The notes beneath the pieces were generated by a model, which was not told the origin of the DNA, did no database searches, and saw only the letters and a list, made by a program, of their open reading frames with translations. This document shows, piece by piece, positions 1 through 64,000 of a DNA stretch of 64,000 bases. This DNA is from a virus (Duplodnaviria > Heunggongvirae > Uroviricota > Caudoviricetes). Numbering within the stretch: position 1 is the stretch's first letter; each line of letters starts with the position of its first letter. The stretch lies in the IMG/VR virus record IMGVR_UViG_3300048670_001104, one strand, 5' to 3'. Made by a program: the position numbers and the translations under genes.

Positions 1-24
1 TTGGTGGGCTCAAGATGTATCCCG

Positions 25-327
25 TTAACTTGTGGAAACATTTGATTCCTCGGGAGATTTCTCTCGATAATCAATCTCATAACCGTTTTCTTCAAACAGT
101 CGCCGGATGATATTTTCATAGTGCTGCATGTAGTATTCCACAATGCGGTTGAAATCCTTGGGCGCACTGGTACCATTTAATTGTGCCTTGACCACAGAGA
201 GTTTCTTGAAGTCCAGGATCACACTGGCGGTTTGATGATCACGCAGCTTTAGATTGCGAGCCACAGCCGTGCTTTCATCAATCTGCCCGTTGGCCTTTTT
301 GTAGTAAGTGATTATCAGGTATCTCAT
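25..327 (-). CDS. hypothetical protein; possible clamp-loader small subunit (gp62-like) by position downstream of the gp44-like gene
   Basis: 100-aa ORF. Its start overlaps the stop of the upstream clamp-loader gene (ATGA-type junction at 324-327). No motif I can assign. Confidence 0.4.
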   Translation of the reverse strand: MRYLIITYYKKANGQIDESTAVARNLKLRDHQTASVILDFKKLSVVKAQLNGTSAPKDFNRIVEYYMQHYENIIRRLFEENGYEIDYREKSPEESNVSTS

Positions 328-1247
328 TTAATGTTTGCTAGTTCGATCAAGGTAGCACTCAAGTTGATCTCCACATCAGCCACTGATGTGTGATTCACGA
401 TACCGTTGCGGATGATCACAACCGCTTGGTCCTTTTGTTCGTCTGTGTTGCCCCAGAGATCCAAGTTGTCATACATCCAACGGAACACATCTTCTGCTTC
501 CTCGGGTGTGCTGCTCTGGCACAGCAAGGTTCTGGCCTGGCGGATCTGCCCACGCTTGAACATGTCCACGCAGTCCAGTTTCCAGTCCTTTGCTGCTCGA
601 TCTGTAGCACTAGGCGGGCTCAATGTGCCTGACTGTGAATTCATCTGCACAAGATTCAAACACTTACGCAGGTCAGGATAAGTGGCCTTGACATAAGTGT
701 CCAACACATCTAGATCAAACGCCATGTTTTCTTCCACCAACACAGTGGCCACTCTGGCAGTGAATTCTGTGTGATCAGTTTTGGTGATATGGAATCCTTG
801 GCAGCGACTGTGGATGGGATCAATGATCTTGTGTGGATAGTTACAAGTCATGATGAACCGCACTGTGCTTGAATAGTCTTCCATCAAGTTGCGTAATGCA
901 GGCTGCACTGATTCCTTGTTCATGTAGTCTGCTTCGTCGATCAACACCACTTTGAATTTGCCAAATGGCATGGTCTGCACAAACGAGATCAGCCGGTCCA
1001 CCCATTCAATCTTGCGACCTTCTTTAGATCCATTCACATACATCACATCATATTCGTCTACACCCAGTTCGTTTATCAGCACTTTGGCCAAGGTAGTCTT
1101 GCCTGTGCCTGCTGCACCACTCAGTAGCAGGTGCGGAATTGATCCGTCCCGGATCCAGGATTCGACCTGTTCACGCTGTGCGTCGTCCACAAACACATAT
1201 CCATCCACCTTGCTTGGACGATACTTTTCTACCCATAACTGTTTCAT
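324..1247 (-). CDS. 44: clamp loader ATPase (T4 gp44 / RFC small-subunit-like AAA+)
   Basis: KYRP box, Walker A GAAGTGKTT, DEAD-like LIDEADYM, SRC sensor motif. Organisation matches the T4 gene 44 family. Confidence 0.88.
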   Translation of the reverse strand: MKQLWVEKYRPSKVDGYVFVDDAQREQVESWIRDGSIPHLLLSGAAGTGKTTLAKVLINELGVDEYDVMYVNGSKEGRKIEWVDRLISFVQTMPFGKFKVVLIDEADYMNKESVQPALRNLMEDYSSTVRFIMTCNYPHKIIDPIHSRCQGFHITKTDHTEFTARVATVLVEENMAFDLDVLDTYVKATYPDLRKCLNLVQMNSQSGTLSPPSATDRAAKDWKLDCVDMFKRGQIRQARTLLCQSSTPEEAEDVFRWMYDNLDLWGNTDEQKDQAVVIIRNGIVNHTSVADVEINLSATLIELANIK

Positions 1248-1435
1248 ACATAATCCTTATACATTTGTTTTCTACCTTCAATACTGAGTTGGGCGTCGAA
1301 GATCTCGGTAGTGCGTTGCATCATGGCACAGGCTATCATCAACAATTCTTCTCTGCTGTCACTCATCATGATCTGGCGATCGATAGGTGTCATGAGTTCA
1401 TCCATACGCTTTCGTACTGCTTGTCTATCATGCAT
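1244..1435 (-). CDS. hypothetical small protein
   Basis: 63-aa ORF with RBS AGGAG 9 nt upstream, directly downstream of a consensus promoter. Overlaps the gp44 start by 4 nt. Confidence 0.45.
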   Translation of the reverse strand: MHDRQAVRKRMDELMTPIDRQIMMSDSREELLMIACAMMQRTTEIFDAQLSIEGRKQMYKDYV

Positions 1436-1459
1436 TTTACACCGGCTCCTGTAGTGTGT

Positions 1460-1488
1460 ATTTTAGTGAAATGTGTGTTGATTGTCAA
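1460..1488 (-). promoter_or_regulatory. sigma70-type promoter TTGACA-N17-TAAAAT
   Basis: Minus-strand reading: -35 TTGACA (1483-1488), 17-nt spacer, -10 TAAAAT (1460-1465). About 25 nt upstream of the ATG at 1435. Confidence 0.6.
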
Positions 1489-1501
1489 CACAGGATTGTT
1501 C

Positions 1502-1993
1502 TTATTTTTGGGTTAGGCCGCGTTCTATTTCGGCTGCTGCTACACGTCGTCGCAGACTTGAACTGGAGAATGAGTGATCGCGACCATTGAATACTAGTTC
1601 GATGCCTCGCGCATTACCTTCATGCCGGCCGGTGAATTGTTTGTTTTCGTATTCCACACCCAAGATACGCACATCCACGGGCAGGATCAACAGCAGATCC
1701 ACAAGGTCTTGCTCGGTCTGATACACCACAACTTCATCCACATAGCGACATGCAGCCAGTTGTATCTGGCGTTCCACTATGCTCTGCACCGGTGGATTCT
1801 TTTCTGTAGGACGATCTATGGTGGGATCAGTTTGCAAGCCTGCAATCAAGTAGTCGCAATGGTTCTTGGCGTCTGATAGCATGGCGATATGGCCAGCATG
1901 CAGCATGTCAAAGGTGGAGAAGGTAATGCCAATGCGTTTGCCCTCGGCCTTGAGCAGTTTGACATGATTGAAGATCAATTGTGCTGCATCCAA
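1502..1993 (-). CDS. cytidylyl/adenylyl-transferase (TagD / HldE domain-II-like nucleotidyltransferase)
   Basis: TFDMLHAGH (HxGH nucleotidyltransferase motif) followed by DYLIAG...ERQIQLAACRYVDEVVV. This pattern matches glycerol-3-P cytidylyltransferase and ADP-heptose synthase domain II. Confidence 0.7.
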   Translation of the reverse strand: MDAAQLIFNHVKLLKAEGKRIGITFSTFDMLHAGHIAMLSDAKNHCDYLIAGLQTDPTIDRPTEKNPPVQSIVERQIQLAACRYVDEVVVYQTEQDLVDLLLILPVDVRILGVEYENKQFTGRHEGNARGIELVFNGRDHSFSSSSLRRRVAAAEIERGLTQK

Positions 1994-2376
1994 TCGGGTT
2001 TGGCTTCCACATGGATCGCAGTGGAGAATGTGTCATCGTTGGGCTTTTCGTCACTCATCATCATGATATCTTTAGGATCTACACGCCGCAGAGTAACCTT
2101 GCCCGATTCATCTTCCACATCGATACCACGAGTCCACCGACCGTGTTCAATACATATCCATTGTCCAGGTGTGACATCCAGTTGCTCGGGACCCACAGCA
2201 TACACTTGGCCCCAACGTGGACGGATGCCGGTGCTCTTGCCATTGTCATTGGGTATGATAATGCCACTGGTGGTGATGCGGGCATCGAATACCATGTCAC
2301 TTACAATCACTGAGTCTTTCAGTGGTTGCAGTTGATCACGGCGGATCTGATGTGGTTGATATGCTGGTTTGATCAT
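1975..2376 (-). CDS. co-chaperonin GroES-like (T4 gp31 functional analogue)
   Basis: IKPLxDxV...G(I/L)(I/V)xP...GxVxAVG..V..GD.V pattern over about 95 aa, with an N-terminal extension. Confidence 0.65.
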   Translation of the reverse strand: MIKPAYQPHQIRRDQLQPLKDSVIVSDMVFDARITTSGIIIPNDNGKSTGIRPRWGQVYAVGPEQLDVTPGQWICIEHGRWTRGIDVEDESGKVTLRRVDPKDIMMMSDEKPNDDTFSTAIHVEAKPDWMQHN

Positions 2377-2778
2377 TTATTCCTCGTCTGTGATTTTTGC
2401 TGCGCGAGCCATGGCAGCGGCTAATCCTGCTGCGGGCTGTTCCACGGGAGGTGCCGCACCTTGTTCTCTCAAGGCCTGGCGCTGTGCTCGTGCTTGTTCA
2501 ATTTTTGCTTGCTCGGCTGCCCGGGTAGCCGCAGCATCGGTTTCTTTCTGTGCTCGACTGCTGGCAGGAATGGGTCCTGCTGCGGTGTTGGTAGCACGAT
2601 TGAGATTGCGGTTCACCTGCTGTGATCTGGTAGAGATCACACGACCATTGGCATCCAATTTGTCTCCGCGGGCATTGACATTCATGTTGCCCACAGCTCT
2701 CACATGTTCGTTTTGCACTTCCAGCGCACCCAGATCCACGATCCTGCCTTGTGCTGTTCTATAAACTTTCTTTGTCAT
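2377..2778 (-). CDS. hypothetical protein
   Basis: 133-aa ORF. Its stop abuts the GroES-like start (TAA then ATG). GAGGAA RBS for the next gene lies within its last codons. Confidence 0.5.
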   Translation of the reverse strand: MTKKVYRTAQGRIVDLGALEVQNEHVRAVGNMNVNARGDKLDANGRVISTRSQQVNRNLNRATNTAAGPIPASSRAQKETDAAATRAAEQAKIEQARAQRQALREQGAAPPVEQPAAGLAAAMARAAKITDEE

Positions 2779-2798
2779 ATTTTTGCTCCTTGAGATAT

Positions 2799-3317
2799 TT
2801 AACGCAGGAATTCTGCGATGTCTAAATTGTAGTGTAGGCTGTCTATCCTGTGTACCTTCAACAGATACAGCACATAACTGGCCACTGAACTACCACGGCC
2901 CACGCCCCATATGAGATTGTTTTGTTGCATGACATCTGTCAAGAACTTGAGATATCTCAAGAGATCAAACAAGTCTCGTGCTTGATACAGCAAGAGTTCT
3001 TCTCCCACACGCTGTAATGCTGCTTCAGATTCGCACAGATTCAACACATGTTCTGCGATGTCCATGTGCTTGTATTCGTCGGGCATGAGCCATCGACCTT
3101 GATTCTCATGATCAAAGTCTTCCACTGTCACAGCCTGCATGGCCAGTTCATTGTACTGTATGAATTTGGGCGCATGCTCCAATATCAAAGCGGCTGTTTC
3201 TAGATCCACTGTGGCATCCACCAACATGCCGTTGATGGGTATGCTTTGACCACGCATGAGCATGGCTACGCAATCATCTTCTGAGAAGATCATCTGTCCC
3301 AAATGATCAGTTTTCAT
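2799..3317 (-). CDS. hypothetical protein with DnaE (Pol III alpha)-like GVGRGSSVASYVLYLL...IDSLHYNLDIAEFL motif at the C-terminus
   Basis: The ORF track gives 2799..3503. I trimmed the start to the Met at 3317 because the N-terminal 60 aa are low-complexity and overlap the upstream ORF. The C-terminal 45 aa resemble the conserved GPGRGSAAGSLVAY..DPL.YDLLFERFL segment of DnaE. Confidence 0.4.
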   Translation of the reverse strand: MKTDHLGQMIFSEDDCVAMLMRGQSIPINGMLVDATVDLETAALILEHAPKFIQYNELAMQAVTVEDFDHENQGRWLMPDEYKHMDIAEHVLNLCESEAALQRVGEELLLYQARDLFDLLRYLKFLTDVMQQNNLIWGVGRGSSVASYVLYLLKVHRIDSLHYNLDIAEFLR

Positions 3318-3912
3318 CTGTGGGAAACTTGGCGAATACCACGGTGTTTGTTTCGTTCTTGGGCGGTTCTGTGCCGCTCCAGCCAAGATCAATATCGCGC
3401 CATGTGGGTGTTCTATTGATCTTGACCACACGCTTGCCGCCAGTGGCCGGTTTGAAGTTGCTGTGTACCGGACCAGAATCGGTCCACCAGCCAGGATCTG
3501 CACAAGGACCCAGACTTTCTTGGGAGCTGTGCAAGTATCTCACATTGTCTCCCAACAGGCTCTGTATGGTCACATTGGTCACGATCATTCTTTCTTCCAG
3601 GATAGCATTGAGTTTGCAGTATAACGCAATACCAATGATCTGGTCAATGGGTTCCTCGGGCATTGTGGTCATCTTGATTCCAGCTGCTGCCAATGCTCGC
3701 AGTTGTTCCTGATTGGTCTGTTTGATGAACACAGTGTTGGTGAGTTCGTGATACACAAAGTGATTGAGTCGTGCCATGCAGGTCACATGATCTTCATGAT
3801 TATCAGTATTGGTGTGTATGCTCAGTTCAGCCGAGTAGTCGTTGATCTGTAGTCGATCTTCAAACCATATGGCTGCTCGCCAGTTCATGTCATATTCTAA
3901 TCTTACGTTCAT
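3307..3912 (-). CDS. hypothetical protein
   Basis: 201-aa ORF. 11-nt overlap with the downstream ORF after start trimming. No assignable motif. Confidence 0.45.
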   Translation of the reverse strand: MNVRLEYDMNWRAAIWFEDRLQINDYSAELSIHTNTDNHEDHVTCMARLNHFVYHELTNTVFIKQTNQEQLRALAAAGIKMTTMPEEPIDQIIGIALYCKLNAILEERMIVTNVTIQSLLGDNVRYLHSSQESLGPCADPGWWTDSGPVHSNFKPATGGKRVVKINRTPTWRDIDLGWSGTEPPKNETNTVVFAKFPTDEN

Positions 3913-4148
3913 GATATATCAATCTTGTCGTTGAATGAGTCGGTGTCACCAGCTTTGAGTGCAGACAGTGCCCGCATCTTCTGTTGGTATTTTCCGTTGT
4001 AGCTTTCTATAGCCATACGGATCTGATCGCAAAGATATCCATTTCCCATCCTGTGAGCAATGTTGAGTTTTTTGTGCAGTTCAGAGACCTTTGAACCCAG
4101 TTGTTCTAGGGTCATGTCCTCCAAGTTGTTGATAAACGGATGTTCCAT
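3909..4148 (-). CDS. hypothetical small protein
   Basis: 79-aa ORF. ATGA-type overlap with the 3307..3912 start. Confidence 0.45.
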   Translation of the reverse strand: MEHPFINNLEDMTLEQLGSKVSELHKKLNIAHRMGNGYLCDQIRMAIESYNGKYQQKMRALSALKAGDTDSFNDKIDIS

Positions 4149-4200
4149 TGAAACCTTTGCTGTTGTATTTTACAGCAGATGCCACTGGAAGTCAACTCAA

Positions 4201-5091
4201 TTAGGCGAATGCTGTGCCGTTGTTGCCGACGCAATACCATTTGGAGTTGATATATTGTAGAGTCACAGCTTGTCCAATTGCACTGAAAGTGATAGTGCCT
4301 GTTCCAGAGGTTTTCCATCCCGCATTGGTCACAGTGATGGTCATGTTTCCAACATACACAGCCATCATTATGGTCTTGATCTGACCGGCAAATCCTGCGG
4401 CCAGTGTGGCAGTAGATGCTCCACTGGTGGTAAGATATGTAGCGGTGGTGGTCAGGCTCACCACCCCGGCTGTGCCCACCAGGCTTTGGCTGCTGGGAAG
4501 ATAGATCGGATCCATGTTTCGGCTACTATCGAACACAGAGATTGTGGTGCCACCGTCGCTGGTGGTGAAATCGTATGTGTAAGTTCCGCTCTGAGAATAA
4601 CTTATTGTTCCTGCACTATAACCCTGTAGGTTACCGATTCCCACGCTGACCGCAGCGGGCAATACCACAGTTGATGCTGTGTTGAGGATGGTGATGGCCA
4701 CTCGAACTATACCAAAGTTGCCAGCAACCGGAAAGTTTGTAAATGCCAAAGAGATAGAACTTCCACTGCTTGCTGTGACAGTTTGATAATGTCCAGCAGT
4801 GTAATCGATGGTCACTGTGCCTGTCAAGGTTCCCAGGATGGCTGCCACAGCACTGAAGTCCGAGATGTTGGCATTGCTGAGTGGACTTCCACCCATGTTA
4901 TTGTTCAAAGCAGTACCGGTGAGTGCTGCTTTGAGTACCGCGTTGGTCTGCAGATCCGTGATCTCGTTGGCTGCATACTGAAAGTTGGTCTTGGTGTTGG
5001 TGAAGTTGTCACGGAAACCTTGACTGTTGTTGTCTTGTCCGGCTATTGGATATGTGCCGTCGATGTCGTTTGGGTTAATTGCACTGGTCAT
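4201..5091 (-). CDS. virion structural protein (tail fiber / baseplate-like, S/T/G-rich)
   Basis: 296 aa, S/T/G/N-rich beta-like composition. Located in the structural block. AGGAA RBS. ATAAATA motif about 45 nt upstream on the minus strand. Confidence 0.55.
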   Translation of the reverse strand: MTSAINPNDIDGTYPIAGQDNNSQGFRDNFTNTKTNFQYAANEITDLQTNAVLKAALTGTALNNNMGGSPLSNANISDFSAVAAILGTLTGTVTIDYTAGHYQTVTASSGSSISLAFTNFPVAGNFGIVRVAITILNTASTVVLPAAVSVGIGNLQGYSAGTISYSQSGTYTYDFTTSDGGTTISVFDSSRNMDPIYLPSSQSLVGTAGVVSLTTTATYLTTSGASTATLAAGFAGQIKTIMMAVYVGNMTITVTNAGWKTSGTGTITFSAIGQAVTLQYINSKWYCVGNNGTAFA

Positions 5092-5099
5092 AGTTGTTC

Positions 5100-7754
5100 C
5101 TACACTAAAATGTTCCTACGGGGAAATACTAGATATTTATCGAATGCGTCTGTGTTGGTATAGATATCAACAGGTGCTTCGAATCGCATGCTAGTGCTGT
5201 CAAATGTGGTTGCTTCTCCGGACCCTACCACAAAATCAAACTCTGCTCCGGTGCCAGATCCCACAATGTTGGTTCCTGTGATGTTGGTGTATGTGTCACC
5301 GTCACTGAACAACGGTGCAGTTCCCACAAGATTCAGTATGGTGATGGCACCGGTGGTTGTGTTGATATCTTGTACTGTGATGGTCACACTGTTTAGTACA
5401 TCGGTACCGCCAAGGTCGCTGCCTGCAATCAAGATACGATCACCAATTTTGTAACCAGTTCCGGCGTTTACAAACGCATCAACTTCGTAGTGCAACACCA
5501 GATCAAATGTGGTTTCTGCCGGCGCTGGCACCCAGGCACCTGATGTGGAGTCGGCAATGGGATCCCAATGTATGCTGAGTAATCTATCCAGTTCATATCT
5601 GTCAACTTCAAAGTCCACAAGATTGAGTTGTTGCCCAAATTGTGTGCGAATATTGTAGGCCACTTGGCCTGATGCGCCAGGGTGACAATATGCGATCACC
5701 CAGGCTGGTGTGAATCCCAGTACCTTGCCATCTGCTTGCTTGCTCAACATCCACAGTGGTAAGAGATTGCTTATCTGCCCCACCACGTCTATCACTTGAT
5801 CTCGCATGTTGGGCAAGCTGTTGGGATACACTGTGGTGATTTCTGTGCTGTCACCTGCATTGATGGGATACGGCAGAGTGACCTGTTTGCTCACACTGAT
5901 TCCGTCATTGTTCACAAGATCATCTTGTACGGCACTGTAGACCACTTCGTAGACCACATCACCAGTGACTGGATCCAGGGCCTGTGCTGTTTTGATTTCG
6001 CCCAGTATGAGATTTTTCCAATAATGATTTTTGATCAAACTGCTGATATACAATTCATAGGTTGAACTGGTGAGTCCAAAACAATGATTGTATATGACCG
6101 AAGTGGCTATGCCAAAGTTGGGATCTTGTGGTCTGAAGATGAGATCAGATCTAAAGATATCGGAATTCTGTATCAGTTGATTTATCAAGGCACGACTGGT
6201 GTACGGAGGCATGGCCTTGATGTAGAGATTCTCATAGGGCTCATTGTACTCTCGCAGCACTTTCACTGTGAAGGTCTTGAACACCGACACATACCCATCA
6301 ACTGAATAGGCATTCACAGTGAATGTGTATTGGGTGTCAAATGTGGTCTCTTGTGGCGACTGTATCAGTGTGGTACGCAATTCTTTGTCAAATGTGGTAG
6401 AGCCCAGGTCCACAGCAAATGTGTTAAAACTCACTCTACCGGCAATGTCGCCCGAGGGCAACAGTTGCAGACCTTGCGGTAATTTGTTGTACACCCCGGG
6501 CACATAATCGGGTGGAGGAATGGCCCCGGGTCTCAATTGATATTGCAGACTCCTGCCACCGGTGTTCACGGCCTCTACTTTTAGTAAACTGGTGGATCCA
6601 TTGATGATGCTGCCCAGATCAGCAGCAGTGAGCCAGATCACCTGTGTTTCTACCTGTCCTGTCAGCGTGATACTAAAGTAGTAAGGATCGGATTTTATCA
6701 CATCATCACTGGTGTTGATCAGATAGATGGCAAAATTGTATGTGATTTCCGAAGCACCTAAATCGGGCAAACGACCATACAACCAGCCTGTGAATGGATC
6801 AAGAGTGGTGCCCGGAGGAAGTTGCAATCCTGCACCGGGGTACTCAAGATATTCTATGATATAATCACCAAAGGTCAGTCCTTGGAATTGATATGCCCAG
6901 AAATTATCTGCTCGCACACGGCCCAGATCACTGGGTTGTGCATTGAGCAGGAATGGTAGATAATTTGGAGTCTGAGATGCATCCACAAAGGTGTCATCGG
7001 CAGTGATATCCGTGGTACTGGCTTGTAAGGTGGTTCTGCTGTACACAAAGATCTCATAGGTACGCAGGTCACTGGCCTTGCCGTCGGAGACTTCCAGTGT
7101 GAATTGATAATTGGTGTTGGGACTGTTGATCACAAAATCAAACGGATATTGATCAAACGCTATGATATTTGGTGATGTCCGGTCAAATCCACCATTGATG
7201 GTGACAGCATTTATTGGTATGATATATCCAGTGATCAGGCCCCGAGTACTGATACTCAGCCCCGGAGGAAGCTCACCGCTGATCAAGGTTATCACTGTGA
7301 CGTCAGCAGGATCTTGCTCAGAGATTTCGATCTGTATGGAATCAATGGGTGTGCCATCATAAAAAGTACCCACATTACCAGCAGGGGTCACAAACACCGG
7401 TGGGTTTTGTCCTGTAACTGTGAGATCGAATGTTCGATCTGCCAGCCGATCGATCACTACTCGTCCTTGTACTATTTTTTCTGTATAAGCACGTACCGCA
7501 AAGGTGCTGGTGACGGCTCTTGATACCGGTGCCGGGACACCTTGCACACTGGCAATGGCCTGCGGCACACCCGAAATCAATCCGGTTCGACTGCATTGTA
7601 TTCCTGGGGGCAATTGACCGGCCAACAAGGTATAATAAACTTCGTTGCCTTCAGGATCAGACGGGTCATAGGCCAACAAGGGCACCTGATAAAAAATACC
7701 TTCCGGTATGGTGCCCAGGCTACCTACAGGAGTGACCCAGACTGGTTGTGCCAT
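5100..7754 (-). CDS. large virion structural protein (baseplate / fiber-associated)
   Basis: 884 aa with repeated PPG(I/L)S/T-type segments (ELPPGLSISTRGLITG, GQLPPGIQCSRTGLISG). Its RBS is embedded in the VVGRM codons of the upstream fiber gene. Confidence 0.65.
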   Translation of the reverse strand: MAQPVWVTPVGSLGTIPEGIFYQVPLLAYDPSDPEGNEVYYTLLAGQLPPGIQCSRTGLISGVPQAIASVQGVPAPVSRAVTSTFAVRAYTEKIVQGRVVIDRLADRTFDLTVTGQNPPVFVTPAGNVGTFYDGTPIDSIQIEISEQDPADVTVITLISGELPPGLSISTRGLITGYIIPINAVTINGGFDRTSPNIIAFDQYPFDFVINSPNTNYQFTLEVSDGKASDLRTYEIFVYSRTTLQASTTDITADDTFVDASQTPNYLPFLLNAQPSDLGRVRADNFWAYQFQGLTFGDYIIEYLEYPGAGLQLPPGTTLDPFTGWLYGRLPDLGASEITYNFAIYLINTSDDVIKSDPYYFSITLTGQVETQVIWLTAADLGSIINGSTSLLKVEAVNTGGRSLQYQLRPGAIPPPDYVPGVYNKLPQGLQLLPSGDIAGRVSFNTFAVDLGSTTFDKELRTTLIQSPQETTFDTQYTFTVNAYSVDGYVSVFKTFTVKVLREYNEPYENLYIKAMPPYTSRALINQLIQNSDIFRSDLIFRPQDPNFGIATSVIYNHCFGLTSSTYELYISSLIKNHYWKNLILGEIKTAQALDPVTGDVVYEVVYSAVQDDLVNNDGISVSKQVTLPYPINAGDSTEITTVYPNSLPNMRDQVIDVVGQISNLLPLWMLSKQADGKVLGFTPAWVIAYCHPGASGQVAYNIRTQFGQQLNLVDFEVDRYELDRLLSIHWDPIADSTSGAWVPAPAETTFDLVLHYEVDAFVNAGTGYKIGDRILIAGSDLGGTDVLNSVTITVQDINTTTGAITILNLVGTAPLFSDGDTYTNITGTNIVGSGTGAEFDFVVGSGEATTFDSTSMRFEAPVDIYTNTDAFDKYLVFPRRNILV

Positions 7755-7758
7755 GGCT

Positions 7759-8868
7759 TTACATTCTTCCTACGACGATTTCTATTATGCCACTTTCACC
7801 ATCAAAGTTTTCCAGGGCCTTGCCGATCACTGTGCCCATGGCCGGGGCAGCCGAGGCTCGAGCATGACCATTGCCTGCGGATATCATCATGGCACCTTTG
7901 GTCACGGCACCGGTTACACTGGTGTGAACTCTTCCGGTCAATGCCACTATGGCTCTGTGATCTGCGGTAAGTCCGTTGTTCATGAGATAACTGGGATTGG
8001 CAGATATTACACCGGCCACTGTGGGATCTCCCTCTGTGGCGGACACAGTGACTTCTTTAGTGCCGCCAAAACTCACCACAGTACCTGGCTCGTAATCTGC
8101 ATCGGCTTCATACACTTCGGCCAAGTCGGCGTAGAGTGCTGTGGTTGCTTGTGCAAATATATTGTTAAAGTATGTGCTTGTGCTGCCAATATTGCCCACG
8201 GCGTTTGATGCGCCATTCACAATGGCAGTGGCTGCTGCACCCGAGTTCACCGTGAAGGTACCCGGAGTAACTGTACTTGCACCAACAAGACTCAATGTTC
8301 CTGTTCCGGCTGCTGTACCACCAGAAGCTTGTATTCTAAAATCAAAATCAGTGGAAACATTGCCGCTGCTGTGAAAATCGATGTATGGAGTATTGGGTAT
8401 CGAGGGGCTTCCTATTTCTAGACCTGCGCTGAGACCAGGGGCTACCAATGCAGTGGTACCAGTGGCCGACAATGTGCTGGCAATGGCTACTCCAGTTGCA
8501 GAAATACTGCCGGAAAAAACGGTACCAGCAGCAGAGATCAAGCCACTGGTTAATACATTACCACCAGTGACATTGCCTGCGCTACTAACTGTGTTGATGG
8601 CCAACAGCACGCCCGGAACTATCACGTTGCCACCAGTGATGTTGCCTGTGGCACTTATTGTGTTGGTTGATATTGTTACTCCGGATGCTAATAAATTGCC
8701 GCCGGTGATGTTGCCTGTGGCAGAAATCGTGGTGGCATTGTTGGTTATAAAACTTCCCAAAGTGGCCACTGTTGTCTTGTAAGTGGCACCGCTAAAATCA
8801 ACCGGCGCCACTGTGACACTGTTAATGGTTGTAGTTTCGGGTAATCCTGATATGCTTGTGGTTGCCAT
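7759..8868 (-). CDS. tail fiber-like protein with GN-rich repeats; C-terminal ~150 aa shared with the giant fiber gene
   Basis: Repeats of the form ISATGNITGGN. The C-terminus TSTYFNNIFAQATTALYADLAEVY...GIIEIVVGRM is ~80% identical to the C-terminus of 9029..13834. Confidence 0.7.
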   Translation of the reverse strand: MATTSISGLPETTTINSVTVAPVDFSGATYKTTVATLGSFITNNATTISATGNITGGNLLASGVTISTNTISATGNITGGNVIVPGVLLAINTVSSAGNVTGGNVLTSGLISAAGTVFSGSISATGVAIASTLSATGTTALVAPGLSAGLEIGSPSIPNTPYIDFHSSGNVSTDFDFRIQASGGTAAGTGTLSLVGASTVTPGTFTVNSGAAATAIVNGASNAVGNIGSTSTYFNNIFAQATTALYADLAEVYEADADYEPGTVVSFGGTKEVTVSATEGDPTVAGVISANPSYLMNNGLTADHRAIVALTGRVHTSVTGAVTKGAMMISAGNGHARASAAPAMGTVIGKALENFDGESGIIEIVVGRM

Positions 8869-8877
8869 TGTTTTTCC

Positions 8878-9018
8878 TTAGACGGTCACTAACAGGGTAC
8901 CCGAAATCGTAGTGATGTTCAACCCACTGATAGTGGTGATTTCGGTTCCGGGCGCCGGTCCTCCTTGGAAGTTCCATCCTTGCCCTATTTGCCATCCTGC
9001 TCCTACGATTAAACTCAT
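8878..9018 (-). CDS. small ORF (46 aa) between the two fiber genes
   Basis: Hand-translated: MSLIVGAGWQIGQGWNFQGGPAPGTEITTISGLNITTISGTLLVTV. AAGGAG RBS 7 nt upstream. The tail resembles the N-terminus of the 7759..8868 product. Confidence 0.3.
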   Translation of the reverse strand: MSLIVGAGWQIGQGWNFQGGPAPGTEITTISGLNITTISGTLLVTV

Positions 9019-9028
9019 TGCTTGCTCC

Positions 9029-12000
9029 TTATAATCTTCCTACTACGATTTCTATCATGCCTTCGGTGCCGTTGAAATCTTCTAATGCCTTGCCGATCAC
9101 AGAACCTAATATGGGATTGTGCTCTGCTCGTGCTTGACCGTCACCTGTTGCGACCATCATGTCACCTTTGGCTACTGTGCCAACCACTGATGTTGGCACA
9201 CGACCGGTCAGAGCCACTGCTATTGTGTGGTCGCCTTGCAGTCCAGAATTCATCACATGTGCTGGGTTGGTACTAACCACACCGGCTACTCTGCGACTGG
9301 AATCTGTTGTACTTATTGTTACTTCTTGCGTGCCACCAAATACTACCACAGTACCTGGCTCGTAAGCAGCATCCGTGGTATACATCTCTGCCAAGTCAGC
9401 ATACAGTGCTGTGGTGGCTTGTGCAAATATTTTGTTGAAGTAGGTACTGGATGACCCGATGTTGCCCACACCATTGCCTGCACCGTTGGTGATAGCAGTG
9501 GTCGCGCTGTTGATGGTTAAGCCAGTCAATGTGCCTACTGAGGTGATATTGCCCTGTGCTGCTGTGGTCACGGTTCCAGCAACCACAGCAGTAGTGGCAT
9601 TAGCCACTGTGCCTGACACATTGGCACCTGGGATACTAGTGAGACCTGCACCAGAACCGTTGAATTGGCTTCCGGTCACTGTGCCAGTCGCAGATATCAA
9701 GCCACCTGTATTAACATTACCGGCAGTCAAGTTACCGGTTAAACTGGCACTGGTTGTGAGGATCGTACCCACAATAGTACCAATGATATTGCCACCACTG
9801 ATGTTGCCTGTCCCGGAAATGATTCCAGATCCAAATAATATGTTACCACCAGTTACATTACCTGTGGTTGTGAAACTACCAGCAGTGACGCTGCCTGTGC
9901 CCGAAATTGCTCCACCGGAACCGGTTGTGGTGATGCCAGCAGCAGTGACATTACCCACCGCACTAACACTTGATCCGGTATTGACATTACCAGTAGCTGT
10001 TACTGATCCGGTAACTGATGCACCGGTGCTGAGAAACACTGCTATATTGGAAATTCCGCCCACGGTGACGATCGCAGAGCTATTGGCCACTGGGATACTG
10101 ATAGCACTGGTTCCGTTGGCAATACCGTTGGCTGTGCTGGTCACAGTAAGACCGGTAAGACTAGCACCGTTACCTAGGATATATGACCCGATCACGTTGC
10201 CAATGGCGCTGATGTTTGTTGCAGCAGTGACGTTGCCACTTACTGATACCTGTGTGCCGGTGAAACTGGCAGCATTCACAATGTTAGTGGCAATCACATT
10301 TTGGGCATTCAGGTTACCAGTCAAGCTGGCACTGGTAGTGGCAATGGTGCCCACGATTGTGCCTATGATATTGCCACCACTGATGTTGCCTGCGGCCGAT
10401 ATTGCACCACCGGTCAATATGTTAGCACCGGTAATATTACCACTCAATGACATCTGTGTGCCGATATAACTTGATGCACTTACAATATTACCGGCAATCA
10501 CACTGCTGGCATTCAAGTTACCGGTCAAGCTGGCACTGGTTGTGGCAATTGTTCCTACAATAGTTCCTATAATATTGCCGCCGGTGATGTTGCCTGTGGC
10601 ACTTATCTGACCACTGGTTCTTAAATTACCAGCATCAACATTACCACTCACTGATACCAATGTACCGGTATGACTTGCTGCATTTACAATATTACCGGCA
10701 ATCACACTGCTGGCGGTCAGGTTGCCAGTCAAGCTGGCACTGGTTGTGGCGATGGTGCCCACGATTGTGCCTATGATATTACCACCGGTGATGTTGCCGG
10801 TTGCCGATATCACGCCGCCGGTCAACAAGTTACTGCCTGTGATATTGCCGCTTACCGATAACAACCCACCGGTGAAGCTGGCTGCATTAGATATTGTGGT
10901 AGCAATCACATTGTTGGCGTTCAAGTTACCAGTCAAGCTGGCACTGGATGTGGCAATGGTCCCCACAATGGTGCCAATTATGTTACCGCCACTGATGTTG
11001 CCGGTGGCACTGATCACGCCACCGGTTAACAAGTTGCCACCCGTGACATTGCCACTCACACTCACTGATGTGCCGGTGAAACTGGCTGCATTCACAATGG
11101 TGGTGGCAATCACATTGTTGGCATTCAAGTTACCGGTCAAACTGGCACTGGTTGTGGCAATGGTACCTAGAATTGTACCAAAGATATTTCCACCGGTGAT
11201 GTTGCCTGCTGTGCTGATGATACCAGATCCAGCCAATAAGTTGCCGCCTGTGATATTGCCCGTGGCACTGACTTGCGCTCCTGTGGTCAAGTTGCCGCCG
11301 GTGACATTGCCTGTGGCAGTGACCAATCCGCCAGTTCTTACATTTCCGGCATCAATATTACCAGTCAAGCTGGCACTGGATGTGAGGATAGTGCCAGTGA
11401 TGGTACCGTTGATATTACCACCTGTGATGTTGCCCGTGGCACTGATCTCGCCACCGGTCAATATGTTGCCACCGGTCACATTGCCTGATACAGAAACTGC
11501 GGTTCCTGTATGTGCGCCTGCAACCACGTTTCCGCTGGTGCTGATTGTGTTGGTTGAGCTAATGGGAGATGTGGTGTTGAGACTGCTCAACACATTACCA
11601 CTCAAACTCAATACAGCAGCGTTCAAATTACTACCTGTGACATTGCCACTGGTATTGACATTGCCAGCAGTCAAATTACCTGAAAGACTGATGGCTGCCA
11701 CAAGAATAGTGCCGGTGATGTTGCCATTGATATTGCCGCCGGTGATGTTGCCTGTGGCACTGATCACGCCACTGGTTAACAAGTTGCCACCTGCGACATT
11801 GCCACTCACTGACACAATGGTACCGGTATGACTGGCTGCATTTATAATATTGCCAATGCTTGCATTGTTAGCAGTGATGTTGCCACTTAAACTGGCACTG
11901 GTTGTGGCAATAGTTCCCACGATTGTGCCAATGATATTGTTACCAGTGATGTTGCCAGTGGCACTTATAACACCGCCGGTCAATATGTTACCACCGGTCA

Positions 12001-13834
12001 CATTGCCCGATACTGATACCACCGCACCGGTATGGCTGGCCACGTTCACTATGGTGGTGAACATGCCATTATTGGCAGTGACATTGCCTACAACCGATAC
12101 GGCTGTGCCCAACAAACTGCTTCCGGTAATGTTACCTGTGGCTGTGATCTGACCAGCAGTTTGTAAGTTACCTGTGGCAGTGACCAGGCCGGCAGTGCGT
12201 AGGTTTCCTGCTTGAACATTACCTGCGGTTGACATCAATCCCGAAGTGTTGAGATTGCCGCCATCGATATTTCCAGTCACTGACACTATGGTTCCAGTTA
12301 AACTAGCAGCATTAAAAACAGTCGATATACTGAGATTGTTAGCATTGATGTTGCCCAACAGACTGATGCCAGTTGAGGTAAATGTGGCCACCGGAGTGAT
12401 ACCAGCCACAGCCACGGTTACATTTCCATTAGCGGCCACAGACACGCTTGAATTGCCGTTGATGATTTGACTACCGGTGCTGATAGAGAGATTGGTAATA
12501 TAGGCACCGTCACCCACAAAATACGCACCGGTACTGATGTTTCCGGTAACACTCACTGTCGACCCTGTATGGCTGGCTGCATTGACAATGGTGGTGGCTA
12601 TGACATTGTTGGCTGTGACATTGCCAGTCACGCTTACTACAGCACCTGTGTGACTGGCCACATTCACAATGTTAGTGAACTGGCCATTATTGGCAATCAC
12701 ATTTCCAGTGACCGATAATGTGGGAGCAGTGAAACTAGTCGTGACACTGATATTGTTGGCTTGGATATTGCCCGACACTGAAACAAGCCCGCCTGTGAAG
12801 CTGGCTGCATTGGCCCGTGTGGTGGCAACGATATTGTTGGCAGTGACATTGCCCGAAGTTGATATCTGTCCTGCTGTGTTTAAATTGCCGCCAGTGATGT
12901 TGCCTGACACTGACACCACGGCACCTGTGTGACTGGCCACGTTCACGATGTTAGTGAACATACCATTATTGGCAGTGACATTGCCGGTCACACTCACCAG
13001 GCCACCGGTATGGCTGGCAGCATTGGCAAGTGTGGTGGCAAAGATATTGTTGGAAGTGACGTTGCCACCAATACTAACACCGGACGCAGTGAACACAGCC
13101 ACATTGTTTCCAGTCACCACCACAGACACATTCGAATTCAGATCCACATTGACGTTGCTGGTGCCGTTGATAATGTAACTACCGGCACCAACTGATAGAT
13201 TAGACAGTTGGCTACCATCACCGATGAAAAAGCCACCGGTCACAACATTGCCTGCTGCTGACACTATATTAGAAGCATTGACATTGTTGGCCTTTACATT
13301 GCCAGTGGATGAGATGGTTCCTGTAACCGTGGCCACATTGGCAGCCGAGTCAAAAGTAAATCCTGCTGCGGCACCGGCATTGCCTGCGTTATTGAACAAC
13401 ACCTGTGTGTTAGAACCAGGAACTGTGAGATTACCAGCAATATTACCTGCAAATGTTCCAATGAAATACCCACTGGTGTTGATATTGCCTGTAGAAAAAA
13501 TCTGGCCGCCGGTGTTGAGGTTGGCCCCGGTGATGTTGCCTGTGGCTGAAATATTTCCAGCCAAGATGTTGCCGGCGCCACCGGTGATGTTTAATGAATT
13601 GGCATTTAGAATATTTGCAGTGACATTGCCAGATGCTGTGACCGACACCACGCTGACTGCGTTGGTCCACGATCTCACTCCATTGGTTCCCAGTGCAAGC
13701 AGGTCATTGGCATTGGTGCCGTTGCCGAGATTTGGTTCGGCTTGATTTAATCCCAAGAATTCATAACGATCGGCTGTGAGATTGCCCAGATCGGTTACTG
13801 GCACCCGTCCACTGATAAGTTTGATTGAGCTCAT
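9029..13834 (-). CDS. giant repetitive tail-fiber-like protein (1601 aa)
   Basis: Dozens of GN-rich units (VSVSGNVTGGNLLTGGVISATGNITGGNIIGTIVGTIATTSASLTGNLNANNVIA...). C-terminal module shared with 7759..8868. Confidence 0.8.
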   Translation of the reverse strand: MSSIKLISGRVPVTDLGNLTADRYEFLGLNQAEPNLGNGTNANDLLALGTNGVRSWTNAVSVVSVTASGNVTANILNANSLNITGGAGNILAGNISATGNITGANLNTGGQIFSTGNINTSGYFIGTFAGNIAGNLTVPGSNTQVLFNNAGNAGAAAGFTFDSAANVATVTGTISSTGNVKANNVNASNIVSAAGNVVTGGFFIGDGSQLSNLSVGAGSYIINGTSNVNVDLNSNVSVVVTGNNVAVFTASGVSIGGNVTSNNIFATTLANAASHTGGLVSVTGNVTANNGMFTNIVNVASHTGAVVSVSGNITGGNLNTAGQISTSGNVTANNIVATTRANAASFTGGLVSVSGNIQANNISVTTSFTAPTLSVTGNVIANNGQFTNIVNVASHTGAVVSVTGNVTANNVIATTIVNAASHTGSTVSVTGNISTGAYFVGDGAYITNLSISTGSQIINGNSSVSVAANGNVTVAVAGITPVATFTSTGISLLGNINANNLSISTVFNAASLTGTIVSVTGNIDGGNLNTSGLMSTAGNVQAGNLRTAGLVTATGNLQTAGQITATGNITGSSLLGTAVSVVGNVTANNGMFTTIVNVASHTGAVVSVSGNVTGGNILTGGVISATGNITGNNIIGTIVGTIATTSASLSGNITANNASIGNIINAASHTGTIVSVSGNVAGGNLLTSGVISATGNITGGNINGNITGTILVAAISLSGNLTAGNVNTSGNVTGSNLNAAVLSLSGNVLSSLNTTSPISSTNTISTSGNVVAGAHTGTAVSVSGNVTGGNILTGGEISATGNITGGNINGTITGTILTSSASLTGNIDAGNVRTGGLVTATGNVTGGNLTTGAQVSATGNITGGNLLAGSGIISTAGNITGGNIFGTILGTIATTSASLTGNLNANNVIATTIVNAASFTGTSVSVSGNVTGGNLLTGGVISATGNISGGNIIGTIVGTIATSSASLTGNLNANNVIATTISNAASFTGGLLSVSGNITGSNLLTGGVISATGNITGGNIIGTIVGTIATTSASLTGNLTASSVIAGNIVNAASHTGTLVSVSGNVDAGNLRTSGQISATGNITGGNIIGTIVGTIATTSASLTGNLNASSVIAGNIVSASSYIGTQMSLSGNITGANILTGGAISAAGNISGGNIIGTIVGTIATTSASLTGNLNAQNVIATNIVNAASFTGTQVSVSGNVTAATNISAIGNVIGSYILGNGASLTGLTVTSTANGIANGTSAISIPVANSSAIVTVGGISNIAVFLSTGASVTGSVTATGNVNTGSSVSAVGNVTAAGITTTGSGGAISGTGSVTAGSFTTTGNVTGGNILFGSGIISGTGNISGGNIIGTIVGTILTTSASLTGNLTAGNVNTGGLISATGTVTGSQFNGSGAGLTSIPGANVSGTVANATTAVVAGTVTTAAQGNITSVGTLTGLTINSATTAITNGAGNGVGNIGSSSTYFNKIFAQATTALYADLAEMYTTDAAYEPGTVVVFGGTQEVTISTTDSSRRVAGVVSTNPAHVMNSGLQGDHTIAVALTGRVPTSVVGTVAKGDMMVATGDGQARAEHNPILGSVIGKALEDFNGTEGMIEIVVGRL
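9990..12010. repeat. tandem ~204-nt (68-codon) repeats inside the giant fiber gene
   Basis: The motif caagctggcactgg recurs at 10322, 10526, 10730, 10934 (period 204) and then at ~11148, ~11376, ~11889 with drift. These repeats generate long shadow ORFs on the plus strand. Confidence 0.8.
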
Positions 13835-13841
13835 TCTGGCT

Positions 13842-14177
13842 TTATCCTGTTGATGTTTCTAACACGCTCAATGTCAATTGCGAAGCAGAATTTGCGCTGG
13901 CACCCACTGCAAAACTGTCTCCGGTCTGCAATATCAATCTACCGCCCACAAGATTTATAGCATCGTTTGACGGAAGTGACGCATCTCTCACCAGGGCCAC
14001 GTTGTTTCCGCCTATCTGAAATATATTTCCACTCACTGTGATGGTGTTACCGGTGAGATTACTCACCTGCGCCAACAGCACTACCGCGCTGTAACCACTA
14101 GGGCAAGTGTAAACATTGCCAATGGCAGTGGTCACGTTTACTGTTACTGTTTTAAATGCATTTAATACTGCTGGCAT
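13842..14177 (-). CDS. hypothetical virion-associated protein
   Basis: 111 aa, N/G/T-rich like the neighbouring fibers. AAGGAA RBS. Confidence 0.5.
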   Translation of the reverse strand: MPAVLNAFKTVTVNVTTAIGNVYTCPSGYSAVVLLAQVSNLTGNTITVSGNIFQIGGNNVALVRDASLPSNDAINLVGGRLILQTGDSFAVGASANSASQLTLSVLETSTG

Positions 14178-14197
14178 AATGATTCCTTAACTGTTAC

Positions 14198-16561
14198 TTA
14201 TGGCACTTCTTGCAAGGCCAAAATGTAGGGGGTCATGATCGCAAACAAGGATCTGTAAAAGTCATCACCACTCACTGTTCCTGTTGCTTGATTTACTGTA
14301 AACCCTGACCCTACTTTAAAATTACCTTTGTGGTCAGTGCTGGTAAAAGTGACTACACCACCATTTACTTCCACCACTTCTTGGTCTGACACTGGTATAC
14401 CACCATATTGTGGTAATGCTGTGGCAGGATTGGTGCCTGCACCAATATATTCAAATGTATGTGCGCTGGCAATAATAGCACTGCGGGTGTAGAATTCCAC
14501 ACCGGTGTTGGGCACTAGATTGGCTGAGAATGTTTCCTGGATGACCACAGTGGTATTACCTGCCGACGGGGTCTCGGGCAGTATGGTATCAATGGTGTAA
14601 TAGTTTATGGGAAAAAGATTCACATCCCAAGAACTGTATGTGCCTGATCCGTTTGTATCAGTTGCATCAACCACCAGAGCGCCTGTTCCGGAATTATATG
14701 ATTGCACTGTGCCGGTCAAGAAATTCACCGAATCATAGTCTATGATCACGTTTTGTCCTGCCGAATACGATAATCCTGTTCCTATGGTCAACGCAGCCAC
14801 CTGTACCGCAATGGTAAGTGTGGTGCTGCTGGTGGTGACATAATCGGCATCATTTATGACCATGACCGTATTCACGTTAGGTCTTACATTGCTCAAACTG
14901 CTGTTGCTGATCACAAAATTTCCACCAGTGCTGTAACCCACGGTATTGCCCGAAGTTTGTAGTGGCCCAATACCTTCAGATACCAATCCAAAATTACCAA
15001 TTGAACAATCTGATCCATTCAATGTACAGAAAGCACCGTATCTGACTCTAAGACCTATATCGCATGCAATAGGATATATGTTCACATGCTGCCCGTAGGC
15101 GCTGTTTAACATATCTACACCAATGCCTCCGCGGTTGATAATGGTGTAAAAGCCCAAGTGCATGGCCTTGGTACTGATATTACTCACAAGACTACCGTCA
15201 ATGCGACAACCAGTTCCTGTGGTTGTAGAGGATGTGATATTCTGTATGTAAGGACTTACAAACACATCCTGTGTGGGTGTGGCAGGATCATAAGCGAAGG
15301 CAGCTCCCAAGTAATCTTTTAAAGTAACACCCCATACATAAGTGCCATTGGTCATGTAGAACATGTCAGTGGCCACATTCAGTGGCAGTATATTTACAGT
15401 TCTAAGATTATCGCCCATCAATGCAGATTTTGGTGGGATAGTGATGGGATTATCTTCAACATATGTGCCCGATGCCACACGCACAGATATATTGCCACCC
15501 AATGCGGTGGCGGCTGTCATTGCAGCCTTGATGGTAAGGAATGGAGTGTTCAATCCACCATTGTTTGAGTCGCTGCCGTTCTTGGCCACATAGAATGTGT
15601 TGGACACGGATGGGATAGGACCCAGCACATTACCACTGGCACTGATTATGCTGGTGTTGATATACTGTGATAGAATGAAATCAGCATCCAGTTCATTATC
15701 AATTGTGACAGTGGCCGAGAATCTCACATCTGGGGTCACTGTGATCTGGCTGCTGTCTCCAGAGTCAATCAAGGTGGTAAAGATATTACCATACACGCCC
15801 TGATTACCTATGACATTGTTGCCAGTGATATTGCCCCCGGCTGTGACCACACCGGCTGTGGTGATATTACTGCCAGTGAGATTGCCAGTGGCGGACACAC
15901 GACCACCGGTATTGAGATTACCGCCTGTGATATTACCCGATGCACTTATCAAACCGGTCACATTTAATCCGCTTGTGGTGAACACAGCAACATTTGATGT
16001 GCCTGCGATTGTGACATTGGCATTGCCGTCCGATGCAAAAAATCCCAATTCACTGCTGCCATAAGCTATGGCATTTCTAGTAATATTACCTGCCAATGTG
16101 GCATTACCTGTGATATTGAGATCACCAAATACAGTCACAAGATTTGGTGATACCTGTAGAGTAAGATTGCCTTGAACTACAGAATTGATCACTCCATCGA
16201 TTGTGGGAATATTGACATTGCTGGTTCCATACACAATAGACCTGGCTTGTGAAATATCTGTGAGAAAATAGCCATTTCCTATAAAATAGTTTCCAGTGGA
16301 TATGTTACCCACAGCCGAAACAGTTTTTCCAATGATTCCGGTGTTGGTAATGGTCAATACATTGGATACGTTGCCCACACCTGCGTAGATGTTGCCATCC
16401 GGTACTGGAATGATTACATTACTGGAGCCATTGGTGATTTTGGTAGTGCCAACCTGGGAGAGGTTGATAAAATTGTTGTTTATCTTTATATAGGCAGTGC
16501 GTAACGGATCACCGTTGCCATCATCCGGTGCAGCACCAACATCGACTAATTCATAGGTCAT
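14198..16561 (-). CDS. structural fiber/spike-like protein (787 aa)
   Basis: GN-rich repeats (GNITGGNLNTGG) plus a central non-repetitive region. GAGGAT RBS. TAAATA motif ~30 nt upstream. Confidence 0.7.
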   Translation of the reverse strand: MTYELVDVGAAPDDGNGDPLRTAYIKINNNFINLSQVGTTKITNGSSNVIIPVPDGNIYAGVGNVSNVLTITNTGIIGKTVSAVGNISTGNYFIGNGYFLTDISQARSIVYGTSNVNIPTIDGVINSVVQGNLTLQVSPNLVTVFGDLNITGNATLAGNITRNAIAYGSSELGFFASDGNANVTIAGTSNVAVFTTSGLNVTGLISASGNITGGNLNTGGRVSATGNLTGSNITTAGVVTAGGNITGNNVIGNQGVYGNIFTTLIDSGDSSQITVTPDVRFSATVTIDNELDADFILSQYINTSIISASGNVLGPIPSVSNTFYVAKNGSDSNNGGLNTPFLTIKAAMTAATALGGNISVRVASGTYVEDNPITIPPKSALMGDNLRTVNILPLNVATDMFYMTNGTYVWGVTLKDYLGAAFAYDPATPTQDVFVSPYIQNITSSTTTGTGCRIDGSLVSNISTKAMHLGFYTIINRGGIGVDMLNSAYGQHVNIYPIACDIGLRVRYGAFCTLNGSDCSIGNFGLVSEGIGPLQTSGNTVGYSTGGNFVISNSSLSNVRPNVNTVMVINDADYVTTSSTTLTIAVQVAALTIGTGLSYSAGQNVIIDYDSVNFLTGTVQSYNSGTGALVVDATDTNGSGTYSSWDVNLFPINYYTIDTILPETPSAGNTTVVIQETFSANLVPNTGVEFYTRSAIIASAHTFEYIGAGTNPATALPQYGGIPVSDQEVVEVNGGVVTFTSTDHKGNFKVGSGFTVNQATGTVSGDDFYRSLFAIMTPYILALQEVP

Positions 16562-16613
16562 AGATACATATCCTCTGGTGTATTTACCAGAGCTGTGTAT
16601 CTAGTGTATTATG

Positions 16614-16934
16614 CTAAACGGAGAAACTTGATCCGCAGCCGCAGGTGGTTTTTGCAGCGGGATTATTGATCACAAAACTGGATCCCATGACATCTTCACG
16701 GTAATCTATTGTGCTGTCTTGTAGATATTGCATGCTCATGGCATCTACTACCACACGAACTTCTTCATAGTTAAAGTCAAAATCATCATCATTTTGATCT
16801 TCGTCAAAGGTGAATCCATAACTGAATCCCGAACATCCACCACCCTGCACAAATACTCTGAGCTTGAGATCAGGATTGGCTTCTTCGGCAATGAGTTCTC
16901 GCAGTTTGCTAACTGCTCCAGTTTCTAGTTTCAT
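16614..16934 (-). CDS. A-type Fe-S cluster carrier (IscA/HesB/ErpA family)
   Basis: [11 protein letters not shown] and the C-terminal CGCGSSF cysteine motif, typical of HesB/IscA. Confidence 0.85.
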
Positions 16935-16946
16935 AATTGATTCCGT

Positions 16947-17489
16947 TTATAGTCTTTCTGAGCACACATCCCAGTTGATGATGCGCCAGATATTGTTGAG
17001 ATATTTCTCTTTGTCCCACTGATAGTCTGTGGCCCACACATGCTCCCACCAGTCAATAAGTACGCATATATCTGTACGCACAGCATGATTTGCGATGGTC
17101 TTGATCTCTCCACCAGTGCTGAGATATACCCAGCCGGATCCTTGGATCTTCATGGCTTTTTCTTTCACAGCGTCCTGGAATGCTTCATAACTCTTGAACT
17201 TGCGTTCAATCAGTTCTAGCACAGCACCACGCGGGCGATTTGTGCCCTTGGGCGGTTGTAGTTGTGGGAAGAATTTGTTGTGTAAGAAACTGCCAGCACG
17301 GTTGAAATCAGGATCACCTTCGCCGGCATTGTAGCGTTTGGCATAGCCCGTGGCCAGATGCCCGTAGTGATAGTTGATACTGTCTGCACTCAGCACAGGT
17401 GCCAAATCATCTGGAGAATAGGGCAGTGGAGTGGTTTCCAACTTGGTTGGACGAGTGGTGGCTTCTATGAGATCAATATGTTCACGCAT
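16947..17489 (-). CDS. Fe/Mn superoxide dismutase
   Basis: LPYSPDDLAP..INYHYGH, FLHNKFF, GSGWVYL and DWWEHVW motifs. All four metal ligands of Fe/Mn SOD (His, His, Asp, His) are present. Confidence 0.82.
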   Translation of the reverse strand: MREHIDLIEATTRPTKLETTPLPYSPDDLAPVLSADSINYHYGHLATGYAKRYNAGEGDPDFNRAGSFLHNKFFPQLQPPKGTNRPRGAVLELIERKFKSYEAFQDAVKEKAMKIQGSGWVYLSTGGEIKTIANHAVRTDICVLIDWWEHVWATDYQWDKEKYLNNIWRIINWDVCSERL

Positions 17490-17497
17490 GTGAGTAT

Positions 17498-17716
17498 TTA
17501 GCGGCGGCGAGTTATACGACCTCTGGTGAGATCATAAGGTGAGAACTCAATCAACACACGGTCACCCAGTAGGATTTTAATATCATGTTTACGCATGCGG
17601 CCAGAGATGTATCCGATCACGGGTTTTGTTACACCATCTAACTGTATACGGAACATGGTATTGGGCAGCACTTCTAGTACCTTGCCTTCTAATTCTAGTG
17701 TTTCTTCTTTGGCCAT
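17498..17716 (-). CDS. infA: translation initiation factor IF-1
   Basis: [68 protein letters not shown] aligns almost residue-for-residue with bacterial IF-1. Start set at the internal Met (ORF track 17498..17869). Confidence 0.85.
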
Positions 17717-17723
17717 TCGTGCA

Positions 17724-18176
17724 TTACTTAGCGAAACTGATCTCCGCGGTAATCTTCTGTAGCCGATCATAGCGGAAACTGCGCCAGGCATTCTGATCCA
17801 GATCATACACACGCTGTGTGACAGGATCAGGTTCCTTGCGTAGCTTTCGGCTTTCTGCAAGCCCATCAATGTTCACAGTAGAACTAGCCTCAATCTCTGT
17901 GGGCACAGGTTTGGGAGGCGCAGGTGGAATTCGACTTCGGTCCAGAGTGCATCGCATGTCTCGTACAGTGCCATCTGATTTCACAAACTGCACAGTGACT
18001 ATGGTGTTGCCCAGCAGATTCTGCACCCAGCCACGGATCTGTTTTCGGTCAGCCTCGTCGGCTTCCTGATATTGTGTGCCCGGCTGACCTTTTAGCAGCC
18101 GGAACACTTCTGCTTTTTCCCAATCTAATGTATCCATAACATCTCCTCTAAAAGTTAACGACCGTTTTTTCTTCAT
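17724..18176 (-). CDS. hypothetical protein
   Basis: 150 aa. ATGA overlap with the upstream paralog gene at 18173-18176. Confidence 0.5.
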
Positions 18177-18391
18177 GACCATCTCAGCAGAAACATTGTG
18201 TAATCTCTATTGTTTTCCCAAATACACCAATCCATGTTATCATCCGCTGGTATATCGAATTTACCCAACAATTCTCTCGCTGCTGCTCTTCGATATTCCG
18301 TTGGCAATTCCATCAGATCAGCAACAAATGGTGCCAATCGACTTTGCAATCTTGGAAACTTGGTCAGTTTATAAAATTGCATTTTAATCAT
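18173..18391 (-). CDS. small protein of FLL(K/R)W(S/Q) paralog family (copy 5)
   Basis: C-terminus ...[18 protein letters not shown]. Start trimmed to the Met whose ATG overlaps the upstream stop (ATGA). Confidence 0.5.
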   Translation of the reverse strand: MIKMQFYKLTKFPRLQSRLAPFVADLMELPTEYRRAAARELLGKFDIPADDNMDWCIWENNRDYTMFLLRWS

Positions 18392-18582
18392 TGCCACCTC
18401 AACAAGAACCATGCAGCATGTTTTTCCTCGCGGAACTCGAACACACCTTCGCCCATATACCCCCACCCATCGTCGATATGCCTACCGAATTGTTTCGAGC
18501 ACCATTCAACACAAGGTGTCCACCCTTGATTGACCAAAGGGGACATCACGCTGACCACATACCATCCGTTGACCGGGTTCAT
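18388..18582 (-). CDS. small protein of FLL(K/R)W(S/Q) paralog family (copy 4)
   Basis: ...EWCSKQFG...EKHAAWFLLRWQ. ATGA junction at 18579-18582. Confidence 0.5.
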   Translation of the reverse strand: MNPVNGWYVVSVMSPLVNQGWTPCVEWCSKQFGRHIDDGWGYMGEGVFEFREEKHAAWFLLRWQ

Positions 18583-18800
18583 GACCACCTCATCAAGAAC
18601 ATGGTCAGGTCCTGTGGTCGTTTGAAATACCACCGGCCGTTGGAATAACTATAGGTTTCGTCTGGGAAAGTCTCTGAACACCAGGCGCTTTGATCCCACA
18701 ACTCACGGTCGGGTGTGAGCGCATGGGCCGCCGGGGTGCTATGAGTCAGTCGAACTCTGCGGCGACCGTAATCAACATTCAATACAGGATTCTCTGTCAT
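18579..18800 (-). CDS. small protein of FLL(K/R)W(S/Q) paralog family (copy 3)
   Basis: ...AWCSETF...RPQDLTMFLMRWS. ATGA junction at 18797-18800. Confidence 0.5.
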   Translation of the reverse strand: MTENPVLNVDYGRRRVRLTHSTPAAHALTPDRELWDQSAWCSETFPDETYSYSNGRWYFKRPQDLTMFLMRWS

Positions 18801-19051
18801 GACCATTTCAACAGGAACCACACGTAATCTGCTTCATCACGGAACCATAAATGTTGTCCGTTTGTGTACCAACGTTCGTCGGGCAGACTCATTCTCTTTT
18901 TGGGACCATCCAGATGCGTAATGCTGCTGGTAGTTTGGCCAAACTGTTCGTCACACCACCGCACTTGTGTGCTCCATTCTTTTCCACCATTGGGAACAAG
19001 TATAGTATAATAAGGTCGGCCGTATACTGTGCTTTGTTCGTTTGTGTTCAT
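18797..19051 (-). CDS. small protein of FLL(K/R)W(S/Q) paralog family (copy 2)
   Basis: ...RWCDEQFG...DEADYVWFLLKWS. ATGA junction at 19048-19051. Confidence 0.5.
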   Translation of the reverse strand: MNTNEQSTVYGRPYYTILVPNGGKEWSTQVRWCDEQFGQTTSSITHLDGPKKRMSLPDERWYTNGQHLWFRDEADYVWFLLKWS

Positions 19052-19341
19052 GACCACTTCAATAAAAACATGGTTCTGTCTGCTTCATTGCGGAACCAAT
19101 ACTTACGATCACTGCCCACCCAGAGTCCATGTTCGGTCATCCAATCACCGTTGCCGAATGTGATCACTACCCAATCTCCCATCTTATCCCACTCCTTACG
19201 AGAGTAGTTGCATGGCTGGACCCAATAGGGCCATCGAGTTTGATTGTCAGCATAACCAGTTTCAAGGCGTTTCATGGTGAGTTGGGCTATAGTATCCGTT
19301 ATTTCATCTACCCACTTGGCGGTGAATCCCTTGTTGGTCAT
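19048..19341 (-). CDS. small protein of FLL(K/R)W(S/Q) paralog family (copy 1)
   Basis: ...NEADRTMFLLKWS. ATGA junction at 19338-19341. Confidence 0.5.
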   Translation of the reverse strand: MTNKGFTAKWVDEITDTIAQLTMKRLETGYADNQTRWPYWVQPCNYSRKEWDKMGDWVVITFGNGDWMTEHGLWVGSDRKYWFRNEADRTMFLLKWS

Positions 19342-19727
19342 CGACGCATTGAGGCGGCGTCTATTGCTTGTTGCTGGTTGAACACCGGCTGCAAACAAGA
19401 TTTATGTAGGACAGTCACTCCAATGATCTCAGTGCCTGTATAAACTTTCACATTGGGCGTGGTGTCATGCCCTGCTGTGACCCTGCTGGGGATGTGATGA
19501 GTGTTGGTGCGACCCACTGGCGTTTCCAGTCGATACACCAAGGGCTCTGCTTTCATAGCACGGGCTTGTTTTTTCTTTTCTGCTTCCACACCTTGACGTT
19601 TCAGCAGTTCCTTCCACTCAGTATCAAGTTCGCGGGCCTTCTGGGCTTCAGCAGCATTACGGTATTTGAACTTGCCCTTTTTCTTGCCGTTGAGACTTAG
19701 GGCAGGGCCGCACATGTGCATGGTCAT
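19338..19727 (-). CDS. hypothetical protein (first gene of the promoter-driven operon)
   Basis: 129 aa. GGAG RBS. Directly downstream of the promoter at 19754..19782. Confidence 0.5.
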   Translation of the reverse strand: MTMHMCGPALSLNGKKKGKFKYRNAAEAQKARELDTEWKELLKRQGVEAEKKKQARAMKAEPLVYRLETPVGRTNTHHIPSRVTAGHDTTPNVKVYTGTEIIGVTVLHKSCLQPVFNQQQAIDAASMRR

Positions 19728-19753
19728 AGAGTTCTCCAGGTAATCATGTGCTT

Positions 19754-19782
19754 ATTATAGCACAGCTGGAATTACTGGTCAA
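19754..19782 (-). promoter_or_regulatory. sigma70-type promoter TTGACC-N17-TATAAT
   Basis: Plus strand reads tattatagcac...ggtcaac. On the minus strand this is TTGACC, 17-nt spacer, TATAAT. Confidence 0.7.
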
Positions 19783-19785
19783 CGA

Positions 19786-20100
19786 CTATTTGAACAGGAT
19801 CAGCGCCATTAGAACAGCCTGCACAATGAATCCAGTACCCACCGTGACTATGTTCAGCATGTCTTTGAGCACCACAGCCCGCATGAACAGCAACACCAAA
19901 CCGGCCCACATGAACAGCACAATATCTAAACTGGGTGTGCGATCACTCAGCCCAGTCATCAGGGCAAGCAAAGTTGGAACTGTGGCAGCATGTAGAACCA
20001 ACGCAGCCATCCATTGCAGGGTCTCTGCTGAAAGTCTGGGCAAGTGTTCCTGCAGCCAAGTGAGCACAGATTTTGGCCAGTTTTGCGGTTCAAAGGTCAT
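19786..20100 (-). CDS. membrane protein (holin/pinholin candidate), translationally coupled to the cell-wall hydrolase
   Basis: 104 aa from MTFEPQNW. Two to three hydrophobic helices. ATGA overlap with the hydrolase stop at 20097-20100. Confidence 0.5.
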   Translation of the reverse strand: MTFEPQNWPKSVLTWLQEHLPRLSAETLQWMAALVLHAATVPTLLALMTGLSDRTPSLDIVLFMWAGLVLLFMRAVVLKDMLNIVTVGTGFIVQAVLMALILFK

Positions 20101-20669
20101 GTTTTTTCTCCATAAAAGATATGATGTCCGATTTTCTCTAACCGGGGCTTTTTCCAACCCGGATTCACATAGTCAGCGTGATAGTAAAGTGCGTCTTTTA
20201 ATCCGGGCAAGCGGAATCCTTCCAACAGCACTTTCTTGGCCACTTCTTCACTTTCGTTCCAAAGAGGTCGGTGGATCACTTTGCCGGGATTTCCTCTTTC
20301 ACAGAACCATGAGAACTGGCACACCACTTTTTCGTAAAACACATTTTTCTGATATACCACCGCACACACAGAACTGGCAAACCGGCCAGACTCCACGCGG
20401 TTCATGGTGACTTGTGCCACACCCACTTTGCCTTCAAATGGTTCGTTTGCAGCTTCCCAGTAGATGTTGCGTGTGAGGCAATCTAGTTCTCGAGTGCGTT
20501 GAGCAGCACTGATGTAGCCTGTGGGTAGGTCGACCGATTGTTCACGCAGTGTTTCAAATCGGGCAGAAGTTACAGCACATACCACATAGATCACTGCCGC
20601 CAGGCCAAAGGCCTTCAGCAGATATGAACCGTAGCGTTGTGCCAGAGAGGATAGTTGATTTGCTTTCAT
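20097..20669 (-). CDS. SleB-type cell wall hydrolase (Hydrolase_2 family) with N-terminal signal-anchor; endolysin candidate
   Basis: CLTRNIYWEAANEPFEGKVGVAQVTMNRV...VCAVVYQKN...QFSWFCERG matches the SleB/cell-wall-hydrolase family. N-terminal hydrophobic G/A-rich helix LLKAFGLAAVIYVVCAV. The track start 20702 is GTG, so I use the ATG at 20669. Confidence 0.75.
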   Translation of the reverse strand: MKANQLSSLAQRYGSYLLKAFGLAAVIYVVCAVTSARFETLREQSVDLPTGYISAAQRTRELDCLTRNIYWEAANEPFEGKVGVAQVTMNRVESGRFASSVCAVVYQKNVFYEKVVCQFSWFCERGNPGKVIHRPLWNESEEVAKKVLLEGFRLPGLKDALYYHADYVNPGWKKPRLEKIGHHIFYGEKT

Positions 20670-20749
20670 GGTAGTGTTACTTACTGAAATGGGCAAAATC
20701 ACCCGGGATATCGAATCAAAACAGTATGGTTTTGGTCGATCACATGTGT

Positions 20750-20777
20750 ATTATACACTCACCAGTCGAATTTGCAA
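20750..20777 (-). promoter_or_regulatory. sigma70-type promoter TTGCAA-N16-TATAAT
   Basis: Plus strand gtgtattatacac ... tttgcaaacc. Upstream of the hydrolase gene. Confidence 0.55.
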
Positions 20778-21550
20778 ACCGGGATCGGCAACATCTTGTG
20801 TAGATTTGCGGCGCGGATCTCACGGTATCGGCGAAGATTTTTCTTTTCTTGTGCGGAGTCTACACCACAGTTGGTTTCGGCTTGAGTCATAGCCAGTTCC
20901 AATTCAGGATAGGTCATGCCCAGTTGATCTTGATCGGTGCGGCCATCTGTCCACAATCCATCTGTAGGGGGTGCATCAATGATCTCTTGTGGCAGGCCCA
21001 GTTCACGACCCATGTCCCACACCGCAGTTTTCATGCAGTCACCAATGGGGCTGATATCCACACCGCCGTCGCCATACTTGGTAAAAAAGCCCACACCAAA
21101 GTCTTCCACTCGGTTGCCTGTGCCCACAACAATACCGCGGTTGCATTGTGCGATCTGATACAGAGTCATCATACGCAATCTAGCACGACTGTTGGCACTG
21201 GCCAACTGGTATGTTCCGTGTGTGTCATCTTCGATATCACAGTAGGGATCTACCTTCTTTTCAAATGCAGCAAACACAGGAGTGAGATCCATACTCATGT
21301 GTGTGACTGTGTCTGCATGGCGTTCCAGCAACCAACTGGCCTGCATGGAACTGCAATTGTCCAAGGTTCGGTTTTGCCGGATGGGCATCTGCACCACGAT
21401 GGTTTTGAGTCCAGTTCTAGCACACAATGCACTCACCACACTACTATCAATACCACCAGAGATACCCACCACCAGTGTGTTGATTTTGGCACTGCGGGCA
21501 TAGCTCTTGATCCACTTCACGATGGTGGTGATGCGTTGTTTGGGTGTCAT
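20759..21550 (-). CDS. nadE: NH3-dependent NAD+ synthetase
   Basis: PP-loop GISGGIDSS. GTGNRVEDFGVGFFTKYGDGGVDISPIGD...LGLPQEIIDAPPTDGLW matches NadE. Start set at the Met forming an ATGA junction with the upstream stop. Confidence 0.85.
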   Translation of the reverse strand: MTPKQRITTIVKWIKSYARSAKINTLVVGISGGIDSSVVSALCARTGLKTIVVQMPIRQNRTLDNCSSMQASWLLERHADTVTHMSMDLTPVFAAFEKKVDPYCDIEDDTHGTYQLASANSRARLRMMTLYQIAQCNRGIVVGTGNRVEDFGVGFFTKYGDGGVDISPIGDCMKTAVWDMGRELGLPQEIIDAPPTDGLWTDGRTDQDQLGMTYPELELAMTQAETNCGVDSAQEKKNLRRYREIRAANLHKMLPIPVCKFDW

Positions 21551-22128
21551 AGTTTTGGCTTGGGCAACTTCTTCAAGGCTTCCCACATCTTGGTTTTCTC
21601 TTGGCATTTCTTCTCCAGTTTTCTATAGCGTTCGCCCAGGCGGCGTAGGTCGTCCCATTCCTTTTCCAGTTCAGGATTGGGTGTGAGGATGTTCAGTCGT
21701 TGTTCCACCTGTTCCATCCACTTGTTCATGCTCTTGCCGTTGATCCGGATGTCGGCCTTTTCGCCTTTTATATCGATCTGCCCGGATTGTTCAACCTTCA
21801 TGTTATAGTCGGTGGCGGATGAGCCGATATTCAAGCCGGTGCCGGTAGTGGTCAGCGTTTGATAAGGAGAGTTGTTGGTATACACATTCGGACTCAGGCC
21901 GATATGACCCACCTGATGTATTCCACCTGTGGCACTCTGGGCAGCAGTGATTTGACCCCAGGGCATACTGGACTCTCTGCTGGATATGTTCCACTCATCA
22001 TACTCCTGCAGGTTCTTCACTGCCGACGCAAGACCTCGCATGCGGCTCCTCATGTTGGCCTCGGCCTCCTGAACCTTGCTATTGAACTCTTTCGAGGTCA
22101 ACGGACCAATAGTCGCCGGGTCGATCAT
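21547..22128 (-). CDS. hypothetical protein
   Basis: 193 aa with a coiled-coil-like C-terminus. ATGA junctions on both sides. Confidence 0.5.
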   Translation of the reverse strand: MIDPATIGPLTSKEFNSKVQEAEANMRSRMRGLASAVKNLQEYDEWNISSRESSMPWGQITAAQSATGGIHQVGHIGLSPNVYTNNSPYQTLTTTGTGLNIGSSATDYNMKVEQSGQIDIKGEKADIRINGKSMNKWMEQVEQRLNILTPNPELEKEWDDLRRLGERYRKLEKKCQEKTKMWEALKKLPKPKL

Positions 22129-22310
22129 TTGGCCGCTAGTGCTTCTTTTTCTGCGGTGATCTCTTTGCGGCGTTCTTTGATGCCTTTGCTCATCTCCTGC
22201 AGAGCTTTTCTAGCTCGGGCTGCTGCGGCTTTCACATCCTTGGTTGTGAATTTCTCATTTTCGGCGATGTATGTTTCGTAAGCAGCTACGATTTGTTCGT
22301 GATTGGTCAT
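22125..22310 (-). CDS. hypothetical small K/A-rich protein
   Basis: 61 aa from MTNHEQ. AAGGAAA RBS 8 nt upstream. The ORF-track Met at 22346 lies upstream of the predicted TSS. Confidence 0.5.
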   Translation of the reverse strand: MTNHEQIVAAYETYIAENEKFTTKDVKAAAARARKALQEMSKGIKERRKEITAEKEALAAK

Positions 22311-22351
22311 TTTGTTTTTCCTTGTGTTGATGAGCACTGTGCTCATGTGCT

Positions 22352-22380
22352 AGTATATACACCTTGGAACAAGATGTCAA
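22352..22380 (-). promoter_or_regulatory. sigma70-type promoter TTGACA-N17-TATACT
   Basis: Minus-strand reading of tagtatatac...tgtcaa. Confidence 0.65.
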
Positions 22381-22381
22381 A

Positions 22382-22597
22382 TTATTCTATAAAGATATGG
22401 CGCCGCTCCCATGAGTCCCATATGGTGGTGAGGTTCCAGTCGCCTGCCCATGAAAGTTGAAACAGGCCCAGTGCCCGATAGTCAGGCAGATGTAAACGGT
22501 TTTCTATGATGCGAGCTGCTGCTGTGGGATTGGATCTGATCCATGTCTTGAACTTGGCATCCGGTAGTTCCCCGCGGTATAATATTATGTATTGCAC
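22382..22597 (-). CDS. hypothetical protein
   Basis: 71-aa ORF. No own promoter or RBS seen. Lies just downstream of a terminator, so expression is uncertain. Confidence 0.3.
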   Translation of the reverse strand: MQYIILYRGELPDAKFKTWIRSNPTAAARIIENRLHLPDYRALGLFQLSWAGDWNLTTIWDSWERRHIFIE

Positions 22598-22630
22598 AGA
22601 GTTGGCATGAGCCTTTGCCCACGAGATATT

Positions 22631-22660
22631 TAGCCAAAAGAAAAGGCCCTTGCGGGCCTT
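22631..22660 (-). terminator. Rho-independent terminator (AAGGCCC-TTGC-GGGCCTT followed by U-tract on minus strand)
   Basis: 7-bp GC stem, 4-nt loop, then TTCTTTTGG on the transcribed (minus) strand. Downstream of gene 22687..23025. Confidence 0.7.
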
Positions 22661-22686
22661 TGGCGTGCGGAATCAGTGCCCGATTA

Positions 22687-23025
22687 TTAGGCTGTTGCTT
22701 CCTGTGTTGCAGGAGTCTTGGATGCAGAAACCACCTTGGTGGCTTTGATCTTGACTTCGCCTTTCTTGGCCACCTTGGCTTTTTCAGCCAGCTTGTTGGC
22801 TACTGCAAAGCCAGCATCACCAGCGGTAATGCCCAGGGTCTGCAGATGTTGCAGAGCCTCCATCTTGGTCATTGCCCGAGGCAGTTCAATCAAGTTGATA
22901 TTGGTGCAGTTGTTTTTGTTGAGAATCTTGATGCGAGCCACCAAGTCGTTTGCAAAGCGCACCTTGACGGTGCCATCGCTGTTAGTTGCAGTACCGGATA
23001 CGGTAAAAGTTTTTTCTGTTGCCAT
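22687..23025 (-). CDS. hypothetical protein with lysine-rich C-terminal tail (possible DNA-binding)
   Basis: 112 aa. Flanked by its own consensus promoter and terminator, so it forms a single-gene transcription unit. Confidence 0.55.
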   Translation of the reverse strand: MATEKTFTVSGTATNSDGTVKVRFANDLVARIKILNKNNCTNINLIELPRAMTKMEALQHLQTLGITAGDAGFAVANKLAEKAKVAKKGEVKIKATKVVSASKTPATQEATA

Positions 23026-23079
23026 GATAAGTTGCCTTTTTTTGAGTTGATTAAAATGCTGTTCCGCACAGCTGACCTA

Positions 23080-23108
23080 ATTATAACATAAAGGTTGATC
23101 AGTGTCAA
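23080..23108 (-). promoter_or_regulatory. sigma70-type promoter TTGACA-N17-TATAAT
   Basis: Minus-strand reading of aattataac...gtgtcaacc. Confidence 0.7.
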
Positions 23109-23121
23109 CCTTTTTGTCACG

Positions 23122-23379
23122 TTAGATTTCTGGAGTTTGCCGAATATGTTCCGCAAACTGACCTTCAGAAACCATGGTCGAGAAGGTCTCGAACAGGATG
23201 TCGAATTTACGGTCGTATACTTTGGACAGGGCTCGCAGCTCATCGGTGTCGGCACCGGAGTTGGCAAACTGTCGGAGATCGTCCACCATGCTCCAGCAGG
23301 TCAGAATCTGCTGTTCCAGATCAAATCGATCCACGGTTCGTGGCACTTGGGACGTTTTGGGGTTTTTGTCTTTTTTCAT
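23122..23379 (-). CDS. hypothetical protein
   Basis: 85-aa acidic ORF. ATGA junction with the upstream gene. Confidence 0.45.
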   Translation of the reverse strand: MKKDKNPKTSQVPRTVDRFDLEQQILTCWSMVDDLRQFANSGADTDELRALSKVYDRKFDILFETFSTMVSEGQFAEHIRQTPEI

Positions 23380-23504
23380 TTTGCTACCTCTTGTGAAGTT
23401 TGTTTGATTGATTCAACACCACGATCTGCCACACGGGCCAGGCCCGTGAAGCCAATGGTGCTGACTACTACGCCTAACACAAAACCAATAATAAGTTTGA
23501 TCAT
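23376..23504 (-). CDS. small membrane protein (42 aa)
   Basis: MIKLIIGFVLGVVVSTIGFTGLA forms one TM helix. Start chosen at the ATGA junction 23501-23504. Confidence 0.4.
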   Translation of the reverse strand: MIKLIIGFVLGVVVSTIGFTGLARVADRGVESIKQTSQEVAK

Positions 23505-23782
23505 ACTTTCTCCGCTGTTTTTGGAAAACGTCCAAAGGCTTCTGCGGCACCATTGCAGTCCCACAACTTCTGTCCGTATTTGCCTAGCAACCAAACCTGA
23601 ATGTCATCATGTGCGGCCCACTGTATGCATTCTTTTCGTGCAGTTTCATAGTTATTGGTTTTCAACAAGATCTGACGACCTTCTGTGTCGATCTCAGCAT
23701 CCTCCTTGGAAGATACATCTGTTACCACCTGGTATTTAGATAGGTATCGCATCGTTGCTCCTTTTGTTTTGCATGATCTCAC
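23501..23782 (-). CDS. hypothetical protein
   Basis: 93-aa ORF. Confidence 0.45.
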   Translation of the reverse strand: MRSCKTKGATMRYLSKYQVVTDVSSKEDAEIDTEGRQILLKTNNYETARKECIQWAAHDDIQVWLLGKYGQKLWDCNGAAEAFGRFPKTAEKV

Positions 23783-24057
23783 ATGCTCCAGTAAGTTTCA
23801 GAGGAAGGAGAGCAGAAGTAAGGCGTGTTCACATCTTCTTGGAACTCCGCACCACTCATCAGGTTCTTGCGAGTCACCATGCGCGGTTTGTAGTGCTGGG
23901 TGTTCACAATGCTCAGCTCATCAACCGACCAACCTGCTTTGCGGCACAGACGAGTGCGAGTGGCACGGGCCGATGCAAAGGTCTTGTAGGAACGAGTCTT
24001 GTTAGGACCATCAGTAGCGATAAGTCCAGTAGCGCGAACGATAATGTAGTAGCTCAT
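23779..24057 (-). CDS. hypothetical basic protein
   Basis: 92 aa from MSYYIIV. GGAG RBS. The ORF-track start 24168 lies upstream of the promoter. Confidence 0.45.
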   Translation of the reverse strand: MSYYIIVRATGLIATDGPNKTRSYKTFASARATRTRLCRKAGWSVDELSIVNTQHYKPRMVTRKNLMSGAEFQEDVNTPYFCSPSSETYWSM

Positions 24058-24090
24058 TTTTTGCTCCAGTGTGTTGCTGTGTATGCATGT

Positions 24091-24119
24091 ATTATAGCAT
24101 TTCGAGCAATACCGGTCTA
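24091..24119 (-). promoter_or_regulatory. sigma70-type promoter (TAGACC-N17-TATAAT, weak -35)
   Basis: Plus strand has gtattatagcat with ggtcta 17 nt away. Confidence 0.45.
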
Positions 24120-24168
24120 CCGATTTCAACACAAAAAGTTGCGATTTTGTGTGGTTTTTTTGCAACAT

Positions 24169-24594
24169 TTAGTTTGCAATCAAAGGTGGAATCCTGCTCA
24201 TCGCAGACCATATCTGACCGTTGGGAATATCGTGCTCTTGATACCCTTCGAATATCATATCTAAATATCCCCTACTGGGGCCACAATCCAGATTATCAGG
24301 TTGCATCCTATAACATTCTGCCATGATGATATTGCCTTGATATTCAACTGGCAATACTGCACGATCGTAATATGAGGGATACCCTTCTAGCATATCCAAA
24401 TCCTCTAGATGTTCTTCATCAATTAGCCATAGCACCCCGTCCACAGCTTCTCCTGCCCGTGCCACAACATCAGCATGATGGCTGAATCTAAACTCATGAT
24501 CCAACAATCGAGCGTGACCAAAAGAGATGGCACCAGGGCACCTCCAGGTCATGCTGGATCGATTGGTATTCATTCCGTAGGCAAAATAGAACAT
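24169..24594 (-). CDS. gamma-glutamyl cyclotransferase-like (AIG2/GGCT fold)
   Basis: N-terminal MFYFAYGMNTNRSSM...ARL motif matches the YFAYGSNL signature of GGCT. Confidence 0.6.
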   Translation of the reverse strand: MFYFAYGMNTNRSSMTWRCPGAISFGHARLLDHEFRFSHHADVVARAGEAVDGVLWLIDEEHLEDLDMLEGYPSYYDRAVLPVEYQGNIIMAECYRMQPDNLDCGPSRGYLDMIFEGYQEHDIPNGQIWSAMSRIPPLIAN

Positions 24595-25562
24595 TCTTCT
24601 GTAATAAGATCAGGGTTAGCGTATTTTACGATTTTGGGTGCTTTTGGAATTTTTACTTTTTTAGGTTTTTTGTGGTTTGGGATTTCGCCACGTTCTTTAA
24701 CACTTTTATCTTTACCTTCCAGAGCTAGTTTAGCGTTGAGCGCCGCTGAAAAATCTTTTATTACTTCATTGTCAATACGGTCTTGTGCAGTTGCACAATA
24801 CTCTTTGCTCATGTCAATGCCTAAATATCGCCTTCCAGTTCTTTCAGCAACAAAGGTGGTGGTGCCTGCTCCGTTGAATGGATCAAGTATTACATCGTTT
24901 TGGAAGGAGAACATCTTCAATGCTCTGTATGCTAGTTCTGTCGGAAACATAGCAGGGTGGCCATAGTCTTTCATATTGCGTTCAGGAGCAATGCTCCATT
25001 TGGCATCGGCCCAGGTCTTAAACTCATTGCCGGTGATATCGGCCAACACACTATCTCCATTGTGCTTGAGTTCACCTTTGCAAAATACTTCCAGGAACTC
25101 CCAGGTGTATTTAAAATATGGGCCACTGGGACTCTTCCAAGAGCCCCATGCACAATAAGCACAGTTCCTGTGATTTTTTTCCCAAAGTATTTCGGCCTTC
25201 CAGATAAGTCCACGATCAATGAATCCTTTTGAGATTAGATGATGACTGGGAATATACTCACTAAACAACGGCTGGGTGTTGACAATGATTCGGCCTCCGT
25301 GTTTTACTACTCGGATGCACTCGTCAAAAATTTCCCAAAGCATATTAAAATACGATGGCCAATCGGTCTCATCGTCGTGAGTGTCATATCCCATCCCAAA
25401 GTTATAAGGTGGTGATGTGAATACTAGGTCTACGCAATTGTCAGGCAGTTGTTTCAACACACTCAAGCTGTCGGCGTTAACAATTTGATTAGTATATTGA
25501 AGAGGAAAATCGTTATTTTGTTTTGAGAATTCTTTGGTATAGCTTTTGTAGCCGGCGGCCAT
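24570..25562 (-). CDS. DNA methyltransferase (N6-adenine or N4-cytosine, beta class)
   Basis: Motif IV DLVFTSPPY precedes motif I LDPFNGAGTT (FxGxG). AAGGA RBS. Confidence 0.85.
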   Translation of the reverse strand: MAAGYKSYTKEFSKQNNDFPLQYTNQIVNADSLSVLKQLPDNCVDLVFTSPPYNFGMGYDTHDDETDWPSYFNMLWEIFDECIRVVKHGGRIIVNTQPLFSEYIPSHHLISKGFIDRGLIWKAEILWEKNHRNCAYCAWGSWKSPSGPYFKYTWEFLEVFCKGELKHNGDSVLADITGNEFKTWADAKWSIAPERNMKDYGHPAMFPTELAYRALKMFSFQNDVILDPFNGAGTTTFVAERTGRRYLGIDMSKEYCATAQDRIDNEVIKDFSAALNAKLALEGKDKSVKERGEIPNHKKPKKVKIPKAPKIVKYANPDLITEECSILPTE

Positions 25563-25596
25563 GCTGTGTCCTTAAAAATGTTATTGTACAGCAATA

Positions 25597-25623
25597 CTTA
25601 TGCAGGGTCAAGCCCTGCATAAG
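25597..25623. other. perfect 11-bp inverted repeat (cttatgcaggg-tcaag-ccctgcataag) in the MTase / upstream-gene intergenic region
   Basis: Seen directly in the sequence. Candidate attenuator or operator between the candidate nuclease and the MTase. Confidence 0.6.
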
Positions 25624-25630
25624 TTGTGTA

Positions 25631-26476
25631 TTACCAATTCCAGATAATACCATTATCGTCAATTGACTCACGCAAAGTTTTACTTGAGTTCGATGCGATT
25701 ACATTATATGTTGTGAATTGCGTCGGGTGTGCAGTAGACAATTTGGCAATGAGTGTATTCTTAACTTCCTGAAATCGGGTGTATTTTAATGCTGGATACT
25801 TTTCTTTTACACGGTTAACACCACGTTCACATACCACTAAATTGATATGATCTGCGATTTCAGATCCTTTTGTTGCACCTACTGACACATTGTTATCAGT
25901 GATGAATACATGTTTTGCGTTTGGAAAACTTTGATGTAAACGAAGTCCTTGAGCGTTTACTCCATTGAAACAGGTTGAGCAAGCATGGCCACCTTTATCT
26001 TCAACTGCAATGATAGGAACTAAAACAGATTTTCTGTTAATCGTAGTTTCGATGGCTAGCCCTCCATCAACGTCTTTAAGAGGAGTGTACCCATTGGAGT
26101 ACACAGTTTCCACAATAGGCCTGTTTTGAATAACTACAACCTTACTATTTTTCCATGACGGGTTTTTTAAAAGCTCGCAGCGAACTAACTCAAAAATTGG
26201 AGCCCACTTTTGTTCTCGCCACGTAGAATACTTCTTATTCTGCCCAATGTTGATTGGATTAGACTTCTGCGGTAGTTCGTGCCATTTCTCCCACATGAAT
26301 TTATCGTACGGGGTAATACGATTGATGTATTCTTCTACATCAATGTTTCCATTAAGTAGATCTGCCATCGCTTTTTCTACGGCATCTAACATAGATACCG
26401 CCTGTTTAATGTAAGGATGATCTGTACTGGATGCCGTAAGTGTTTTACGATGATACTGAAGATTAAAATTACTCAT
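25631..26476 (-). CDS. hypothetical protein; candidate PD-(D/E)xK restriction endonuclease partner of the adjacent MTase
   Basis: 281 aa. ...LKDVDGG...PIIAVEDKGG fits a D...(D/E)xK arrangement. Immediately upstream of the MTase on the same strand. AAGGAA RBS. Confidence 0.55.
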   Translation of the reverse strand: MSNFNLQYHRKTLTASSTDHPYIKQAVSMLDAVEKAMADLLNGNIDVEEYINRITPYDKFMWEKWHELPQKSNPINIGQNKKYSTWREQKWAPIFELVRCELLKNPSWKNSKVVVIQNRPIVETVYSNGYTPLKDVDGGLAIETTINRKSVLVPIIAVEDKGGHACSTCFNGVNAQGLRLHQSFPNAKHVFITDNNVSVGATKGSEIADHINLVVCERGVNRVKEKYPALKYTRFQEVKNTLIAKLSTAHPTQFTTYNVIASNSSKTLRESIDDNGIIWNW

Positions 26477-26589
26477 TTAAATTTCCTTTTCTGTCTAATA
26501 GACGTTTGGTTAGGTTGGATGGTCCAACCATCGTGCCGCACAAGGCGGGCGTTTAAGTTATAGCAAGAACTATTTCTTACTATGCTGTT

Positions 26590-26618
26590 AGCATAGCAGA
26601 GTAGAAGTTAATTGTCAA
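26590..26618 (-). promoter_or_regulatory. sigma70-type promoter TTGACA-N17-TATGCT overlapping a palindrome TATGCTgttAGCATA
   Basis: Minus-strand reading of agcata...tgtcaa. Confidence 0.5.
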
Positions 26619-26619
26619 C

Positions 26620-26647
26620 CACTAAAATCAGCAGAATCAATCTGCTG
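26620..26647 (-). terminator. Rho-independent terminator (CAGCAGA-ttgat-TCTGCTG + AUUUUAG)
   Basis: 7-bp stem downstream of gene 26767..27117, followed by a U-rich tract on the minus strand. Confidence 0.55.
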
Positions 26648-26766
26648 TTGCCGAAATCGTTGAGCTTCAGTTTCGTTATCAAACGTGCCTAATACTTCCA
26701 TACCACCCAGCGGATGAGAGAACCACACCAGCCATTGGTCTTCATCTTGTGTGCAATGCAGTTCAG

Positions 26767-27117
26767 TCATACAATTGCATCCTTTTGAGTTCTACGGTAA
26801 CCGTAGATCCGTTCACCTCGAGCACGGATCAGATCTGCGGCGTATTGTGGATCTGTCCGGAACATCGCCACAATATCTTCTTGGGTGATGTTGCCATCCA
26901 CACCAATGGCATAGATCTCATAATGCCGTTGTGTGTTGAATCGGGCTCGCAGTTGCCAGTGTTGGATATTGAAATCTTCTCGGGGCACCGGCTTGTTGGC
27001 TAGTATGGCCCAGGTTTTCAAAGCAGGATCAGCAACCTCCCCGATGGCTTCAAGGCCGTTGCAATCCCACATCACGCAAAATGTGCGTGGGCGTGATTCT
27101 TCGTCGTCATCCATCAT
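26767..27117 (-). CDS. hypothetical protein
   Basis: 116-aa ORF. Confidence 0.5.
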   Translation of the reverse strand: MMDDDEESRPRTFCVMWDCNGLEAIGEVADPALKTWAILANKPVPREDFNIQHWQLRARFNTQRHYEIYAIGVDGNITQEDIVAMFRTDPQYAADLIRARGERIYGYRRTQKDAIV

Positions 27118-27338
27118 AGTCGAAACTGTGCCAACAGTTCCTGGGCTTGATCACGGAACTCGTTCACACGCCGTTCCAGGACCTCATAGGCCATGAGCCG
27201 CATCAATACCAAGGCTTGTTGGCGATCGTATTCGTCCAGTTCAGCATACCAATCCAGATACTCGTCCTGGCTGGTGAAACTCCAGATCTGGTCCAACATC
27301 TGATGTTGCTCTTGAGAGAGATTTTCAATTCGAATCAT
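27114..27338 (-). CDS. hypothetical small acidic protein
   Basis: 74 aa. AGGAG RBS. ATGA junction with the downstream gene. Confidence 0.5.
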   Translation of the reverse strand: MIRIENLSQEQHQMLDQIWSFTSQDEYLDWYAELDEYDRQQALVLMRLMAYEVLERRVNEFRDQAQELLAQFRL

Positions 27339-27363
27339 AGAGTCTCCTGTCTAACATGCGATT

Positions 27364-27393
27364 AGTTTAGCACAGATCAACCTTTTGCGTCAA
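27364..27393 (-). promoter_or_regulatory. sigma70-type promoter TTGACG-N17/18-TAAACT
   Basis: Minus-strand reading of agtttagcacagatcaaccttttgcgtcaacc. Confidence 0.45.
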
Positions 27394-27652
27394 CCGGTTT
27401 TGTGGATTTGGGCGCAGGCCAGGGAGTGTGCGGGTCAACAGGTGTTGCGACCAGATCCGGATCTCGTGGATGTTGGAAATCTGGATTCAGTGCGGTGTGG
27501 TGACTGATCCAGGTATACACTGACCACTGCACCGGTTGCCACCATCGTGCGAACATGTTGTTGATCACGATGATAGTGGCTGCTGCTGTGATGGCTGCAA
27601 AGCCCAGCAGGATAAAACAAAGAAACATGTTGGTTGCTGATTCAATACTCAT
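27377..27652 (-). CDS. hypothetical membrane protein
   Basis: 91 aa with an N-terminal TM helix FLCFILLGFAAITAAATIIVI. Confidence 0.4.
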   Translation of the reverse strand: MSIESATNMFLCFILLGFAAITAAATIIVINNMFARWWQPVQWSVYTWISHHTALNPDFQHPRDPDLVATPVDPHTPWPAPKSTKPVDAKG

Positions 27653-27957
27653 GATAGATCCTCTTGATTGGTTAGTCCGTTGCTGCGTCGATCTCTGGGC
27701 TCTTCTATGTTCTGATCAAACCTCTTTTGTTTTATAGTTGGCTCCCCTAAAACTTTTGCACTTGAACAAAGCAAACATTGTGGATTGCCGCAATCCATGG
27801 CATGTTGCTTGGCTAGTCGATGTGGATTTTTAACATTCTTATCATCTGATGAGCCGTGTGCTCGGGCGATCTTCAGTTGCTTGTTGATAGCGTTGTCGTC
27901 TTTGAGCAATCGCTTGCTGTGTTTGAATCGGTCTTGTTCTGTGCTCATTATTGCCAC
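27649..27957 (-). CDS. hypothetical protein
   Basis: 102-aa basic ORF. ATGA junction at 27649-27652. Confidence 0.45.
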   Translation of the reverse strand: MAIMSTEQDRFKHSKRLLKDDNAINKQLKIARAHGSSDDKNVKNPHRLAKQHAMDCGNPQCLLCSSAKVLGEPTIKQKRFDQNIEEPRDRRSNGLTNQEDLS

Positions 27958-28181
27958 TTCAATAAAAATGCGAAATAATCTCGGTCACTGTCAAAATAAA
28001 AAATATATCTACCTGGTTGTTGATGGCTGCTCATCTCTACCAGTTGCCATCGCCAATCACCTACCAGTTCGTCTTTGCACCACTCAATCACATGATCCAG
28101 GATGCCTGTTTTCTTTTTGAGTTCATGTGAGTATTCGAAACTTTCCTGGTTGCGTATAACATAATTTTCTAAAACTTGCAT
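27948..28181 (-). CDS. small protein of FLL(K/R)W(S/Q) paralog family (distal copy)
   Basis: ...EWCKDELVG...DRDYFAFLLKWQ. Confidence 0.5.
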   Translation of the reverse strand: MQVLENYVIRNQESFEYSHELKKKTGILDHVIEWCKDELVGDWRWQLVEMSSHQQPGRYIFYFDSDRDYFAFLLKWQ

Positions 28182-28206
28182 GTATCGTTATATATGCACT
28201 CGTCTG

Positions 28207-28446
28207 CTACCTCTGCCACTTTAGGCTGTAAAAGGTTGCCTGGGCAGGATCCCGGAATCCAATGATCACTTTTCTTATATTTTTTCCAAGCAGTGACCAT
28301 TCGTTTATGGTAACTGGATCCGCAACCTTGGGTATGTAGCACCAAGTGAAATCCTGGTCCAGGACTAATCCAGCATCTCGCAATGCCCAAGCCATCTCCA
28401 TACCTCGAGAGGCTGTGGCCCCTTCAATCACCACTTCAGACCACAT
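28207..28446 (-). CDS. small protein related to the FLL(K/R)W(S/Q) family (divergent)
   Basis: ...TWCYIPKV...PAQATFYSLKWQR. Confidence 0.45.
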   Translation of the reverse strand: MWSEVVIEGATASRGMEMAWALRDAGLVLDQDFTWCYIPKVADPVTINEWSLLGKNIRKVIIGFRDPAQATFYSLKWQR

Positions 28447-28675
28447 ACTCTTCCTGGATATACAGTTCTAGATCCGCTGTGGCCCAATGCTTCATGACCA
28501 TCAAAAACACATCATAGATTTCAAAAAACTTGCAGAAACTCTCTCCATATGCTATGCCTTTTATAGCATCCCAGGTGTAGAGTTTTTGCCAATGTTCGAA
28601 CTGTGTTCGGGTGATCCGTAACTCTCTGGCTCGGGTTTTGGTTGCCTCTAACTGATCTACTAGATTTTTAAACAT
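28436..28675 (-). CDS. hypothetical protein
   Basis: 79-aa ORF. Confidence 0.45.
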   Translation of the reverse strand: MFKNLVDQLEATKTRARELRITRTQFEHWQKLYTWDAIKGIAYGESFCKFFEIYDVFLMVMKHWATADLELYIQEEYVV

Positions 28676-29129
28676 TGACTTCTATCCATGTGTGATCGCC
28701 TAGCCATTGCACCTGGGCGATGTATTGATAATCCTCTGGTGAGCCTGAACTCCAACCCTCGGGGCCTCGCATGCACAATCGATTGATGTTTTTCCTTGAG
28801 TCATACACCAACCAATAGTTCTTTCCATGTGCTATCTGGAACTGATACTCCGCGGCATGCACAGCATCCGTGATCTCCAGACGCCGTTTGATCTGTTGGG
28901 CCTGACGCTCCAGCACACTCACCAGTTCCATGATCCGATCATATTCCTGCTGGGCATGCATTCTTGCCACATTGAGCATGATGTCTTTTTGCTTTTCCAC
29001 AGGCACAAGATCAAACTTGGGCCCGGAACTCTCCGTGGCATAAGGAACCGCACTGCGATTGATGAATGGCACCAGCACATTGCCAGCGGTCACATCAAAA
29101 CTATCACGCCCTTTGAGGATGTTGCTCAT
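28668..29129 (-). CDS. hypothetical protein
   Basis: 153 aa from MSNILKG. TGATG junction with the upstream stop. Confidence 0.5.
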   Translation of the reverse strand: MSNILKGRDSFDVTAGNVLVPFINRSAVPYATESSGPKFDLVPVEKQKDIMLNVARMHAQQEYDRIMELVSVLERQAQQIKRRLEITDAVHAAEYQFQIAHGKNYWLVYDSRKNINRLCMRGPEGWSSGSPEDYQYIAQVQWLGDHTWIEVNV

Positions 29130-29809
29130 CAGTCCCAAAGTGATTGGAAATAAACACCAAACAGTCGGAATCCGTTCTGTATGCGTTTCTCTACCACTCG
29201 CATGCCGTCGTAATCGCACTGGTAGGTGTGGTTGGGGCCGTCTTCTGTTTCATACAGCAAGGCCTTGCCGGTGTCGGGATCACTCTTGGCCACCTTCCAC
29301 TTCCAGTCGATCTCACCGGAACGATAGGCATCTTCCCAGGAGTCATCCAGTTTGCATTCAAACGCAAAGATCATCTCATCCAGCACCCAATCCCAACGAC
29401 GAAAGTGATTGTCGTCAGTGTCCCATTCGTTTTCTTTGGGACCGGCTTCTGTGCTACGCAGATTCATTCCCTCGGGCACATCTTCGTCATCTACCAAGGG
29501 AGCACCATGTTTGTCCTTCTTCAACTGTTTGAGCATGGGCAAGATTATATAGGCCAAGGTGTGATCCATGCTCCAGGTATCGTAGCGGTCAATCTTCACA
29601 TACTCGATCCGGGGATGCACAAAGTCCAAGAACTTCATCCAGGCACCACATACGGGGCTCAAGCGATCCACCCACTTTTGATACTTGTGGTTGGGTTCGT
29701 TGAGATGATTGTAAAAAACATCGTCATCTTTTTCCCAGAAGCAAACTGCTTTGAGGATGGTGTAAGGGCTGACCCAGTGATTGCGGTAGCCACTCATGTA
29801 TACTTTCAT
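29129..29809 (-). CDS. hypothetical protein (W/D/E-rich)
   Basis: 226-aa ORF. ATGA junction at 29806-29809. Confidence 0.55.
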   Translation of the reverse strand: MKVYMSGYRNHWVSPYTILKAVCFWEKDDDVFYNHLNEPNHKYQKWVDRLSPVCGAWMKFLDFVHPRIEYVKIDRYDTWSMDHTLAYIILPMLKQLKKDKHGAPLVDDEDVPEGMNLRSTEAGPKENEWDTDDNHFRRWDWVLDEMIFAFECKLDDSWEDAYRSGEIDWKWKVAKSDPDTGKALLYETEDGPNHTYQCDYDGMRVVEKRIQNGFRLFGVYFQSLWD

Positions 29810-30081
29810 TCTTTTACTCCAAAGTGATCTCTAACATTCATAGTGGCAATGACCAAGGCATTGTTCCACTGGGTGTATTTGTTGTCGGCTGATTCGCTTA
29901 ATTCAGCGAACTTGTCTCCTGATAACTGGCCCACGATCCGTGTTCCTGCCACCTGGTCGATACATTCGTTCACGATCAGTTCAGCAAACTTGGCGGATGT
30001 AAAATCGGAATAGTCAGTGCCCTCGGCACCAAAGCGAGCACCAGCCTTGTGTAAAAGTAGATCTATTAGTTTTTGTTTCAT
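29806..30081 (-). CDS. hypothetical protein, paralog of 30078..30281
   Basis: Shares FAELIVNECIDQVAG and the C-terminal (R)DHFGVKE with the next gene. Confidence 0.5.
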   Translation of the reverse strand: MKQKLIDLLLHKAGARFGAEGTDYSDFTSAKFAELIVNECIDQVAGTRIVGQLSGDKFAELSESADNKYTQWNNALVIATMNVRDHFGVKE

Positions 30082-30281
30082 AGTTCAACTCCAAAATGTT
30101 CTCTAATGTCATCACCCATGGTTCCACCGCCCGCCTGCCGCTCACGCAGGATATGATCCACCCGGCCAGCACATTCTTTCACAATCAACTCGGCGAACTT
30201 TTGCCTATCAAAGATTCTTTCTTGCCCATTACTATAATAGTCAGTGGCCTGTCTCTCAAGTTGTCTAATTCTTTCGTTCAT
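30078..30281 (-). CDS. hypothetical protein, paralog of 29806..30081
   Basis: FAELIVKECAGRVDHI...REHFGVEL. Confidence 0.5.
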   Translation of the reverse strand: MNERIRQLERQATDYYSNGQERIFDRQKFAELIVKECAGRVDHILRERQAGGGTMGDDIREHFGVEL

Positions 30282-30469
30282 TCTTCAACCTTACGGATTT
30301 CCCAAGTGCCATCCTCACGGTCAACCCACTTCAAGTTGTCGCCGGGATTCCACCCCACTTCATCCAGCATGTCCTGCGGGAATGGTAGCACAAGGTCACC
30401 ACTTCCGTCGTCGGCTTCTTCAAGGGTCACTGTCCATGATTTCGTTGCTTCAGTCATACTACACCTCAA
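30278..30469 (-). CDS. small AbrB/MazE/SpoVT-like swapped-hairpin protein (tentative)
   Basis: 63 aa. ...VTLEEADDGSGDLVLPFPQDMLDEVGWNPGDNLKWV pattern. Confidence 0.4.
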   Translation of the reverse strand: MRCSMTEATKSWTVTLEEADDGSGDLVLPFPQDMLDEVGWNPGDNLKWVDREDGTWEIRKVEE

Positions 30470-31343
30470 AAGTTTTCAACTGCCAATCAGCGGCTTGCTG
30501 CTCATAGCCATCATAGCCGCGTGGGTTGCATACCACTCGGCATGTGCCGATCATGTAGTCAAACTCGTGATGAGTGTGACCATGTGTCCACATACAGATC
30601 TGCGGATGATCCAACATCAACTCGCTCAAGTCCGAACTGTAAGCACCATTCACGATGACATCGCCTTCATACTCTGGCTTGGTGCTGAGTTTGCTGGGCG
30701 AGTGATGTCCAACCACCACAAACTTTCCAGCAGGGTTTGCAGCCACAGCCTCACGAATCACAGCAAGCATGGCATTGTGATCTGTCACAGAATCCTCTGG
30801 GCAGAACTTGGCATCACGCTCCTGGAATGTAAAGAAGTCTTTGTCAGGATTTTCAGGATCAGGCATGTAACTTTTGAATGTTACTTTTTTGCTGCTGTTA
30901 CGGATCACCCGGTAGTCATTCATCATACCACGGATACTGCTCAGTGTGCGCGGATCTTCTTTGTTCATGTCAGTCCACAATGTGCCGCACACAAAGGTCA
31001 CATCACCCAAGGTCATGGTTTCTTTGTCTAACACATGCAGGTTCTTCAAGTATGATAACTTGCTCTTCAAGTGCGGAATCGAAGTGGCATAATCACCGTT
31101 GTAGTGCTCATGATTGCCTGCGATGTAGATCACATGATCAAACTGTGAGGCACAGTGTTCAAAGAAAGTGTGGTATCTGTGGCTCTTGGTATGCTCACCC
31201 AGGAGGTTATGCACATCGCGATCACCAAGATCACAAGCCACGCAGATGTCACCGCTGAGGATGAGAACATCCGCCCCGTCAGTGTTGTTGATTTCCAGTG
31301 CGCCAAACTCCAGGTGGACATCACTGGCTAATGCGATTTTCAT
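30459..31343 (-). CDS. calcineurin-like metallophosphoesterase
   Basis: ALASDVHLE, LILSGDI, GNHEHY, GHTHHE motifs. Confidence 0.8.
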   Translation of the reverse strand: MKIALASDVHLEFGALEINNTDGADVLILSGDICVACDLGDRDVHNLLGEHTKSHRYHTFFEHCASQFDHVIYIAGNHEHYNGDYATSIPHLKSKLSYLKNLHVLDKETMTLGDVTFVCGTLWTDMNKEDPRTLSSIRGMMNDYRVIRNSSKKVTFKSYMPDPENPDKDFFTFQERDAKFCPEDSVTDHNAMLAVIREAVAANPAGKFVVVGHHSPSKLSTKPEYEGDVIVNGAYSSDLSELMLDHPQICMWTHGHTHHEFDYMIGTCRVVCNPRGYDGYEQQAADWQLKTFEV

Positions 31344-31675
31344 ATTGCTTCTTTCAGTTGTTGTGCCGCAGGGTCCTCTTTAATCAAGGCTGCTTCCTTG
31401 TGAGGATAGCGTTGGCGGAATCGTTCTTGCACTTCCGTCATGTTTTGCCCCATGCATACAAATTCTTTCGTTAGACTATTATAGCACATAAACTGCCCGT
31501 CTACGGCCTCTATATCCAAAATAATCAACTTTTGTTTTACCATTTTATCCACAAACTCTTCCACTTCGTGATCTGTCTCATTGAACTCACGCCAGGCTCG
31601 GTAGATGTTGATCACTTGCAAAATCATCACACCCAGCACCATACCAACGAAAACAGGTATAATAAAGTCTATCAT
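31340..31675 (-). CDS. hypothetical membrane-anchored protein
   Basis: 111 aa with an N-terminal TM helix. Confidence 0.5.
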   Translation of the reverse strand: MIDFIIPVFVGMVLGVMILQVINIYRAWREFNETDHEVEEFVDKMVKQKLIILDIEAVDGQFMCYNSLTKEFVCMGQNMTEVQERFRQRYPHKEAALIKEDPAAQQLKEAI

Positions 31676-31682
31676 GATGTAG

Positions 31683-32006
31683 TTATGCTTGACGGATTGA
31701 TTCCATTGTGATCATCTTGCCCAGTTCGCGTTCGAAATCCAGTTCGTCCGAGATCACATAGTGTCGATAGTTGGTGTCGTCTTTGCGGCGATCGTAGTGC
31801 CGGAATGTGATGATCTTGCCACCGATTGCACTCATCACAGTGATGTTCAAGCCTGCGTGGCCATCAATGCTATCACTATAGCTGTGAACCGATAAGCCTC
31901 GGCGAGGTTTGATTAGAGAATTGGCTTCCGTGCTGGTCAATCCTGTGCTGGCATTTTCCCAATCTTCTCTCACCCACTTGACTATCATGCGTTTAAACCA
32001 GTTCAT
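31683..32006 (-). CDS. hypothetical protein
   Basis: 107 aa from MNWFKRM. ATGA junction at 32003-32006. Confidence 0.45.
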   Translation of the reverse strand: MNWFKRMIVKWVREDWENASTGLTSTEANSLIKPRRGLSVHSYSDSIDGHAGLNITVMSAIGGKIITFRHYDRRKDDTNYRHYVISDELDFERELGKMITMESIRQA

Positions 32007-32455
32007 GCTGCTTTCCTTTGTTTCAAATATTGTTCCCACTGGATCCATTGATTCTGCACCAAGAAGCCCCAATCGCGTTGTTTGGGCCCGGGCATGAACA
32101 GCGTCCAGCATGTGATGTTGGGATCCAGTTCGATCCTGTGATAGGTATTGGCTCGAGCAGTGCGGAAACTGCCTGCACCATACCAACGACTCACTTCACC
32201 TGTTTTGCGACCTTCGGTGTCAAAAACGGGTGTCCATTCCCAGTAGCCACCACGCAAAATCAGTGTGGCAAATGGCCAAGGATGATCATGCACATCGTCC
32301 GGATCTGACTTCAAGAACTTATGCACAAACGCATTGAACGGAAAACGCTCACGGTCCTTGAGGAACACATAGTAGCGTTCCAGGTAGGGTTCGTTGTCTA
32401 GCCGATCACGGATCACACGATAGCGGCCCAGTCTGGTAAAAAGTTGTTTGATCAT
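32003..32455 (-). CDS. hypothetical protein
   Basis: 150 aa. AAGGAA RBS. Driven by the promoter at 32477..32505. Confidence 0.55.
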   Translation of the reverse strand: MIKQLFTRLGRYRVIRDRLDNEPYLERYYVFLKDRERFPFNAFVHKFLKSDPDDVHDHPWPFATLILRGGYWEWTPVFDTEGRKTGEVSRWYGAGSFRTARANTYHRIELDPNITCWTLFMPGPKQRDWGFLVQNQWIQWEQYLKQRKAA

Positions 32456-32476
32456 CCATTGATTCCTTTACCCGTG

Positions 32477-32505
32477 TAGTATACACGAAACGGAGTTTGT
32501 GGTCA
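32477..32505 (-). promoter_or_regulatory. sigma70-type promoter TTGACC-N17-TATACT
   Basis: Minus-strand reading of agtatacacg...ggtcaa. Confidence 0.65.
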
Positions 32506-32531
32506 AGAAAAAACCCTGCATCTGGCAGGGT
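32505..32531 (-). terminator. Rho-independent terminator (CCCTGC-cagat-GCAGGG + UUUUUUC); A-tract on the other side makes it potentially bidirectional
   Basis: Plus strand reads aaaaaaccctgcatctggcagggtttgtt. Downstream of gene 32555..32818. Confidence 0.7.
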
Positions 32532-32554
32532 TTGTTCCAGGTCAATCCCGAGTA

Positions 32555-32818
32555 TTACAGACCAAGTGCCATTGCACGGTAGCCAGCAGCCACCAGTTTG
32601 CGACTGGGCTTGCCGATGCGATATTCGGTCACTTCCACATGGTTCTTGGCCATGCGACGGTTTGCATACACTGCAAAACCTGCTTGACGCACACGGCTGA
32701 CTTCAGCACTGATGTTCTTGATACCAAAACGCTTTTCAGCTTGGCTGGGGCTCACGCTCTCGCCGGCTTGCAGGGCTGTGAACAGTTTGAAGGTCTTGGT
32801 GTTTTCGCTAATACGCAT
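32555..32818 (-). CDS. putative small DNA-binding protein
   Basis: 87 aa. AGGAGA RBS. Own promoter with a palindrome in the leader. Confidence 0.5.
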   Translation of the reverse strand: MRISENTKTFKLFTALQAGESVSPSQAEKRFGIKNISAEVSRVRQAGFAVYANRRMAKNHVEVTEYRIGKPSRKLVAAGYRAMALGL

Positions 32819-32863
32819 ATTTTTAATCTCCTATGAAAGATGCTGTTGCCACAGCATGATCAC

Positions 32864-32892
32864 AGTATAAGCGATCTGCAACAGATGTGCAA
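32864..32892 (-). promoter_or_regulatory. sigma70-type promoter TTGCAC-N17-TATACT, followed by 7-bp inverted repeat ATGCTGT-tgcc-ACAGCAT (32840-32857) in the leader
   Basis: Read from the minus strand. The palindrome lies between the -10 and the RBS of the putative DNA-binding gene. Confidence 0.55.
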
Positions 32893-32971
32893 TACTTTTT
32901 GGTGGTCAATGTTGCCAAAATATCTAAAAAATAAACGGCGCACATAAATACACTTGTAACCGGAGGCACCC

Positions 32972-33403
32972 ATGTTACACACCATCACCCAACCCAACGA
33001 CTACCTATTGAATCTCATCAAAGACGACCCGGTGCGGCCCGAGATACCGCTGAGCGATCGAGTGAACAACAACAGCCGAATCTATGTATGGAAGAATGGC
33101 GAGGCGACTGCCGCGGTCACCTGCGTGAAGTTCCTTGAGTCAGTGCCTGCTGCTGTGGAGGACATGGCCGAACTGGTCGAGAGTGCCACCACAGCGGTGT
33201 TCTACACCATCTGGAGTTATGCCGCTGGTGCTGGGCGTACCTTGATCCAAGAAGCCCAGAAGTCGATTGAATCGGAGTTTCCGGGCATTCAGACCTATGT
33301 GACCTTGAGCCCCAAGACAGAAATGGCCCGGCGTTTCCATATCAAGAATGGTGCTAGGGAACTGCGAGAAAACCTCAACACCATCAACTACATCTACAAG
33401 TGA
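32972..33403 (+). CDS. GNAT-like acetyltransferase (tentative)
   Basis: 143 aa. GGAGG RBS. VFYTIWSYAAGAGRTLIQEA resembles GNAT motif A. ATAAATA motif 22 nt upstream of the ATG. Confidence 0.5.
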   Translation: MLHTITQPNDYLLNLIKDDPVRPEIPLSDRVNNNSRIYVWKNGEATAAVTCVKFLESVPAAVEDMAELVESATTAVFYTIWSYAAGAGRTLIQEAQKSIESEFPGIQTYVTLSPKTEMARRFHIKNGARELRENLNTINYIYK

Positions 33404-33522
33404 CGTGTAGTGTGATGATCTGATCCAAAGGTTCCATATCGCTGGATCAGCCAACTCACAACCAGACCACCAAAAAAGCCCACACCATACAGTGTGATCG
33501 CAAAATAAAATACATAGATCAT
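33394..33522 (-). CDS. small membrane protein (42 aa)
   Basis: MIYVFYFAITLYGVGFFGGLVVSWLIQ. ATGA junction with the stop of the SWIM-finger gene. Confidence 0.35.
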   Translation of the reverse strand: MIYVFYFAITLYGVGFFGGLVVSWLIQRYGTFGSDHHTTRHL

Positions 33523-33866
33523 GGCACACTCTTGATGTGTTTGCAGTCGCCTCGAAACCGGAATCCTGAGCAGGTGCAAGACCATTCGCCACGCACTTCA
33601 GTGACCTTGTACACATCACCTTTACTGCCCTTTACTTCCCACACACGGCCTTCGAACTCGGGTGAGCGGATGTCAGTCTTGAACTGCACAGGGTTCAGCT
33701 TGAACTTGCGTCCGCGAATGTCAATGCGGATAGGAGCCTTGAACATGACGGGACGGTTGGCACCTCGAGGCACATAAGCAAACATCTTGCTCTTGGCATC
33801 ATCCATGAGATACACATGGTTAGGAGCAGTATCCTTCCATTCAGTTGTCTCGGCAAACCATTTCAT
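33519..33866 (-). CDS. SWIM-type zinc-finger protein
   Basis: C-terminal CTCSGFRFRGDCKHI (CxC...CxH). Confidence 0.55.
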   Translation of the reverse strand: MKWFAETTEWKDTAPNHVYLMDDAKSKMFAYVPRGANRPVMFKAPIRIDIRGRKFKLNPVQFKTDIRSPEFEGRVWEVKGSKGDVYKVTEVRGEWSCTCSGFRFRGDCKHIKSVP

Positions 33867-34044
33867 CTTGTGTCCTTAATTTGGTCGGCGTGTGTGGCGT
33901 TGATATCGATATTCTCGGCGGAGCCACCACTTGTACCGGGCAAAGTATTCCTCCAAGGTCCAGCGTGGTTCACCCCAGCCATCATGCTCGTCGCAGTTCT
34001 GCCGCCACAGTTCAGCCAGCCATTGCCGAAATGACTGGTTCATA

Positions 34045-34269
34045 TCAGTCCTTTTTTGTCTTTATAGAGACTTGGTACTTAAACAGGATACCGACCAGGA
34101 ACTGGAGTCCCCAGGCCTGTAGCCACTCAATCTGTTTGACACCATCCACTGCGGGCACAAGGCATCCATTCCACAGCAGCATCACTGGCCACGCCAGTAG
34201 GAAGGATACAAACAAAGCACCTGCGACCAGGATAACAAATGCACCTAGATATGCGAAGAATTTGTCCAT
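34045..34269 (-). CDS. hypothetical membrane protein
   Basis: 74 aa with two hydrophobic helices. Confidence 0.5.
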   Translation of the reverse strand: MDKFFAYLGAFVILVAGALFVSFLLAWPVMLLWNGCLVPAVDGVKQIEWLQAWGLQFLVGILFKYQVSIKTKKD

Positions 34270-34270
34270 G

Positions 34271-34537
34271 TTATTCTCCAGTGTAAAGTTCGTAGATTCG
34301 AACGCTAGGATCCATCCGGAACAACTCAGTTGCAGCCGCTGTCAGGGCACTATGCTTGGCCCGAATCTGGCCACGGCTCAGTTCGCCATCGCAGGTGAGA
34401 TTCTCGGGGCTCAAGTCTGCATCCAGACTGTCAGCCACACGCTGGCGACCTCGGGCAGTTTCAAGTTCAAACTGCTCACCCTTAAAGATGGCGTTCCACT
34501 TGTTCTTCTGGTTGATGTATGCTTGCAATGCTGTCAT
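34271..34537 (-). CDS. hypothetical protein
   Basis: 89 aa from MTALQAY. GGAGA RBS. The ORF-track start 34717 lies upstream of the promoter. Confidence 0.5.
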   Translation of the reverse strand: MTALQAYINQKNKWNAIFKGEQFELETARGRQRVADSLDADLSPENLTCDGELSRGQIRAKHSALTAAATELFRMDPSVRIYELYTGE

Positions 34538-34651
34538 GCTGTTCTCCAGGTTAAAAAGATTGGCTGGGCTCTGCCCATTTAATGCTCCTTGCTTGACTTT
34601 TTGCTTTCGCGTGTCTCGCTTTTTGGAGCAACCTTGTTTGTCTATGTGTGT

Positions 34652-34680
34652 ATTATAGCACTTGGACCATTTCTGGTCAA
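34652..34680 (-). promoter_or_regulatory. sigma70-type promoter TTGACC-N17-TATAAT
   Basis: Plus strand tgtattatagcac...ggtcaacc. Confidence 0.7.
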
Positions 34681-34685
34681 CCGTT

Positions 34686-34958
34686 TTATGCGGCTTCCAG
34701 CATGTTAGCAGGCACATTCCAACGAGCAGTGGGCGTCTTGATCAGCACAAACTTCAGTTTGACCTTCTCCACTTCGCCCACATAAGTCATGCCGTTTTTG
34801 TTGCTGGTGAATTTTACGCGGTCGCCCACAGAGAAACTGCGGAGTTTGGTCTTGGTCAGTTGGCTGCGAGCGTATTTCACAGCGTCAATGATAGAACTCA
34901 GTTGATCATTAGTAAACGAACCAGTGATGATCGCAGTGTTGATTGCCTTGATATCCAT
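34686..34958 (-). CDS. hypothetical protein
   Basis: 90 aa from MDIKAIN. AAGGAG RBS 7 nt upstream. Confidence 0.5.
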   Translation of the reverse strand: MDIKAINTAIITGSFTNDQLSSIIDAVKYARSQLTKTKLRSFSVGDRVKFTSNKNGMTYVGEVEKVKLKFVLIKTPTARWNVPANMLEAA

Positions 34959-34988
34959 TTGAGACTCCTTTTTGCTGAACATGCGTGT

Positions 34989-35017
34989 ATTATAGCATTT
35001 TGGGCATTAGCAGTCAA
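34989..35017 (-). promoter_or_regulatory. sigma70-type promoter TTGACT-N17-TATAAT
   Basis: Plus strand gtattatagcat...cagtcaacc. Confidence 0.7.
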
Positions 35018-35086
35018 CCGAAAAATCCAACCCAAGTTGCGATTTAATTTAGCAATTCTAGTTGGCATTTCATAAGTACCTGTAAC

Positions 35087-35389
35087 ATGAAATACATATT
35101 TGCTGCACTTGTTTTGACATCCTCGGTTGCTCACGCTCAGTTGTCTGAATACGAGCGCCGATTCACCTGTGGCAAAACCCAGTTTGTGATCTCGGCCCTG
35201 ACTCGAAATGCCCAAGAAAAACCCATATGGTCCGGAACAGATCCGCAGTCCGGAACTGAAACCATGATATTACAAAACACCCGGACTCTGACCTGGACTG
35301 TGGTACAGTACGATCAGGACATGGCCTGTGTGCTGCACAGTGGCACAGGGTTTCGAATCCTAAAGGATTCTTTTAAAGAATCCCATTAA
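35087..35389 (+). CDS. hypothetical secreted protein
   Basis: 100 aa with signal peptide [17 protein letters not shown]. Confidence 0.45.
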
Positions 35390-35970
35390 CGAGTGGTTAT
35401 CACTTTGTCAGCCAGGCCATAGGCCACTGCTTCTTCCGCAGTCATAAAATTATCACGCTCCATGTCAGCTCGTAAAGTATCATATGATCGACCGGTGTGT
35501 GTGACATAGATATCAGTTAGAACTTTCTTCCAACGCAACAATTCGCGAGCTTGGATTTCCACATCTGTGGCCTGTCCTGATGCACCGCCCAAGGGTTGAT
35601 GGATCATGTGGCGTGCGTTGGGCAGGATATAGCGTTGGCCTTTGGCACCGGCGCTGGCCAACAACGAGCCCATCGATGCTGCTTGCCCCATAACAATGGT
35701 CATCACATCGGGCTTGATAAACTGCATGGTATCATAGATGGCCATGCCGGCTGTGACACTTCCACCCGGTGAATTGATATACAAGCTGATGGCTTTGTCA
35801 GGATTGTCTGCTTCCAAAAACAGCAACTGAGCGCACACCAGGCTGGCCGAGTGCCCATGCACTTCACCATCTAACATGATCACACGGTCGCGTAATAGCC
35901 GGCTGTAGATATCATAACTGCGTTCACCTTTGGAGGTTTGCTCGAGAACCATGGGCACTAGACTTGACAT
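35386..35970 (-). CDS. clpP: ATP-dependent Clp protease proteolytic subunit
   Basis: [26 protein letters not shown] aligns closely with mature E. coli ClpP. Ser-His-Asp triad context [14 protein letters not shown] present. AAGGAA RBS supports the start at 35970. Confidence 0.9.
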
Positions 35971-36947
35971 AATATTCCTTGTTTGATTTTGATCCACTGA
36001 TGTTGTACATGATCAGTGAAGTGATGTTTATTATATAGGATTTTCTCCTGTAGAGCAAGATATTTGGCTTGCCAATATTGAGGAGTCTGTTCGCACAGCA
36101 CTATCAAAAAGTCAGCAAGGTTGTCCGGCGTTGACAGATCCAAATCCGTGATGTCTCGGAAGTCGGTCACATAGGATTCGAATCCATGATCTCGCAACCA
36201 CTGTGTGCCGCCGTCGGGGTCATACACCAAGAATGGCCTGCATCCCACCACAGGCTTATAAATTTTTTCACTCACAAATCCTGTTCGATTGATATCATAA
36301 AATGTTTCTGTCACAATGTTTACAAAATGTCGTTGCCAATTCTCGATGTGTCCCAAACTCACTATGTCATTTGGTATACCATAGTGGTCTCGTGATGCAT
36401 TGGGTGCCAGATTGTCGTGATCTGTATCAACCACCAGAGATCTTGTGGCAGTTCCAGAACCACCCATGCTGACCATGCCGTGTTGCAACAGATCAAGAGA
36501 CTGCAATTCGTTGTAGAGTTTTTGCCGGTGCCAGTGTGGTTTACGATTCAAACACATGTAGGCTGTGTCGATCTTGGATGCATCGGTCAGTTGATCCAGG
36601 GCCGGTGCATTTAGAAATTTGTCCACAAACACAGCACAAAAATCCAAAGAGTGATCTCCAGGATAATATCCCACCGAGACAACTTCACAGTCAAACTCAT
36701 CGTACCAGTCTGGTCTAGGAATGGCAGCATCGATCATGGCCACCAGCACAATCCTATCCAGTTGATTGTTTCTCAACCAAGCCAACACCTGCTGATGATA
36801 TTCAGTGGAATACCAAACTGAATTTATTACCACAGTGCGACTGGTGTCTCGAGCCATGTGCTGCAACAGATCATCAACTATGCTTTGTTCAAACTGTTTA
36901 AGGGGCCAAACTGATCCCCATCCATTGTCAAATTTTTTGATAATCAT
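35958..36947 (-). CDS. glycosyltransferase, GT10 (fucosyltransferase)-like C-terminal motif
   Basis: NIVTETFYD...[21 protein letters not shown], compared with the FucT motif E(N/T)...TEK...A...G.VPVV.G. Paralog of 36928..37974 and 54705..56042. Confidence 0.55.
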
Positions 36948-37974
36948 GAGTTGTCAAATCAATCTGATGGGCACAAATCTTTTCAAGATGGCGGCGGTTG
37001 TACCGGGCAATTTCATGTGCCTGATCCAAAATCACATGTTGATCGCTGCGGCCGCGTTCCAACAGTGTGTTCATGCTTTTCCGCATGAGATGCCACCGTT
37101 CAGGGCCCTGATACAGGTCATAACTCTCATCCCAAATTTCATTATAGGTACGAAATCCCATACCACGCAATCTTGCAAGATAGTATCGCGGGCCGTAAAC
37201 CAGGATAGGTTTGGCAGCCATGAGTGGGCGAATGGTTTTTTCTGTAGGAAAAAAAGTATTGCCCTGTGTGTAGGTCTCACATACAATTTCCACAGCAAAC
37301 TGATCATAATATTGCAACAGACTGGCGTTGGTGTCGGCATATGACACAGGAGTGGCAAATTGATCTCTCACTGATTTAGAATCCACACTGGGTATGAGAC
37401 CTTTGTCAAACCAATCAAACATGTCCACTTGTTTATGCAGCGGTAACCAGTCAGATATGATGTCAAGATTACGCCGATGCTGATCAGACACCTTCCACGG
37501 AAATGGTTGTACATGTTGCATGAGACTGGCAAAAACTTGTGTGTGGATGGAACCGGTACCCGCAGGCATCAAGTTATACAGTATCGCTGCTCGGCTCATG
37601 GTCAATCGTCCGATGAATATGCCAAATGTTTGTTGATATTGTAATTGTTGTTCTAGGGTGGGTTCTGTGTGTTGCCAGTAATCTCGCACCATGGTAAAAA
37701 AATGGCTGAGGTCATTGCATGCAATTCGTCGATATGGCACGAATTCCACAGGATTGCTCCATCTCAACACATGCACAGTGTGCGGTGATTGTTGCCTATT
37801 TTTAAGCCAATCGTTTATCACTGCGGTGATGCCTAACAGTTCCAAGCTGGGCCCTTCGCTGCGTAGATCTAACACCAGTGGTTGTCCCTGGGGATGTTGA
37901 TTCAATTGCTGTTGGAATTGTGCTGGGTTGTTCCAGCAATCGCCATCAAATTCTACTGCTATGGGTTCTGTCAT
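36928..37974 (-). CDS. glycosyltransferase, GT10 (fucosyltransferase)-like C-terminal motif
   Basis: VEIVCETYTQGNTFFPTEKTIRPLMAAKPILVYGP...LRGMGFRTYNEIWDESYD. Confidence 0.55.
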   Translation of the reverse strand: MTEPIAVEFDGDCWNNPAQFQQQLNQHPQGQPLVLDLRSEGPSLELLGITAVINDWLKNRQQSPHTVHVLRWSNPVEFVPYRRIACNDLSHFFTMVRDYWQHTEPTLEQQLQYQQTFGIFIGRLTMSRAAILYNLMPAGTGSIHTQVFASLMQHVQPFPWKVSDQHRRNLDIISDWLPLHKQVDMFDWFDKGLIPSVDSKSVRDQFATPVSYADTNASLLQYYDQFAVEIVCETYTQGNTFFPTEKTIRPLMAAKPILVYGPRYYLARLRGMGFRTYNEIWDESYDLYQGPERWHLMRKSMNTLLERGRSDQHVILDQAHEIARYNRRHLEKICAHQIDLTTHDYQKI

Positions 37975-38002
37975 TTCAATACTTATGTGACACTAAATAC
38001 CA

Positions 38003-39578
38003 CATGAGAGATTTAATCAACGCACTTGATACCATAATAACTGAAGTGACCATCAGCAAACCCAAATATGGGCCCGGCACTCAATTTTCTGTGTCCACAG
38101 GATCAGAATCTGGGAAAAAGTTACTAGGATTGTTACAGCAACAAGGATTTGATGCTACCCCACCCATGACCAGACAAGATGCCGACGAAATGAGCGAAGA
38201 AGATATCCTAAATCTTCCCACAGTCTCATATGGAAAGGGCAGTGACGGTTATATTTTTTCTAACAATGCCGGACAAACTGTTTTGATTACTGGCAGTGCC
38301 AGCACTATTGGGCCGGCGTTCAATGCGTATACCGGGGCCACCGCCGATTCCGATGTTGGAAAAATTGCCAATCGCGGCGAGACAGCTGAAGGTATCCTGG
38401 GTGCTGCAATGTTTGCTAAATTTACCAAACGCGAACCTGATGAAGACATTGGCACAGTGACCCCTCAAGACATCAGCAATGTACTTGACAGTTTGCAACA
38501 AACTGGTGAAGATCAGTATCAAGTGGAAGTAGAAGATTTTGATAACAAACACGCAGATGTGATTTCATTTGTGCTGAGACTTAAATCTGGGCCGTATCAG
38601 GATCTCATGGATCCGGACAAACGCCCATTGTTGGCCAGTGAATTTAGTAGTGCTGCCGCTTACGTAAACAGTTCTGATGCTGAACGATACAGCAAGTATT
38701 TTTATATCAATGGCCGGTCAGACCAGATCGTGATCATGGCCGACGGCGTCACAGGTGAAAAAGAACAAAAGACCGATGTGTGGGTATATGTCACAGATGA
38801 GGATGGCCAGCCACGCAAACTCAGACTCAATACCAGCTTGAAGGTAGGTGGTATTAAACAGTTTGGACAGGTGGGTGGCGATAGTGAAGAAACTCAAGAA
38901 ACCTTGTGGAACTACTTTGGAATCAATGTAGGTCCTGCGTTGGCTAAATTTGCCAAAGCAAGAAAATCCAATTCACCAACAGCAACAAGAGATGCATTCA
39001 AACAAATGTATCAATACGCTGCCAACCAACTAGACCAAAAACTGCAAAACGCCAGCCCCAAAGATGAGGCCAACATACTGGACGGCATCGCCAATGGCAT
39101 CACACATTTTGCTACCCTGGGTGATCCTAATGTTGAACTTGTGGACTTTAGTGATGGTGGATTTAAAATTTTGAGATTCAACAAGTTGGTTGAAAAATTG
39201 AAAAATGTAGATCTCGAAGCCACCTATTCCGATAGCAAACCACAAAAAAATGGACCGGATCGAGAAACTTGGCCTGAGGTTCAGATACATGAACGCGACA
39301 ATCCTAAGAACAAACTACTGACCATCAGGATGAAAATAGAGAATAAACCCAACGGTGGTATCTATGTTCGCAACTACATTGAAAAAGGGCCGCTGTTGGA
39401 AAAACTCACTGAGTATCGAAAAGCCAGTTGGGATAGATCCCCGGCTGCTACCGGTGCTGATGAACTAGATGCAGTGACCAGCACACCAAGACTCACCGGC
39501 CCAGGTGCTAAAGCAGCAAGAACCAGCCACGAACCCAGGATGGATCGTGCCACACTGGGTAGAAACTACAAAGGATGA
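38003..39578 (+). CDS. hypothetical large protein (523 aa)
   Basis: Plus-strand ORF. Start set at the first Met that avoids overlap with the minus-strand GT gene. CTAAATA sits immediately upstream. Lies upstream of the LysM-M23 gene. Confidence 0.5.
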
Positions 39579-39582
39579 AAAT

Positions 39583-40791
39583 ATGAAAGCACATGAATTT
39601 TTAGCAGAAGCAGATTCTACCAAATCTTACGAAATTAAACGAGGTGATACTTTGAGTCGGATAGCAAGAGATAACTCAACCACAGTGAATGCCATCATGG
39701 ATCTCAACCGAGATAACCGAGCCATAAGAGATCGTGACACCATCTATGCCGGCGGCACTATAAAGATACCCACCACATCAACTGGCACTGATTCAGATGC
39801 CCGAATCAAACGTCAAGGAGCAACATCAGCTGACAAATCAGATACGGTTGCCAAGATAGGCAATCAAGAATTTCCACTCACAAAAGGTCCCGACGCGCCC
39901 GGTGCCAATGATGACATGGGCGGAGATAATTTTGGAATCGACGATACCGAATGGGAGTTTCCCACTGTTGAACTGGGATTTGGTGATCCTGGATATGCTC
40001 CGTTGACCGGAAAAACCCACGTAGAAAGACGCCCTGACGGTAATTGGTATTACACTAGCAATGGAGTGATGGCCAAGCCCGATGTGGCACGATTTGCTGA
40101 AAAAAGGTTTAACGGTCTCTACGTGGTCAAATCGAAAGACATAGGCAGTCAGAAGTTCCCAATGACCAAGGGCCCGGGTGTTGATAAATCAAAAGCATCT
40201 AGTCCAGATCAAAGCGACGCTGAAACCGAACGTCTTGCTAGGATGAATGCTCTAAAGACAAAATCTGCTGTCAAACCGCCTGCCAAGCCCGAGAAGGATC
40301 AAGGCGATAAAACCAAAAAACGATCTACATACATGCCGCCGGATCAAGAAGACATATCTCCCATAGCCACAGACGGCTGGCTCACTGATAAATTTGGATC
40401 TAGTAGAGTTGGCAGAAAAAGCGGACACGAAGGCATTGACTTACATGCACCGATAGGCACTCCGGTCCTGGCCCCAAACAATGCCAAGGTGCTCAGTGTT
40501 GGTAATGATTACAGTCGAGGTAAGTTTATCATCCTAGGAGATGACCGAGATAATCCCACACATCAGTTTATGCACCTCGACAAAACAGACCAGGTAAAAC
40601 AAGGCGACTATGTATACAAAGGCGATGTTATAGCTACATCGGGCAATACAGGATACAGAGAGAGAATCGATCCATCGGTACAAGGAGGAAAACTCCGTGT
40701 ACGAGTAGATCCTCATCTGCATTGGACAAAATATGTCAACGGAGAGAAAGTGGATGCATCTAAATTTGTAAAATTACCAACCAAACCCTAA
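39583..40791 (+). CDS. LysM domain + M23 metallopeptidase (peptidoglycan hydrolase)
   Basis: LysM: YEIKRGDTLSRIARDNSTTVNAIMDLN...GGTIKIP. M23: HEGIDLHAPIGTPVLAP...HLDK...GNTGY...PHLHW. AAGGA RBS. Confidence 0.8.
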   Translation: MKAHEFLAEADSTKSYEIKRGDTLSRIARDNSTTVNAIMDLNRDNRAIRDRDTIYAGGTIKIPTTSTGTDSDARIKRQGATSADKSDTVAKIGNQEFPLTKGPDAPGANDDMGGDNFGIDDTEWEFPTVELGFGDPGYAPLTGKTHVERRPDGNWYYTSNGVMAKPDVARFAEKRFNGLYVVKSKDIGSQKFPMTKGPGVDKSKASSPDQSDAETERLARMNALKTKSAVKPPAKPEKDQGDKTKKRSTYMPPDQEDISPIATDGWLTDKFGSSRVGRKSGHEGIDLHAPIGTPVLAPNNAKVLSVGNDYSRGKFIILGDDRDNPTHQFMHLDKTDQVKQGDYVYKGDVIATSGNTGYRERIDPSVQGGKLRVRVDPHLHWTKYVNGEKVDASKFVKLPTKP

Positions 40792-41367
40792 TCAGATAGA
40801 GGATATCTGATCGCAGATGTTGTAGGCCAATGCTTCTTCTGCTGTGAGCCAAACATCGTGCGGTGGTAACAAGGTCTTCCTGATTTCATCTTCACGCAAT
40901 CCTGTGCATTCTCGATAGTGTGCTACCATGCGTTTTTGTGTGAGTTCAAACTCCTTGATGGTGGCAAACAATTCATGCACCTTGCCATCTGTGCCCCAGC
41001 TGAACTGATGACTCATGATTGAGGTATTGGGAGTCAAGGTTCGTCGGCCAGGAGATCCTGCCAAGAAGATCATGAGCCCTGCTGATTGTATCTGGCCCAG
41101 CCCCACAGTCTTGATGTAGATCTTGCTGCTACGCATCACGTCAATCAGCGCAAAAGCGGCACTCATGTCACCGCCATCGCTACAGATCATCAACAGCAGT
41201 TCTCGTTTCTTTTTCTTGGCCACGAGATTCTCATGCAAGATCCATTCAATAACCGGGGCGATGGTTTCATTGCTCACATCGCCCATGAACACATACACAC
41301 CATGATCGTGTAAGGCATCATGGTGTGTGCGTTCTATGACTTCATTGCTGTCGGAATGAAGAGCCAT
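40792..41367 (-). CDS. ClpP-like protease subunit (second paralog)
   Basis: ICSDGGDMSAAFALIDVM...GQIQSAGLMIF (active-site Ser context) ...SHQFSWG (His) ...PHDVWLTAEEALAYNICDQI. Confidence 0.78.
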   Translation of the reverse strand: MALHSDSNEVIERTHHDALHDHGVYVFMGDVSNETIAPVIEWILHENLVAKKKKRELLLMICSDGGDMSAAFALIDVMRSSKIYIKTVGLGQIQSAGLMIFLAGSPGRRTLTPNTSIMSHQFSWGTDGKVHELFATIKEFELTQKRMVAHYRECTGLREDEIRKTLLPPHDVWLTAEEALAYNICDQISSI

Positions 41368-41371
41368 GGCA

Positions 41372-41938
41372 TCACTTCAGGGCGTTGTCAAGATCTCGGA
41401 ACGCTTCGGCACTGCGGCCCTTGGCCAGGCGGGCGGCCTCTAATCGGTCCTTGCGTTTCTGCAACAGGTTGGCGTCACCTGTGGGCAATGCTACCAACAC
41501 ATAGGTGCGATAGCGACTGCCTTCGGTGATGTGCTTGATCTCACGCACTTCGGTACCAGTGATGTCCACCGAGGGGCATATGGCCTTGATGGCCAGTTCA
41601 GAAGTTTCAGTGCTGTACTCACCGCTGTCTTGCATGAACACCTTGCCTTGCTGTTCAATCTTGCCACCTGCGGCAATACAGATCTTGCCATATGCAAACA
41701 TCTTGGCCTTCCACTCACTCATGCTGAAATCATTGCTCACCGCGGCTCCGGTAGCAAACACAGCATTGTCGCTGTTGGGCATGGATTTCATCCACTTGGG
41801 AATATTGTCCACAGTGACTGCCACGATCTTTTCTTGGCGTTGATTTTCATCGTAGGCCTTTTTCTCGTAGTTTTCCTTGGGAACCGAGTTACAAGCAGCC
41901 AAACTGGCCACCACGGCTAATGCAATAATATTTTTCAT
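41372..41938 (-). CDS. lipoprotein (LPP20-like)
   Basis: Lipobox VASLAACN. 188 aa. Confidence 0.5.
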   Translation of the reverse strand: MKNIIALAVVASLAACNSVPKENYEKKAYDENQRQEKIVAVTVDNIPKWMKSMPNSDNAVFATGAAVSNDFSMSEWKAKMFAYGKICIAAGGKIEQQGKVFMQDSGEYSTETSELAIKAICPSVDITGTEVREIKHITEGSRYRTYVLVALPTGDANLLQKRKDRLEAARLAKGRSAEAFRDLDNALK

Positions 41939-41947
41939 TTCAAGTCC

Positions 41948-42076
41948 TTACTTTGATTTAATCCAGTCACCGGCTTTGGAAAGATCCTGACCAGCACCAC
42001 TAATTGCTCCACCAAGGGTACCACAGGCGGAGAGCAAGGCCGCTACCATGATCACTAACACAAAACTACCTTTCAT
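41948..42076 (-). CDS. entericidin-like small lipoprotein (42 aa)
   Basis: Hand-translated: MKGSFVLVIMVAALLSACGTLGGAISGAGQDLSKAGDWIKSK. Lipobox LSAC. AAGGA RBS. Own promoter. Confidence 0.5.
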   Translation of the reverse strand: MKGSFVLVIMVAALLSACGTLGGAISGAGQDLSKAGDWIKSK

Positions 42077-42110
42077 ATCTGTCCTTTCAGATCAAGAGTT
42101 GGAAAAACAT

Positions 42111-42140
42111 ACTATAGCACATGAATCAGAACTTGTCAAC
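42111..42140 (-). promoter_or_regulatory. sigma70-type promoter TTGACA-N18-TATAGT
   Basis: Plus strand actatagcac...ttgtcaacc. Confidence 0.55.
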
Positions 42141-42689
42141 CACCACCCACTTGGAATTGTGGATCTCACAGATGATGCCCTGCCAGGTTCTCACATCCCG
42201 CCCGGTGAAGCCAGTGTCCAAGAACCAACGGCACCGAGTACCATTGTACCAAAATTCACGTGGATAATCTGGGTGCGGTCGGAACTGGGCCAAGTCCGCC
42301 ACTGTGCCTGGATTGGCCTGTCGTATGGTGTCCAGGGTGTGATCGTCTCGGCAGATCAGAATCTTTTCCGAAATCACTTTGCTGGCAGCCACTTGCTCTC
42401 GTACCGAATCTTCAGCACGTTTCACAGCCACAGCACAGGCAGAATCTCTTGGTGTGTTTCCGGGCCACGCATATTCACCGTTGGCAGTGTACCAGGCAGC
42501 ACCAACTCGGGCACGAAAGGTCACTAGACATCGTTTTCCGCCTGTGGGTTCAGGCACCACTGTGGCTGTGAGTTGTGTGCGTTCAGAGATCACTGCTGAA
42601 CTCTGACTCACAGTCTTGTCCTGCAACACACACTGATCAGCATGGGCAGTGGCTGCTGCCATGACCACTGCGGATAGAAGATTCTTCAT
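42126..42689 (-). CDS. hypothetical secreted protein
   Basis: Signal peptide MKNLLSAVVMAAATAHA. 187 aa. Confidence 0.5.
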   Translation of the reverse strand: MKNLLSAVVMAAATAHADQCVLQDKTVSQSSAVISERTQLTATVVPEPTGGKRCLVTFRARVGAAWYTANGEYAWPGNTPRDSACAVAVKRAEDSVREQVAASKVISEKILICRDDHTLDTIRQANPGTVADLAQFRPHPDYPREFWYNGTRCRWFLDTGFTGRDVRTWQGIICEIHNSKWVVVDKF

Positions 42690-42694
42690 CTCAT

Positions 42695-43045
42695 TCACTT
42701 CTTTTTTGTAGGGCAATAATTGATCAGATTCTGTATCTTATAATCAATAAAGGCATCGGTCATCCCGTTCCCCTGATAGTGGTTGTCGGCATACTGATCA
42801 GGATCTGTAACTTTCAACCAGGGTTGAAAGATATTTTTCAACTTGGCCAATGAACGATCATCTCTGGTGCTCCGCATGCTGTCCAGCATCACTATCTGTT
42901 CATTTCTCTTGGAGCAATCAACTTGAAAGGTATTGATATCGCCGAACCCCATCTGACGAGATGCAGGAGCAGCACAACCACTACACAGGATTGCAAGCGT
43001 AGCGCACATTCCAAATGCGAGCACGGATCTGTAAGGCATATTCAT
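42695..43045 (-). CDS. putative lipoprotein
   Basis: MNMPYRSVLAFGMCATLAILCSGC lipobox. Start uncertain because of overlap with the 42981 gene. Confidence 0.4.
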   Translation of the reverse strand: MNMPYRSVLAFGMCATLAILCSGCAAPASRQMGFGDINTFQVDCSKRNEQIVMLDSMRSTRDDRSLAKLKNIFQPWLKVTDPDQYADNHYQGNGMTDAFIDYKIQNLINYCPTKKK

Positions 43046-43199
43046 TTGATTCCTTGGGTAATTGATTTTCGAGCCAGCGTATGATTCCATATTGATTTGC
43101 ACAGTCATTGGGTATTGTACTCACATCCACAGGTGGTGATAACCTGGGTCCAAAGTTGCTGCACCCTGCCAACAGCAGCACTATCAAGACGTATCTCAT
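42981..43199 (-). CDS. putative lipoprotein
   Basis: MRYVLIVLLLAGCS lipobox. ATGA junction with the upstream RHH gene. Confidence 0.45.
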   Translation of the reverse strand: MRYVLIVLLLAGCSNFGPRLSPPVDVSTIPNDCANQYGIIRWLENQLPKESNEYALQIRARIWNVRYACNPV

Positions 43200-43351
43200 G
43201 GCACACTGGTTTCCTGATCCAGGTATTCTCGCAGGATCCGTTCGATCATCTGGTTCAGTGTGATATCATGCTCATGCGCCTTTAGCATCAGTTGATACAA
43301 GAGATCTTCATCAAGATCAATTTCAATGGTCACACGGTTATCTTGAGTCAT
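43196..43351 (-). CDS. ribbon-helix-helix (CopG/Arc-like) small protein (51 aa)
   Basis: Hand-translated: MTQDNRVTIEIDLDEDLLYQLMLKAHEHDITLNQMIERILREYLDQETSVP. Beta strand followed by two helices, typical of RHH. Confidence 0.45.
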   Translation of the reverse strand: MTQDNRVTIEIDLDEDLLYQLMLKAHEHDITLNQMIERILREYLDQETSVP

Positions 43352-43572
43352 GCTTTGCCTTTCAAATCTTCCACACGAGCATTTATGCAGGTGCCTTCCA
43401 GTGTTGAGATCTTGCCTTGATTGGCCCGTTCGGCTACTTCAATCATGTGAACTTTTTGAGTGTCAATGCTGGCTCGGCATTGTGCCTCTGACTTGTAATG
43501 AATCTGTGCCTGCATGAAATTGCAGTTGCTGTTGAAGCACACGAACAGCACAGGTATGAAAATTTCAATCAT
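43348..43572 (-). CDS. small secreted protein
   Basis: Signal-like MIEIFIPVLFVCFNSNC. 74 aa. Confidence 0.4.
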   Translation of the reverse strand: MIEIFIPVLFVCFNSNCNFMQAQIHYKSEAQCRASIDTQKVHMIEVAERANQGKISTLEGTCINARVEDLKGKA

Positions 43573-43583
43573 TTTTAGGATCC

Positions 43584-43697
43584 ATCAAAAAGCAAGACAA
43601 GATATACAATAAAACACAGGCCGAAATTAACAGTTACAGCAACCAGGGCTGTCATGAAGTATTGTGGCAGTGTGAATGCAGAGAAGAGTTTTTTCAT
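43584..43697 (-). CDS. small hydrophobic peptide (37 aa, tentative)
   Basis: MKKLFSAFTLPQYFMTALVAVTVNFGPVFYCISCLAF. ATGA junction with the upstream stop. Confidence 0.25.
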
Positions 43698-43861
43698 TGT
43701 TCATACCTTTGGTTAACATGTTTGGGGCGGCGTTGATAACGCACTTTGCTCTGCTCCACCCGCCCACGGAATGGAGTATCGCGCGAATACAACTCCACAG
43801 CACGACGGCGCTGTCGAGGCAGTTGAATCACAAAACTAGTTGGTGTCATCTTTGCATCCAT
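43694..43861 (-). CDS. small basic protein
   Basis: 55 aa from MDAKM. Downstream of the promoter at 43884..43912. Confidence 0.4.
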   Translation of the reverse strand: MDAKMTPTSFVIQLPRQRRRAVELYSRDTPFRGRVEQSKVRYQRRPKHVNQRYEQ

Positions 43862-43883
43862 AAAAAATCCGGTCCATGCTGTT

Positions 43884-43912
43884 ATTATAGCAGGAACCGG
43901 ATTAGTGGTCAA
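43884..43912 (-). promoter_or_regulatory. sigma70-type promoter TTGACC-N17-TATAAT
   Basis: Plus strand gttattatagcag...ggtcaacc. Confidence 0.7.
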
Positions 43913-43930
43913 CCAGTTTTTGTACGGTTT

Positions 43931-44044
43931 TTAGTCCATGAGTCGTCGGGCGCCTTCGTGATCTCCGCGCTGGGCCAATATTGCAGCAGCACGAGCACGG
44001 CCCATTTCTATCAGAAAATAGTAAATGGATTGAAGAAACTTCAT
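43931..44044 (-). CDS. small protein (37 aa, tentative)
   Basis: MKFLQSIYYFLIEMGRARAAAILAQRGDHEGARRLMD. ATGA junction with the upstream stop. Confidence 0.3.
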   Translation of the reverse strand: MKFLQSIYYFLIEMGRARAAAILAQRGDHEGARRLMD

Positions 44045-44226
44045 ATCATCCAACTCTTGTTGCGAGCTGAATACATCAGTTCGAATCTGCGCTCCAGTGC
44101 TTCCACTTGCTGAATTGTGGTAGGACGGTGTGACAAGATGTACTGTTCCATTCTGGTTCCATAGTGCTGTGGCTCACTGAACCAATCCACAGCTCGTTTG
44201 ACATAGTCTCTCAGTGTCGTGAACAT
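44041..44226 (-). CDS. hypothetical protein
   Basis: 61-aa ORF. Confidence 0.45.
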   Translation of the reverse strand: MFTTLRDYVKRAVDWFSEPQHYGTRMEQYILSHRPTTIQQVEALERRFELMYSARNKSWMI

Positions 44227-44227
44227 G

Positions 44228-44509
44228 TTATGCTCCTTTGGTATGTGCGTTGGCCTGATATGCTTTCATAATGCCTTCGCCAAATTTGGCGTAATCAAAC
44301 TTGGCAGCTTCACGCAGAACCTTCTGGGTTTCTTGCATGATTTCAGTGGCTGCGTCTGTAGTGGCTCGGACGGCCTTTTTGGTGTAATCAGCCTGGGTGT
44401 CAATGAAATGATTCATGGACTCGGCGATGTGCTCGTTGGTGACGAAAGTCTTGACGAATTGTTTTTTACTGTTTTGAACAGTGTCGATCAGGGTGTCTGC
44501 TGTGAACAT
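44228..44509 (-). CDS. hypothetical protein
   Basis: 93 aa. AAGGAG RBS. Its 5' leader is homologous to the hsp20 leader. Confidence 0.55.
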   Translation of the reverse strand: MFTADTLIDTVQNSKKQFVKTFVTNEHIAESMNHFIDTQADYTKKAVRATTDAATEIMQETQKVLREAAKFDYAKFGEGIMKAYQANAHTKGA

Positions 44510-44571
44510 GGGTTTCTCCTTAGATAAGCAAGTAGACTATAGGACCCGCACCATGCAGCATCCTATGTGCT

Positions 44572-44600
44572 ATTATATATGACAAATTGCGGCAATGCAA
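44572..44600 (-). promoter_or_regulatory. sigma70-type promoter TTGCAT-N17-TATAAT
   Basis: Minus-strand reading of gctattatatat...atgcaa. Confidence 0.6.
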
Positions 44601-44639
44601 CATTTAAGGCGGTATTATGTCATATTTAATAAATAAAAT

Positions 44640-45134
44640 ATGAGTGATTTGCCCGAAATTCAATATTGTGCATTGCCCGAGTGCAATAAACCATTTTCCA
44701 ACTGGCGGAGCAAATGCTGCTGTAAAAGTCATCAGGGCAGATATTCTGCAAAAATGAGATGGGGGACGCTCAATGAACCTGACCGTCCAAAACAGCGATC
44801 AAAAAGTTATGAGTTGGCGATTCAGACCAATACTCCATTTATACCAAAACAGAAATTATCACAAGATCAAAAAAAAGCAAAGTGGGCTGCATATGTGGTC
44901 GCACGCCGACGATTGCGTGATAAATCTATGCCAACCTGGGCTAACAAAGAAAAAATAAACGAAATATATCTACAAGCGAGAGAACTGACCGCACTTACTG
45001 GTATCAGGCACGAGGTAGATCATATTGTCCCAACTAAACACGAATTAGTGTGCGGATTACATTGTGAGTTTAATTTGCAAATTTTGCCAAAGAATCAAAA
45101 TCGACAAAAATCAAATAAATTTGCTATAGAATAA
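44640..45134 (+). CDS. HNH homing endonuclease
   Basis: C-terminal HEVDHIVP...CGLHCEFNLQILPKNQNRQKSN (H-N-H). Zinc-finger-like N-terminus CALPECNKPF...CCCKSH. Opposite strand to the preceding block. Confidence 0.8.
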   Translation: MSDLPEIQYCALPECNKPFSNWRSKCCCKSHQGRYSAKMRWGTLNEPDRPKQRSKSYELAIQTNTPFIPKQKLSQDQKKAKWAAYVVARRRLRDKSMPTWANKEKINEIYLQARELTALTGIRHEVDHIVPTKHELVCGLHCEFNLQILPKNQNRQKSNKFAIE

Positions 45135-45165
45135 TACACCAATAAATATCTCATAGGAGACACCC

Positions 45166-45555
45166 ATGTTCAAGAAAATCGTAGAATTCTTTACCGGAAA
45201 GAAACCAGAAAGCAGTTTTGCTCATCCTCTGGATGCAGTGACCACGCCCAATGTGCCGCAAGCACCGTACAAAGTGGAACCACCTGCCGCCACAACACCG
45301 ATTCCATATGTTCCGGCCAACGAACCACCCAAGTGCGGTTGCGGTCGTAGTGCCACAGGATACTGTGTTGGCCTACACAAACTCACACCCGAACAATGGG
45401 CAACCAGCACCAGCAACCCCGACTATGTGACCAAAGTAGTTGTGCCTGAACCTCAAAAGAAGCCACGCAAACCTGCTGTGAAAAAGCCTGCTGTGATCAA
45501 GGCACCCGCTACCAAAGCACCAGCAAAGCCTCGAGCAAAGAAGACTCCACAATAA
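45166..45555 (+). CDS. hypothetical protein with P/K-rich basic C-terminal tail
   Basis: 129 aa. AGGAGA RBS. ATAAATA motif 18 nt upstream. Confidence 0.5.
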   Translation: MFKKIVEFFTGKKPESSFAHPLDAVTTPNVPQAPYKVEPPAATTPIPYVPANEPPKCGCGRSATGYCVGLHKLTPEQWATSTSNPDYVTKVVVPEPQKKPRKPAVKKPAVIKAPATKAPAKPRAKKTPQ

Positions 45556-45576
45556 CCTGATAGATTTAAAATAACA

Positions 45577-45607
45577 CCCTCACTAAATACCAGTGGGGTT
45601 TTATTTT
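45577..45607 (+). terminator. Rho-independent terminator (CCCtCAC-taaatacca-GTGGGG + TTTTATTTT)
   Basis: Hairpin plus T-tract after gene 45166..45555. Near-duplicate of the terminator at 46568. Confidence 0.6.
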
Positions 45608-45632
45608 GACTAAAAATATCATGGAGTCGAAT

Positions 45633-45815
45633 ATGGTGACAATCAAAAAAGCAGTTCATAGGCACAAGGCAGCGCCGCCACCTCCCCCACCGGCACCCTC
45701 GGCGACCACAAAAAGTTTTCCAACCGCAGCATTGGGTCTGGGCATGGTAGTGTTGACCAACTATCAGGCCGAAGTAAAACAGGCCTTGGCATTATTGTTA
45801 AAGACATTCACATGA
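45633..45815 (+). CDS. hypothetical small protein
   Basis: 60 aa from MVTIKK (GGAG 8 nt upstream). Polyproline segment. Confidence 0.4.
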   Translation: MVTIKKAVHRHKAAPPPPPPAPSATTKSFPTAALGLGMVVLTNYQAEVKQALALLLKTFT

Positions 45816-46543
45816 AAATACTAGATAAAATTTTAGAATACCGTCGCGCACCATATATCACTGCTGGTGTAATATTCGTCTGCAGCCTGGCTGTGTTGAG
45901 TTGCTTTAAAAGTGCAGAGACCCAACTGACCACACTCAATCACGCTGCGTCACTTACTCGCACTATGGCCAAATCTTCAGATGATTTAACCAACTATGCT
46001 AGATTTTTTGTAACAACCAAGAACGAACAATGGCGAACAGAGTTCACCCATGTACTTAAAATCCGCAACGGTGAAGTGGCGGATGAAAAGGGTGTCACGA
46101 AATCGTTCAAAGATAGAGTAAAAGAAGTACCGTTTTCGCAGACTGAATTGGATCAGTTGTTGAAAGCAGAACAACTGAGCAACAATCTTGCTCGACTAGA
46201 AGTCGAAGCGTTTGCCTGGATCGACAAAGGTCGGCCTGAAATAAATTTTGAAATACAGATGCATCACTATATGGCAGCACAGATGTTGATGTTCGGTGAT
46301 GATTACAAAAAATACAAAAAAGAAATTGTGGACACTACAAATGGCTTTTATGTCATGGTCGTGGACAGATTGCAATCTGAATACTTGTTTTACATGTCAG
46401 CAGCCTGGACCCTGATCACGGTTATCAATTTGAGTTTGCTGCTGTTGGTCATGATCATCAAACACAAAGACGATGCTAAACCTCAGCGTGTGACAGTTAA
46501 AAAAGCCATACCCAAGCCTAGACCAAAGAAAACTGTTCAGTAA
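45812..46543 (+). CDS. hypothetical membrane protein
   Basis: 243 aa. TM helices at both ends. C-terminal K/P-rich tail similar to that of 45166..45555. Confidence 0.5.
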   Translation: MKILDKILEYRRAPYITAGVIFVCSLAVLSCFKSAETQLTTLNHAASLTRTMAKSSDDLTNYARFFVTTKNEQWRTEFTHVLKIRNGEVADEKGVTKSFKDRVKEVPFSQTELDQLLKAEQLSNNLARLEVEAFAWIDKGRPEINFEIQMHHYMAAQMLMFGDDYKKYKKEIVDTTNGFYVMVVDRLQSEYLFYMSAAWTLITVINLSLLLLVMIIKHKDDAKPQRVTVKKAIPKPRPKKTVQ

Positions 46544-46567
46544 ACCACCAGTTTTTCTTCTTCCTGA

Positions 46568-46597
46568 CCCCACTTAAATATTAGTGGGGTTTATTTT
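46568..46597 (+). terminator. Rho-independent terminator (CCCCAC-ttaaatatta-GTGGGG + TTTATTTT)
   Basis: Perfect 6-bp GC stem followed by a T-tract. Confidence 0.7.
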
Positions 46598-46633
46598 GAC
46601 TAAAAAAAATAATAACAGGGAGAAAAACCTAGT

Positions 46634-46885
46634 ATGGCCAACATGGTATGGTCTATTGTCATCATCAGTGTAGGGGCTGTGTCCCCAGTTATACAACAGA
46701 TCGGAATCTTTCAGGATGAGGCAACTTGCCAAAGGAGCCTGACTGACCTTAAATCACAGACACCTGTTCAGCACAAAATGGTATGTGTGCAATATCCCGA
46801 GCCACCTCCCCCGCCTGCGCCGGCAAAACCTCCCCCACCTCCGCCACCTTCACAATCCACCAGTAGCAGGGATGCACGAAAATGA
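46634..46885 (+). CDS. small membrane/secreted protein with polyproline tract
   Basis: 83 aa. GGGAGA RBS. Confidence 0.45.
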   Translation: MANMVWSIVIISVGAVSPVIQQIGIFQDEATCQRSLTDLKSQTPVQHKMVCVQYPEPPPPPAPAKPPPPPPPSQSTSSRDARK

Positions 46886-47373
46886 TAGATCCGTTCACAG
46901 CCTTTGCCATAGCTCAGGCCGCGGTGGCCGGTATCAAAAAAGCCGTGCAACTGGGCAAAGATGTCAACGGCCTCATAAACGACTTCAGCAAATTCTATCA
47001 AGCAGCAGATGTGCTGCATCACTCTGCTACCAAGGCCAGGATAGAAAGCATACGCATGAGCACGGCGGAGATCAATGCCAAGGCTTTAGAAATGGCCATG
47101 GCGTCAAGAGCATTGAGAATACATGAAAAAGAACTCAAAGACATCTTGTTTTGGAGCGGCAACGCAGATGTTTACTATGAGATGCAGGCCGAACGCAAAC
47201 GCATGATGGAAGAGCGACAAGCTGAAGATCGGCGTGTGGCTGAGCAGAAGCAACGAGACCGAGAGATGAAATACAATGCCATGATGGCCACATTGTGGTT
47301 CATGGGTTCATTGTGTATCATAATACCCATCTGCACTATCCTATTTCAACTGATTACAGTGAAGCATCTGTAA
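46882..47373 (+). CDS. hypothetical membrane-anchored coiled-coil protein
   Basis: 163 aa. ATGA junction with the upstream gene. Confidence 0.5.
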   Translation: MIDPFTAFAIAQAAVAGIKKAVQLGKDVNGLINDFSKFYQAADVLHHSATKARIESIRMSTAEINAKALEMAMASRALRIHEKELKDILFWSGNADVYYEMQAERKRMMEERQAEDRRVAEQKQRDREMKYNAMMATLWFMGSLCIIIPICTILFQLITVKHL

Positions 47374-47401
47374 ATCAATAAATAAACTACAAGGAAATCA
47401 C

Positions 47402-48010
47402 ATGACCATATTAGAAACACTGCGTGAGCAACGCTGGGACGATCATCGCTATTACCATCACAGCCGTATCAATCAATTCTTACATTTACTCAGTGCGTTA
47501 TCATTCATCGTGGCCTATGTGTATCTGATCATCGATCCTGTGATCAGTGCTTACATCGCCTGGTTGTTCTCAATGACCACACGCCAAGCCGGACATTTCT
47601 TCTTTGAACCCACGGACTACGACACCTACAATCAGGCCACACAAGATCACAAAGAGGCTATCAAGATTGGATACAATCTCAAACGCAAACGAGTACTGAT
47701 CGCTTGCTGGTTGGCTGTGCCGTTGCTGGCATATTTTGATGCGGCATTGTTTAACTTTGTGATGCCTGATGCTGCTCCAGACACCTTGATAGATAGAATT
47801 GGCTGGGGTTGGTTGTGGTTGGGTCTGGCTGCTGTGGTGTTCCGTATGATACAACTCACTGCCATACAAAGCCGTAGAGTCGCACTAGTGTGGTGTATCA
47901 AGATATTAACAGATCCATTCCATGACGCTGTGATCTATCGCAAGAGCCCGATCTATTTGTTGCGTGGGCAACTGATTGATCCTGACCTACGCCAAGACTA
48001 CGAAGATTAA
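47402..48010 (+). CDS. membrane protein (possibly DUF962/Mpo1-like)
   Basis: 202 aa. HxxxxNxxxH-like N-terminal region and multiple TM helices. AAGGAAA RBS. ATAAATA 17 nt upstream. Confidence 0.45.
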   Translation: MTILETLREQRWDDHRYYHHSRINQFLHLLSALSFIVAYVYLIIDPVISAYIAWLFSMTTRQAGHFFFEPTDYDTYNQATQDHKEAIKIGYNLKRKRVLIACWLAVPLLAYFDAALFNFVMPDAAPDTLIDRIGWGWLWLGLAAVVFRMIQLTAIQSRRVALVWCIKILTDPFHDAVIYRKSPIYLLRGQLIDPDLRQDYED

Positions 48011-49005
48011 AGTGGAGTAAGGTTGTCGCGGAATATCTGCCAGGCAGTCTGCCACGACCAGCGTTGGCTACCCGCTAACACTTGATCTCTATCCAACTGC
48101 AAACAACCAGTTATGGCATCGGCCAGGTCTTCATTCACAAATCCTGTCACACCCTGATCCACCACATCCAGTGGTCCTTGCACCGGATAAGCAGCCACTG
48201 GTGTGCCACAGGCCATGGCTTCGATCATCACTATGCCAAATGTCTCCCACTTGCTAGGAAACACAAACACATCAGCATCAGCATAGCATTGTGCCAGTGC
48301 ATGGCCAGTCTTGAATCCTTTGAACTCCACATCGGGATATAGTTTTTCCAGTCTAGCACGATCCGGGCCGTCACCTACCAACACTTTGCGAGCACCCGGA
48401 TAATTCAAACTGCAAAACGCATCCAGATTCTTTTCTATACTGAGTCTGCACACACATAACAGCACAGGGCCCGATCCTCTGCTGCCACGATAACCAGGAT
48501 TGAATACGGTTCTATCAACGCCACGGGTCCATGAGTTGATCTCACCCCAGAAGCCATGAGCTCGGAGTTCTTTCACCATGCTGTCCGTGGTTGTGAGCAC
48601 ACGACCCGAGTGCTTGTGGAACCACCGCACATACTTCCAGGTGATGCTTTCAGGTATCCTCAAAAATTTATGTAAGGCTTCAGGGTACTTTGTATGGTAA
48701 GCAGTATTATACCTACGATAGTGCCGGTCAAGATAAAATCTAGCGTAGAGACCCAAAGGACCTTCTGTGGCGATGTGTATATAATCCGGAGCCATCGTTC
48801 TAATCTTCTGCCCGATCGCCCAGGGAATCGAAACTTTAACTTCAGGGTAGCCTGGGCAATCAAAAAATACGAACTCCATGGGAGTAAGATATAACACACG
48901 ATAGCCATCCAGAACCGCACATGCCTCAATATTCTTGTATGTGGTAACAACGCCATTGATCTGCTCCGGCAAGTTATCTGTTATTATCAGTATCGTCTTG
49001 ATCAT
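48007..49005 (-). CDS. glycosyltransferase family 1 (GT4-type)
   Basis: VFPSKWETFGIVMIEAMACGTPVAAYPVQG (E-x7-E-like GT1 signature region). Confidence 0.8.
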   Translation of the reverse strand: MIKTILIITDNLPEQINGVVTTYKNIEACAVLDGYRVLYLTPMEFVFFDCPGYPEVKVSIPWAIGQKIRTMAPDYIHIATEGPLGLYARFYLDRHYRRYNTAYHTKYPEALHKFLRIPESITWKYVRWFHKHSGRVLTTTDSMVKELRAHGFWGEINSWTRGVDRTVFNPGYRGSRGSGPVLLCVCRLSIEKNLDAFCSLNYPGARKVLVGDGPDRARLEKLYPDVEFKGFKTGHALAQCYADADVFVFPSKWETFGIVMIEAMACGTPVAAYPVQGPLDVVDQGVTGFVNEDLADAITGCLQLDRDQVLAGSQRWSWQTAWQIFRDNLTPL

Positions 49006-49795
49006 TTTCTCGGGTCCATGTAACTATTTCCCACCGACCATCATGATGCTCTACAAGTGCTGTACAACTTTCCACCCAGTCACCATCATTCATGTAGGTC
49101 ACGCCGTTGATGTCGCGGATCTCTGCATGGTGGATGTGACCGCATATGACACCATCATATCCACGCTTCTTGCAGTAGTTAGCGAGATTCTGTTCAAACT
49201 GGAAAATAAAATCCACTGCTTTTTTCACACGATGTTTTAGATATTTACTCAAACTCCAATACCCAAAACCTAGTTTGTGCCGCAGCCAGTTGAATCTGGT
49301 GTTCCATATCAGGATCATGTCATAGGCCGCATCGCCAAGAAAACTCAACCACGGTGCCAGTCTGGTGATGCCATCAAACATGTCGCCATGCACCACGAGA
49401 TAATGTCGACCATCAGCACCCGTGTGTTCAGTCTGATTGCATATCTCTATCAAGCCAAAATTAAATCCATATGGTATCATTGGGCGCAGGAATTCGTCGT
49501 GATTGCCTGCCACATAGATCACTCGTGTGCCGCGTTTGGCATGGCCCAGCACACGCCGCACCACATTGGTATGGCTCTGTTTCCAACGCCATTTGTTCTG
49601 TTGGATACGCCAAGCATCAATGATATCCCCCACTAGGTACAGGGTATCACAGGTGTTGTGTTTGAGAAAGTTGTTGAGTCGGTCGGCCTGGCAGTCTCTT
49701 GTGCCCAGATGCACATCACTGATTGCTATTGTTCTATATTTTTTTTGTTGTTTTATCATAAATAAAAGTGTAGTTCGCGGGCGTCCACTCCCCAA
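48974..49795 (-). CDS. metallophosphoesterase, LpxH-like (UDP-2,3-diacylglucosamine hydrolase family)
   Basis: IAISDVHLG, LYLVGDIID, AGNHDEF, GHIHH motifs. Confidence 0.7.
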   Translation of the reverse strand: MGSGRPRTTLLFMIKQQKKYRTIAISDVHLGTRDCQADRLNNFLKHNTCDTLYLVGDIIDAWRIQQNKWRWKQSHTNVVRRVLGHAKRGTRVIYVAGNHDEFLRPMIPYGFNFGLIEICNQTEHTGADGRHYLVVHGDMFDGITRLAPWLSFLGDAAYDMILIWNTRFNWLRHKLGFGYWSLSKYLKHRVKKAVDFIFQFEQNLANYCKKRGYDGVICGHIHHAEIRDINGVTYMNDGDWVESCTALVEHHDGRWEIVTWTRENDQDDTDNNR

Positions 49796-49825
49796 CTACT
49801 CTAACGCTATAAGGAGCAATCAGTA

Positions 49826-50479
49826 ATGAGTATTTATAAAGAGATTCGTTACAAAAATATTAGGCTCAATGGGTATTACATCTATGCATATTTAAGAAAA
49901 GATGGCACACCTTACTATGTAGGTAAGGGGCAACAATACAGAGCATGGATGAATCACAGAGTCAATAATAAAGGAGTCCATACTCCTAAAGATATAGACC
50001 GTGTAATCATTATGGAGCAAGATTTATCCGAAGTAGGAGCGTTTGCATTAGAACGCAGATATATTCGCTGGTACGGCAGAAAGGATGTAGGCACAGGTAT
50101 ACTACATAATAGGACAGACGGTGGCGAAGGTGGATCAGGTGCAAGTGCCGGCAAGGCTCGTCCCGGGGAACTTAACGGAATGTATGGAAAGAGGCGGCTA
50201 CCAGAACTCATTGCCAAAGCAGTTGCCGCTTCGGTATTAAATTTAAAAGGTAAAACTTACGAGGAAATATACGGATTAGAAAAAGCCGCTAAACTAAGAA
50301 AACAGAGATCTGATTCCTTAAAGGGGAAAAAGAAATCTCCTGAACATGCCGCTAAATCTAAAGCCAACGGTATGAAGGGTGCTCTAAAGATTGGTGCCGC
50401 TCGTAAAGGCAAGACTTGGGATGAAATCTACGGCAAAGAAAAAGCCGACGAAATAAGAGCACTCCGACGGCTTAAATGA
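49826..50479 (+). CDS. GIY-YIG homing endonuclease (seg-like) with NUMOD-type DNA-binding repeats
   Basis: [20 protein letters not shown] (GIY...YIG), R, E, N catalytic residues. C-terminal repeats G(K/M)..S.EH..K.S.A..G. AAGGAG RBS. Confidence 0.85.
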
Positions 50480-51505
50480 TTACAACTCCAACCACCGACG
50501 ATGCAGTTGATCAGTGGCCAAGTTCTTGCCCTTGGCTTCGACCTGGATATCCCAATCTTCACTAAAGGTCAATGCCCAGTCAGTCACAGCTGAGTTCCAA
50601 AGAAAGTCCGAATGTGCTCGAAGTTTCTGTTTACGGTATCCCCGGTCAAGTAGTTGTGCGAGATCAGGTCGAGTTCCGGGATCGTGATCAACCAGAATAT
50701 CTTCACGGCTAACACTATAGTGAAGTGCAGGACGAGTACCGCGCCAAGACTCCACAACACGACGCGCCCTAGAGTCCGAGGGGGTGATGTATTCACCGGT
50801 GTTGATCCAGTGGTGGTGGATGTCCAGCGTAAGAGCACAATGCTCAGCCACAGCCAAAGTAACGTCGATACCATTTGTCATCTCATCATTCTCGATAGCG
50901 ATTAGATTCCTGGCTTCGGGTGTGAGTCGACCCAAAGTCTGCAGGAATTTAGCGGGGCCACCTTTACCGCTCAAATGCACATTTATCTTGAAACCGTGAT
51001 CATGCCAGCCAGCGCCATAGCCCATCCAACGAGCCATGTCTGCATGATATTCAAACTCTAGTATGCTGCGTTCAACGATCTCATCAGATTCCGACGCCAA
51101 CACACAGAACTGTCCAGGGTGGAAACTCAGCCGTACACCAAGACGACGAGCAGCCTCGCCCACAGGAGCAAATATCCGTTCGCAGTGGTCTTGGATTTCT
51201 GTTCGTTGCCACCAGTCGATCCAGGATGGTTCAGTGTAGCCTTGCAGCATTTCTGAACCTAGCCGGACCATACGGCGTTCTGGTGCCATTGCACCCACAC
51301 GCTCTACCATCATCAACGCAGCACGAGCATTGTGGTTCATGATGTCCCACTGACGCTGGTCGGCTTCTTCCTTGTGTTCGCGTAGCCAACGCATTGTGGT
51401 GCTTCTGCCGTTGATATCACGGTCCACAGCATTCACCTTCATACCGCCGCATTCATTAGGGTCGTTAAGCCACTTGCAGCAAAATCCGAATCGAGCCATG
51501 ATCAT
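50480..51505 (-). CDS. UV damage endonuclease UvdE/UvsE-like
   Basis: MIMARFGFCC, SFHPGQF, LDIHHHW, DIQVEAKGKNLA align with B. subtilis UvsE landmarks. Confidence 0.72.
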   Translation of the reverse strand: MIMARFGFCCKWLNDPNECGGMKVNAVDRDINGRSTTMRWLREHKEEADQRQWDIMNHNARAALMMVERVGAMAPERRMVRLGSEMLQGYTEPSWIDWWQRTEIQDHCERIFAPVGEAARRLGVRLSFHPGQFCVLASESDEIVERSILEFEYHADMARWMGYGAGWHDHGFKINVHLSGKGGPAKFLQTLGRLTPEARNLIAIENDEMTNGIDVTLAVAEHCALTLDIHHHWINTGEYITPSDSRARRVVESWRGTRPALHYSVSREDILVDHDPGTRPDLAQLLDRGYRKQKLRAHSDFLWNSAVTDWALTFSEDWDIQVEAKGKNLATDQLHRRWLEL

Positions 51506-52056
51506 GTACCGTTGTTGTTGTTACCTAGTAATTGTAACACATTTGGCAATAGATCTCTAGTGATATTGGAGAGTTTTTGGATGGGTTCGGCAAGATCGGT
51601 GTGATGATCTACGATCACCCATTGCTTACCGCTGAGTTCTATAGCGTTGGCCAGGATACCGATGTAGTTGTTTCTGCTTGGTGAGGGCGTGGTTTTTGCT
51701 TCCAGATCAAATCCTACCATGAGTATCACATCTGCTACACTAGCAACTAAATGTGTGGCTATGATGTCGTCAACCGAATCCACTGCAAAATCAAAAACTC
51801 CACCAAATGCTCGCACACCCACCGGCCGGTCTAACTGTTGATAAACAATTTCGGGTATGTAGAGATTACAGGTCTTGGCGTAGCCTTGACGGCACAATTT
51901 CTCTGCCTGTTCCGGATTCCAACATACCACATTGTCGGATTGGTAACTTCTTTGTGTGCGCCAACTACCCCAGATGGGTGCAAGATCCCGTATGGCCTGC
52001 ACTGGTGTAGTAGGCGGTAATACTGTATTTTCTGCAAACAACCATGCTATGTTCAT
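51502..52056 (-). CDS. hypothetical protein
   Basis: 184 aa. ATGA junctions on both sides. Confidence 0.5.
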   Translation of the reverse strand: MNIAWLFAENTVLPPTTPVQAIRDLAPIWGSWRTQRSYQSDNVVCWNPEQAEKLCRQGYAKTCNLYIPEIVYQQLDRPVGVRAFGGVFDFAVDSVDDIIATHLVASVADVILMVGFDLEAKTTPSPSRNNYIGILANAIELSGKQWVIVDHHTDLAEPIQKLSNITRDLLPNVLQLLGNNNNGT

Positions 52057-52970
52057 GCTTCTCTATGTAGATCCAAAGTAACGCAATGGAATCCACCACC
52101 CAAGGTCCTGCTGTGACGCAGTTGCATGGGTATCACTGTGAACTGGTTCTTTTCTAATAAGCTGATCAACATGGGTTGATCTTTATCCACGATCACTGTG
52201 TGAGGATTCACTACCAACATATTTAATGCTATCCATTTTGATGCATATGGGTACTGAAAGAATCCTTGTTCTTCCACGTGGTTGCAGTAGATCACTTCCC
52301 AGTCTTTGAGCGATTGAGGTAAGTTGTCGGGTGTCACACGACTGCCGTTGACCAGCACAAGACCTTCACGCAGTGGCACTATGGTTGAATCAATATGCAC
52401 ACCCGAATAGAAGTTAACTAATTCAATATCAACCGTAGGGAAATGCTTGCACATCCATTCATAAGCAGCCCGATTGCCCGAGGACGATTCTAAATAAATC
52501 CACTTATCATTTAGCCTAGCGATGTTGGCAGCATCCAAGGTCATTCCTTCGTGGCGAGGCATGAATAGATAGTTGGTGGCTGCATCCACGACATCGTGAT
52601 AGCATTGCAGTTCCATGTCTCTGCAGGGATACATCATGGCAGGATTCACTATGGTGTCGCCGTAAACCAACAGTCGATCTCTTGGACAATAGTTATACAT
52701 GCCATCATGTGCTTGGAAATTGAAATCATCTGGGCGGAACACTTCCACATTCAACGATTTCAGCAAGCCAACCAATTGATCAAGATCCTCGTTGGCCTCT
52801 GCAATAATCCAGTCTGGAACCGGTCCCGACGGCACAGGTGTATCTTTCCATAGTGTGCGTTCTTTTTCTAGTGCAAATACCGGATCATTTACCGGCCAGT
52901 TGGCGTGATCGGCACGCCCCACTACCGCGGATCGCAACGGATCCCATTCGTTATAACTGTGGATTTTCAT
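52053..52970 (-). CDS. amidinotransferase family protein
   Basis: C-terminal LGGGFHCVTLDLHR (catalytic Cys motif of the amidinotransferase / arginine deiminase superfamily). Confidence 0.68.
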   Translation of the reverse strand: MKIHSYNEWDPLRSAVVGRADHANWPVNDPVFALEKERTLWKDTPVPSGPVPDWIIAEANEDLDQLVGLLKSLNVEVFRPDDFNFQAHDGMYNYCPRDRLLVYGDTIVNPAMMYPCRDMELQCYHDVVDAATNYLFMPRHEGMTLDAANIARLNDKWIYLESSSGNRAAYEWMCKHFPTVDIELVNFYSGVHIDSTIVPLREGLVLVNGSRVTPDNLPQSLKDWEVIYCNHVEEQGFFQYPYASKWIALNMLVVNPHTVIVDKDQPMLISLLEKNQFTVIPMQLRHSRTLGGGFHCVTLDLHREA

Positions 52971-53488
52971 ACAGTTCCGGTTAGTTGTAATGTGTATCTA
53001 TTGGTTTGACCCATGTTGGCCGCCAGGTGCAAAAAGTCATCGTGCCATGATACCCAATCTCCGGCACGCCATCCTGTGACCGGAGTTCCGTTCATTTCTA
53101 GGTAGTGGCCGCTGGACCAGTCTTCCAGGAATACTATGGTCCTCACCACCGAATGTGTAGTTTCCAATCCATGTATCAGCTTGAATCTATCATAGGTATC
53201 TCTATGTGCAGGTAACACACAGCCCGGTATCATGCGATAGAAACTCCATGAGAATCTTTCAAACGGGAATACATCGCGAAATGAGTCTACCCAGGTAGGT
53301 TCACTGTTACGCATGTCATACATGTCTCCGGTGAATCTACTTTGAGAGAAGCCTAACCTACGCCATTCTGTGAGACTGGAAGAGTCGTTGAATGGTTCGT
53401 TGATGTAGGCTAGATCTCTGTGCCCGAGACCCCACCAAGGATCCACGTGCCCCTGTGCCCAGGTGTTATTTTGCGCGGGTGTTACCAT
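52967..53488 (-). CDS. hypothetical protein (cupin/hydroxylase-like, tentative)
   Basis: LPAHRDTYD...H spacing reminiscent of HxD...H metal sites. Confidence 0.4.
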   Translation of the reverse strand: MVTPAQNNTWAQGHVDPWWGLGHRDLAYINEPFNDSSSLTEWRRLGFSQSRFTGDMYDMRNSEPTWVDSFRDVFPFERFSWSFYRMIPGCVLPAHRDTYDRFKLIHGLETTHSVVRTIVFLEDWSSGHYLEMNGTPVTGWRAGDWVSWHDDFLHLAANMGQTNRYTLQLTGTV

Positions 53489-54704
53489 AGTGGATCACGG
53501 TTAACCCGGCCATGTCACCGAGTTTGCGCCATGGATCAACAATTATAGAACCCTGGGGAATTGTGCAATAGGGTTGTGTTTCGGGTTGATCACCGGTGTA
53601 CTCATATGTGATCTTGCGATCATGTGCCCACAGTATCACCGCTGGTCCAGTCAAATCTGTGACCACATCTGTAGGATCATCTGCCAATGGATCAAGATAC
53701 CGCACCTCAAATCCGGCTTGTTTCACATAATGTCCGACTAGGGTAGAGTATGATCCAATGCAGTAAGGAACATCGGGCTTGTAGGCCTTACCATGTATCA
53801 CTATGCCTAATGCATGTTGTCGAGCATGACCAATCAGGAATTCGGCTAGATTCCGTGCCTGGATCTCTCTGGCATGCATCACAGTATCAAACAAGTCGTA
53901 TCCGATATTGTATTCTTTTGCCAACCAACGCAGAGCAATGTTATCACGAGGGTGACAAGCGCCTGCATCACCCATGCCTGCTGTCATGTATTTGGGTCCC
54001 ATGATTCTCATGGTGCTACGTGACAGTGCATTTGTGACCACATCCACATTGATATTACCGATCCGCATGGCAAAATCTTGAATCATGTTTACCAAGCCCA
54101 CTTTGGCCGAGATGAACGTGTTATAGAAGATCTTCACAGCTTCGCATTCGTCCCAGGTGCCGATTTCATAGCGTGGGTCGTTCTGCATCACAGTATCGTA
54201 CAAATCCTTGAGTTCGCCTGCTATACCATTCCAGTCACCGTCCTCTGTACCAATCATGATCATTTCCGGATTGACCATGTCCCACTTGACCGATCCCATG
54301 GCAATGAGATAGGGGTTATATAAGAACTGATGTTTTGAGTCCAACAATGGCACAAAATGTTTACGTGTGGTACCCGGCAATACAGTGCTGATCAGTACCA
54401 CTTTCTTAGAATCACGTGCATGAGTGTTGACCTTGTTGATGGCATCAATCACTGCTGCATGACCAAAGTCTCGAGGTTCCATATGGCTGGACGGAACCGA
54501 TCCGTCATAGCCATCGGCATGTGGAGTTGGTACAGCAATAAAAATCCATTCGCTTTCGTTAACCAATTCATCGATATCGCAAACTTTTACCAAGTCACTC
54601 ACACGCGGGTAAATATCATAGCCTCTGACTTCGTGCTTCTCTGCCATGACTTCGGCGCAATCAAGTCCTAGCTTACCGATACCAATAAAACCAATTTTCT
54701 TCAT
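53466..54704 (-). CDS. nucleotide-sugar (UDP-glucose/GDP-mannose type) dehydrogenase
   Basis: N-terminal Rossmann KIGFIGIGKLG. Catalytic Cys context GDAGACHPRDNIAL. AAAGGAA RBS. Confidence 0.75.
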   Translation of the reverse strand: MKKIGFIGIGKLGLDCAEVMAEKHEVRGYDIYPRVSDLVKVCDIDELVNESEWIFIAVPTPHADGYDGSVPSSHMEPRDFGHAAVIDAINKVNTHARDSKKVVLISTVLPGTTRKHFVPLLDSKHQFLYNPYLIAMGSVKWDMVNPEMIMIGTEDGDWNGIAGELKDLYDTVMQNDPRYEIGTWDECEAVKIFYNTFISAKVGLVNMIQDFAMRIGNINVDVVTNALSRSTMRIMGPKYMTAGMGDAGACHPRDNIALRWLAKEYNIGYDLFDTVMHAREIQARNLAEFLIGHARQHALGIVIHGKAYKPDVPYCIGSYSTLVGHYVKQAGFEVRYLDPLADDPTDVVTDLTGPAVILWAHDRKITYEYTGDQPETQPYCTIPQGSIIVDPWRKLGDMAGLTVIHYGNTRAK

Positions 54705-56042
54705 ATGAACATTCCTTTAGATAATCTGTATCACTGGATACAAGGACTGGCTCAGCATCCTGTGATACTTTATGTATTCCACCCGCATGGCAGCAAAGAT
54801 ATTTCTGATCTAAAACCATTATATGAAATTAGTAATGAGATGTATTTAAAGCACTGCATGATCCCACAAATTGTGTGCCATGATCAAGAACCATTGGATT
54901 ATGCCAGTCATGAGTGGGATCATGATCTAGAAAGAATTTCTGCATGGTACTCGACCTTAAAATACGGTCGGGGCCATGGTAGACCGGACACTGGCACTAA
55001 ATTAAAAATGTTTCTTTTCTTTATTAAAGATCCTGCACTGAGTTGCGGACTTACATATCTCGGAGTCAATCAGTGGGACTGTGATTGGGTCGTGCTGCTG
55101 CATAGTGAAATCAACAGTGATGACGTAGAGAAATTTTCTCATAAAAAATTCCTTCCTGTTTATTACTGGTGCCATGCTGTGTTGGCTAGAGATTGGTATA
55201 GATTTGCCCAGCATGATGTTCGATTGCATCAAAAAAATATAAAAAAAACGTTCTTGGTCTATTGCAGAGATTGGACTCCCATAAGAGAATACCGATTGAA
55301 ATTTCTTGATCTATTGTTGGCTGCCAATCTATTGGATGATTGCAAGATCAGTACACAACACACAAACAGTCAAGGGGTGCATCTCAAAGACTATCAAATA
55401 CAGGACCCACGATTTGTGGTGGACACAGCACAATTACTATCCATACCCGATAACAATGCTCCGGCCACTGCCAGTGCCGACTATGACGCAGACGATTTTG
55501 TATCAACTGCTGTCAGTGTGGTGTTAGAAACTGTGGTGGATTCAAAGATACACCTGACAGAAAAAATACTCAGAGCCATTGCGTGTGGGCATGGCTTTGT
55601 GCTTGTGGCAGGACCGGAATCGCTGGCCTACTTGAGGAGATATGGATTTCGTACTTTTGGCACAGTGTTTGATGAAAGCTACGATACAGAAAAAGACACT
55701 GTGAAAAGATTAGAAAAAGTCATAGCGACCATGCAACAGATCAAGAATCTGTCAGAGTCAGACTGGCAAGAAATCAACGAGATAGCAGCACACAATCGGT
55801 CACGATTCTTCAGTGAGGATTTTGCTAACCAAGTACTCGACGAGTTAAAATCCAATCTTGATCCCGCAGTTGAATTCTGCATGAACAATCGCGGCAAACT
55901 AAATTGGGAATCAAGGAAGACCGCAAGAAAACACGGCCTGGGCAAACTTCTATCTCATGATATAAAAGCAAAAAATACCATGATAGAATTTAGAAAACAA
56001 AGATTATCTCGGAATCGCACCGGTCCAGGAATCATCAAGTGA
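54705..56042 (+). CDS. glycosyltransferase, GT10 (fucosyltransferase)-like (third paralog)
   Basis: VETVVDSKIHLTEKILRAIACGHGFVLVAGPESLAYLRRYGFRTFGTVFDESYD. Start codon abuts the divergent dehydrogenase start (cat|atg). Start uncertain. Confidence 0.5.
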   Translation: MNIPLDNLYHWIQGLAQHPVILYVFHPHGSKDISDLKPLYEISNEMYLKHCMIPQIVCHDQEPLDYASHEWDHDLERISAWYSTLKYGRGHGRPDTGTKLKMFLFFIKDPALSCGLTYLGVNQWDCDWVVLLHSEINSDDVEKFSHKKFLPVYYWCHAVLARDWYRFAQHDVRLHQKNIKKTFLVYCRDWTPIREYRLKFLDLLLAANLLDDCKISTQHTNSQGVHLKDYQIQDPRFVVDTAQLLSIPDNNAPATASADYDADDFVSTAVSVVLETVVDSKIHLTEKILRAIACGHGFVLVAGPESLAYLRRYGFRTFGTVFDESYDTEKDTVKRLEKVIATMQQIKNLSESDWQEINEIAAHNRSRFFSEDFANQVLDELKSNLDPAVEFCMNNRGKLNWESRKTARKHGLGKLLSHDIKAKNTMIEFRKQRLSRNRTGPGIIK

Positions 56043-56357
56043 CTGTGTTTTTAGATTTTGTATTCTCTGCTGCAACTCACTGTAGAATGAGTCCAGTTCG
56101 GTACCCCACCGACCTTGAAGGTGGCCAATGGCATCTTCACAATATTTCCAATTGCGTTTTCGGTATTCTCGCATGAGATTCTCATGCAGATCTTGATAGT
56201 GAGGCAAATTGGTCATTTCTAACAATGGAATCTTCTCCACTATGGCATACGCAGTGGCTGTTTGATCTCGGTCTTCAATCAAAAAAGTATCCAGTTCTAG
56301 CACAGTGTATTTTTCTCTGGCCAGTTCGGCCACATTGTCTCCAAATATTATGTTCAT
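56004..56357 (-). CDS. hypothetical protein
   Basis: 117-aa ORF. Overlaps the 3' end of the plus-strand GT gene by 39 nt. Confidence 0.4.
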   Translation of the reverse strand: MNIIFGDNVAELAREKYTVLELDTFLIEDRDQTATAYAIVEKIPLLEMTNLPHYQDLHENLMREYRKRNWKYCEDAIGHLQGRWGTELDSFYSELQQRIQNLKTQSLDDSWTGAIPR

Positions 56358-56381
56358 TGCGTTTCCTTTTAAATATGTATC

Positions 56382-57185
56382 ATGATTATTGCATTTGACT
56401 TAATTTCTGATTTACATCTGGACACCTGGCCTGAAGAATTTAACTGGAGCGGACAACCTACCAGCCCAGTTTGCATAGTGGCCGGAGACATCAGTTCTGA
56501 TCCCAGAGTGGTGAGAAACTGCCTTAAGCATCTTGCCAACTGTTATGCGGCTGTGTTCTATATCGACGGCAACGACGAACATAAATTTAGATTTCATCAA
56601 CTGGGAGAGAGCTACCGAGACCTAGCCAGAGGAATAGGTCGATTGCCCCGCGTGACATATCTCCAGGACAATGTGATTGTGATAGATGGTGTGGCCATAA
56701 TCGGTACCAATGGATGGTGGGGATACGACCTAGATGAAACCATTGATAGAGATCATTCCAAACAACACATGGTTGATTGGTACGCCAAGATACAGCCCGA
56801 TCATGAAATTGATCCTGAAGTGATAAGTGATCTTTCTCGTAAAGATGCAGCATATCTCATTAGCACTGTACAACGGTTACAAACACACAATGATGTGAAA
56901 AAGATAGTGGTTGTTACTCATACAGTGCCCGGTGCAAATTTAATCCAACACGATATAGAATTATCAGGCACCACACAATTCAATCACATGGGCAATAGAC
57001 TCATGCATCTGGTGCATACCAATGATACTGAACGCAAAATCCATACCTGGTGCTTTGGTCATTATCACGGCAGTGTGAATCAGTACATCAATGGAATACA
57101 TTTTGTCAACAACTGTAGAGGGCGCGGAGACACCCCTTACAACCAAAATCCTTATTTTCCCAAACGCATCACTATAGAGACCTGA
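56382..57185 (+). CDS. calcineurin-like metallophosphoesterase
   Basis: DLHLD, AGDI, GNDEH, GHYHG motifs. Confidence 0.7.
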   Translation: MIIAFDLISDLHLDTWPEEFNWSGQPTSPVCIVAGDISSDPRVVRNCLKHLANCYAAVFYIDGNDEHKFRFHQLGESYRDLARGIGRLPRVTYLQDNVIVIDGVAIIGTNGWWGYDLDETIDRDHSKQHMVDWYAKIQPDHEIDPEVISDLSRKDAAYLISTVQRLQTHNDVKKIVVVTHTVPGANLIQHDIELSGTTQFNHMGNRLMHLVHTNDTERKIHTWCFGHYHGSVNQYINGIHFVNNCRGRGDTPYNQNPYFPKRITIET

Positions 57186-57494
57186 TCACTTGGAATCAGG
57201 TTCTAGTTTGATCTGCAATGGGTATTCTTGCTCTCGAGCACTGGCAGTGACTTCTGTGCCTTTTTGCTCGGCAATCTCAAAAGGCAGCACAGCCACTGTG
57301 GCTTGACCGTGCTCATGGATACCCACTGTGAGTTGCGTGGCAGTTTCTACTGTGTAATCAAAAAACTCCACCAAACTGCCTACCACAAATTCCATTGTGG
57401 TGGTGTTGTCGTTGATATAGATCACACGATAAAGAGGCGGCTCTTTGACGGCTTTTTTTGTTCGAGTAATAGTTGCTGCTTCTGCGTTTGACAT
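57186..57494 (-). CDS. clpS: Clp protease adaptor ClpS
   Basis: KEPPLYRVIYINDNTTTMEFVVGSLVEFFDYTVETATQLTVGIHEHGQATVAV matches the ClpS core. Start at the Met preceded by GAGGA. Confidence 0.85.
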   Translation of the reverse strand: MSNAEAATITRTKKAVKEPPLYRVIYINDNTTTMEFVVGSLVEFFDYTVETATQLTVGIHEHGQATVAVLPFEIAEQKGTEVTASAREQEYPLQIKLEPDSK

Positions 57495-57509
57495 AGTGGT
57501 CCTCATGGA

Positions 57510-57531
57510 GTGGCAGGGTGATTCCTGCCAC
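57510..57531. other. 8-bp GC-rich hairpin (GTGGCAGG-gtgatt-CCTGCCAC) between hsp20 stop and clpS start
   Basis: Seen in the sequence. T-rich on the plus side only. Candidate processing/attenuation site or terminator for the convergent plus-strand transcript. Confidence 0.4.
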
Positions 57532-57549
57532 TGTATTTACACAATTATA

Positions 57550-57996
57550 TTACGAATTGTAAGCAATCGCAATACTCTTTGGCTTGGCTGACTCAGGAAC
57601 TTCACGTTCCAGCAGCACAGTCAAGATACCATCACGAATGGCAGCACCTTTCACTTCCACATGCTCAGCAAGCGGAAATGTCTGTTTGAAATCTCTAGCA
57701 GAGATTCCACGGTGCAGATATTCGTGTTCTTGGTCTTTTTCAGTTTTCTTGGCACCTGTAATGGTGAGCAAGCGTTGATCAAGACTGATATCAATTTCGC
57801 CTTCAGCAAATCCAGCCACAGCCACTTCAATGGTCACGGTGTGATCACCGGTCTTGATCACATTGTGAGGTGGGTAGTTGGTTGAACTTTGAGTCTGTGT
57901 GACACGCTGTAGGTCGGTGAACAGATCGTCAAAACCAATACCAAATTTGTTGAATGCGGGGATATCGAAGGCACGAAGGTGCAGAGTTTTTGTCAT
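57550..57996 (-). CDS. small heat-shock protein Hsp20 (IbpA-like)
   Basis: YPPHNVIKTGDHTVTIEVAVAGFAEGEIDISLDQRLLTITGAK...YLHRGISARDF matches the alpha-crystallin domain. AAGGAG RBS. Confidence 0.85.
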   Translation of the reverse strand: MTKTLHLRAFDIPAFNKFGIGFDDLFTDLQRVTQTQSSTNYPPHNVIKTGDHTVTIEVAVAGFAEGEIDISLDQRLLTITGAKKTEKDQEHEYLHRGISARDFKQTFPLAEHVEVKGAAIRDGILTVLLEREVPESAKPKSIAIAYNS

Positions 57997-58064
57997 GTTG
58001 TTTCTCCTTTAATAAGCAAGTATGACTATGAATGTAGACCCCACCATGGGCATCTACAAGTGTA

Positions 58065-58093
58065 TTTATACATAAAATCTCAATGATTGTCAA
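58065..58093 (-). promoter_or_regulatory. promoter TTGACA-N17-TATAAA containing an exact TATAAATA (T4 late-type) element
   Basis: Minus-strand reading of tgtatttatacataaaatctcaatgattgtcaa. Lies upstream of hsp20. Confidence 0.55.
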
Positions 58094-58352
58094 GTTTCAT
58101 CGGCTCGATCATTCTGTAGTTTCGGAGTTCCGGATGTTTAGGATTCCAAGTCAGGGCAAAAAAACTATACATCTCATCGGGCTCTAGCACTACCCTAGTG
58201 ACATATTTTACCGTTTTGATTTGGTAAGCAATCGTATGCTTCTGATACCAGATCAGTAATTCTTCATGTAATATATGATTGACCCAAGCTGCTTGGCTAG
58301 GCTTGTCGTTGACTCCAAGATCAGCAGCAAGGAGATCAAACGCGATATACAT
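58080..58352 (-). CDS. hypothetical protein coupled to clpX
   Basis: 90 aa. TGATG 1-nt overlap with the clpX stop. Confidence 0.5.
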   Translation of the reverse strand: MYIAFDLLAADLGVNDKPSQAAWVNHILHEELLIWYQKHTIAYQIKTVKYVTRVVLEPDEMYSFFALTWNPKHPELRNYRMIEPMKLDNH

Positions 58353-59557
58353 CAGTCTGTGCCGTCTAACGCAGCAGGTGCTAGTACCATGCTGGGCTCG
58401 ATCTTAACGACCTTGATGCCCATTCCTGAATAACGACGTAGATTAAACATGTGTGGTATCAAGGTGCGTTCAATCTCTGAATGCAAGCCTCTAGCACCTG
58501 TTTTGTTTGTGAGTGTGCGTTCTGCTATGAGATCCAGGGCAGATTCAGTGAACTCCAACTCCACGCCATCTTCTTTGAACAGCCAGTGATACTGTTCAAT
58601 ATAGTTGTTCTTGACTTCGGTAAGGATGCGGATCAAGTCTGCTTTTGACAGTTCACGCAGGCTTACCCAGTTGGGAAAGCGTCCCACAAACTCTGGAATC
58701 ATACCAAACTTCACAAGGTCGTCCGGTGTGGTCATGTCCAGGTCTGTGTCTATACTGGCTTGTACTCGGGCATTAAATCCGATTGATGTGCCTTGCACAC
58801 GATTCTTTACTATGCTGTCTAGCCCTACAAAAGCACCACCGGCAATAAACAAGATATTCTTGGTATCGATCTCGATCATGTCACCGCCGGGGTGTTTGCG
58901 CCCGCCCGCAGCACTCACGCGGCACACTGTGCCTTCTACCATTTTCAGCAGAGCCTGTTGCACACCTTCTCCGGATACATCGCGTGTGATTGAGGTCGAT
59001 TCCCCTTTACGAGCGATCTTGTCAATCTCATCCACAAACACAATGCCTCTCTGTGTTTTGGCAATATCGTTGCCCGATGCAGCATACAGTCTGCTGATTA
59101 GACTTTCCACATCATCGCCCACATAACCTGCTTCGGTGATTGATGTTGCATCTGCGATGGCAAAAGGCACGTCAAGATATCGTGCCACACTTTTGGCCAG
59201 CAGGGTTTTGCCCGAGCCAGTTGGTCCCAACATCAGGATGTTGGCTTTGTCCAGTTCGGGTTCCGCTGTGGTCTTGCTGATGCGTTTGTAATGATTCACA
59301 ATGGCCACGGCCAACATGATCTTGGCAGAGTGTTGGCCTATCACATATTGATCTAGGTATTTCTTCAACACCATGGGATCCATCTTGTCTGATGGTTGTG
59401 GAGCGATCTCCACCACAGGTGTTTCATCCTTGAGCAAGTCCTGGCAGAAGTCCACGCATTCGTTGCAGATACCTGCGTATTCACCCACGATGAGGTTCTT
59501 TACCGAGTCTTTGTTTTTGCCGCAGAAGCTGCAATTGGTGTGTGTTTCTTTGGTCAT
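58352..59557 (-). CDS. clpX: ATP-dependent Clp protease ATP-binding subunit ClpX
   Basis: N-terminal C4 zinc finger CSFCGK...CNEC. Walker A GPTGSGKT. Extended similarity to ClpX throughout. Confidence 0.9.
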
Positions 59558-61086
59558 TTGGTATGTATGCGTTGTTCTATCTGATCGCGTTCGCTGTCAC
59601 TAAGCATATCCGGGTCATAGCGACCTTGTTCAATTTCATCAATCAAGTGATCGATGTATGCTGTGTCGTAGGTGTAGTTTTCTCGATTGATAATGTTGAT
59701 CCATTGATCGCCATTGTGTTTATATAGTTGGTTGGGAATGGCCGAGGTTAAAACATAGGTATCACCCTTGGTTCCTCCAGCAGGTAACTCTGTTCCAAAA
59801 TTGGCTTCGGGTTCGCGATGTAGGTAGTCTATCCAAGGCAGTCGATCTATCACGCCCACATCCAGCAACCGTCGTTGGCGTTTGAGACTGTCTCGTGGAT
59901 GGTCGGCTTTCCATCGTGCCTTGGCTGACTTGACTTCAGGGCTGTCTTCATCATCATCTTCTTCTGCTACGACTACTGGTTCTTCATCATCGGAGAATGG
60001 GCCATCCATGACATCACACTGGTTGTTAGGGCAGAACAATCCTATGCCGGGTGCATTGATCAGTTCTGTTGAGCACTTGTGGCAGTGGATGGCTTGGTAG
60101 TCAGTTGCTACGGTCTCTCGGATCTGTTCAAGCTGATCATTGGTGAGGGGGCCGTCATCTGGTTCGTAGTCCGGGACAGGCATGGACACAGTCGGCCAAG
60201 TCACATCAGCAACTGGTTCCGGCCAGGGTCGATTGTGTACATTTTCAGAAACATGTTCCTCAACTGGCTCTTCAATCTTGACCTTGGGCTTTTCTCTAGC
60301 CCACTTGAGACTTTCTGTAGCAGCCAACAACATCATGATGGCCAAGGGATCAAACACAAACACCAACAAGATTATGACCCAACGCACTGCTCGCTCTAAC
60401 ACATTGGTATCAGGGCTGTCGCCGTAGATCAGTGCTGCTATGTATTTGATTGGACCAACTTCGGCTTCCACCTTGCGAACTTCGGCCGCAATTGGAGCAC
60501 GGTCTTGATTGAGTGCTGTGATACGCTTTTGGCTTTCTGCAATTTCCGCAAGCAGGCGCTGACGCTCTTTCTGTTGGCTGCGCCTAACAGCCACAGCCTT
60601 GTCCGCACCTTGTGTGTCTGAACTGCGACCCATAACCTGGTCCACAGCCTGGTCCATTTGCGTAAGGGATTTACGGCTAACATCTATATTCTCCTTTTCA
60701 GTCCGGATTTTCTCATCATACACGGCAATTTTGGCAAGGACATCACCACTTACCAAACTCTGATCGCTATGGGCCTTTGATAGGAAACCAAAGATACCCA
60801 TGCTTGTGATCAACATCAACAACATCACAGCAGGAACCAAGTATAGTTTCATCAACCATCTGGCTCGATGCCAATACTCGTGCAGCCATATGGTCACAAC
60901 AACCTTGGCCACTTCTAGTATTGATCCCATGATCATGATGGGTATCACTGCCGCGGCAAAGATAGCTGCCAGGCCTGCTATGCTATAGTAGGCAGCAATA
61001 ACGCTGAGGCTCAAGGCCACAGCCAAGGTTATAAGACTGAGGAACATAAGATTATTTACCGGGTGGTGCGATGATAGTAACACCAC
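59554..61086 (-). CDS. membrane protein with long coiled-coil and acidic C-terminal region
   Basis: 510 aa (alternative start at the Met at 61047). N-terminal TM helices. ATGA junction with clpX. Confidence 0.5.
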
Positions 61087-61369
61087 ACTTTATGGCCACC
61101 CATGTGCCAAACTTTTCGTCGGGCACATCAAACCAAATACGCTCTTGTTTTTTTTCGTCAAGCCAGATGTTATGGCTCAATCGGCGCTTGGCACCGGATT
61201 GTCCACGCCAGTTACGGCCATACAAGGCATTGGCTTCGCGGATGATCTTGTACCACATCTCCGTAGTGCCAATCTCCATGTAAACGCGGTGCATGGGCGA
61301 GGGCGTTTTTTCAAGCGAGTTAAGTGACTCAGACATACTCAACGCAGAGGTCTCAATGTTAACAGACAT
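61052..61369 (-). CDS. hypothetical protein
   Basis: 105 aa. AAAGGA RBS. Preceded by a ~180-nt leader. Confidence 0.5.
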   Translation of the reverse strand: MSVNIETSALSMSESLNSLEKTPSPMHRVYMEIGTTEMWYKIIREANALYGRNWRGQSGAKRRLSHNIWLDEKKQERIWFDVPDEKFGTWVAIKCGVTIIAPPGK

Positions 61370-61558
61370 TTCTATATCCTTTCCAGACTATTTCTCATAG
61401 CATACTCCCAGGAACATCCTGGTTTTGATCTTTCGATCGAGGTCTCGGTCGCAACCTACGAGATTTATGTTCGAAGTGCTACGGAACAAGCAGGCATCTC
61501 GAGATTATGTTACCCTGCCCGCCCATCGAACAACTCACCTCCCCGCCCATGCCTAGCA

Positions 61559-61587
61559 ATTGTAGCACAGACCAGGAAAGGTGTCAA
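61559..61587 (-). promoter_or_regulatory. sigma70-type promoter TTGACA-N17-TACAAT
   Basis: Minus-strand reading of attgtagcacagaccaggaaaggtgtcaa. Confidence 0.6.
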
Positions 61588-61605
61588 GCCCAATCTGGTC
61601 TCGGA

Positions 61606-62304
61606 TTATTCTTTTCTGCCGCCGAACAACTGCAATAGATTGATAAACAGATTGATGAAATCCATGTACAAAGTCAATGCACCGCGCACTTCTGCGGCAT
61701 CACTGGTCTCTGCACTGAGTTCTTGACGGATTTGTTGTGTGTCGTAAGCAGTTAGTCCCAAGAAGATGATGATTGCCAAAGCCGAGATCACCATCTGCAT
61801 CACAGTGGATCCGATAAAGATATTCACAATACTGGCAATCACAATGGCAATCAAGCCCACAAACATCATCTGGCCCATTGAGCTTAGATCTTTTTTGGTA
61901 AAATAACCATAGCCACTCATTACCCCAAACAGGATGGCCGCACCCATGAATGCACTCACAATCGATCCCATGGTGAACACAGCAAAGATCGTGGCAAAAC
62001 TCAAGCCCATCAAGGCTGCAAAGCCATGCAAGCATAACTGTGCCACACCTTTAGTTGGATTGTTTCCTAGCACCATGCTAATACCAAATATTGCTGCCAG
62101 TGGTGCAAAGATCACAATCCACTTTAGGATGCCTGTAAAAAAGAATGCCAGCAACTCTGGGCTGGTTCCCACAAAGTAACTGACCAACATTGACACAATC
62201 ACCGCCAGGCTCATGTGTCCATACACACGGCCCATAGCACTGTTGATTTCTTCTGCTGAACGATAATTTATAAAACCGTTTTCTGTATAATTTGTACCAA
62301 ACAT
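61606..62304 (-). CDS. Bax inhibitor-1 / YccA family membrane protein
   Basis: Seven TM helices. C-terminal ALTLYMDFINLFINLLQLFGG matches the BI-1/YccA signature. AAGGAG RBS. Confidence 0.82.
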   Translation of the reverse strand: MFGTNYTENGFINYRSAEEINSAMGRVYGHMSLAVIVSMLVSYFVGTSPELLAFFFTGILKWIVIFAPLAAIFGISMVLGNNPTKGVAQLCLHGFAALMGLSFATIFAVFTMGSIVSAFMGAAILFGVMSGYGYFTKKDLSSMGQMMFVGLIAIVIASIVNIFIGSTVMQMVISALAIIIFLGLTAYDTQQIRQELSAETSDAAEVRGALTLYMDFINLFINLLQLFGGRKE

Positions 62305-62314
62305 ATCGTTCTCC

Positions 62315-63115
62315 TTATTTTCCGTTGGTGGCCACTGTGGGTGTAACTACTCCATTGATAACCAGTGTTTGACCTTTGAAGTTGGCAATGGCATCTGGCA
62401 ACTTACGCATGGCTTCTGCTTCGGCTTCGGCCATCAGCAAGGGAATTGCCATTGGGTTGGCCTGCATGCTTTCGTTACGCTTGCGAGCTGTGGCCACTTT
62501 GACTTCTTCAGTCTTGAACTCGTTCTTGGCCTTGACCAATTCGTTAGCTGAAGCCACAACTGAGTCGGCTGGCACAATATTACGAATCAACACTTGACCA
62601 ATCATGATAGTGCCATCCAACTTTTCTTCCGCCAGGATTCGAGTAATCTGTTCCTTGATTTCAGTTTCCATGGCCTGTCGGCTATCGGCCATGTCCAGAG
62701 CTTCGTACTTGCGAGCACTCTTGTAGATAGCGTTACGTGCAGCATTGAAGAGGTAGTTGTACATCAAGTAAACGTCACCATCGTCCACGGCGTGAAAGCT
62801 GCGATTCTTGCTGTTGTAGATTTCAGCTACCTGTGCTTGATTGATGTTGTAGGTGATCAAGGCATCAAAGTCTTTCATTGTGCTGTTGTCTTTGGCCAGT
62901 GGAGTCATGTTCTCAACTTTAACACTGATCTCTTTCACAGGGAAAGTGATCACAGTTCCAATGATAGTCTGATTAAACGAACCAGGCAGCAACTCACCGG
63001 TGTTGACCTGTTTGTCAAAGCCCACACGAAGGCCAACCTCACCAGTTTCAATACGAGTACAACCTGTGGCCAGCAAGGCTGCGGTAAGAACGGAGAGAGT
63101 CAAAATACGTTTCAT
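62315..63115 (-). CDS. SPFH/band-7 (prohibitin/HflC-like) lipoprotein
   Basis: Lipobox LLATGC. SPFH core with a coiled-coil C-terminal region. AAGGAAA RBS. Confidence 0.78.
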   Translation of the reverse strand: MKRILTLSVLTAALLATGCTRIETGEVGLRVGFDKQVNTGELLPGSFNQTIIGTVITFPVKEISVKVENMTPLAKDNSTMKDFDALITYNINQAQVAEIYNSKNRSFHAVDDGDVYLMYNYLFNAARNAIYKSARKYEALDMADSRQAMETEIKEQITRILAEEKLDGTIMIGQVLIRNIVPADSVVASANELVKAKNEFKTEEVKVATARKRNESMQANPMAIPLLMAEAEAEAMRKLPDAIANFKGQTLVINGVVTPTVATNGK

Positions 63116-63124
63116 TATGTTTCC

Positions 63125-63301
63125 TTAAAATAAAATTACGATCACAGTCATTACCAGAACAGTCAGCAATGACACAATTATACTGTATGCAATGGACTTT
63201 GTCAAGGTCCACTGCTCCAGGCCTGTCATGTTTCTCCAGGCAGTGATACCAAAGTGAATCACCACAGCAAGCACAGCAAACGCCAACCAGAGTCTAATCA
63301 T
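63125..63301 (-). CDS. small membrane protein
   Basis: MIRLWLAFAVLAVVIHFGITAW...two TM helices. Confidence 0.4.
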   Translation of the reverse strand: MIRLWLAFAVLAVVIHFGITAWRNMTGLEQWTLTKSIAYSIIVSLLTVLVMTVIVILF

Positions 63302-63305
63302 GATA

Positions 63306-63518
63306 CTAAACGTCTCGTTCCATCTCACAGGCTTCGCGCACAAGGCTCAAGACCTCATCCACATTACTGCACATGATCTTTGCATTCACATAGTCGCCTT
63401 TTTTGTTGCGTCCACCCACTTCTACCATGAAGCCATTGTCATACATGTTGATTGAAAAGTTCTCATTCACTTTGACCAACTTGTCGCTGATCTTACTTAC
63501 CGTTTTTGCTGTTGCCAC
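63306..63518 (-). CDS. hypothetical protein
   Basis: 70-aa ORF. Confidence 0.45.
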   Translation of the reverse strand: MATAKTVSKISDKLVKVNENFSINMYDNGFMVEVGGRNKKGDYVNAKIMCSNVDEVLSLVREACEMERDV

Positions 63519-63542
63519 GCTTTTCTCCTTTTAAAATCTGTA

Positions 63543-63821
63543 TCATTGATAACATTCCCAAGTGTTGGCATCATAATTCCAATGCCGTGTGTCATAGAAT
63601 TGCAGTTCCGTTTCGTATCCAAACACACCCCACATGATTCTAGCACCTGCGTGGTCACCTTGTAGTGTCCATTCAAACTCTAGATTGATCAAGTTGCCAG
63701 TGCGGTATCCGTTGAACTCCCAGGCCTTGTTTCGAGAGATGGATCCTGACTTGTTCCACAGTATGTCCCACACCTTATTGGTCCGCCATGGCATGGCTAT
63801 ACCGAAGTTTAGATTGATCAC
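63543..63821 (-). CDS. hypothetical protein (GTG start per ORF track)
   Basis: 92-aa ORF. Start overlaps the stop of the partial upstream ORF (GTGA). Confidence 0.4.
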   Translation of the reverse strand: MINLNFGIAMPWRTNKVWDILWNKSGSISRNKAWEFNGYRTGNLINLEFEWTLQGDHAGARIMWGVFGYETELQFYDTRHWNYDANTWECYQ

Positions 63822-64000
63822 ACCACTTTGCCTAATACGCCGTAGATCAACTTATCCAGTTCTGCTTGATAATCGTGGTTGCCCAGTCGACGCTTGTGCC
63901 AGATTGTCTCCAGCAACAGTCGCATCTCATCAGCATCCACACCCCGGGCGTTGTAATCTTGACCACGACTCTCTAACTCTTGGATCAGTTCGTCAGTGTC
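63818..64000 (-). CDS. partial CDS (C-terminal 60 codons; gene continues beyond the window)
   Basis: Open frame through the window edge ending ...LGNHDYQAELDKLIYGVLGKVV*. Not in the ORF track because it lacks a start inside the window. Confidence 0.4.
   Translation of the reverse strand, partial: DTDELIQELESRGQDYNARGVDADEMRLLLETIWHKRRLGNHDYQAELDKLIYGVLGKVV

Follow-up and report, generated by a model that had tools for sequence, protein, structure and literature searches.

A ROSE-like leader, a candidate RNA thermometer, upstream of hsp20 and of an orphan gene in a tailed phage and its relatives

The 64,000-nt stretch of DNA analysed here (the window; IMG/VR record IMGVR_UViG_3300048670_001104) belongs to a tailed phage and carries tail-fibre, baseplate and endolysin genes. 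Two of its minus-strand genes are the subject of this work (Table 1). The first, hsp20, is predicted to encode an IbpA-like small heat-shock protein that is 42% identical to E. coli IbpA and scores 115 bits against the NCBIfam IbpA model, under the cut-off of 212. The second encodes a 93-aa protein with an invariant C-terminal KFDYxKFGEGIMKAY (alignment A5), for which the AF2 model predicts three helices (pLDDT 83). No match to this protein was found in Pfam or PHROG, nothing significant was returned by a PDB sequence search or by Foldseek against the PDB, and NCBIfam gave only a 15-bit hint of phasin_2. The leader that it shares with hsp20 is the sole functional clue for the 93-aa protein. 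A 61-aa ORF without a family match (44041..44226, minus strand) begins at the stop codon of the 93-aa gene (TAACATG), and this junction suggests that the two may be translationally coupled.

The hsp20 gene lies in a proteostasis cluster (57186..59557, minus strand) that includes genes for ClpX (401 aa) and a ClpS adaptor, together with a 90-aa ORF; no ClpP was seen near this cluster. In the interval from the hsp20 stop codon to the ClpS-like gene, a stable hairpin, AGUGGCAGG-AAUCAC-CCUGCCACU, is present at 57509..57532 (minus strand). It follows TGTGTAAATACAG and has no ROSE box; it may serve in processing or stability, or mark a second start region.

Directly 5' of the start codons of hsp20 (57994..57996) and of the 93-aa ORF (44507..44509) lie leaders of about 62 nt, at 57997..58058 and 44510..44566 (both minus strand). 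Each includes a 5' hairpin (hairpin I), a CUUGCU box and a AAGGAGAAAC ribosome-binding site. The initial annotation of this DNA had reported closely similar leaders upstream of hsp20 and of gene 44228..44509, with unrelated proteins downstream; its strings and coordinates were essentially right, and the proteins are indeed unrelated. The range that it gave, 57997..58093, covers the leader but also takes in a promoter-like TTGACA-17-TATAAA (58065..58093, minus strand), in which the spacer is 17 nt and TTGACA is conserved in close relatives (L001-L008).

Table 1 Features of the two leaders and their genes in the window. The predicted bulged G of hairpin I is in square brackets; SD, Shine-Dalgarno sequence.
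Feature	Position	Strand	Basis or remark
-35-like hexamer TTGACA, hsp20 promoter	58088..58093	-	Read by eye; inside the 3' end of the upstream 90-aa ORF
-10-like TATAAA(TA), hsp20 promoter	58063..58070	-	Relatives have TATAAATA or TATAATAAATA in the same place
Hairpin I, hsp20 leader: UGUAGAU[G]CCCA-UGG-UGGGGUCUACA	58033..58058	-	RNAfold MFE; covariation across relatives, with 91-93% of cells paired
Linker GUCAU, complement of AUGAC (start codon and 2 nt, 57992..57996)	58022..58026	-	Sequence
ROSE box CUUGCU (anti-SD), hsp20 leader; G58017 is the predicted bulged G	58015..58020	-	Alignment to ROSE_3 and relatives
SD AGGAG, hsp20	58004..58008	-	Pairs with the ROSE box; intervening loop UAUUAA (58009..58014)
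hsp20, IbpA-like small heat-shock protein, 148 aa	57550..57996	-	Pfam PF00011, E 1e-16; PHROG 432, E 2e-39
Promoter-like TTGCAT-17-TATAAT, 93-aa gene	44572..44600	-	Read by eye; arrangement conserved in relatives
Hairpin I, 93-aa gene leader: AUAGGAU[G]CUGCA-UGG-UGCGGGUCCUAU	44539..44566	-	RNAfold and covariation; geometry as in hsp20
ROSE box CUUGCU, 93-aa gene leader	44527..44532	-	Pattern and ROSE_3 alignment
SD AGGAG, 93-aa gene	44516..44520	-	Sequence
93-aa conserved phage protein, three helices	44228..44509	-	868 homologue clusters, all hypothetical

Both leaders terminate at the ATG and lie downstream of promoter-like hexamers, and the placement is identical in more than 130 relatives. 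A consensus sigma-70 scanner called neither promoter, that of hsp20 being missed because its second hexamer ends in A. The T4-type late promoter motif TATAAATA occurs at hsp20, yet with 2 sites observed against 3.3 expected it shows no enrichment in the window. In relatives, the TATAAATA or TATAATAAATA found at the hsp20 promoter resembles a T4-type late promoter. A 15-nt sequence, ATAAATACACTTGTA, is common to the hsp20 promoter and start region (58056..58070, minus strand) and to 32944..32958 (plus strand), the latter copy being upstream of ORF 32972..33403. The -35 of the 93-aa gene sits in a palindrome, TTGCnnnGCAA (44586..44600, minus strand), which takes the form TGTTGCnnnGCAACA in relatives L087-L127. 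Conserved across diverged phages, this palindrome may function as an operator or as part of a promoter specific to the phages.

The likeness between the two leaders is confirmed. The 23-nt pattern TACTTGCTTATYWAAGGAGAAAC matches only two sites in the 64 kb, at 58000..58022 and 44512..44534, and still only these when three mismatches are allowed, while 0 chance matches are expected (100 shuffles). The 3' parts of the leaders are nearly identical; the 5' parts are unlike in sequence and alike in fold (RNAfold). Hairpin I has the same form in both, namely a lower stem, a U.G pair, a bulged G, an upper stem and a UGG loop, and four of its base pairs differ between the leaders by compensatory exchange. 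With a covariance model made from relatives, the two sites scored 52.1 and 35.4 bits, the next best hit in the window being 12.1 bits (E 0.75), and no further copy was detected in the 64 kb by regular expression or by the covariance model with filters off.

Comparison with Rfam related both leaders to the ROSE elements. ROSE_3 (RF02523), the short two-hairpin RNA thermometer of Pseudomonas ibpA that was demonstrated experimentally (Krajewski et al. 2013, PMC3669281), aligned to each over model positions 1-69 of 69, with scores of 24.1 and 26.4 bits (E 0.005 and 0.0013) against a gathering score of 43; the search was confined to a 301-nt region per site, and ROSE_3 was the sole meaningful Rfam match at each. 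Relatives scored 25.8-28.4 bits with this model. At the gathering threshold Rfam gave no match in the whole window or in 18 further phage loci, and none of the phage elements scored, in the window or in relatives, reached the gathering score of any Rfam ROSE model. Features common to the ROSE_3 alignments are GAUGCC...GGGUC in hairpin I, the box ACU(U/C)GCU, and AGGAG. The box and the Shine-Dalgarno (SD) sequence can pair as C-G, U-A, U.G, bulged G, C-G, U-A and a further U-A, forming a hairpin II that agrees with the ROSE_3 consensus structure. Both leaders have the ROSE signature, U(U/C)GCU facing AGGAG with a predicted bulged G. The same local bulged-G geometry has been solved in the crystal structure of the oppF ROSE stem (PMC11342760). 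The fourU signature is absent from both leaders, with CUUGCU, and not UUUU, opposite the SD. A weak overlap with the Rfam freshwater-2 RNA (RF02980) was also recorded at 57994..58090 (minus strand; 18.4 bits, gathering score 49.9). Its likeness lies mainly in the AAAGGAGAAAACAAAUG ribosome-binding region, and the freshwater-2 metagenomic motif may come from related phages.

IMG/VR contained 140 relatives of hsp20 and 57 of the 93-aa gene, on contigs of up to 524 kb that were mostly from freshwater samples. A search of INPHARED phages with the locus returned ClpX-like fragments only and no other relatives. The initial annotation had proposed a covariance search in related phages, and had named the absence of the element upstream of hsp20 in relatives as evidence against its reading; the leader is present in nearly all relatives of both genes, at more than 130 related IMG/VR phage loci. 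Among the contig matches listed, in a scan biased by the E. coli sequence included in the query, no cellular donor of hsp20 was recognised, cellular identities being at most 45%. One contig binned to Bacteroidota (L138, NZ_JBBAKG010000031.1, 'MAG: Haliscomenobacter sp.', 70 kb) encodes an Hsp20 82% identical to that of the window behind the same leader (31.3 bits), and is probably a mis-binned phage contig.

In many relatives dnaK lies about 2 kb upstream of hsp20, inserted between hsp20 and the homologue of the 90-aa ORF, and has its own copy of the same type of leader (for example L013, 1002..1062, before a 623-aa Hsp70). The hsp20 leader then follows the dnaK stop codon, without a promoter. 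Phage hsp20, dnaK and the 93-aa gene are all preceded by one conserved architecture, which runs from hairpin I through a single-stranded linker, the CU(U/C)GCU box, a short A/U loop, AGGAG and 5-7 nt to the AUG.

Conservation of structure was assessed in two alignments, as a plain MAFFT alignment of the leaders (A2) misplaced hairpin I and the SD. A3 comprises 63 sequences in an N-padded structural alignment anchored on the bulge, and A6 comprises 68 diverse sequences aligned with a covariance model, including distant viral hsp20 and dnaK leaders. In hairpin I, 93.4% of cells were paired in A3 and 94.0% in A6, compared with 41-59% and 43-55%, respectively, when the partners were slid; both alignments were fitted to the structure, which inflates the paired percentages and affects pair-type diversity and the slid controls less. 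Both sides change in 9-10 of the 11 pairs (A3, A6), and the covariation score was reached by none of 500 shuffles. The compensatory changes that the initial annotation called for are therefore plentiful, across relatives as well as between the two copies. Frequent U.G pairs argue for an RNA on this strand. Hairpin I is stable (about -12.5 kcal/mol by RNAfold MFE for the hsp20 leader) and covaries. It lies at the 5' end or close to it and includes a Y.G pair, a bulged G and a C-G pair that is invariant. The GC hairpin of the initial annotation is this stable hairpin I, which contains no SD, and not the sensing hairpin. The 3' strand of hairpin I, GGG(U/C)C, is itself SD-like. A terminator at this position was ruled out, there being no U tract after the hairpin and the pairing, not the sequence, being conserved.

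The same observations bear on whether the inverted repeat acts as DNA, as an operator for a transcriptional repressor in the style of CIRCE/HrcA or HAIR/HspR. Its location just 3' of a -10-like element and before heat-shock genes would suit such an operator, but the stem is conserved in pairing and not in sequence, in DNA its U.G pairs would become A/C mismatches, the element is retained between dnaK and hsp20 where there is no promoter, and it bears no likeness to the CIRCE or HAIR consensus. We consider this reading very improbable.

In the region of hairpin II, CU(U/C)GCU was found in 67-68 of the 68 diverse sequences, and the bulged G and AGGAG are nearly invariant. The third position of the box, which faces an invariant G, forms U.G in 39 sequences and C-G in 29 (A6); this alternation fits only the register with a bulged G. 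Hairpin II does not otherwise vary and, because it is invariant, lies beyond a test by covariation. The U.G or C-G pair, the bulged G and the invariant C-G make up a motif that is the same in both hairpins (A6 columns 8-10/32-33 and 56-58/70-71), and the copy in hairpin I could be a duplicated recognition module.

A further helix involves the linker. Most hsp20 relatives have a GUCAU linker, the complement of AUGAC (the start codon with the next two nucleotides), and where codon 2 differs compensated linker variants occur (UUUGACA:UGUCAAA in L032; UUAGUCA:UGACUAA in L022 and L037). Most leaders of the 93-aa gene have GUAAAC:GUUUAC instead (AUG UUU AC). The 93-aa leader of the window is without a linker:start helix, and its 3' half (AUAGUC-UACUUGCUUAU; 44510..44540, minus strand) resembles the hsp20 leader when compared with L087-L127. 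This suggests, on sequence comparison, that the 3' half was converted to the hsp20 type in the clade of the window, a conversion that would partly account for the close likeness noticed by the initial annotation.

The predicted stability of hairpin II is low. Taken alone, it was calculated for the two window leaders at +1.0 and +1.2 kcal/mol at 37 °C, -0.3 and -0.2 at 25 °C, -1.4 at 15 °C and -2.7 at 4 °C. For the ROSE_3 consensus, hairpin II comes to -6.2 kcal/mol at 37 °C; values for functional Pseudomonas hairpins, which have G-C clamps, lie between -4.1 and -7.6 kcal/mol, and the clamp above the core is needed in P. putida (PMC3669281). No such clamp is present in the window leaders, and hairpin II alone falls short of the Pseudomonas-type stability that would mask the SD at low temperature. 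Addition of the linker:AUG helix in the hsp20 leader of the window gave a composite whose energy rises from -8.2 kcal/mol at 4 °C through -5.7 (15 °C) and -3.5 (25 °C) to -0.8 (37 °C).

Folding of the leaders for occlusion of the SD, as the initial annotation had proposed, gave an equivocal outcome: by standard folding the SD is about half unpaired at all temperatures, the mean unpaired probability across families being flat at about 0.42-0.45 from 10 to 45 °C and equal to that of shuffled sequences. For the hsp20 family, the energy required to open the ribosome-binding region (SD to AUG) decreased from 9.6 kcal/mol at 5 °C to 3.6 at 45 °C. At 15 °C it was 8.1 kcal/mol against 5.8 in shuffled-linker controls, and it was higher than the controls in 39 of 45 leaders. 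For the 93-aa family the opening energy was no higher than in shuffled controls, and for the two window leaders at 15 °C it was not above shuffles (6.55 vs 6.93 and 6.01 vs 7.65 kcal/mol). The assignment as a thermometer thus rests on motif homology, conservation and gene context, and thermodynamic prediction does not establish it.

Gene context was surveyed by two gene-blind scans of IMG/VR for the box and the SD, in which the counts are among the 120 stretches listed for each. With CTTGCTTA-N1-5-AGGAGAAA, at least 76 model-positive sites were obtained: 68 before hsp20, 6 before dnaK, 1 P93-like and 1 unclear, the hsp20 products among the matches listed being 27-84% identical to that of the window. 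With CTCGCTTA-N1-5-AGGAGAAA, at least 80 sites were obtained: 61 before hsp20, 8 P93-like and 11 others, which include truncated hsp20 genes, an AhpC-type peroxiredoxin (L339) and a rubredoxin (L401). Pooled, hsp20 accounts for 129 of the 156 sites listed, and dnaK is also represented. The peroxiredoxin leader is on the minus strand of L339 (box at 4874 of the reverse complement), and the leader at L401 1912..2101 precedes a rubredoxin gene that is itself immediately upstream of hsp20; these cases hint that oxidative-stress genes join the regulon of the leader in some phages.

These counts weigh on the possibility that the leader is a constitutive expression cassette spread by recombination, in which a 5' stabilising hairpin is combined with a strong ribosome-binding region and the box is an enhancer or spacer. 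Hairpins at the 5' terminus do stabilise mRNAs (discussed in PMC3669281), the SD is strong, its predicted masking is no better than in shuffles, and the 3' half of the 93-aa leader, which looks copied from the hsp20 leader in the clade of the window, indicates that leaders recombine. The cassette is nevertheless disfavoured by the tight association with stress genes, which is highly specific for hsp20 and dnaK in the scans. Only one such pair of leaders occurs in a 64-kb window full of other genes, the ROSE signature is matched down to the U/C alternation opposite G, and the linker covaries with the start codon. We regard a constitutive cassette as improbable.

In another reading, the main role of the leader is that of an operator bound by a trans-acting protein, for which the phage IbpA-like Hsp20 is the strongest candidate, and the leader would sense aggregation and not temperature. 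Putative binding of Hsp20 would repress hsp20, dnaK and the 93-aa gene until the protein is titrated by aggregating proteins, a scheme compatible with thermometer behaviour, as in E. coli. The precedent is the self-repression of IbpA (Miwa/Cheng/Taguchi; PMC10474464, PMC10410725), in which likewise a ROSE-type leader is combined with an IbpA-type protein bearing R93 and Y34, and one regulator could serve several mRNAs. In E. coli, Cedecea and Vibrio, IbpA binds the ROSE-type 5' UTR of its own mRNA and represses translation, R93 being irreplaceable and Y34 important (PMC10474464), and E. coli IbpA also controls rpoH (PMC10410725). The equivalents in the phage Hsp20 family, R101 and Y41, are invariant columns in an alignment that includes E. 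coli IbpA (A4), several chaperone genes have the same leader, and a strictly conserved box in a helix too weak to repress alone has the profile of a protein-recognised motif. Retention of R101 and Y41, together with the presence of the Y.G/bulged-G/C-G motif in both hairpins, makes a protein-mediated aggregation-sensing circuit plausible. On the other side, R101 is weak evidence for binding because this arginine is common across small heat-shock proteins. The neighbouring positive charges of E. coli IbpA at 97 and 98 are not conserved in phage Hsp20 (A4), binding by the phage protein is putative, and the box is equally invariant in bacteria in which ROSE thermometer function has been demonstrated. 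An operator of this kind is possible, if rather unlikely.

A more elaborate form of this circuit would comprise a proteostasis regulon of hsp20, dnaK and the 93-aa protein, joined in some cases by peroxiredoxin or rubredoxin, held down by putative binding of the phage Hsp20 to the motifs of both hairpins and freed when Hsp20 is titrated by misfolded or assembling virion proteins. The weak ROSE helix would then provide at most a low-temperature set-point, and the 93-aa protein would be an unrecognised component of the chaperone network. We regard this proposal as rather unlikely.

From the homology to ROSE_3 and the gene context, it seems likely that each site is an mRNA 5' untranslated leader of the ROSE-like class that exerts cis-acting translational control. 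The proposal of the initial annotation, a candidate RNA thermometer or shared regulatory leader, is in this sense upheld, as a candidate. At low temperature or without stress, the box would pair with the SD through C-G, U-A, U.G or C-G, the bulged G, C-G, U-A and one or two more U-A pairs; in most family members the linker would also pair with the start codon, and both helices would limit binding of the 30S subunit. Warming would melt this labile structure and increase translation of the phage chaperones, while hairpin I would stay folded as a folding scaffold, a 5' stabiliser or both, as proposed for Pseudomonas. Since the sensing helix is far weaker than that of Pseudomonas, any set-point should be lower, which would fit cool freshwater hosts.

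The phage leaders share with Pseudomonas ROSE_3 a two-hairpin 5' UTR of about 60 nt before an IbpA-type gene, a GC-rich hairpin I with GAUGCC...GGGUC and a bulged G, and a hairpin II formed by U(U/C)GCU and the SD with a bulged G. They differ in scoring 24-28 bits, under the 43-bit gathering threshold, and in a hairpin II of 5-7 pairs that is closed by U-A, where Pseudomonas has G-C clamps, and is predicted to be about 7 kcal/mol less stable. In Pseudomonas the AUG is unpaired, but many phage members have the linker:start-codon helix in addition, and the phage promoters look sigma-70-like or TATAAATA-like and not sigma-32. Finally, the leader is phage-borne, and dnaK and the 93-aa gene are also among the genes that it precedes. 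Classical ROSE (RF00435, rhizobia) and ROSE_2 (RF01832, enterobacterial ibpA) have the same U(U/C)GCU/SD core with a bulged G and also control small heat-shock genes, and in classical ROSE the AUG too lies in the last helix; they differ from the phage leaders in their longer UTR with three to four hairpins. Neither model gave a significant match in the leaders, the one ROSE_2 hit being of 21 bits (L063).

ROSE-like thermometers are familiar from bacteria. About three phage RNA thermometers have been reported in the literature that could be searched, none of them ROSE-like (PMC11182007), and no ROSE element on dnaK was found in the literature searched. Those of lambda cIII, SPbeta blyA (fourU) and a gut-phage sigma-70 gene (fourU) are, like the leader described here, cis-acting and temperature-responsive (PMC11182007, PMC10586365). 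They belong to the switch or fourU classes, none is ROSE-like or on a chaperone gene, and the present family is far more widespread. It is a leader family new for phages, with a weaker clamp-less core, a frequent start-codon helix and a wider chaperone regulon as its variant features.

In environmental phages, of which many are jumbo phages, small heat-shock and Hsp70 genes commonly have a conserved leader of the ROSE type. Current Rfam models miss it, and a seed alignment for a new Rfam model is now available. Its very weak ROSE helices constitute a natural series for the study of how the set-point of a thermometer is tuned, and its presence points to a role in stress for the widespread 93-aa orphan protein. 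Should the leader prove functional, these phages would tune the supply of chaperones to temperature or proteotoxic stress independently of the sigma-32 response of the host.

Follow-up and report, generated by a model that had tools for sequence, protein, structure and literature searches.

The adjacent genes for a BI-1 (TMBIM)-family membrane protein and an SPFH/band-7 lipoprotein in this phage are probably best explained as an old membrane-scaffold cassette, in which the SPFH gene is coupled to the gene for a 58-residue membrane protein (tm58), and a separately mobile TMBIM gene that was inserted behind it, both conditioning the host membrane. A preliminary description had taken the BI-1 and SPFH genes to be a module that tunes or blocks the host membrane protease FtsH. 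Because the constant partner of the SPFH gene is tm58 and BI-1 is rarely adjacent to it, a dedicated FtsH-modulating pair is unlikely.

Gene content of the locus

The window, by which we mean the whole 64,000-nucleotide stretch that was analysed, is phage DNA, with PHROG matches to tail-fibre, lysin and endonuclease. Both open reading frames were found on the minus strand, exactly where the preliminary description had placed them (Table 1). The BI-1 and SPFH genes are real and under purifying selection, with dN/dS among relatives of ~0.07 and 0.13, respectively; the value for tm58 is 0.32. Their earlier portrayal as adjacent genes on one strand, each with a ribosome-binding site, is borne out: they are 10 nt apart, with AAGGAA ahead of SPFH and AAGGAG (62311-62316) ahead of BI-1, the latter overlapping the SPFH stop codon. 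The phage Clp component that had been mentioned alongside them is a ClpX gene. ClpX and Hsp20 are located 2-5 kb downstream of SPFH/BI-1, and the membrane/proteostasis neighbourhood around this cluster is real. PADLOC recognised no defence or anti-defence genes near the locus.

Table 1. Features of the SPFH/BI-1 locus and its downstream context (positions in the window).
Feature	Positions	Strand	Basis
BI-1/TMBIM-family membrane protein, YbhL/YetJ type by sequence, 232 aa	61606..62304	-	Pfam Bax1-I
SPFH/Band-7 lipoprotein, 266 aa	62315..63115	-	Pfam Band_7, phrog_200, lipobox
tm58, 58-aa two-TM protein	63125..63301	-	conservation upstream of SPFH
P1 promoter TTGACA-17-TATAAT, inside tm58 CDS	63177..63205	-	consensus match
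SPFH-BI-1 junction, 10-nt spacer and BI-1 RBS	62305..62316	-	read from sequence
End of SPFH-BI-1 unit: hairpin and overlapping P2 promoter	61559..61602	-	read from sequence
Downstream context, outside the pair: p105, ~500-aa membrane protein, ClpX, p90, Hsp20	57550..61369	-	
p105	61052-61369	-	
~500-aa (510-aa, mem510) membrane and coiled-coil protein	59554-61086, probable start ~61047	-	
ClpX	58352-59557	-	Pfam/NCBIfam; overlaps mem510 stop as ATGA
p90	58080-58352	-	
Hsp20 small heat-shock protein	57550-57996	-	Pfam/NCBIfam

Placement of the BI-1 protein within the TMBIM family

Membership of the BI-1 superfamily, as first proposed, is upheld by a match to Pfam Bax1-I (PF01027) at E 1.5e-54 and 185.3 bits (cut-off 34.1) that runs over positions 2-207 of the 207-position profile. 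The YccA type assigned along with it is not: the protein scores 48.1 bits against the NCBIfam YccA equivalog NF007765, below the cut-off of 353. It is 38% identical to E. coli YbhL over the full length (E 2e-48), whereas identity to YccA is 29% over 152 aa only (E 1e-15). YccA belongs to the same Pfam family and likewise has an N-terminal cytoplasmic tail before TM1, but carries Glu and Ser at the two positions of the sensor aspartates described below. A YccA orthologue was rejected on the model score, the closer likeness to YbhL and the missing YccA aspartates, and sequence comparison assigns the protein to the YbhL/YetJ branch of TMBIM, not the YccA branch. The JGI COG label 'FtsH-binding integral membrane protein' rests on YccA and is thus no evidence of FtsH control here.

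Residues 30-228 align with residues 4-206 of B. subtilis YetJ (4PGR/4PGW) at E 4e-12, from TM1 to TM7. An N-terminal tail of ~30 aa, a region singled out earlier on the strength of YccA, is present ahead of ~7 TM helices, but its first ~15 residues are variable, with indels among relatives. The AlphaFold2 model has a mean pLDDT of only 49.5, too low for a fold search; its helix pattern is compatible with a seven-TM protein. D188 (codon 61741-61743, motif AYDTQ) aligns with the YD motif of YetJ/YbhL, and D215 (codon 61660-61662, motif YMDFINLF) with their LDFINLF motif. The pH-sensor aspartates of YetJ are D171/D195. Among phage BI-1 homologues D188 is invariant and D215 is at least 90% conserved, and the di-aspartate pH sensor of TM6/TM7 is, judged by these motifs, intact. 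The likeness to YbhL/YetJ (YetJ structures 4PGR, 4PGW and 6NQ7-9) extends to the AYDTQ and LY(L/M)DFINLF motifs, length and helix count. The differences are that YbhL/YetJ are cellular and that the phage protein has a Lys-containing NPTKG where the YetJ latch residue aligns; the basic residue that latches the pH sensor in YetJ is Arg.

There are 584 stretches related to BI-1 in IMG/VR, and the phage clade has no PHROG family. Since the nearest cellular homologues are only 38-51% identical, BI-1 represents a long-resident phage clade and not a recent host capture. Phage-encoded TMBIM genes appear to be undescribed. A literature search on the physiological role of bacterial YbhL/YetJ returned nothing relevant, and we know of no settled physiological role for bacterial TMBIM/BI-1 proteins of this kind.

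The SPFH lipoprotein

The identification of the second gene product as an SPFH/band-7 lipoprotein holds. It matches Pfam Band_7 (PF01145) at E 1.7e-15 and 57.9 bits (cut-off 23.6), over profile positions 2-174 of 176, and phrog_200 'lipoprotein' at E 4e-27. The N-terminal sequence (MKRILTLSVLTAALLATG-C) comprises a signal peptide with a lipobox (LLATG-C), in which the cysteine is Cys19 (codon 63059-63061) and the +2 residue is Thr. The lipobox Cys is retained in 70/72 diverse homologues and in ~80/82 IMG/VR homologues. No TM helix was found beyond Cys19. The SPFH and coiled-coil domains sought in the protein are both found: after the lipobox come SPFH1-SPFH2, long helices at 184-219 and 223-244, and short C-terminal strands at ~252-257. 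The AlphaFold2 model has a mean pLDDT of 77.9, rising above 90 across the SPFH core.

Foldseek against the PDB returned 61 matches at E <= 1e-3, and the best 50 of them consist of SPFH proteins and the related vault protein. Prohibitin (9o9z), HflK/C (9cz2/7vhq/7wi3), stomatin (9z7u), erlin and QmcA (8z5g) match over the full length at 12-19% identity and about equally well (E 1e-10 to 5e-7), with alignments of 232-297 columns that take in complete subunits of prohibitin, HflK/C, stomatin and erlin. As modelled, the protein has the architecture of cage-forming SPFH proteins and is predicted to face the periplasm. It matched no NCBIfam family at E <= 0.01, HflK/HflC models included, and hhalign of the family profile gave E 0.22 for E. 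coli HflK and E 0.023 for HflC, both at a probability below 3%. In the scanned 57.5-64 kb part of the window there is no second Band_7 gene. An HflK/C-specific identity was rejected for want of a model or profile match and a TM anchor, and in view of the single gene and generic fold matches.

In the enterobacterial sorting rule, a +2 residue other than Asp predicts an outer-membrane lipoprotein. Thr at +2 thus predicts outer-membrane sorting, which would separate the SPFH protein from tm58. The homologue of phage Vi01, whose host is Salmonella, has Gly at +2 and presents the same sorting problem. An SPFH protein of HflK/C-like type encoded by a Pasteurella prophage, likened to the present one by description only, was reported in outer-membrane vesicles (PMC9872710). 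The Vi01-group homologue was seen by mass spectrometry in phage preparations (PMC10892097); at least this homologue is thus expressed.

tm58, the constant partner of SPFH

A gene that the preliminary description did not include, tm58, directly precedes SPFH on its strand at no fewer than 67 of 82 loci, and each of the 67 tm58 instances is followed by SPFH. The gap is 8-9 nt in 48/67, and all 48 unique tm58 sequences have the same length of 58 aa, free of indels. The ATG at 63301 fits the homologues; the ORF list has a 72-aa TTG version (63125-63343). The protein has two TM helices joined by a short basic loop (consensus R-x-M-x-G-K-E-R-W-x-L-T-K) and a hydrophobic C-terminus (IVILF). As the loop is predicted to be cytoplasmic, the N- and C-termini would be periplasmic. 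It matched neither Pfam NfeD (E <= 0.01) nor anything in PHROG or PADLOC.

A small two-TM ORF also precedes the SPFH lipoprotein gene in Vi01, BUCT-ZZ01, S-CREM1, two further loci (L251 and L253) and the betaproteobacterium Parvibium lacunae, where the cassette occupies a housekeeping context of the chromosome (aspS-nudix). The flanks of the cassette are variable, with 27 upstream and 32 downstream neighbour families. A holin/spanin identity for tm58 and the lipoprotein was rejected on the N-out/C-out loop, the hydrophobic C-terminus, the variable flanks and the 266-aa length of the SPFH protein, which is not that of a short, proline-rich o-spanin.

Promoters, junction and hairpin

The P1 promoter within tm58 matches at 12/12 positions a consensus of sigma-70 type. 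Its -35 hexamer begins 90 nt ahead of the SPFH start codon, and at least 11/12 positions are kept in 48/79 relatives, mostly at the same offset; the promoter of L251 is identical at -90. Conservation extends to the choice of codons. Leu-Thr is encoded by TTG-ACA in 23/30 unique genes, against ~13% expected from codon usage, and ATA, which accounts for just 6% of the Ile codons of these genes, encodes the first Ile of the -10 element in each S-I-[IL] case. In the whole window TTGACA-N17-TAYAMT occurs four times, where 0.07 occurrences would be expected. No embedded promoter at -90 turned up in Vi01, BUCT-ZZ01 or S-CREM1. These patterns indicate a promoter conserved at the codon level within tm58, which in this window is predicted to drive both SPFH and BI-1. 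We infer that TTGACA/TATAAT acts as a host promoter.

The SPFH and BI-1 genes are almost certainly co-transcribed. A homologous 10-nt junction occurs in three IMG/VR relatives (L091, L121 and L132) despite diverged flanking coding sequences, which points to a single origin of the juxtaposition. It is also present in L255, a Logan contig from the independent run SRR35181280, and is therefore not an assembly artefact. Directly 3' of the BI-1 stop codon is a hairpin, GAGACCAG-N19-CTGGTCT (61569-61602); it is followed by no T-run and is at most a putative terminator. A second consensus promoter, P2 (TTGACA-17-(TG)-TACAAT, 61559-61587), overlaps the hairpin and is directed towards p105, mem510 and ClpX.

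Neighbourhood statistics

Neighbours were counted at the best 80 IMG/VR matches per query, a redundant, identity-ranked set with crudely called genes, so the counts are descriptive and not independent; they cover adjacent genes or surroundings up to 6 kb in genomes of 340-380 kb. SPFH is directly upstream of BI-1 at 0/76 BI-1-centred loci and within 6 kb upstream at 0/45. BI-1 is directly downstream of SPFH at 3/78 SPFH-centred loci and within 6 kb downstream at 11/50. At those 11 loci BI-1 sits 3-5.6 kb downstream in a co-directional block, so that a loose BI-1/SPFH linkage does exist. Across 99 instances BI-1 has 26 upstream and 33 downstream neighbour families, and SPFH is the upstream neighbour in only four. 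Syntenic relatives (L126-L130 and L136) carry p70-tm58-SPFH-(227-aa acidic protein)-p105-mem510-ClpX-p90 without BI-1, and the order SPFH ... mem510 ... ClpX ... Hsp20 recurs in L092, L104, L105, L126, L128-L130 and L136.

A conserved BI-1/SPFH module, as envisaged in the preliminary description, is contradicted by these counts and was rejected. Its expectation of the same gene pair in related phages was correct in that the pair is not unique (L091, L121, L132 and the one Logan contig), but such cases are rare. The adjacency is kept in lineages whose BI-1 is only 70-89% identical to that of the window, and this long-kept arrangement could reflect selection for co-expression.

Comparison with known systems

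Close relatives by arrangement are the homologues of Kuttervirus Vi01 (Vi01_108c, phrog_200) and of the cyanophages BUCT-ZZ01 and S-CREM1, which are 25-44% identical, carry a lipobox and have 264-272 aa; each follows a small two-TM ORF of 53-69 aa, and they differ from the window in that BI-1 is not nearby. The Vi01 and cyanophage homologues are annotated in the literature and uncharacterised. The best fold match, prohibitin PHB1/2 (9o9z, E 1.3e-10, TM-score 0.56), is 12-14% identical. HflK/HflC of the FtsH complex (7WI3, 7VHQ, 9CZ2) share the SPFH1-SPFH2-coiled-coil-C-terminal architecture (Foldseek E 3.5e-10 to 9e-6) and a periplasmic location, which for the phage protein is predicted. They form a K/C pair with an N-terminal TM helix, whereas the phage protein is single, lipid-anchored and 14-19% identical. 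HflK Arg191, reported to contact the periplasmic domain of FtsH (PMC12048511), is unmappable onto the phage protein, which is too diverged.

QmcA-YbbJ, an SPFH-NfeD system (8Z5G; QmcA Foldseek E 5e-7), offers another parallel: its SPFH gene is likewise tightly coupled to, and co-directional with, a gene for a small membrane protein. In contrast to NfeD partners, tm58 has only 58 aa, two TM helices and no OB-fold domain. QmcA faces the cytoplasm (PMC2636767), unlike the exported phage protein. The SPFH4 'prokaryotic prohibitins' are predicted to be periplasmic, have no NfeD partner and have been proposed as an HflK/C replacement (PMC2636767).

BI-1 can be likened, by description, to captured TMBIM channel genes of eukaryotic viruses. 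The difference lies in their eukaryotic hosts and in an anti-apoptotic logic that has no direct bacterial equivalent. Such homologues are poxvirus vGAAP and HCMV US21.

Proposed mechanism and alternatives

Under the scaffold-and-insertion explanation, the SPFH protein would be exported, acylated at Cys19 and oligomerised. The resulting dome would rest on the cytoplasmic membrane from the periplasmic side, above or next to tm58, which it may contact. tm58 is too small to reach another membrane, and the SPFH-tm58 assembly would sit at the inner membrane. There tm58 would serve as the membrane-embedded partner, a role taken elsewhere by NfeD proteins (YbbJ with QmcA) or by the TM helices of the SPFH protein itself. 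The sigma-70 promoter inside tm58 would give extra SPFH transcription, which would fit a scaffold that has many subunits to each partner and is expressed early, by host RNA polymerase. BI-1, inserted 10 nt behind SPFH, would use the SPFH promoter and, by homology to BsYetJ, would most likely make the host cytoplasmic membrane leaky to Ca2+/cations through a pH-gated pathway. Together the SPFH and BI-1 products probably condition the host membrane during long jumbo-phage infection. A link of the SPFH cage to FtsH is possible, by analogy with HflK/C and prohibitin only.

The original proposal, with BI-1 imitating YccA as a pseudo-substrate or inhibitor, SPFH forming a cage like that of HflK/C, and the two together acting as an FtsH module that, with ClpX(P) and Hsp20, seizes host proteostasis, strikes us as quite improbable. 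Both superfamilies include FtsH interactors (YccA and HflK/C), and periplasm- or IMS-facing SPFH cages such as HflK/C and prohibitin, which are among the top fold matches here, regulate FtsH-type proteases. FtsH requires a minimum N-terminal tail length to engage a substrate, for which the BI-1 tail would in principle be long enough. The short spacing, a junction kept in diverged relatives and the nearby ClpX and Hsp20 genes would also suit such a module. Against this, BI-1 falls on the YbhL/YetJ and not the YccA branch, the SPFH protein has neither the TM anchor, the K/C paralogue nor any HflK/HflC model or profile match, and its constant neighbour is tm58, with BI-1 only rarely adjacent. No SPFH gene adjoins E. 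coli ybhL or yccA, and a low-power survey around the 80 closest cellular BI-1 homologues revealed none. Within the BI-1 family an experimental FtsH/HflKC link is, to our knowledge, documented for YccA alone, reportedly by Kihara in 1998 (cited in PMC12048511) and van Stelten in 2009. A different emphasis would make BI-1 an anti-death or ion-homeostasis protein like vGAAP/US21; the phage channel would buffer the pH of the cytoplasm, Ca2+ or the membrane potential, so as to keep the cell productive or blunt abortive-infection systems that depolarise the membrane, while the SPFH cage would steady the membrane. The intact sensor residues, the strong constraint, the early-type promoter transcription and an abundant clade at most 51% identical to cellular homologues argue for it; the unclear physiological role of bacterial YbhL/YetJ and the lack of recognised defence or anti-defence genes nearby argue against it, and we consider it improbable. 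It overlaps the scaffold-and-insertion explanation, to which it adds a counter-defence purpose.

Superinfection exclusion or envelope protection, in which early tm58 and SPFH would block later phage DNA or lysis from without and BI-1 would be a passenger, seems to us unlikely. A lipoprotein with a small membrane protein is the usual make-up of exclusion systems, as in T5 Llp and T4 Imm/Sp, the conserved promoter of host type implies that the genes are expressed early, the variable flanks are moron-like, and the non-Asp +2 residue fits an outer-membrane location. In Vi01 the pair is two genes from a 'superinfection exclusion' annotation, in a block where endolysin and spanin are annotated as well, but these annotations are unverified and PADLOC matches none of the genes. 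The aspS-nudix context of the chromosomal cassette argues for a general membrane function, and we know of no exclusion protein with an SPFH fold. The same Vi01 block, where the small two-TM gene directly follows an endolysin-annotated gene, could suggest lysis timing, in which tm58 would act as holin or antiholin while the SPFH lipoprotein would organise holin rafts; the size of holins is small and their TM helices number two or three. Class II holins have a charged C-terminal tail and a topology other than N-out/C-out, whereas tm58 is predicted to be N-out/C-out and has no such tail. The promoter is of early, host type, the jumbo-phage flanks are variable with no endolysin or spanin among the genes annotated around the cassette, and the chromosomal copy has no lysis genes nearby, all of which makes lysis timing very improbable.

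Broader implications

A wider reading joins a TMBIM ion-leak channel, carried by a clade of jumbo phages that is abundant and uncultured, with an independent, hitherto unrecognised lipid-anchored periplasmic cage built from tm58 and SPFH; that both hold together is a speculative and rather doubtful proposition. If they did, the phage TMBIM gene would be the bacterial-virus counterpart of the poxvirus and cytomegalovirus TMBIM genes, keeping the pH, Ca2+ or potential of the infected cell productive or blunting membrane-depolarising suicide defences. The strong constraint on the phage BI-1 clade (dN/dS ~0.07 across a family with 584 stretches) suggests that TMBIM activity is worth carrying in infection, which offers a testable phenotype. 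The tm58-SPFH cage would be common to Kuttervirus, cyanophages, jumbo phages and some Betaproteobacteria, with its tm58:SPFH stoichiometry set by a promoter within the partner gene, and it might serve FtsH or some other machine of the inner membrane as client. Structural work on SPFH cages (HflK/C, prohibitin, stomatin, flotillin) is active, and a lipid-anchored version that faces the periplasm and has an obligate 58-residue partner would add a minimal and tractable case. P1 itself, conserved at the codon level inside tm58, is a clean example of dual coding.

The BI-1 and SPFH genes

The genes for BI-1, a TMBIM/Bax-inhibitor membrane protein, and SPFH, a Band_7 lipoprotein, adjoin on the minus strand where the preliminary description had placed them, and a ribosome binding site is readable in the sequence 5′ of each: AAGGAA for SPFH and AAGGAG for BI-1, the latter overlapping the SPFH stop codon. 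The two reading frames are 10 nt apart, and the same junction was seen in an independent sequencing run. Among relatives, dN/dS is ∼0.07 for BI-1 and 0.13 for SPFH, values that are approximate because dS is close to saturation. The observation is confirmed; the interpretation placed on it is partly supported.

Features of the window and of related loci (record or locus named where outside the window)
Feature	Position	Strand	Length	Remarks
SPFH ORF	62315-63115	-	266 aa	
BI-1 ORF	61606-62304	-	232 aa	
tm58 ORF	63125-63301	-	58 aa	directly 5′ of SPFH
P2	just 3′ of BI-1 stop	-		second local copy of the promoter pattern; faces p105-mem510-ClpX
Exact TTGACA-N17-TAYAMT match	22352-22380	-		
Exact TTGACA-N17-TAYAMT match	23080-23108	-		
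BI-1-p105 leader	61370-61605	-	236 nt	
mem510-ClpX-p90-Hsp20 cluster	57550-61086	-		directly 3′ of SPFH and BI-1
Sugar/modification gene cluster	48007-54704			GT4 glycosyltransferase, metallophosphoesterase, endonuclease-like (phrog_8420), Asp/Asn beta-hydroxylase-like, UDP-glucose/GDP-mannose dehydrogenase
Two-TM ORF before SPFH, Salmonella phage Vi01	L167:2113-3735 (region)		69 aa	
Two-TM ORF before SPFH, cyanophage BUCT-ZZ01			58 aa	
Two-TM ORF before SPFH, cyanophage S-CREM1			53 aa	
tm58 homologue and SPFH, cyanophage-like GCA_013558375.1 (122,926 bp)	L251:4815-5795		58 aa	clearly homologous; heme oxygenase and ferredoxin-dependent bilin reductase adjoin
Two-TM ORF before SPFH, another viral-looking contig			58 aa	
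Two-TM ORF before SPFH, Parvibium lacunae chromosome (QPGB01000006.1)	L250:7805-7987		60 aa	uncalled; 13 nt 5′ of SPFH lipoprotein, between aspS and a Nudix gene
Acidic, Trp-rich, soluble protein after SPFH	L128:10820-11503		227 aa	equivalents in L126, L129, L130 and L136

BI-1 matched the whole Pfam Bax1-I profile (E 1.5e-54), and its alignment with the solved B. subtilis YetJ structures spans TM1 to TM7 (E 4e-12). All three E. coli BI-1 paralogues were retrieved for comparison; YbhL was 38% identical over the full length (E 2e-48) and YccA 29% identical across 152 residues (E 1e-15). The NCBI YccA equivalog model gave BI-1 a score of 48 bits against a cut-off of 353. A multiple alignment brings out the functional difference: AYDTQ and LY(L/M)DFINLF are common to the phage protein, YbhL and YetJ. 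The aspartates of these motifs, through which YetJ reportedly senses pH as a Ca2+ leak channel, are invariant (D188) or at least 90% conserved to invariant (D215) in phage homologues, whereas YccA has Glu and Ser at the two positions. On these identities, the equivalog score and the shared aspartate motifs, the window protein classifies as a YbhL/YetJ-type TMBIM and not as a YccA orthologue, so that its description as a YccA homolog holds at the level of the Bax1-I superfamily but not for the YccA branch. An AlphaFold2 model of BI-1, built on a shallow alignment of sequences 87-93% identical, reached a pLDDT of 49.5 and was dropped.

Among the matches listed when 185,579 species genomes were scanned, the closest cellular BI-1 proteins were 38-51% identical and mostly from Alphaproteobacteria; given this best identity, recent capture from a host was rejected. 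IMG/VR holds 584 stretches related to BI-1. PHROGs has no family for it, the phage GenBank collection returned just nine weak matches, mostly in short unannotated records, and no literature on phage TMBIM/BI-1 genes was found. TMBIM genes carried by phages appear undescribed so far.

A lipid-anchored SPFH protein and its 58-aa partner

The assignment of the neighbouring gene to the SPFH/band-7 lipoproteins stands. Profile searches found the band-7 core (Pfam Band_7, E 1.7e-15) and a match to PHROG family 200, 'lipoprotein' (phrog_200; E 4e-27), and a signal peptide with its lipobox forms the N-terminus, MKRILTLSVLTAALLATG/C. The lipobox Cys is kept by 70 of 72 homologues in a diverse set and by almost every close homologue. 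In the AlphaFold2 model (mean pLDDT 78, core >90), SPFH1-SPFH2 are followed by a pair of long helices, at residues 184-219 and 223-244, and the C-terminal part adds a short strand segment. With the whole chain as query, Foldseek ranked prohibitin best (E 1.3e-10) and also returned HflK/C, stomatin, erlin and QmcA; identities were 12-19% throughout, and HflK/C was not preferred over other SPFH subunits. No NCBIfam model matched the protein, and comparisons of its family profile with HflK and HflC of E. coli were not significant. Instead of a TM helix, a lipid serves as anchor, and only ∼five residues lie between Cys19 and the first SPFH1 strand. Because of these fold, profile and anchor results, we regard SPFH as a complete, probably cage-competent and periplasm-facing member of its superfamily, and one without specific HflK/C affiliation. 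Literature searches on phage SPFH lipoproteins turned up annotation-level mentions only.

The constant companion of SPFH is tm58, a small two-TM protein. Its ORF was listed as 72 aa from a TTG, but comparison with homologues moves its start to an ATG at 63301. The gene lies 5′ of SPFH in 67/82 loci and SPFH follows it in 67/67, across a gap of 8-9 nt in 48 of these. Each of the 48 unique sequences has a length of exactly 58 aa and combines a pair of hydrophobic helices with a basic loop and an IV(I/V)LF end that is likewise hydrophobic. Comparable small ORFs precede SPFH lipoproteins in distant phages and on a betaproteobacterial chromosome (see table). In the latter, Parvibium lacunae, the mature N-terminus of the SPFH protein, GCTRIETGEVGLR, is close to identical with that of the phage protein; because of this match and the ORF pair itself, the arrangement is present in cellular genomes too, and under-annotated there. 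Together, tm58 and SPFH make up a cassette of two genes whose age and spread far exceed those of the adjacency with BI-1. BI-1 and SPFH belong to known superfamilies; what is new within the theme of an SPFH protein with a membrane partner is the combination of lipid anchor, 58-aa partner and embedded promoter.

Two other readings of tm58 were rejected. The protein has neither an OB-fold domain nor a Pfam match, which speaks against an NfeD identity, and a holin/spanin role together with the lipoprotein disagrees with its topology, hydrophobic C-terminus, variable flanks and early-type promoter. In Vi01, by annotation alone, the cassette directly follows genes labelled 'superinfection exclusion' and 'endolysin' (102 aa), and a gene annotated as an Rz-like spanin lies ∼2.6 kb 5′ of it. 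These annotations hint at an envelope-related role of the cassette in Kuttervirus.

Is BI-1 part of the cassette?

Conservation of neighbours was surveyed in the best 80 IMG/VR loci per protein with flanks of up to 10 kb; window genes were mapped by tblastn, and 3,967 flanking proteins were called and clustered. The resulting counts are descriptive because the samples are redundant and identity-ranked and the gene calls crude. SPFH was directly upstream of BI-1 in 0/76 BI-1-centred loci with room to judge, and within 6 kb upstream in 0/45. From the other side, BI-1 was directly downstream of SPFH in 3/78 SPFH-centred loci and within 6 kb downstream, always co-directional, in 11/50. Across 99 instances of BI-1, its neighbours fell into 26 different families upstream and 33 downstream. 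On these numbers, BI-1 and SPFH are not a conserved pair.

Relatives with the order p70-tm58-SPFH-...-p105-mem510-ClpX-p90-Hsp20 (p70 being the gene 5′ of tm58) have a 227-aa acidic protein in the slot of BI-1, and the region behaves as a gene-swapping hotspot. Elsewhere, a member of the family of the 227-aa protein is often the neighbour 3′ of BI-1 (10/99 instances). The pairing does recur in related phages, as a rare arrangement: in all four cases of adjacency the 10-nt junction is homologous, even though BI-1 of the three relatives is only 70-89% identical to that of the window, which argues for a single origin, with later inheritance or recombination as a minority arrangement. With an HMM built from the phage SPFH family, no SPFH gene was detected in the 6 kb flanking, on both sides, the 80 closest cellular homologues of BI-1 listed, a result of low power because the same profile misses E. 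coli HflK and HflC.

Promoters and transcription

A perfect TTGACA-17-TATAAT promoter, P1, lies within tm58, its −35 hexamer beginning 90 nt 5′ of the SPFH start codon. At least 11/12 positions are retained in 48/79 relatives, mostly at the same offset, and the L251 cassette has TTGACA-17-TACAAT at the same −90 position. Codon usage is skewed at both hexamers: Leu-Thr is TTG-ACA in 23/30 unique tm58 genes (∼13% expected), and the Ile codon of the −10 is always ATA, which makes up only 6% of Ile codons in these genes. The window contains four copies of the pattern TTGACA-N17-TAYAMT, where chance would give 0.07. One copy is P2; the two distant ones are probably further host-type early promoters of the phage.

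Bounded by P1 and P2, SPFH and BI-1 form, in the window, a discrete unit between two host-type promoters. This layout suggests early expression by host RNA polymerase, with SPFH in excess over tm58. Compared with shuffled controls, the intergenic leader between BI-1 and p105 has a more stable fold (z = −2.97), and its 3′ half is 74-76% conserved 5′ of p105 in six relatives. It lacks an Rfam match and could represent a structured 5′ UTR, or else a small RNA made from P2.

FtsH, proteostasis and a proposed membrane role

The preliminary description had cast BI-1 and SPFH as a candidate FtsH-modulating pair within a take-over of host proteostasis that included the phage Clp system. A two-protein FtsH module now seems quite unlikely. 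The experimental link with FtsH and HflKC is reportedly a property of YccA (Kihara 1998, as cited in PMC12048511), and for the YbhL/YetJ-type branch a connection is weaker still than for SPFH. For an SPFH cage it is plausible by analogy with HflK/C and prohibitin (PMC2636767), yet nothing specific speaks in its favour. The broader proteostasis theme fares better, in that the ClpX/Hsp20/mem510 neighbourhood is real, but BI-1 is no fixed part of it.

We propose instead that the SPFH lipoprotein and tm58 build a dome at the cytoplasmic membrane, on its periplasmic side; the termini of tm58 are predicted to be periplasmic, and the outer membrane would be out of its reach. Independently, BI-1 would act as a pH-gated cation leak, and both systems would condition the host membrane during infection. 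Lipoprotein sorting is the main weakness of this inner-membrane dome. The +2 residue of the SPFH family is Thr, never Asp, and in enterics such a residue predicts sorting to the outer membrane. A Pasteurella prophage-borne SPFH protein, a possible homologue, is reported from outer-membrane vesicles (PMC9872710).

Within the cluster 3′ of BI-1, mem510 (∼500 aa) has four N-terminal TM helices and a coiled coil, with weak Pfam matches to Tetraspanin and DUF4407. Its stop codon overlaps the ClpX start (ATGA); p90 and then Hsp20, a small heat-shock protein, follow. This order is kept in L126, L128-L130 and L136, and SPFH ... mem510 ... ClpX ... Hsp20 is repeated in several relatives. mem510 could be a membrane adaptor for phage ClpX.

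Phage context

The window is phage DNA: it has PHROG matches to tail-fibre, lysin and endonuclease families as well as a phage ClpX. When 58000-64000 was queried by megablast, none of 50,697 phage records matched, and the phage is therefore without a cultured close relative. By tblastn, the best ClpX matches were only ∼50% identical and included jumbo phages of Sinorhizobium and Agrobacterium. Its relatives, viral contigs from metagenomes, reach up to 340-380 kb and also code for ClpP and a family-B DNA polymerase. PADLOC gave zero matches for BI-1, SPFH, tm58, p105, mem510, p70 and p92, and nothing was found by ARAGORN or by Rfam searches of the whole window at gathering thresholds and of 61300-61700 at permissive ones. 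Elsewhere, the window holds a cluster of sugar and modification genes (see table).
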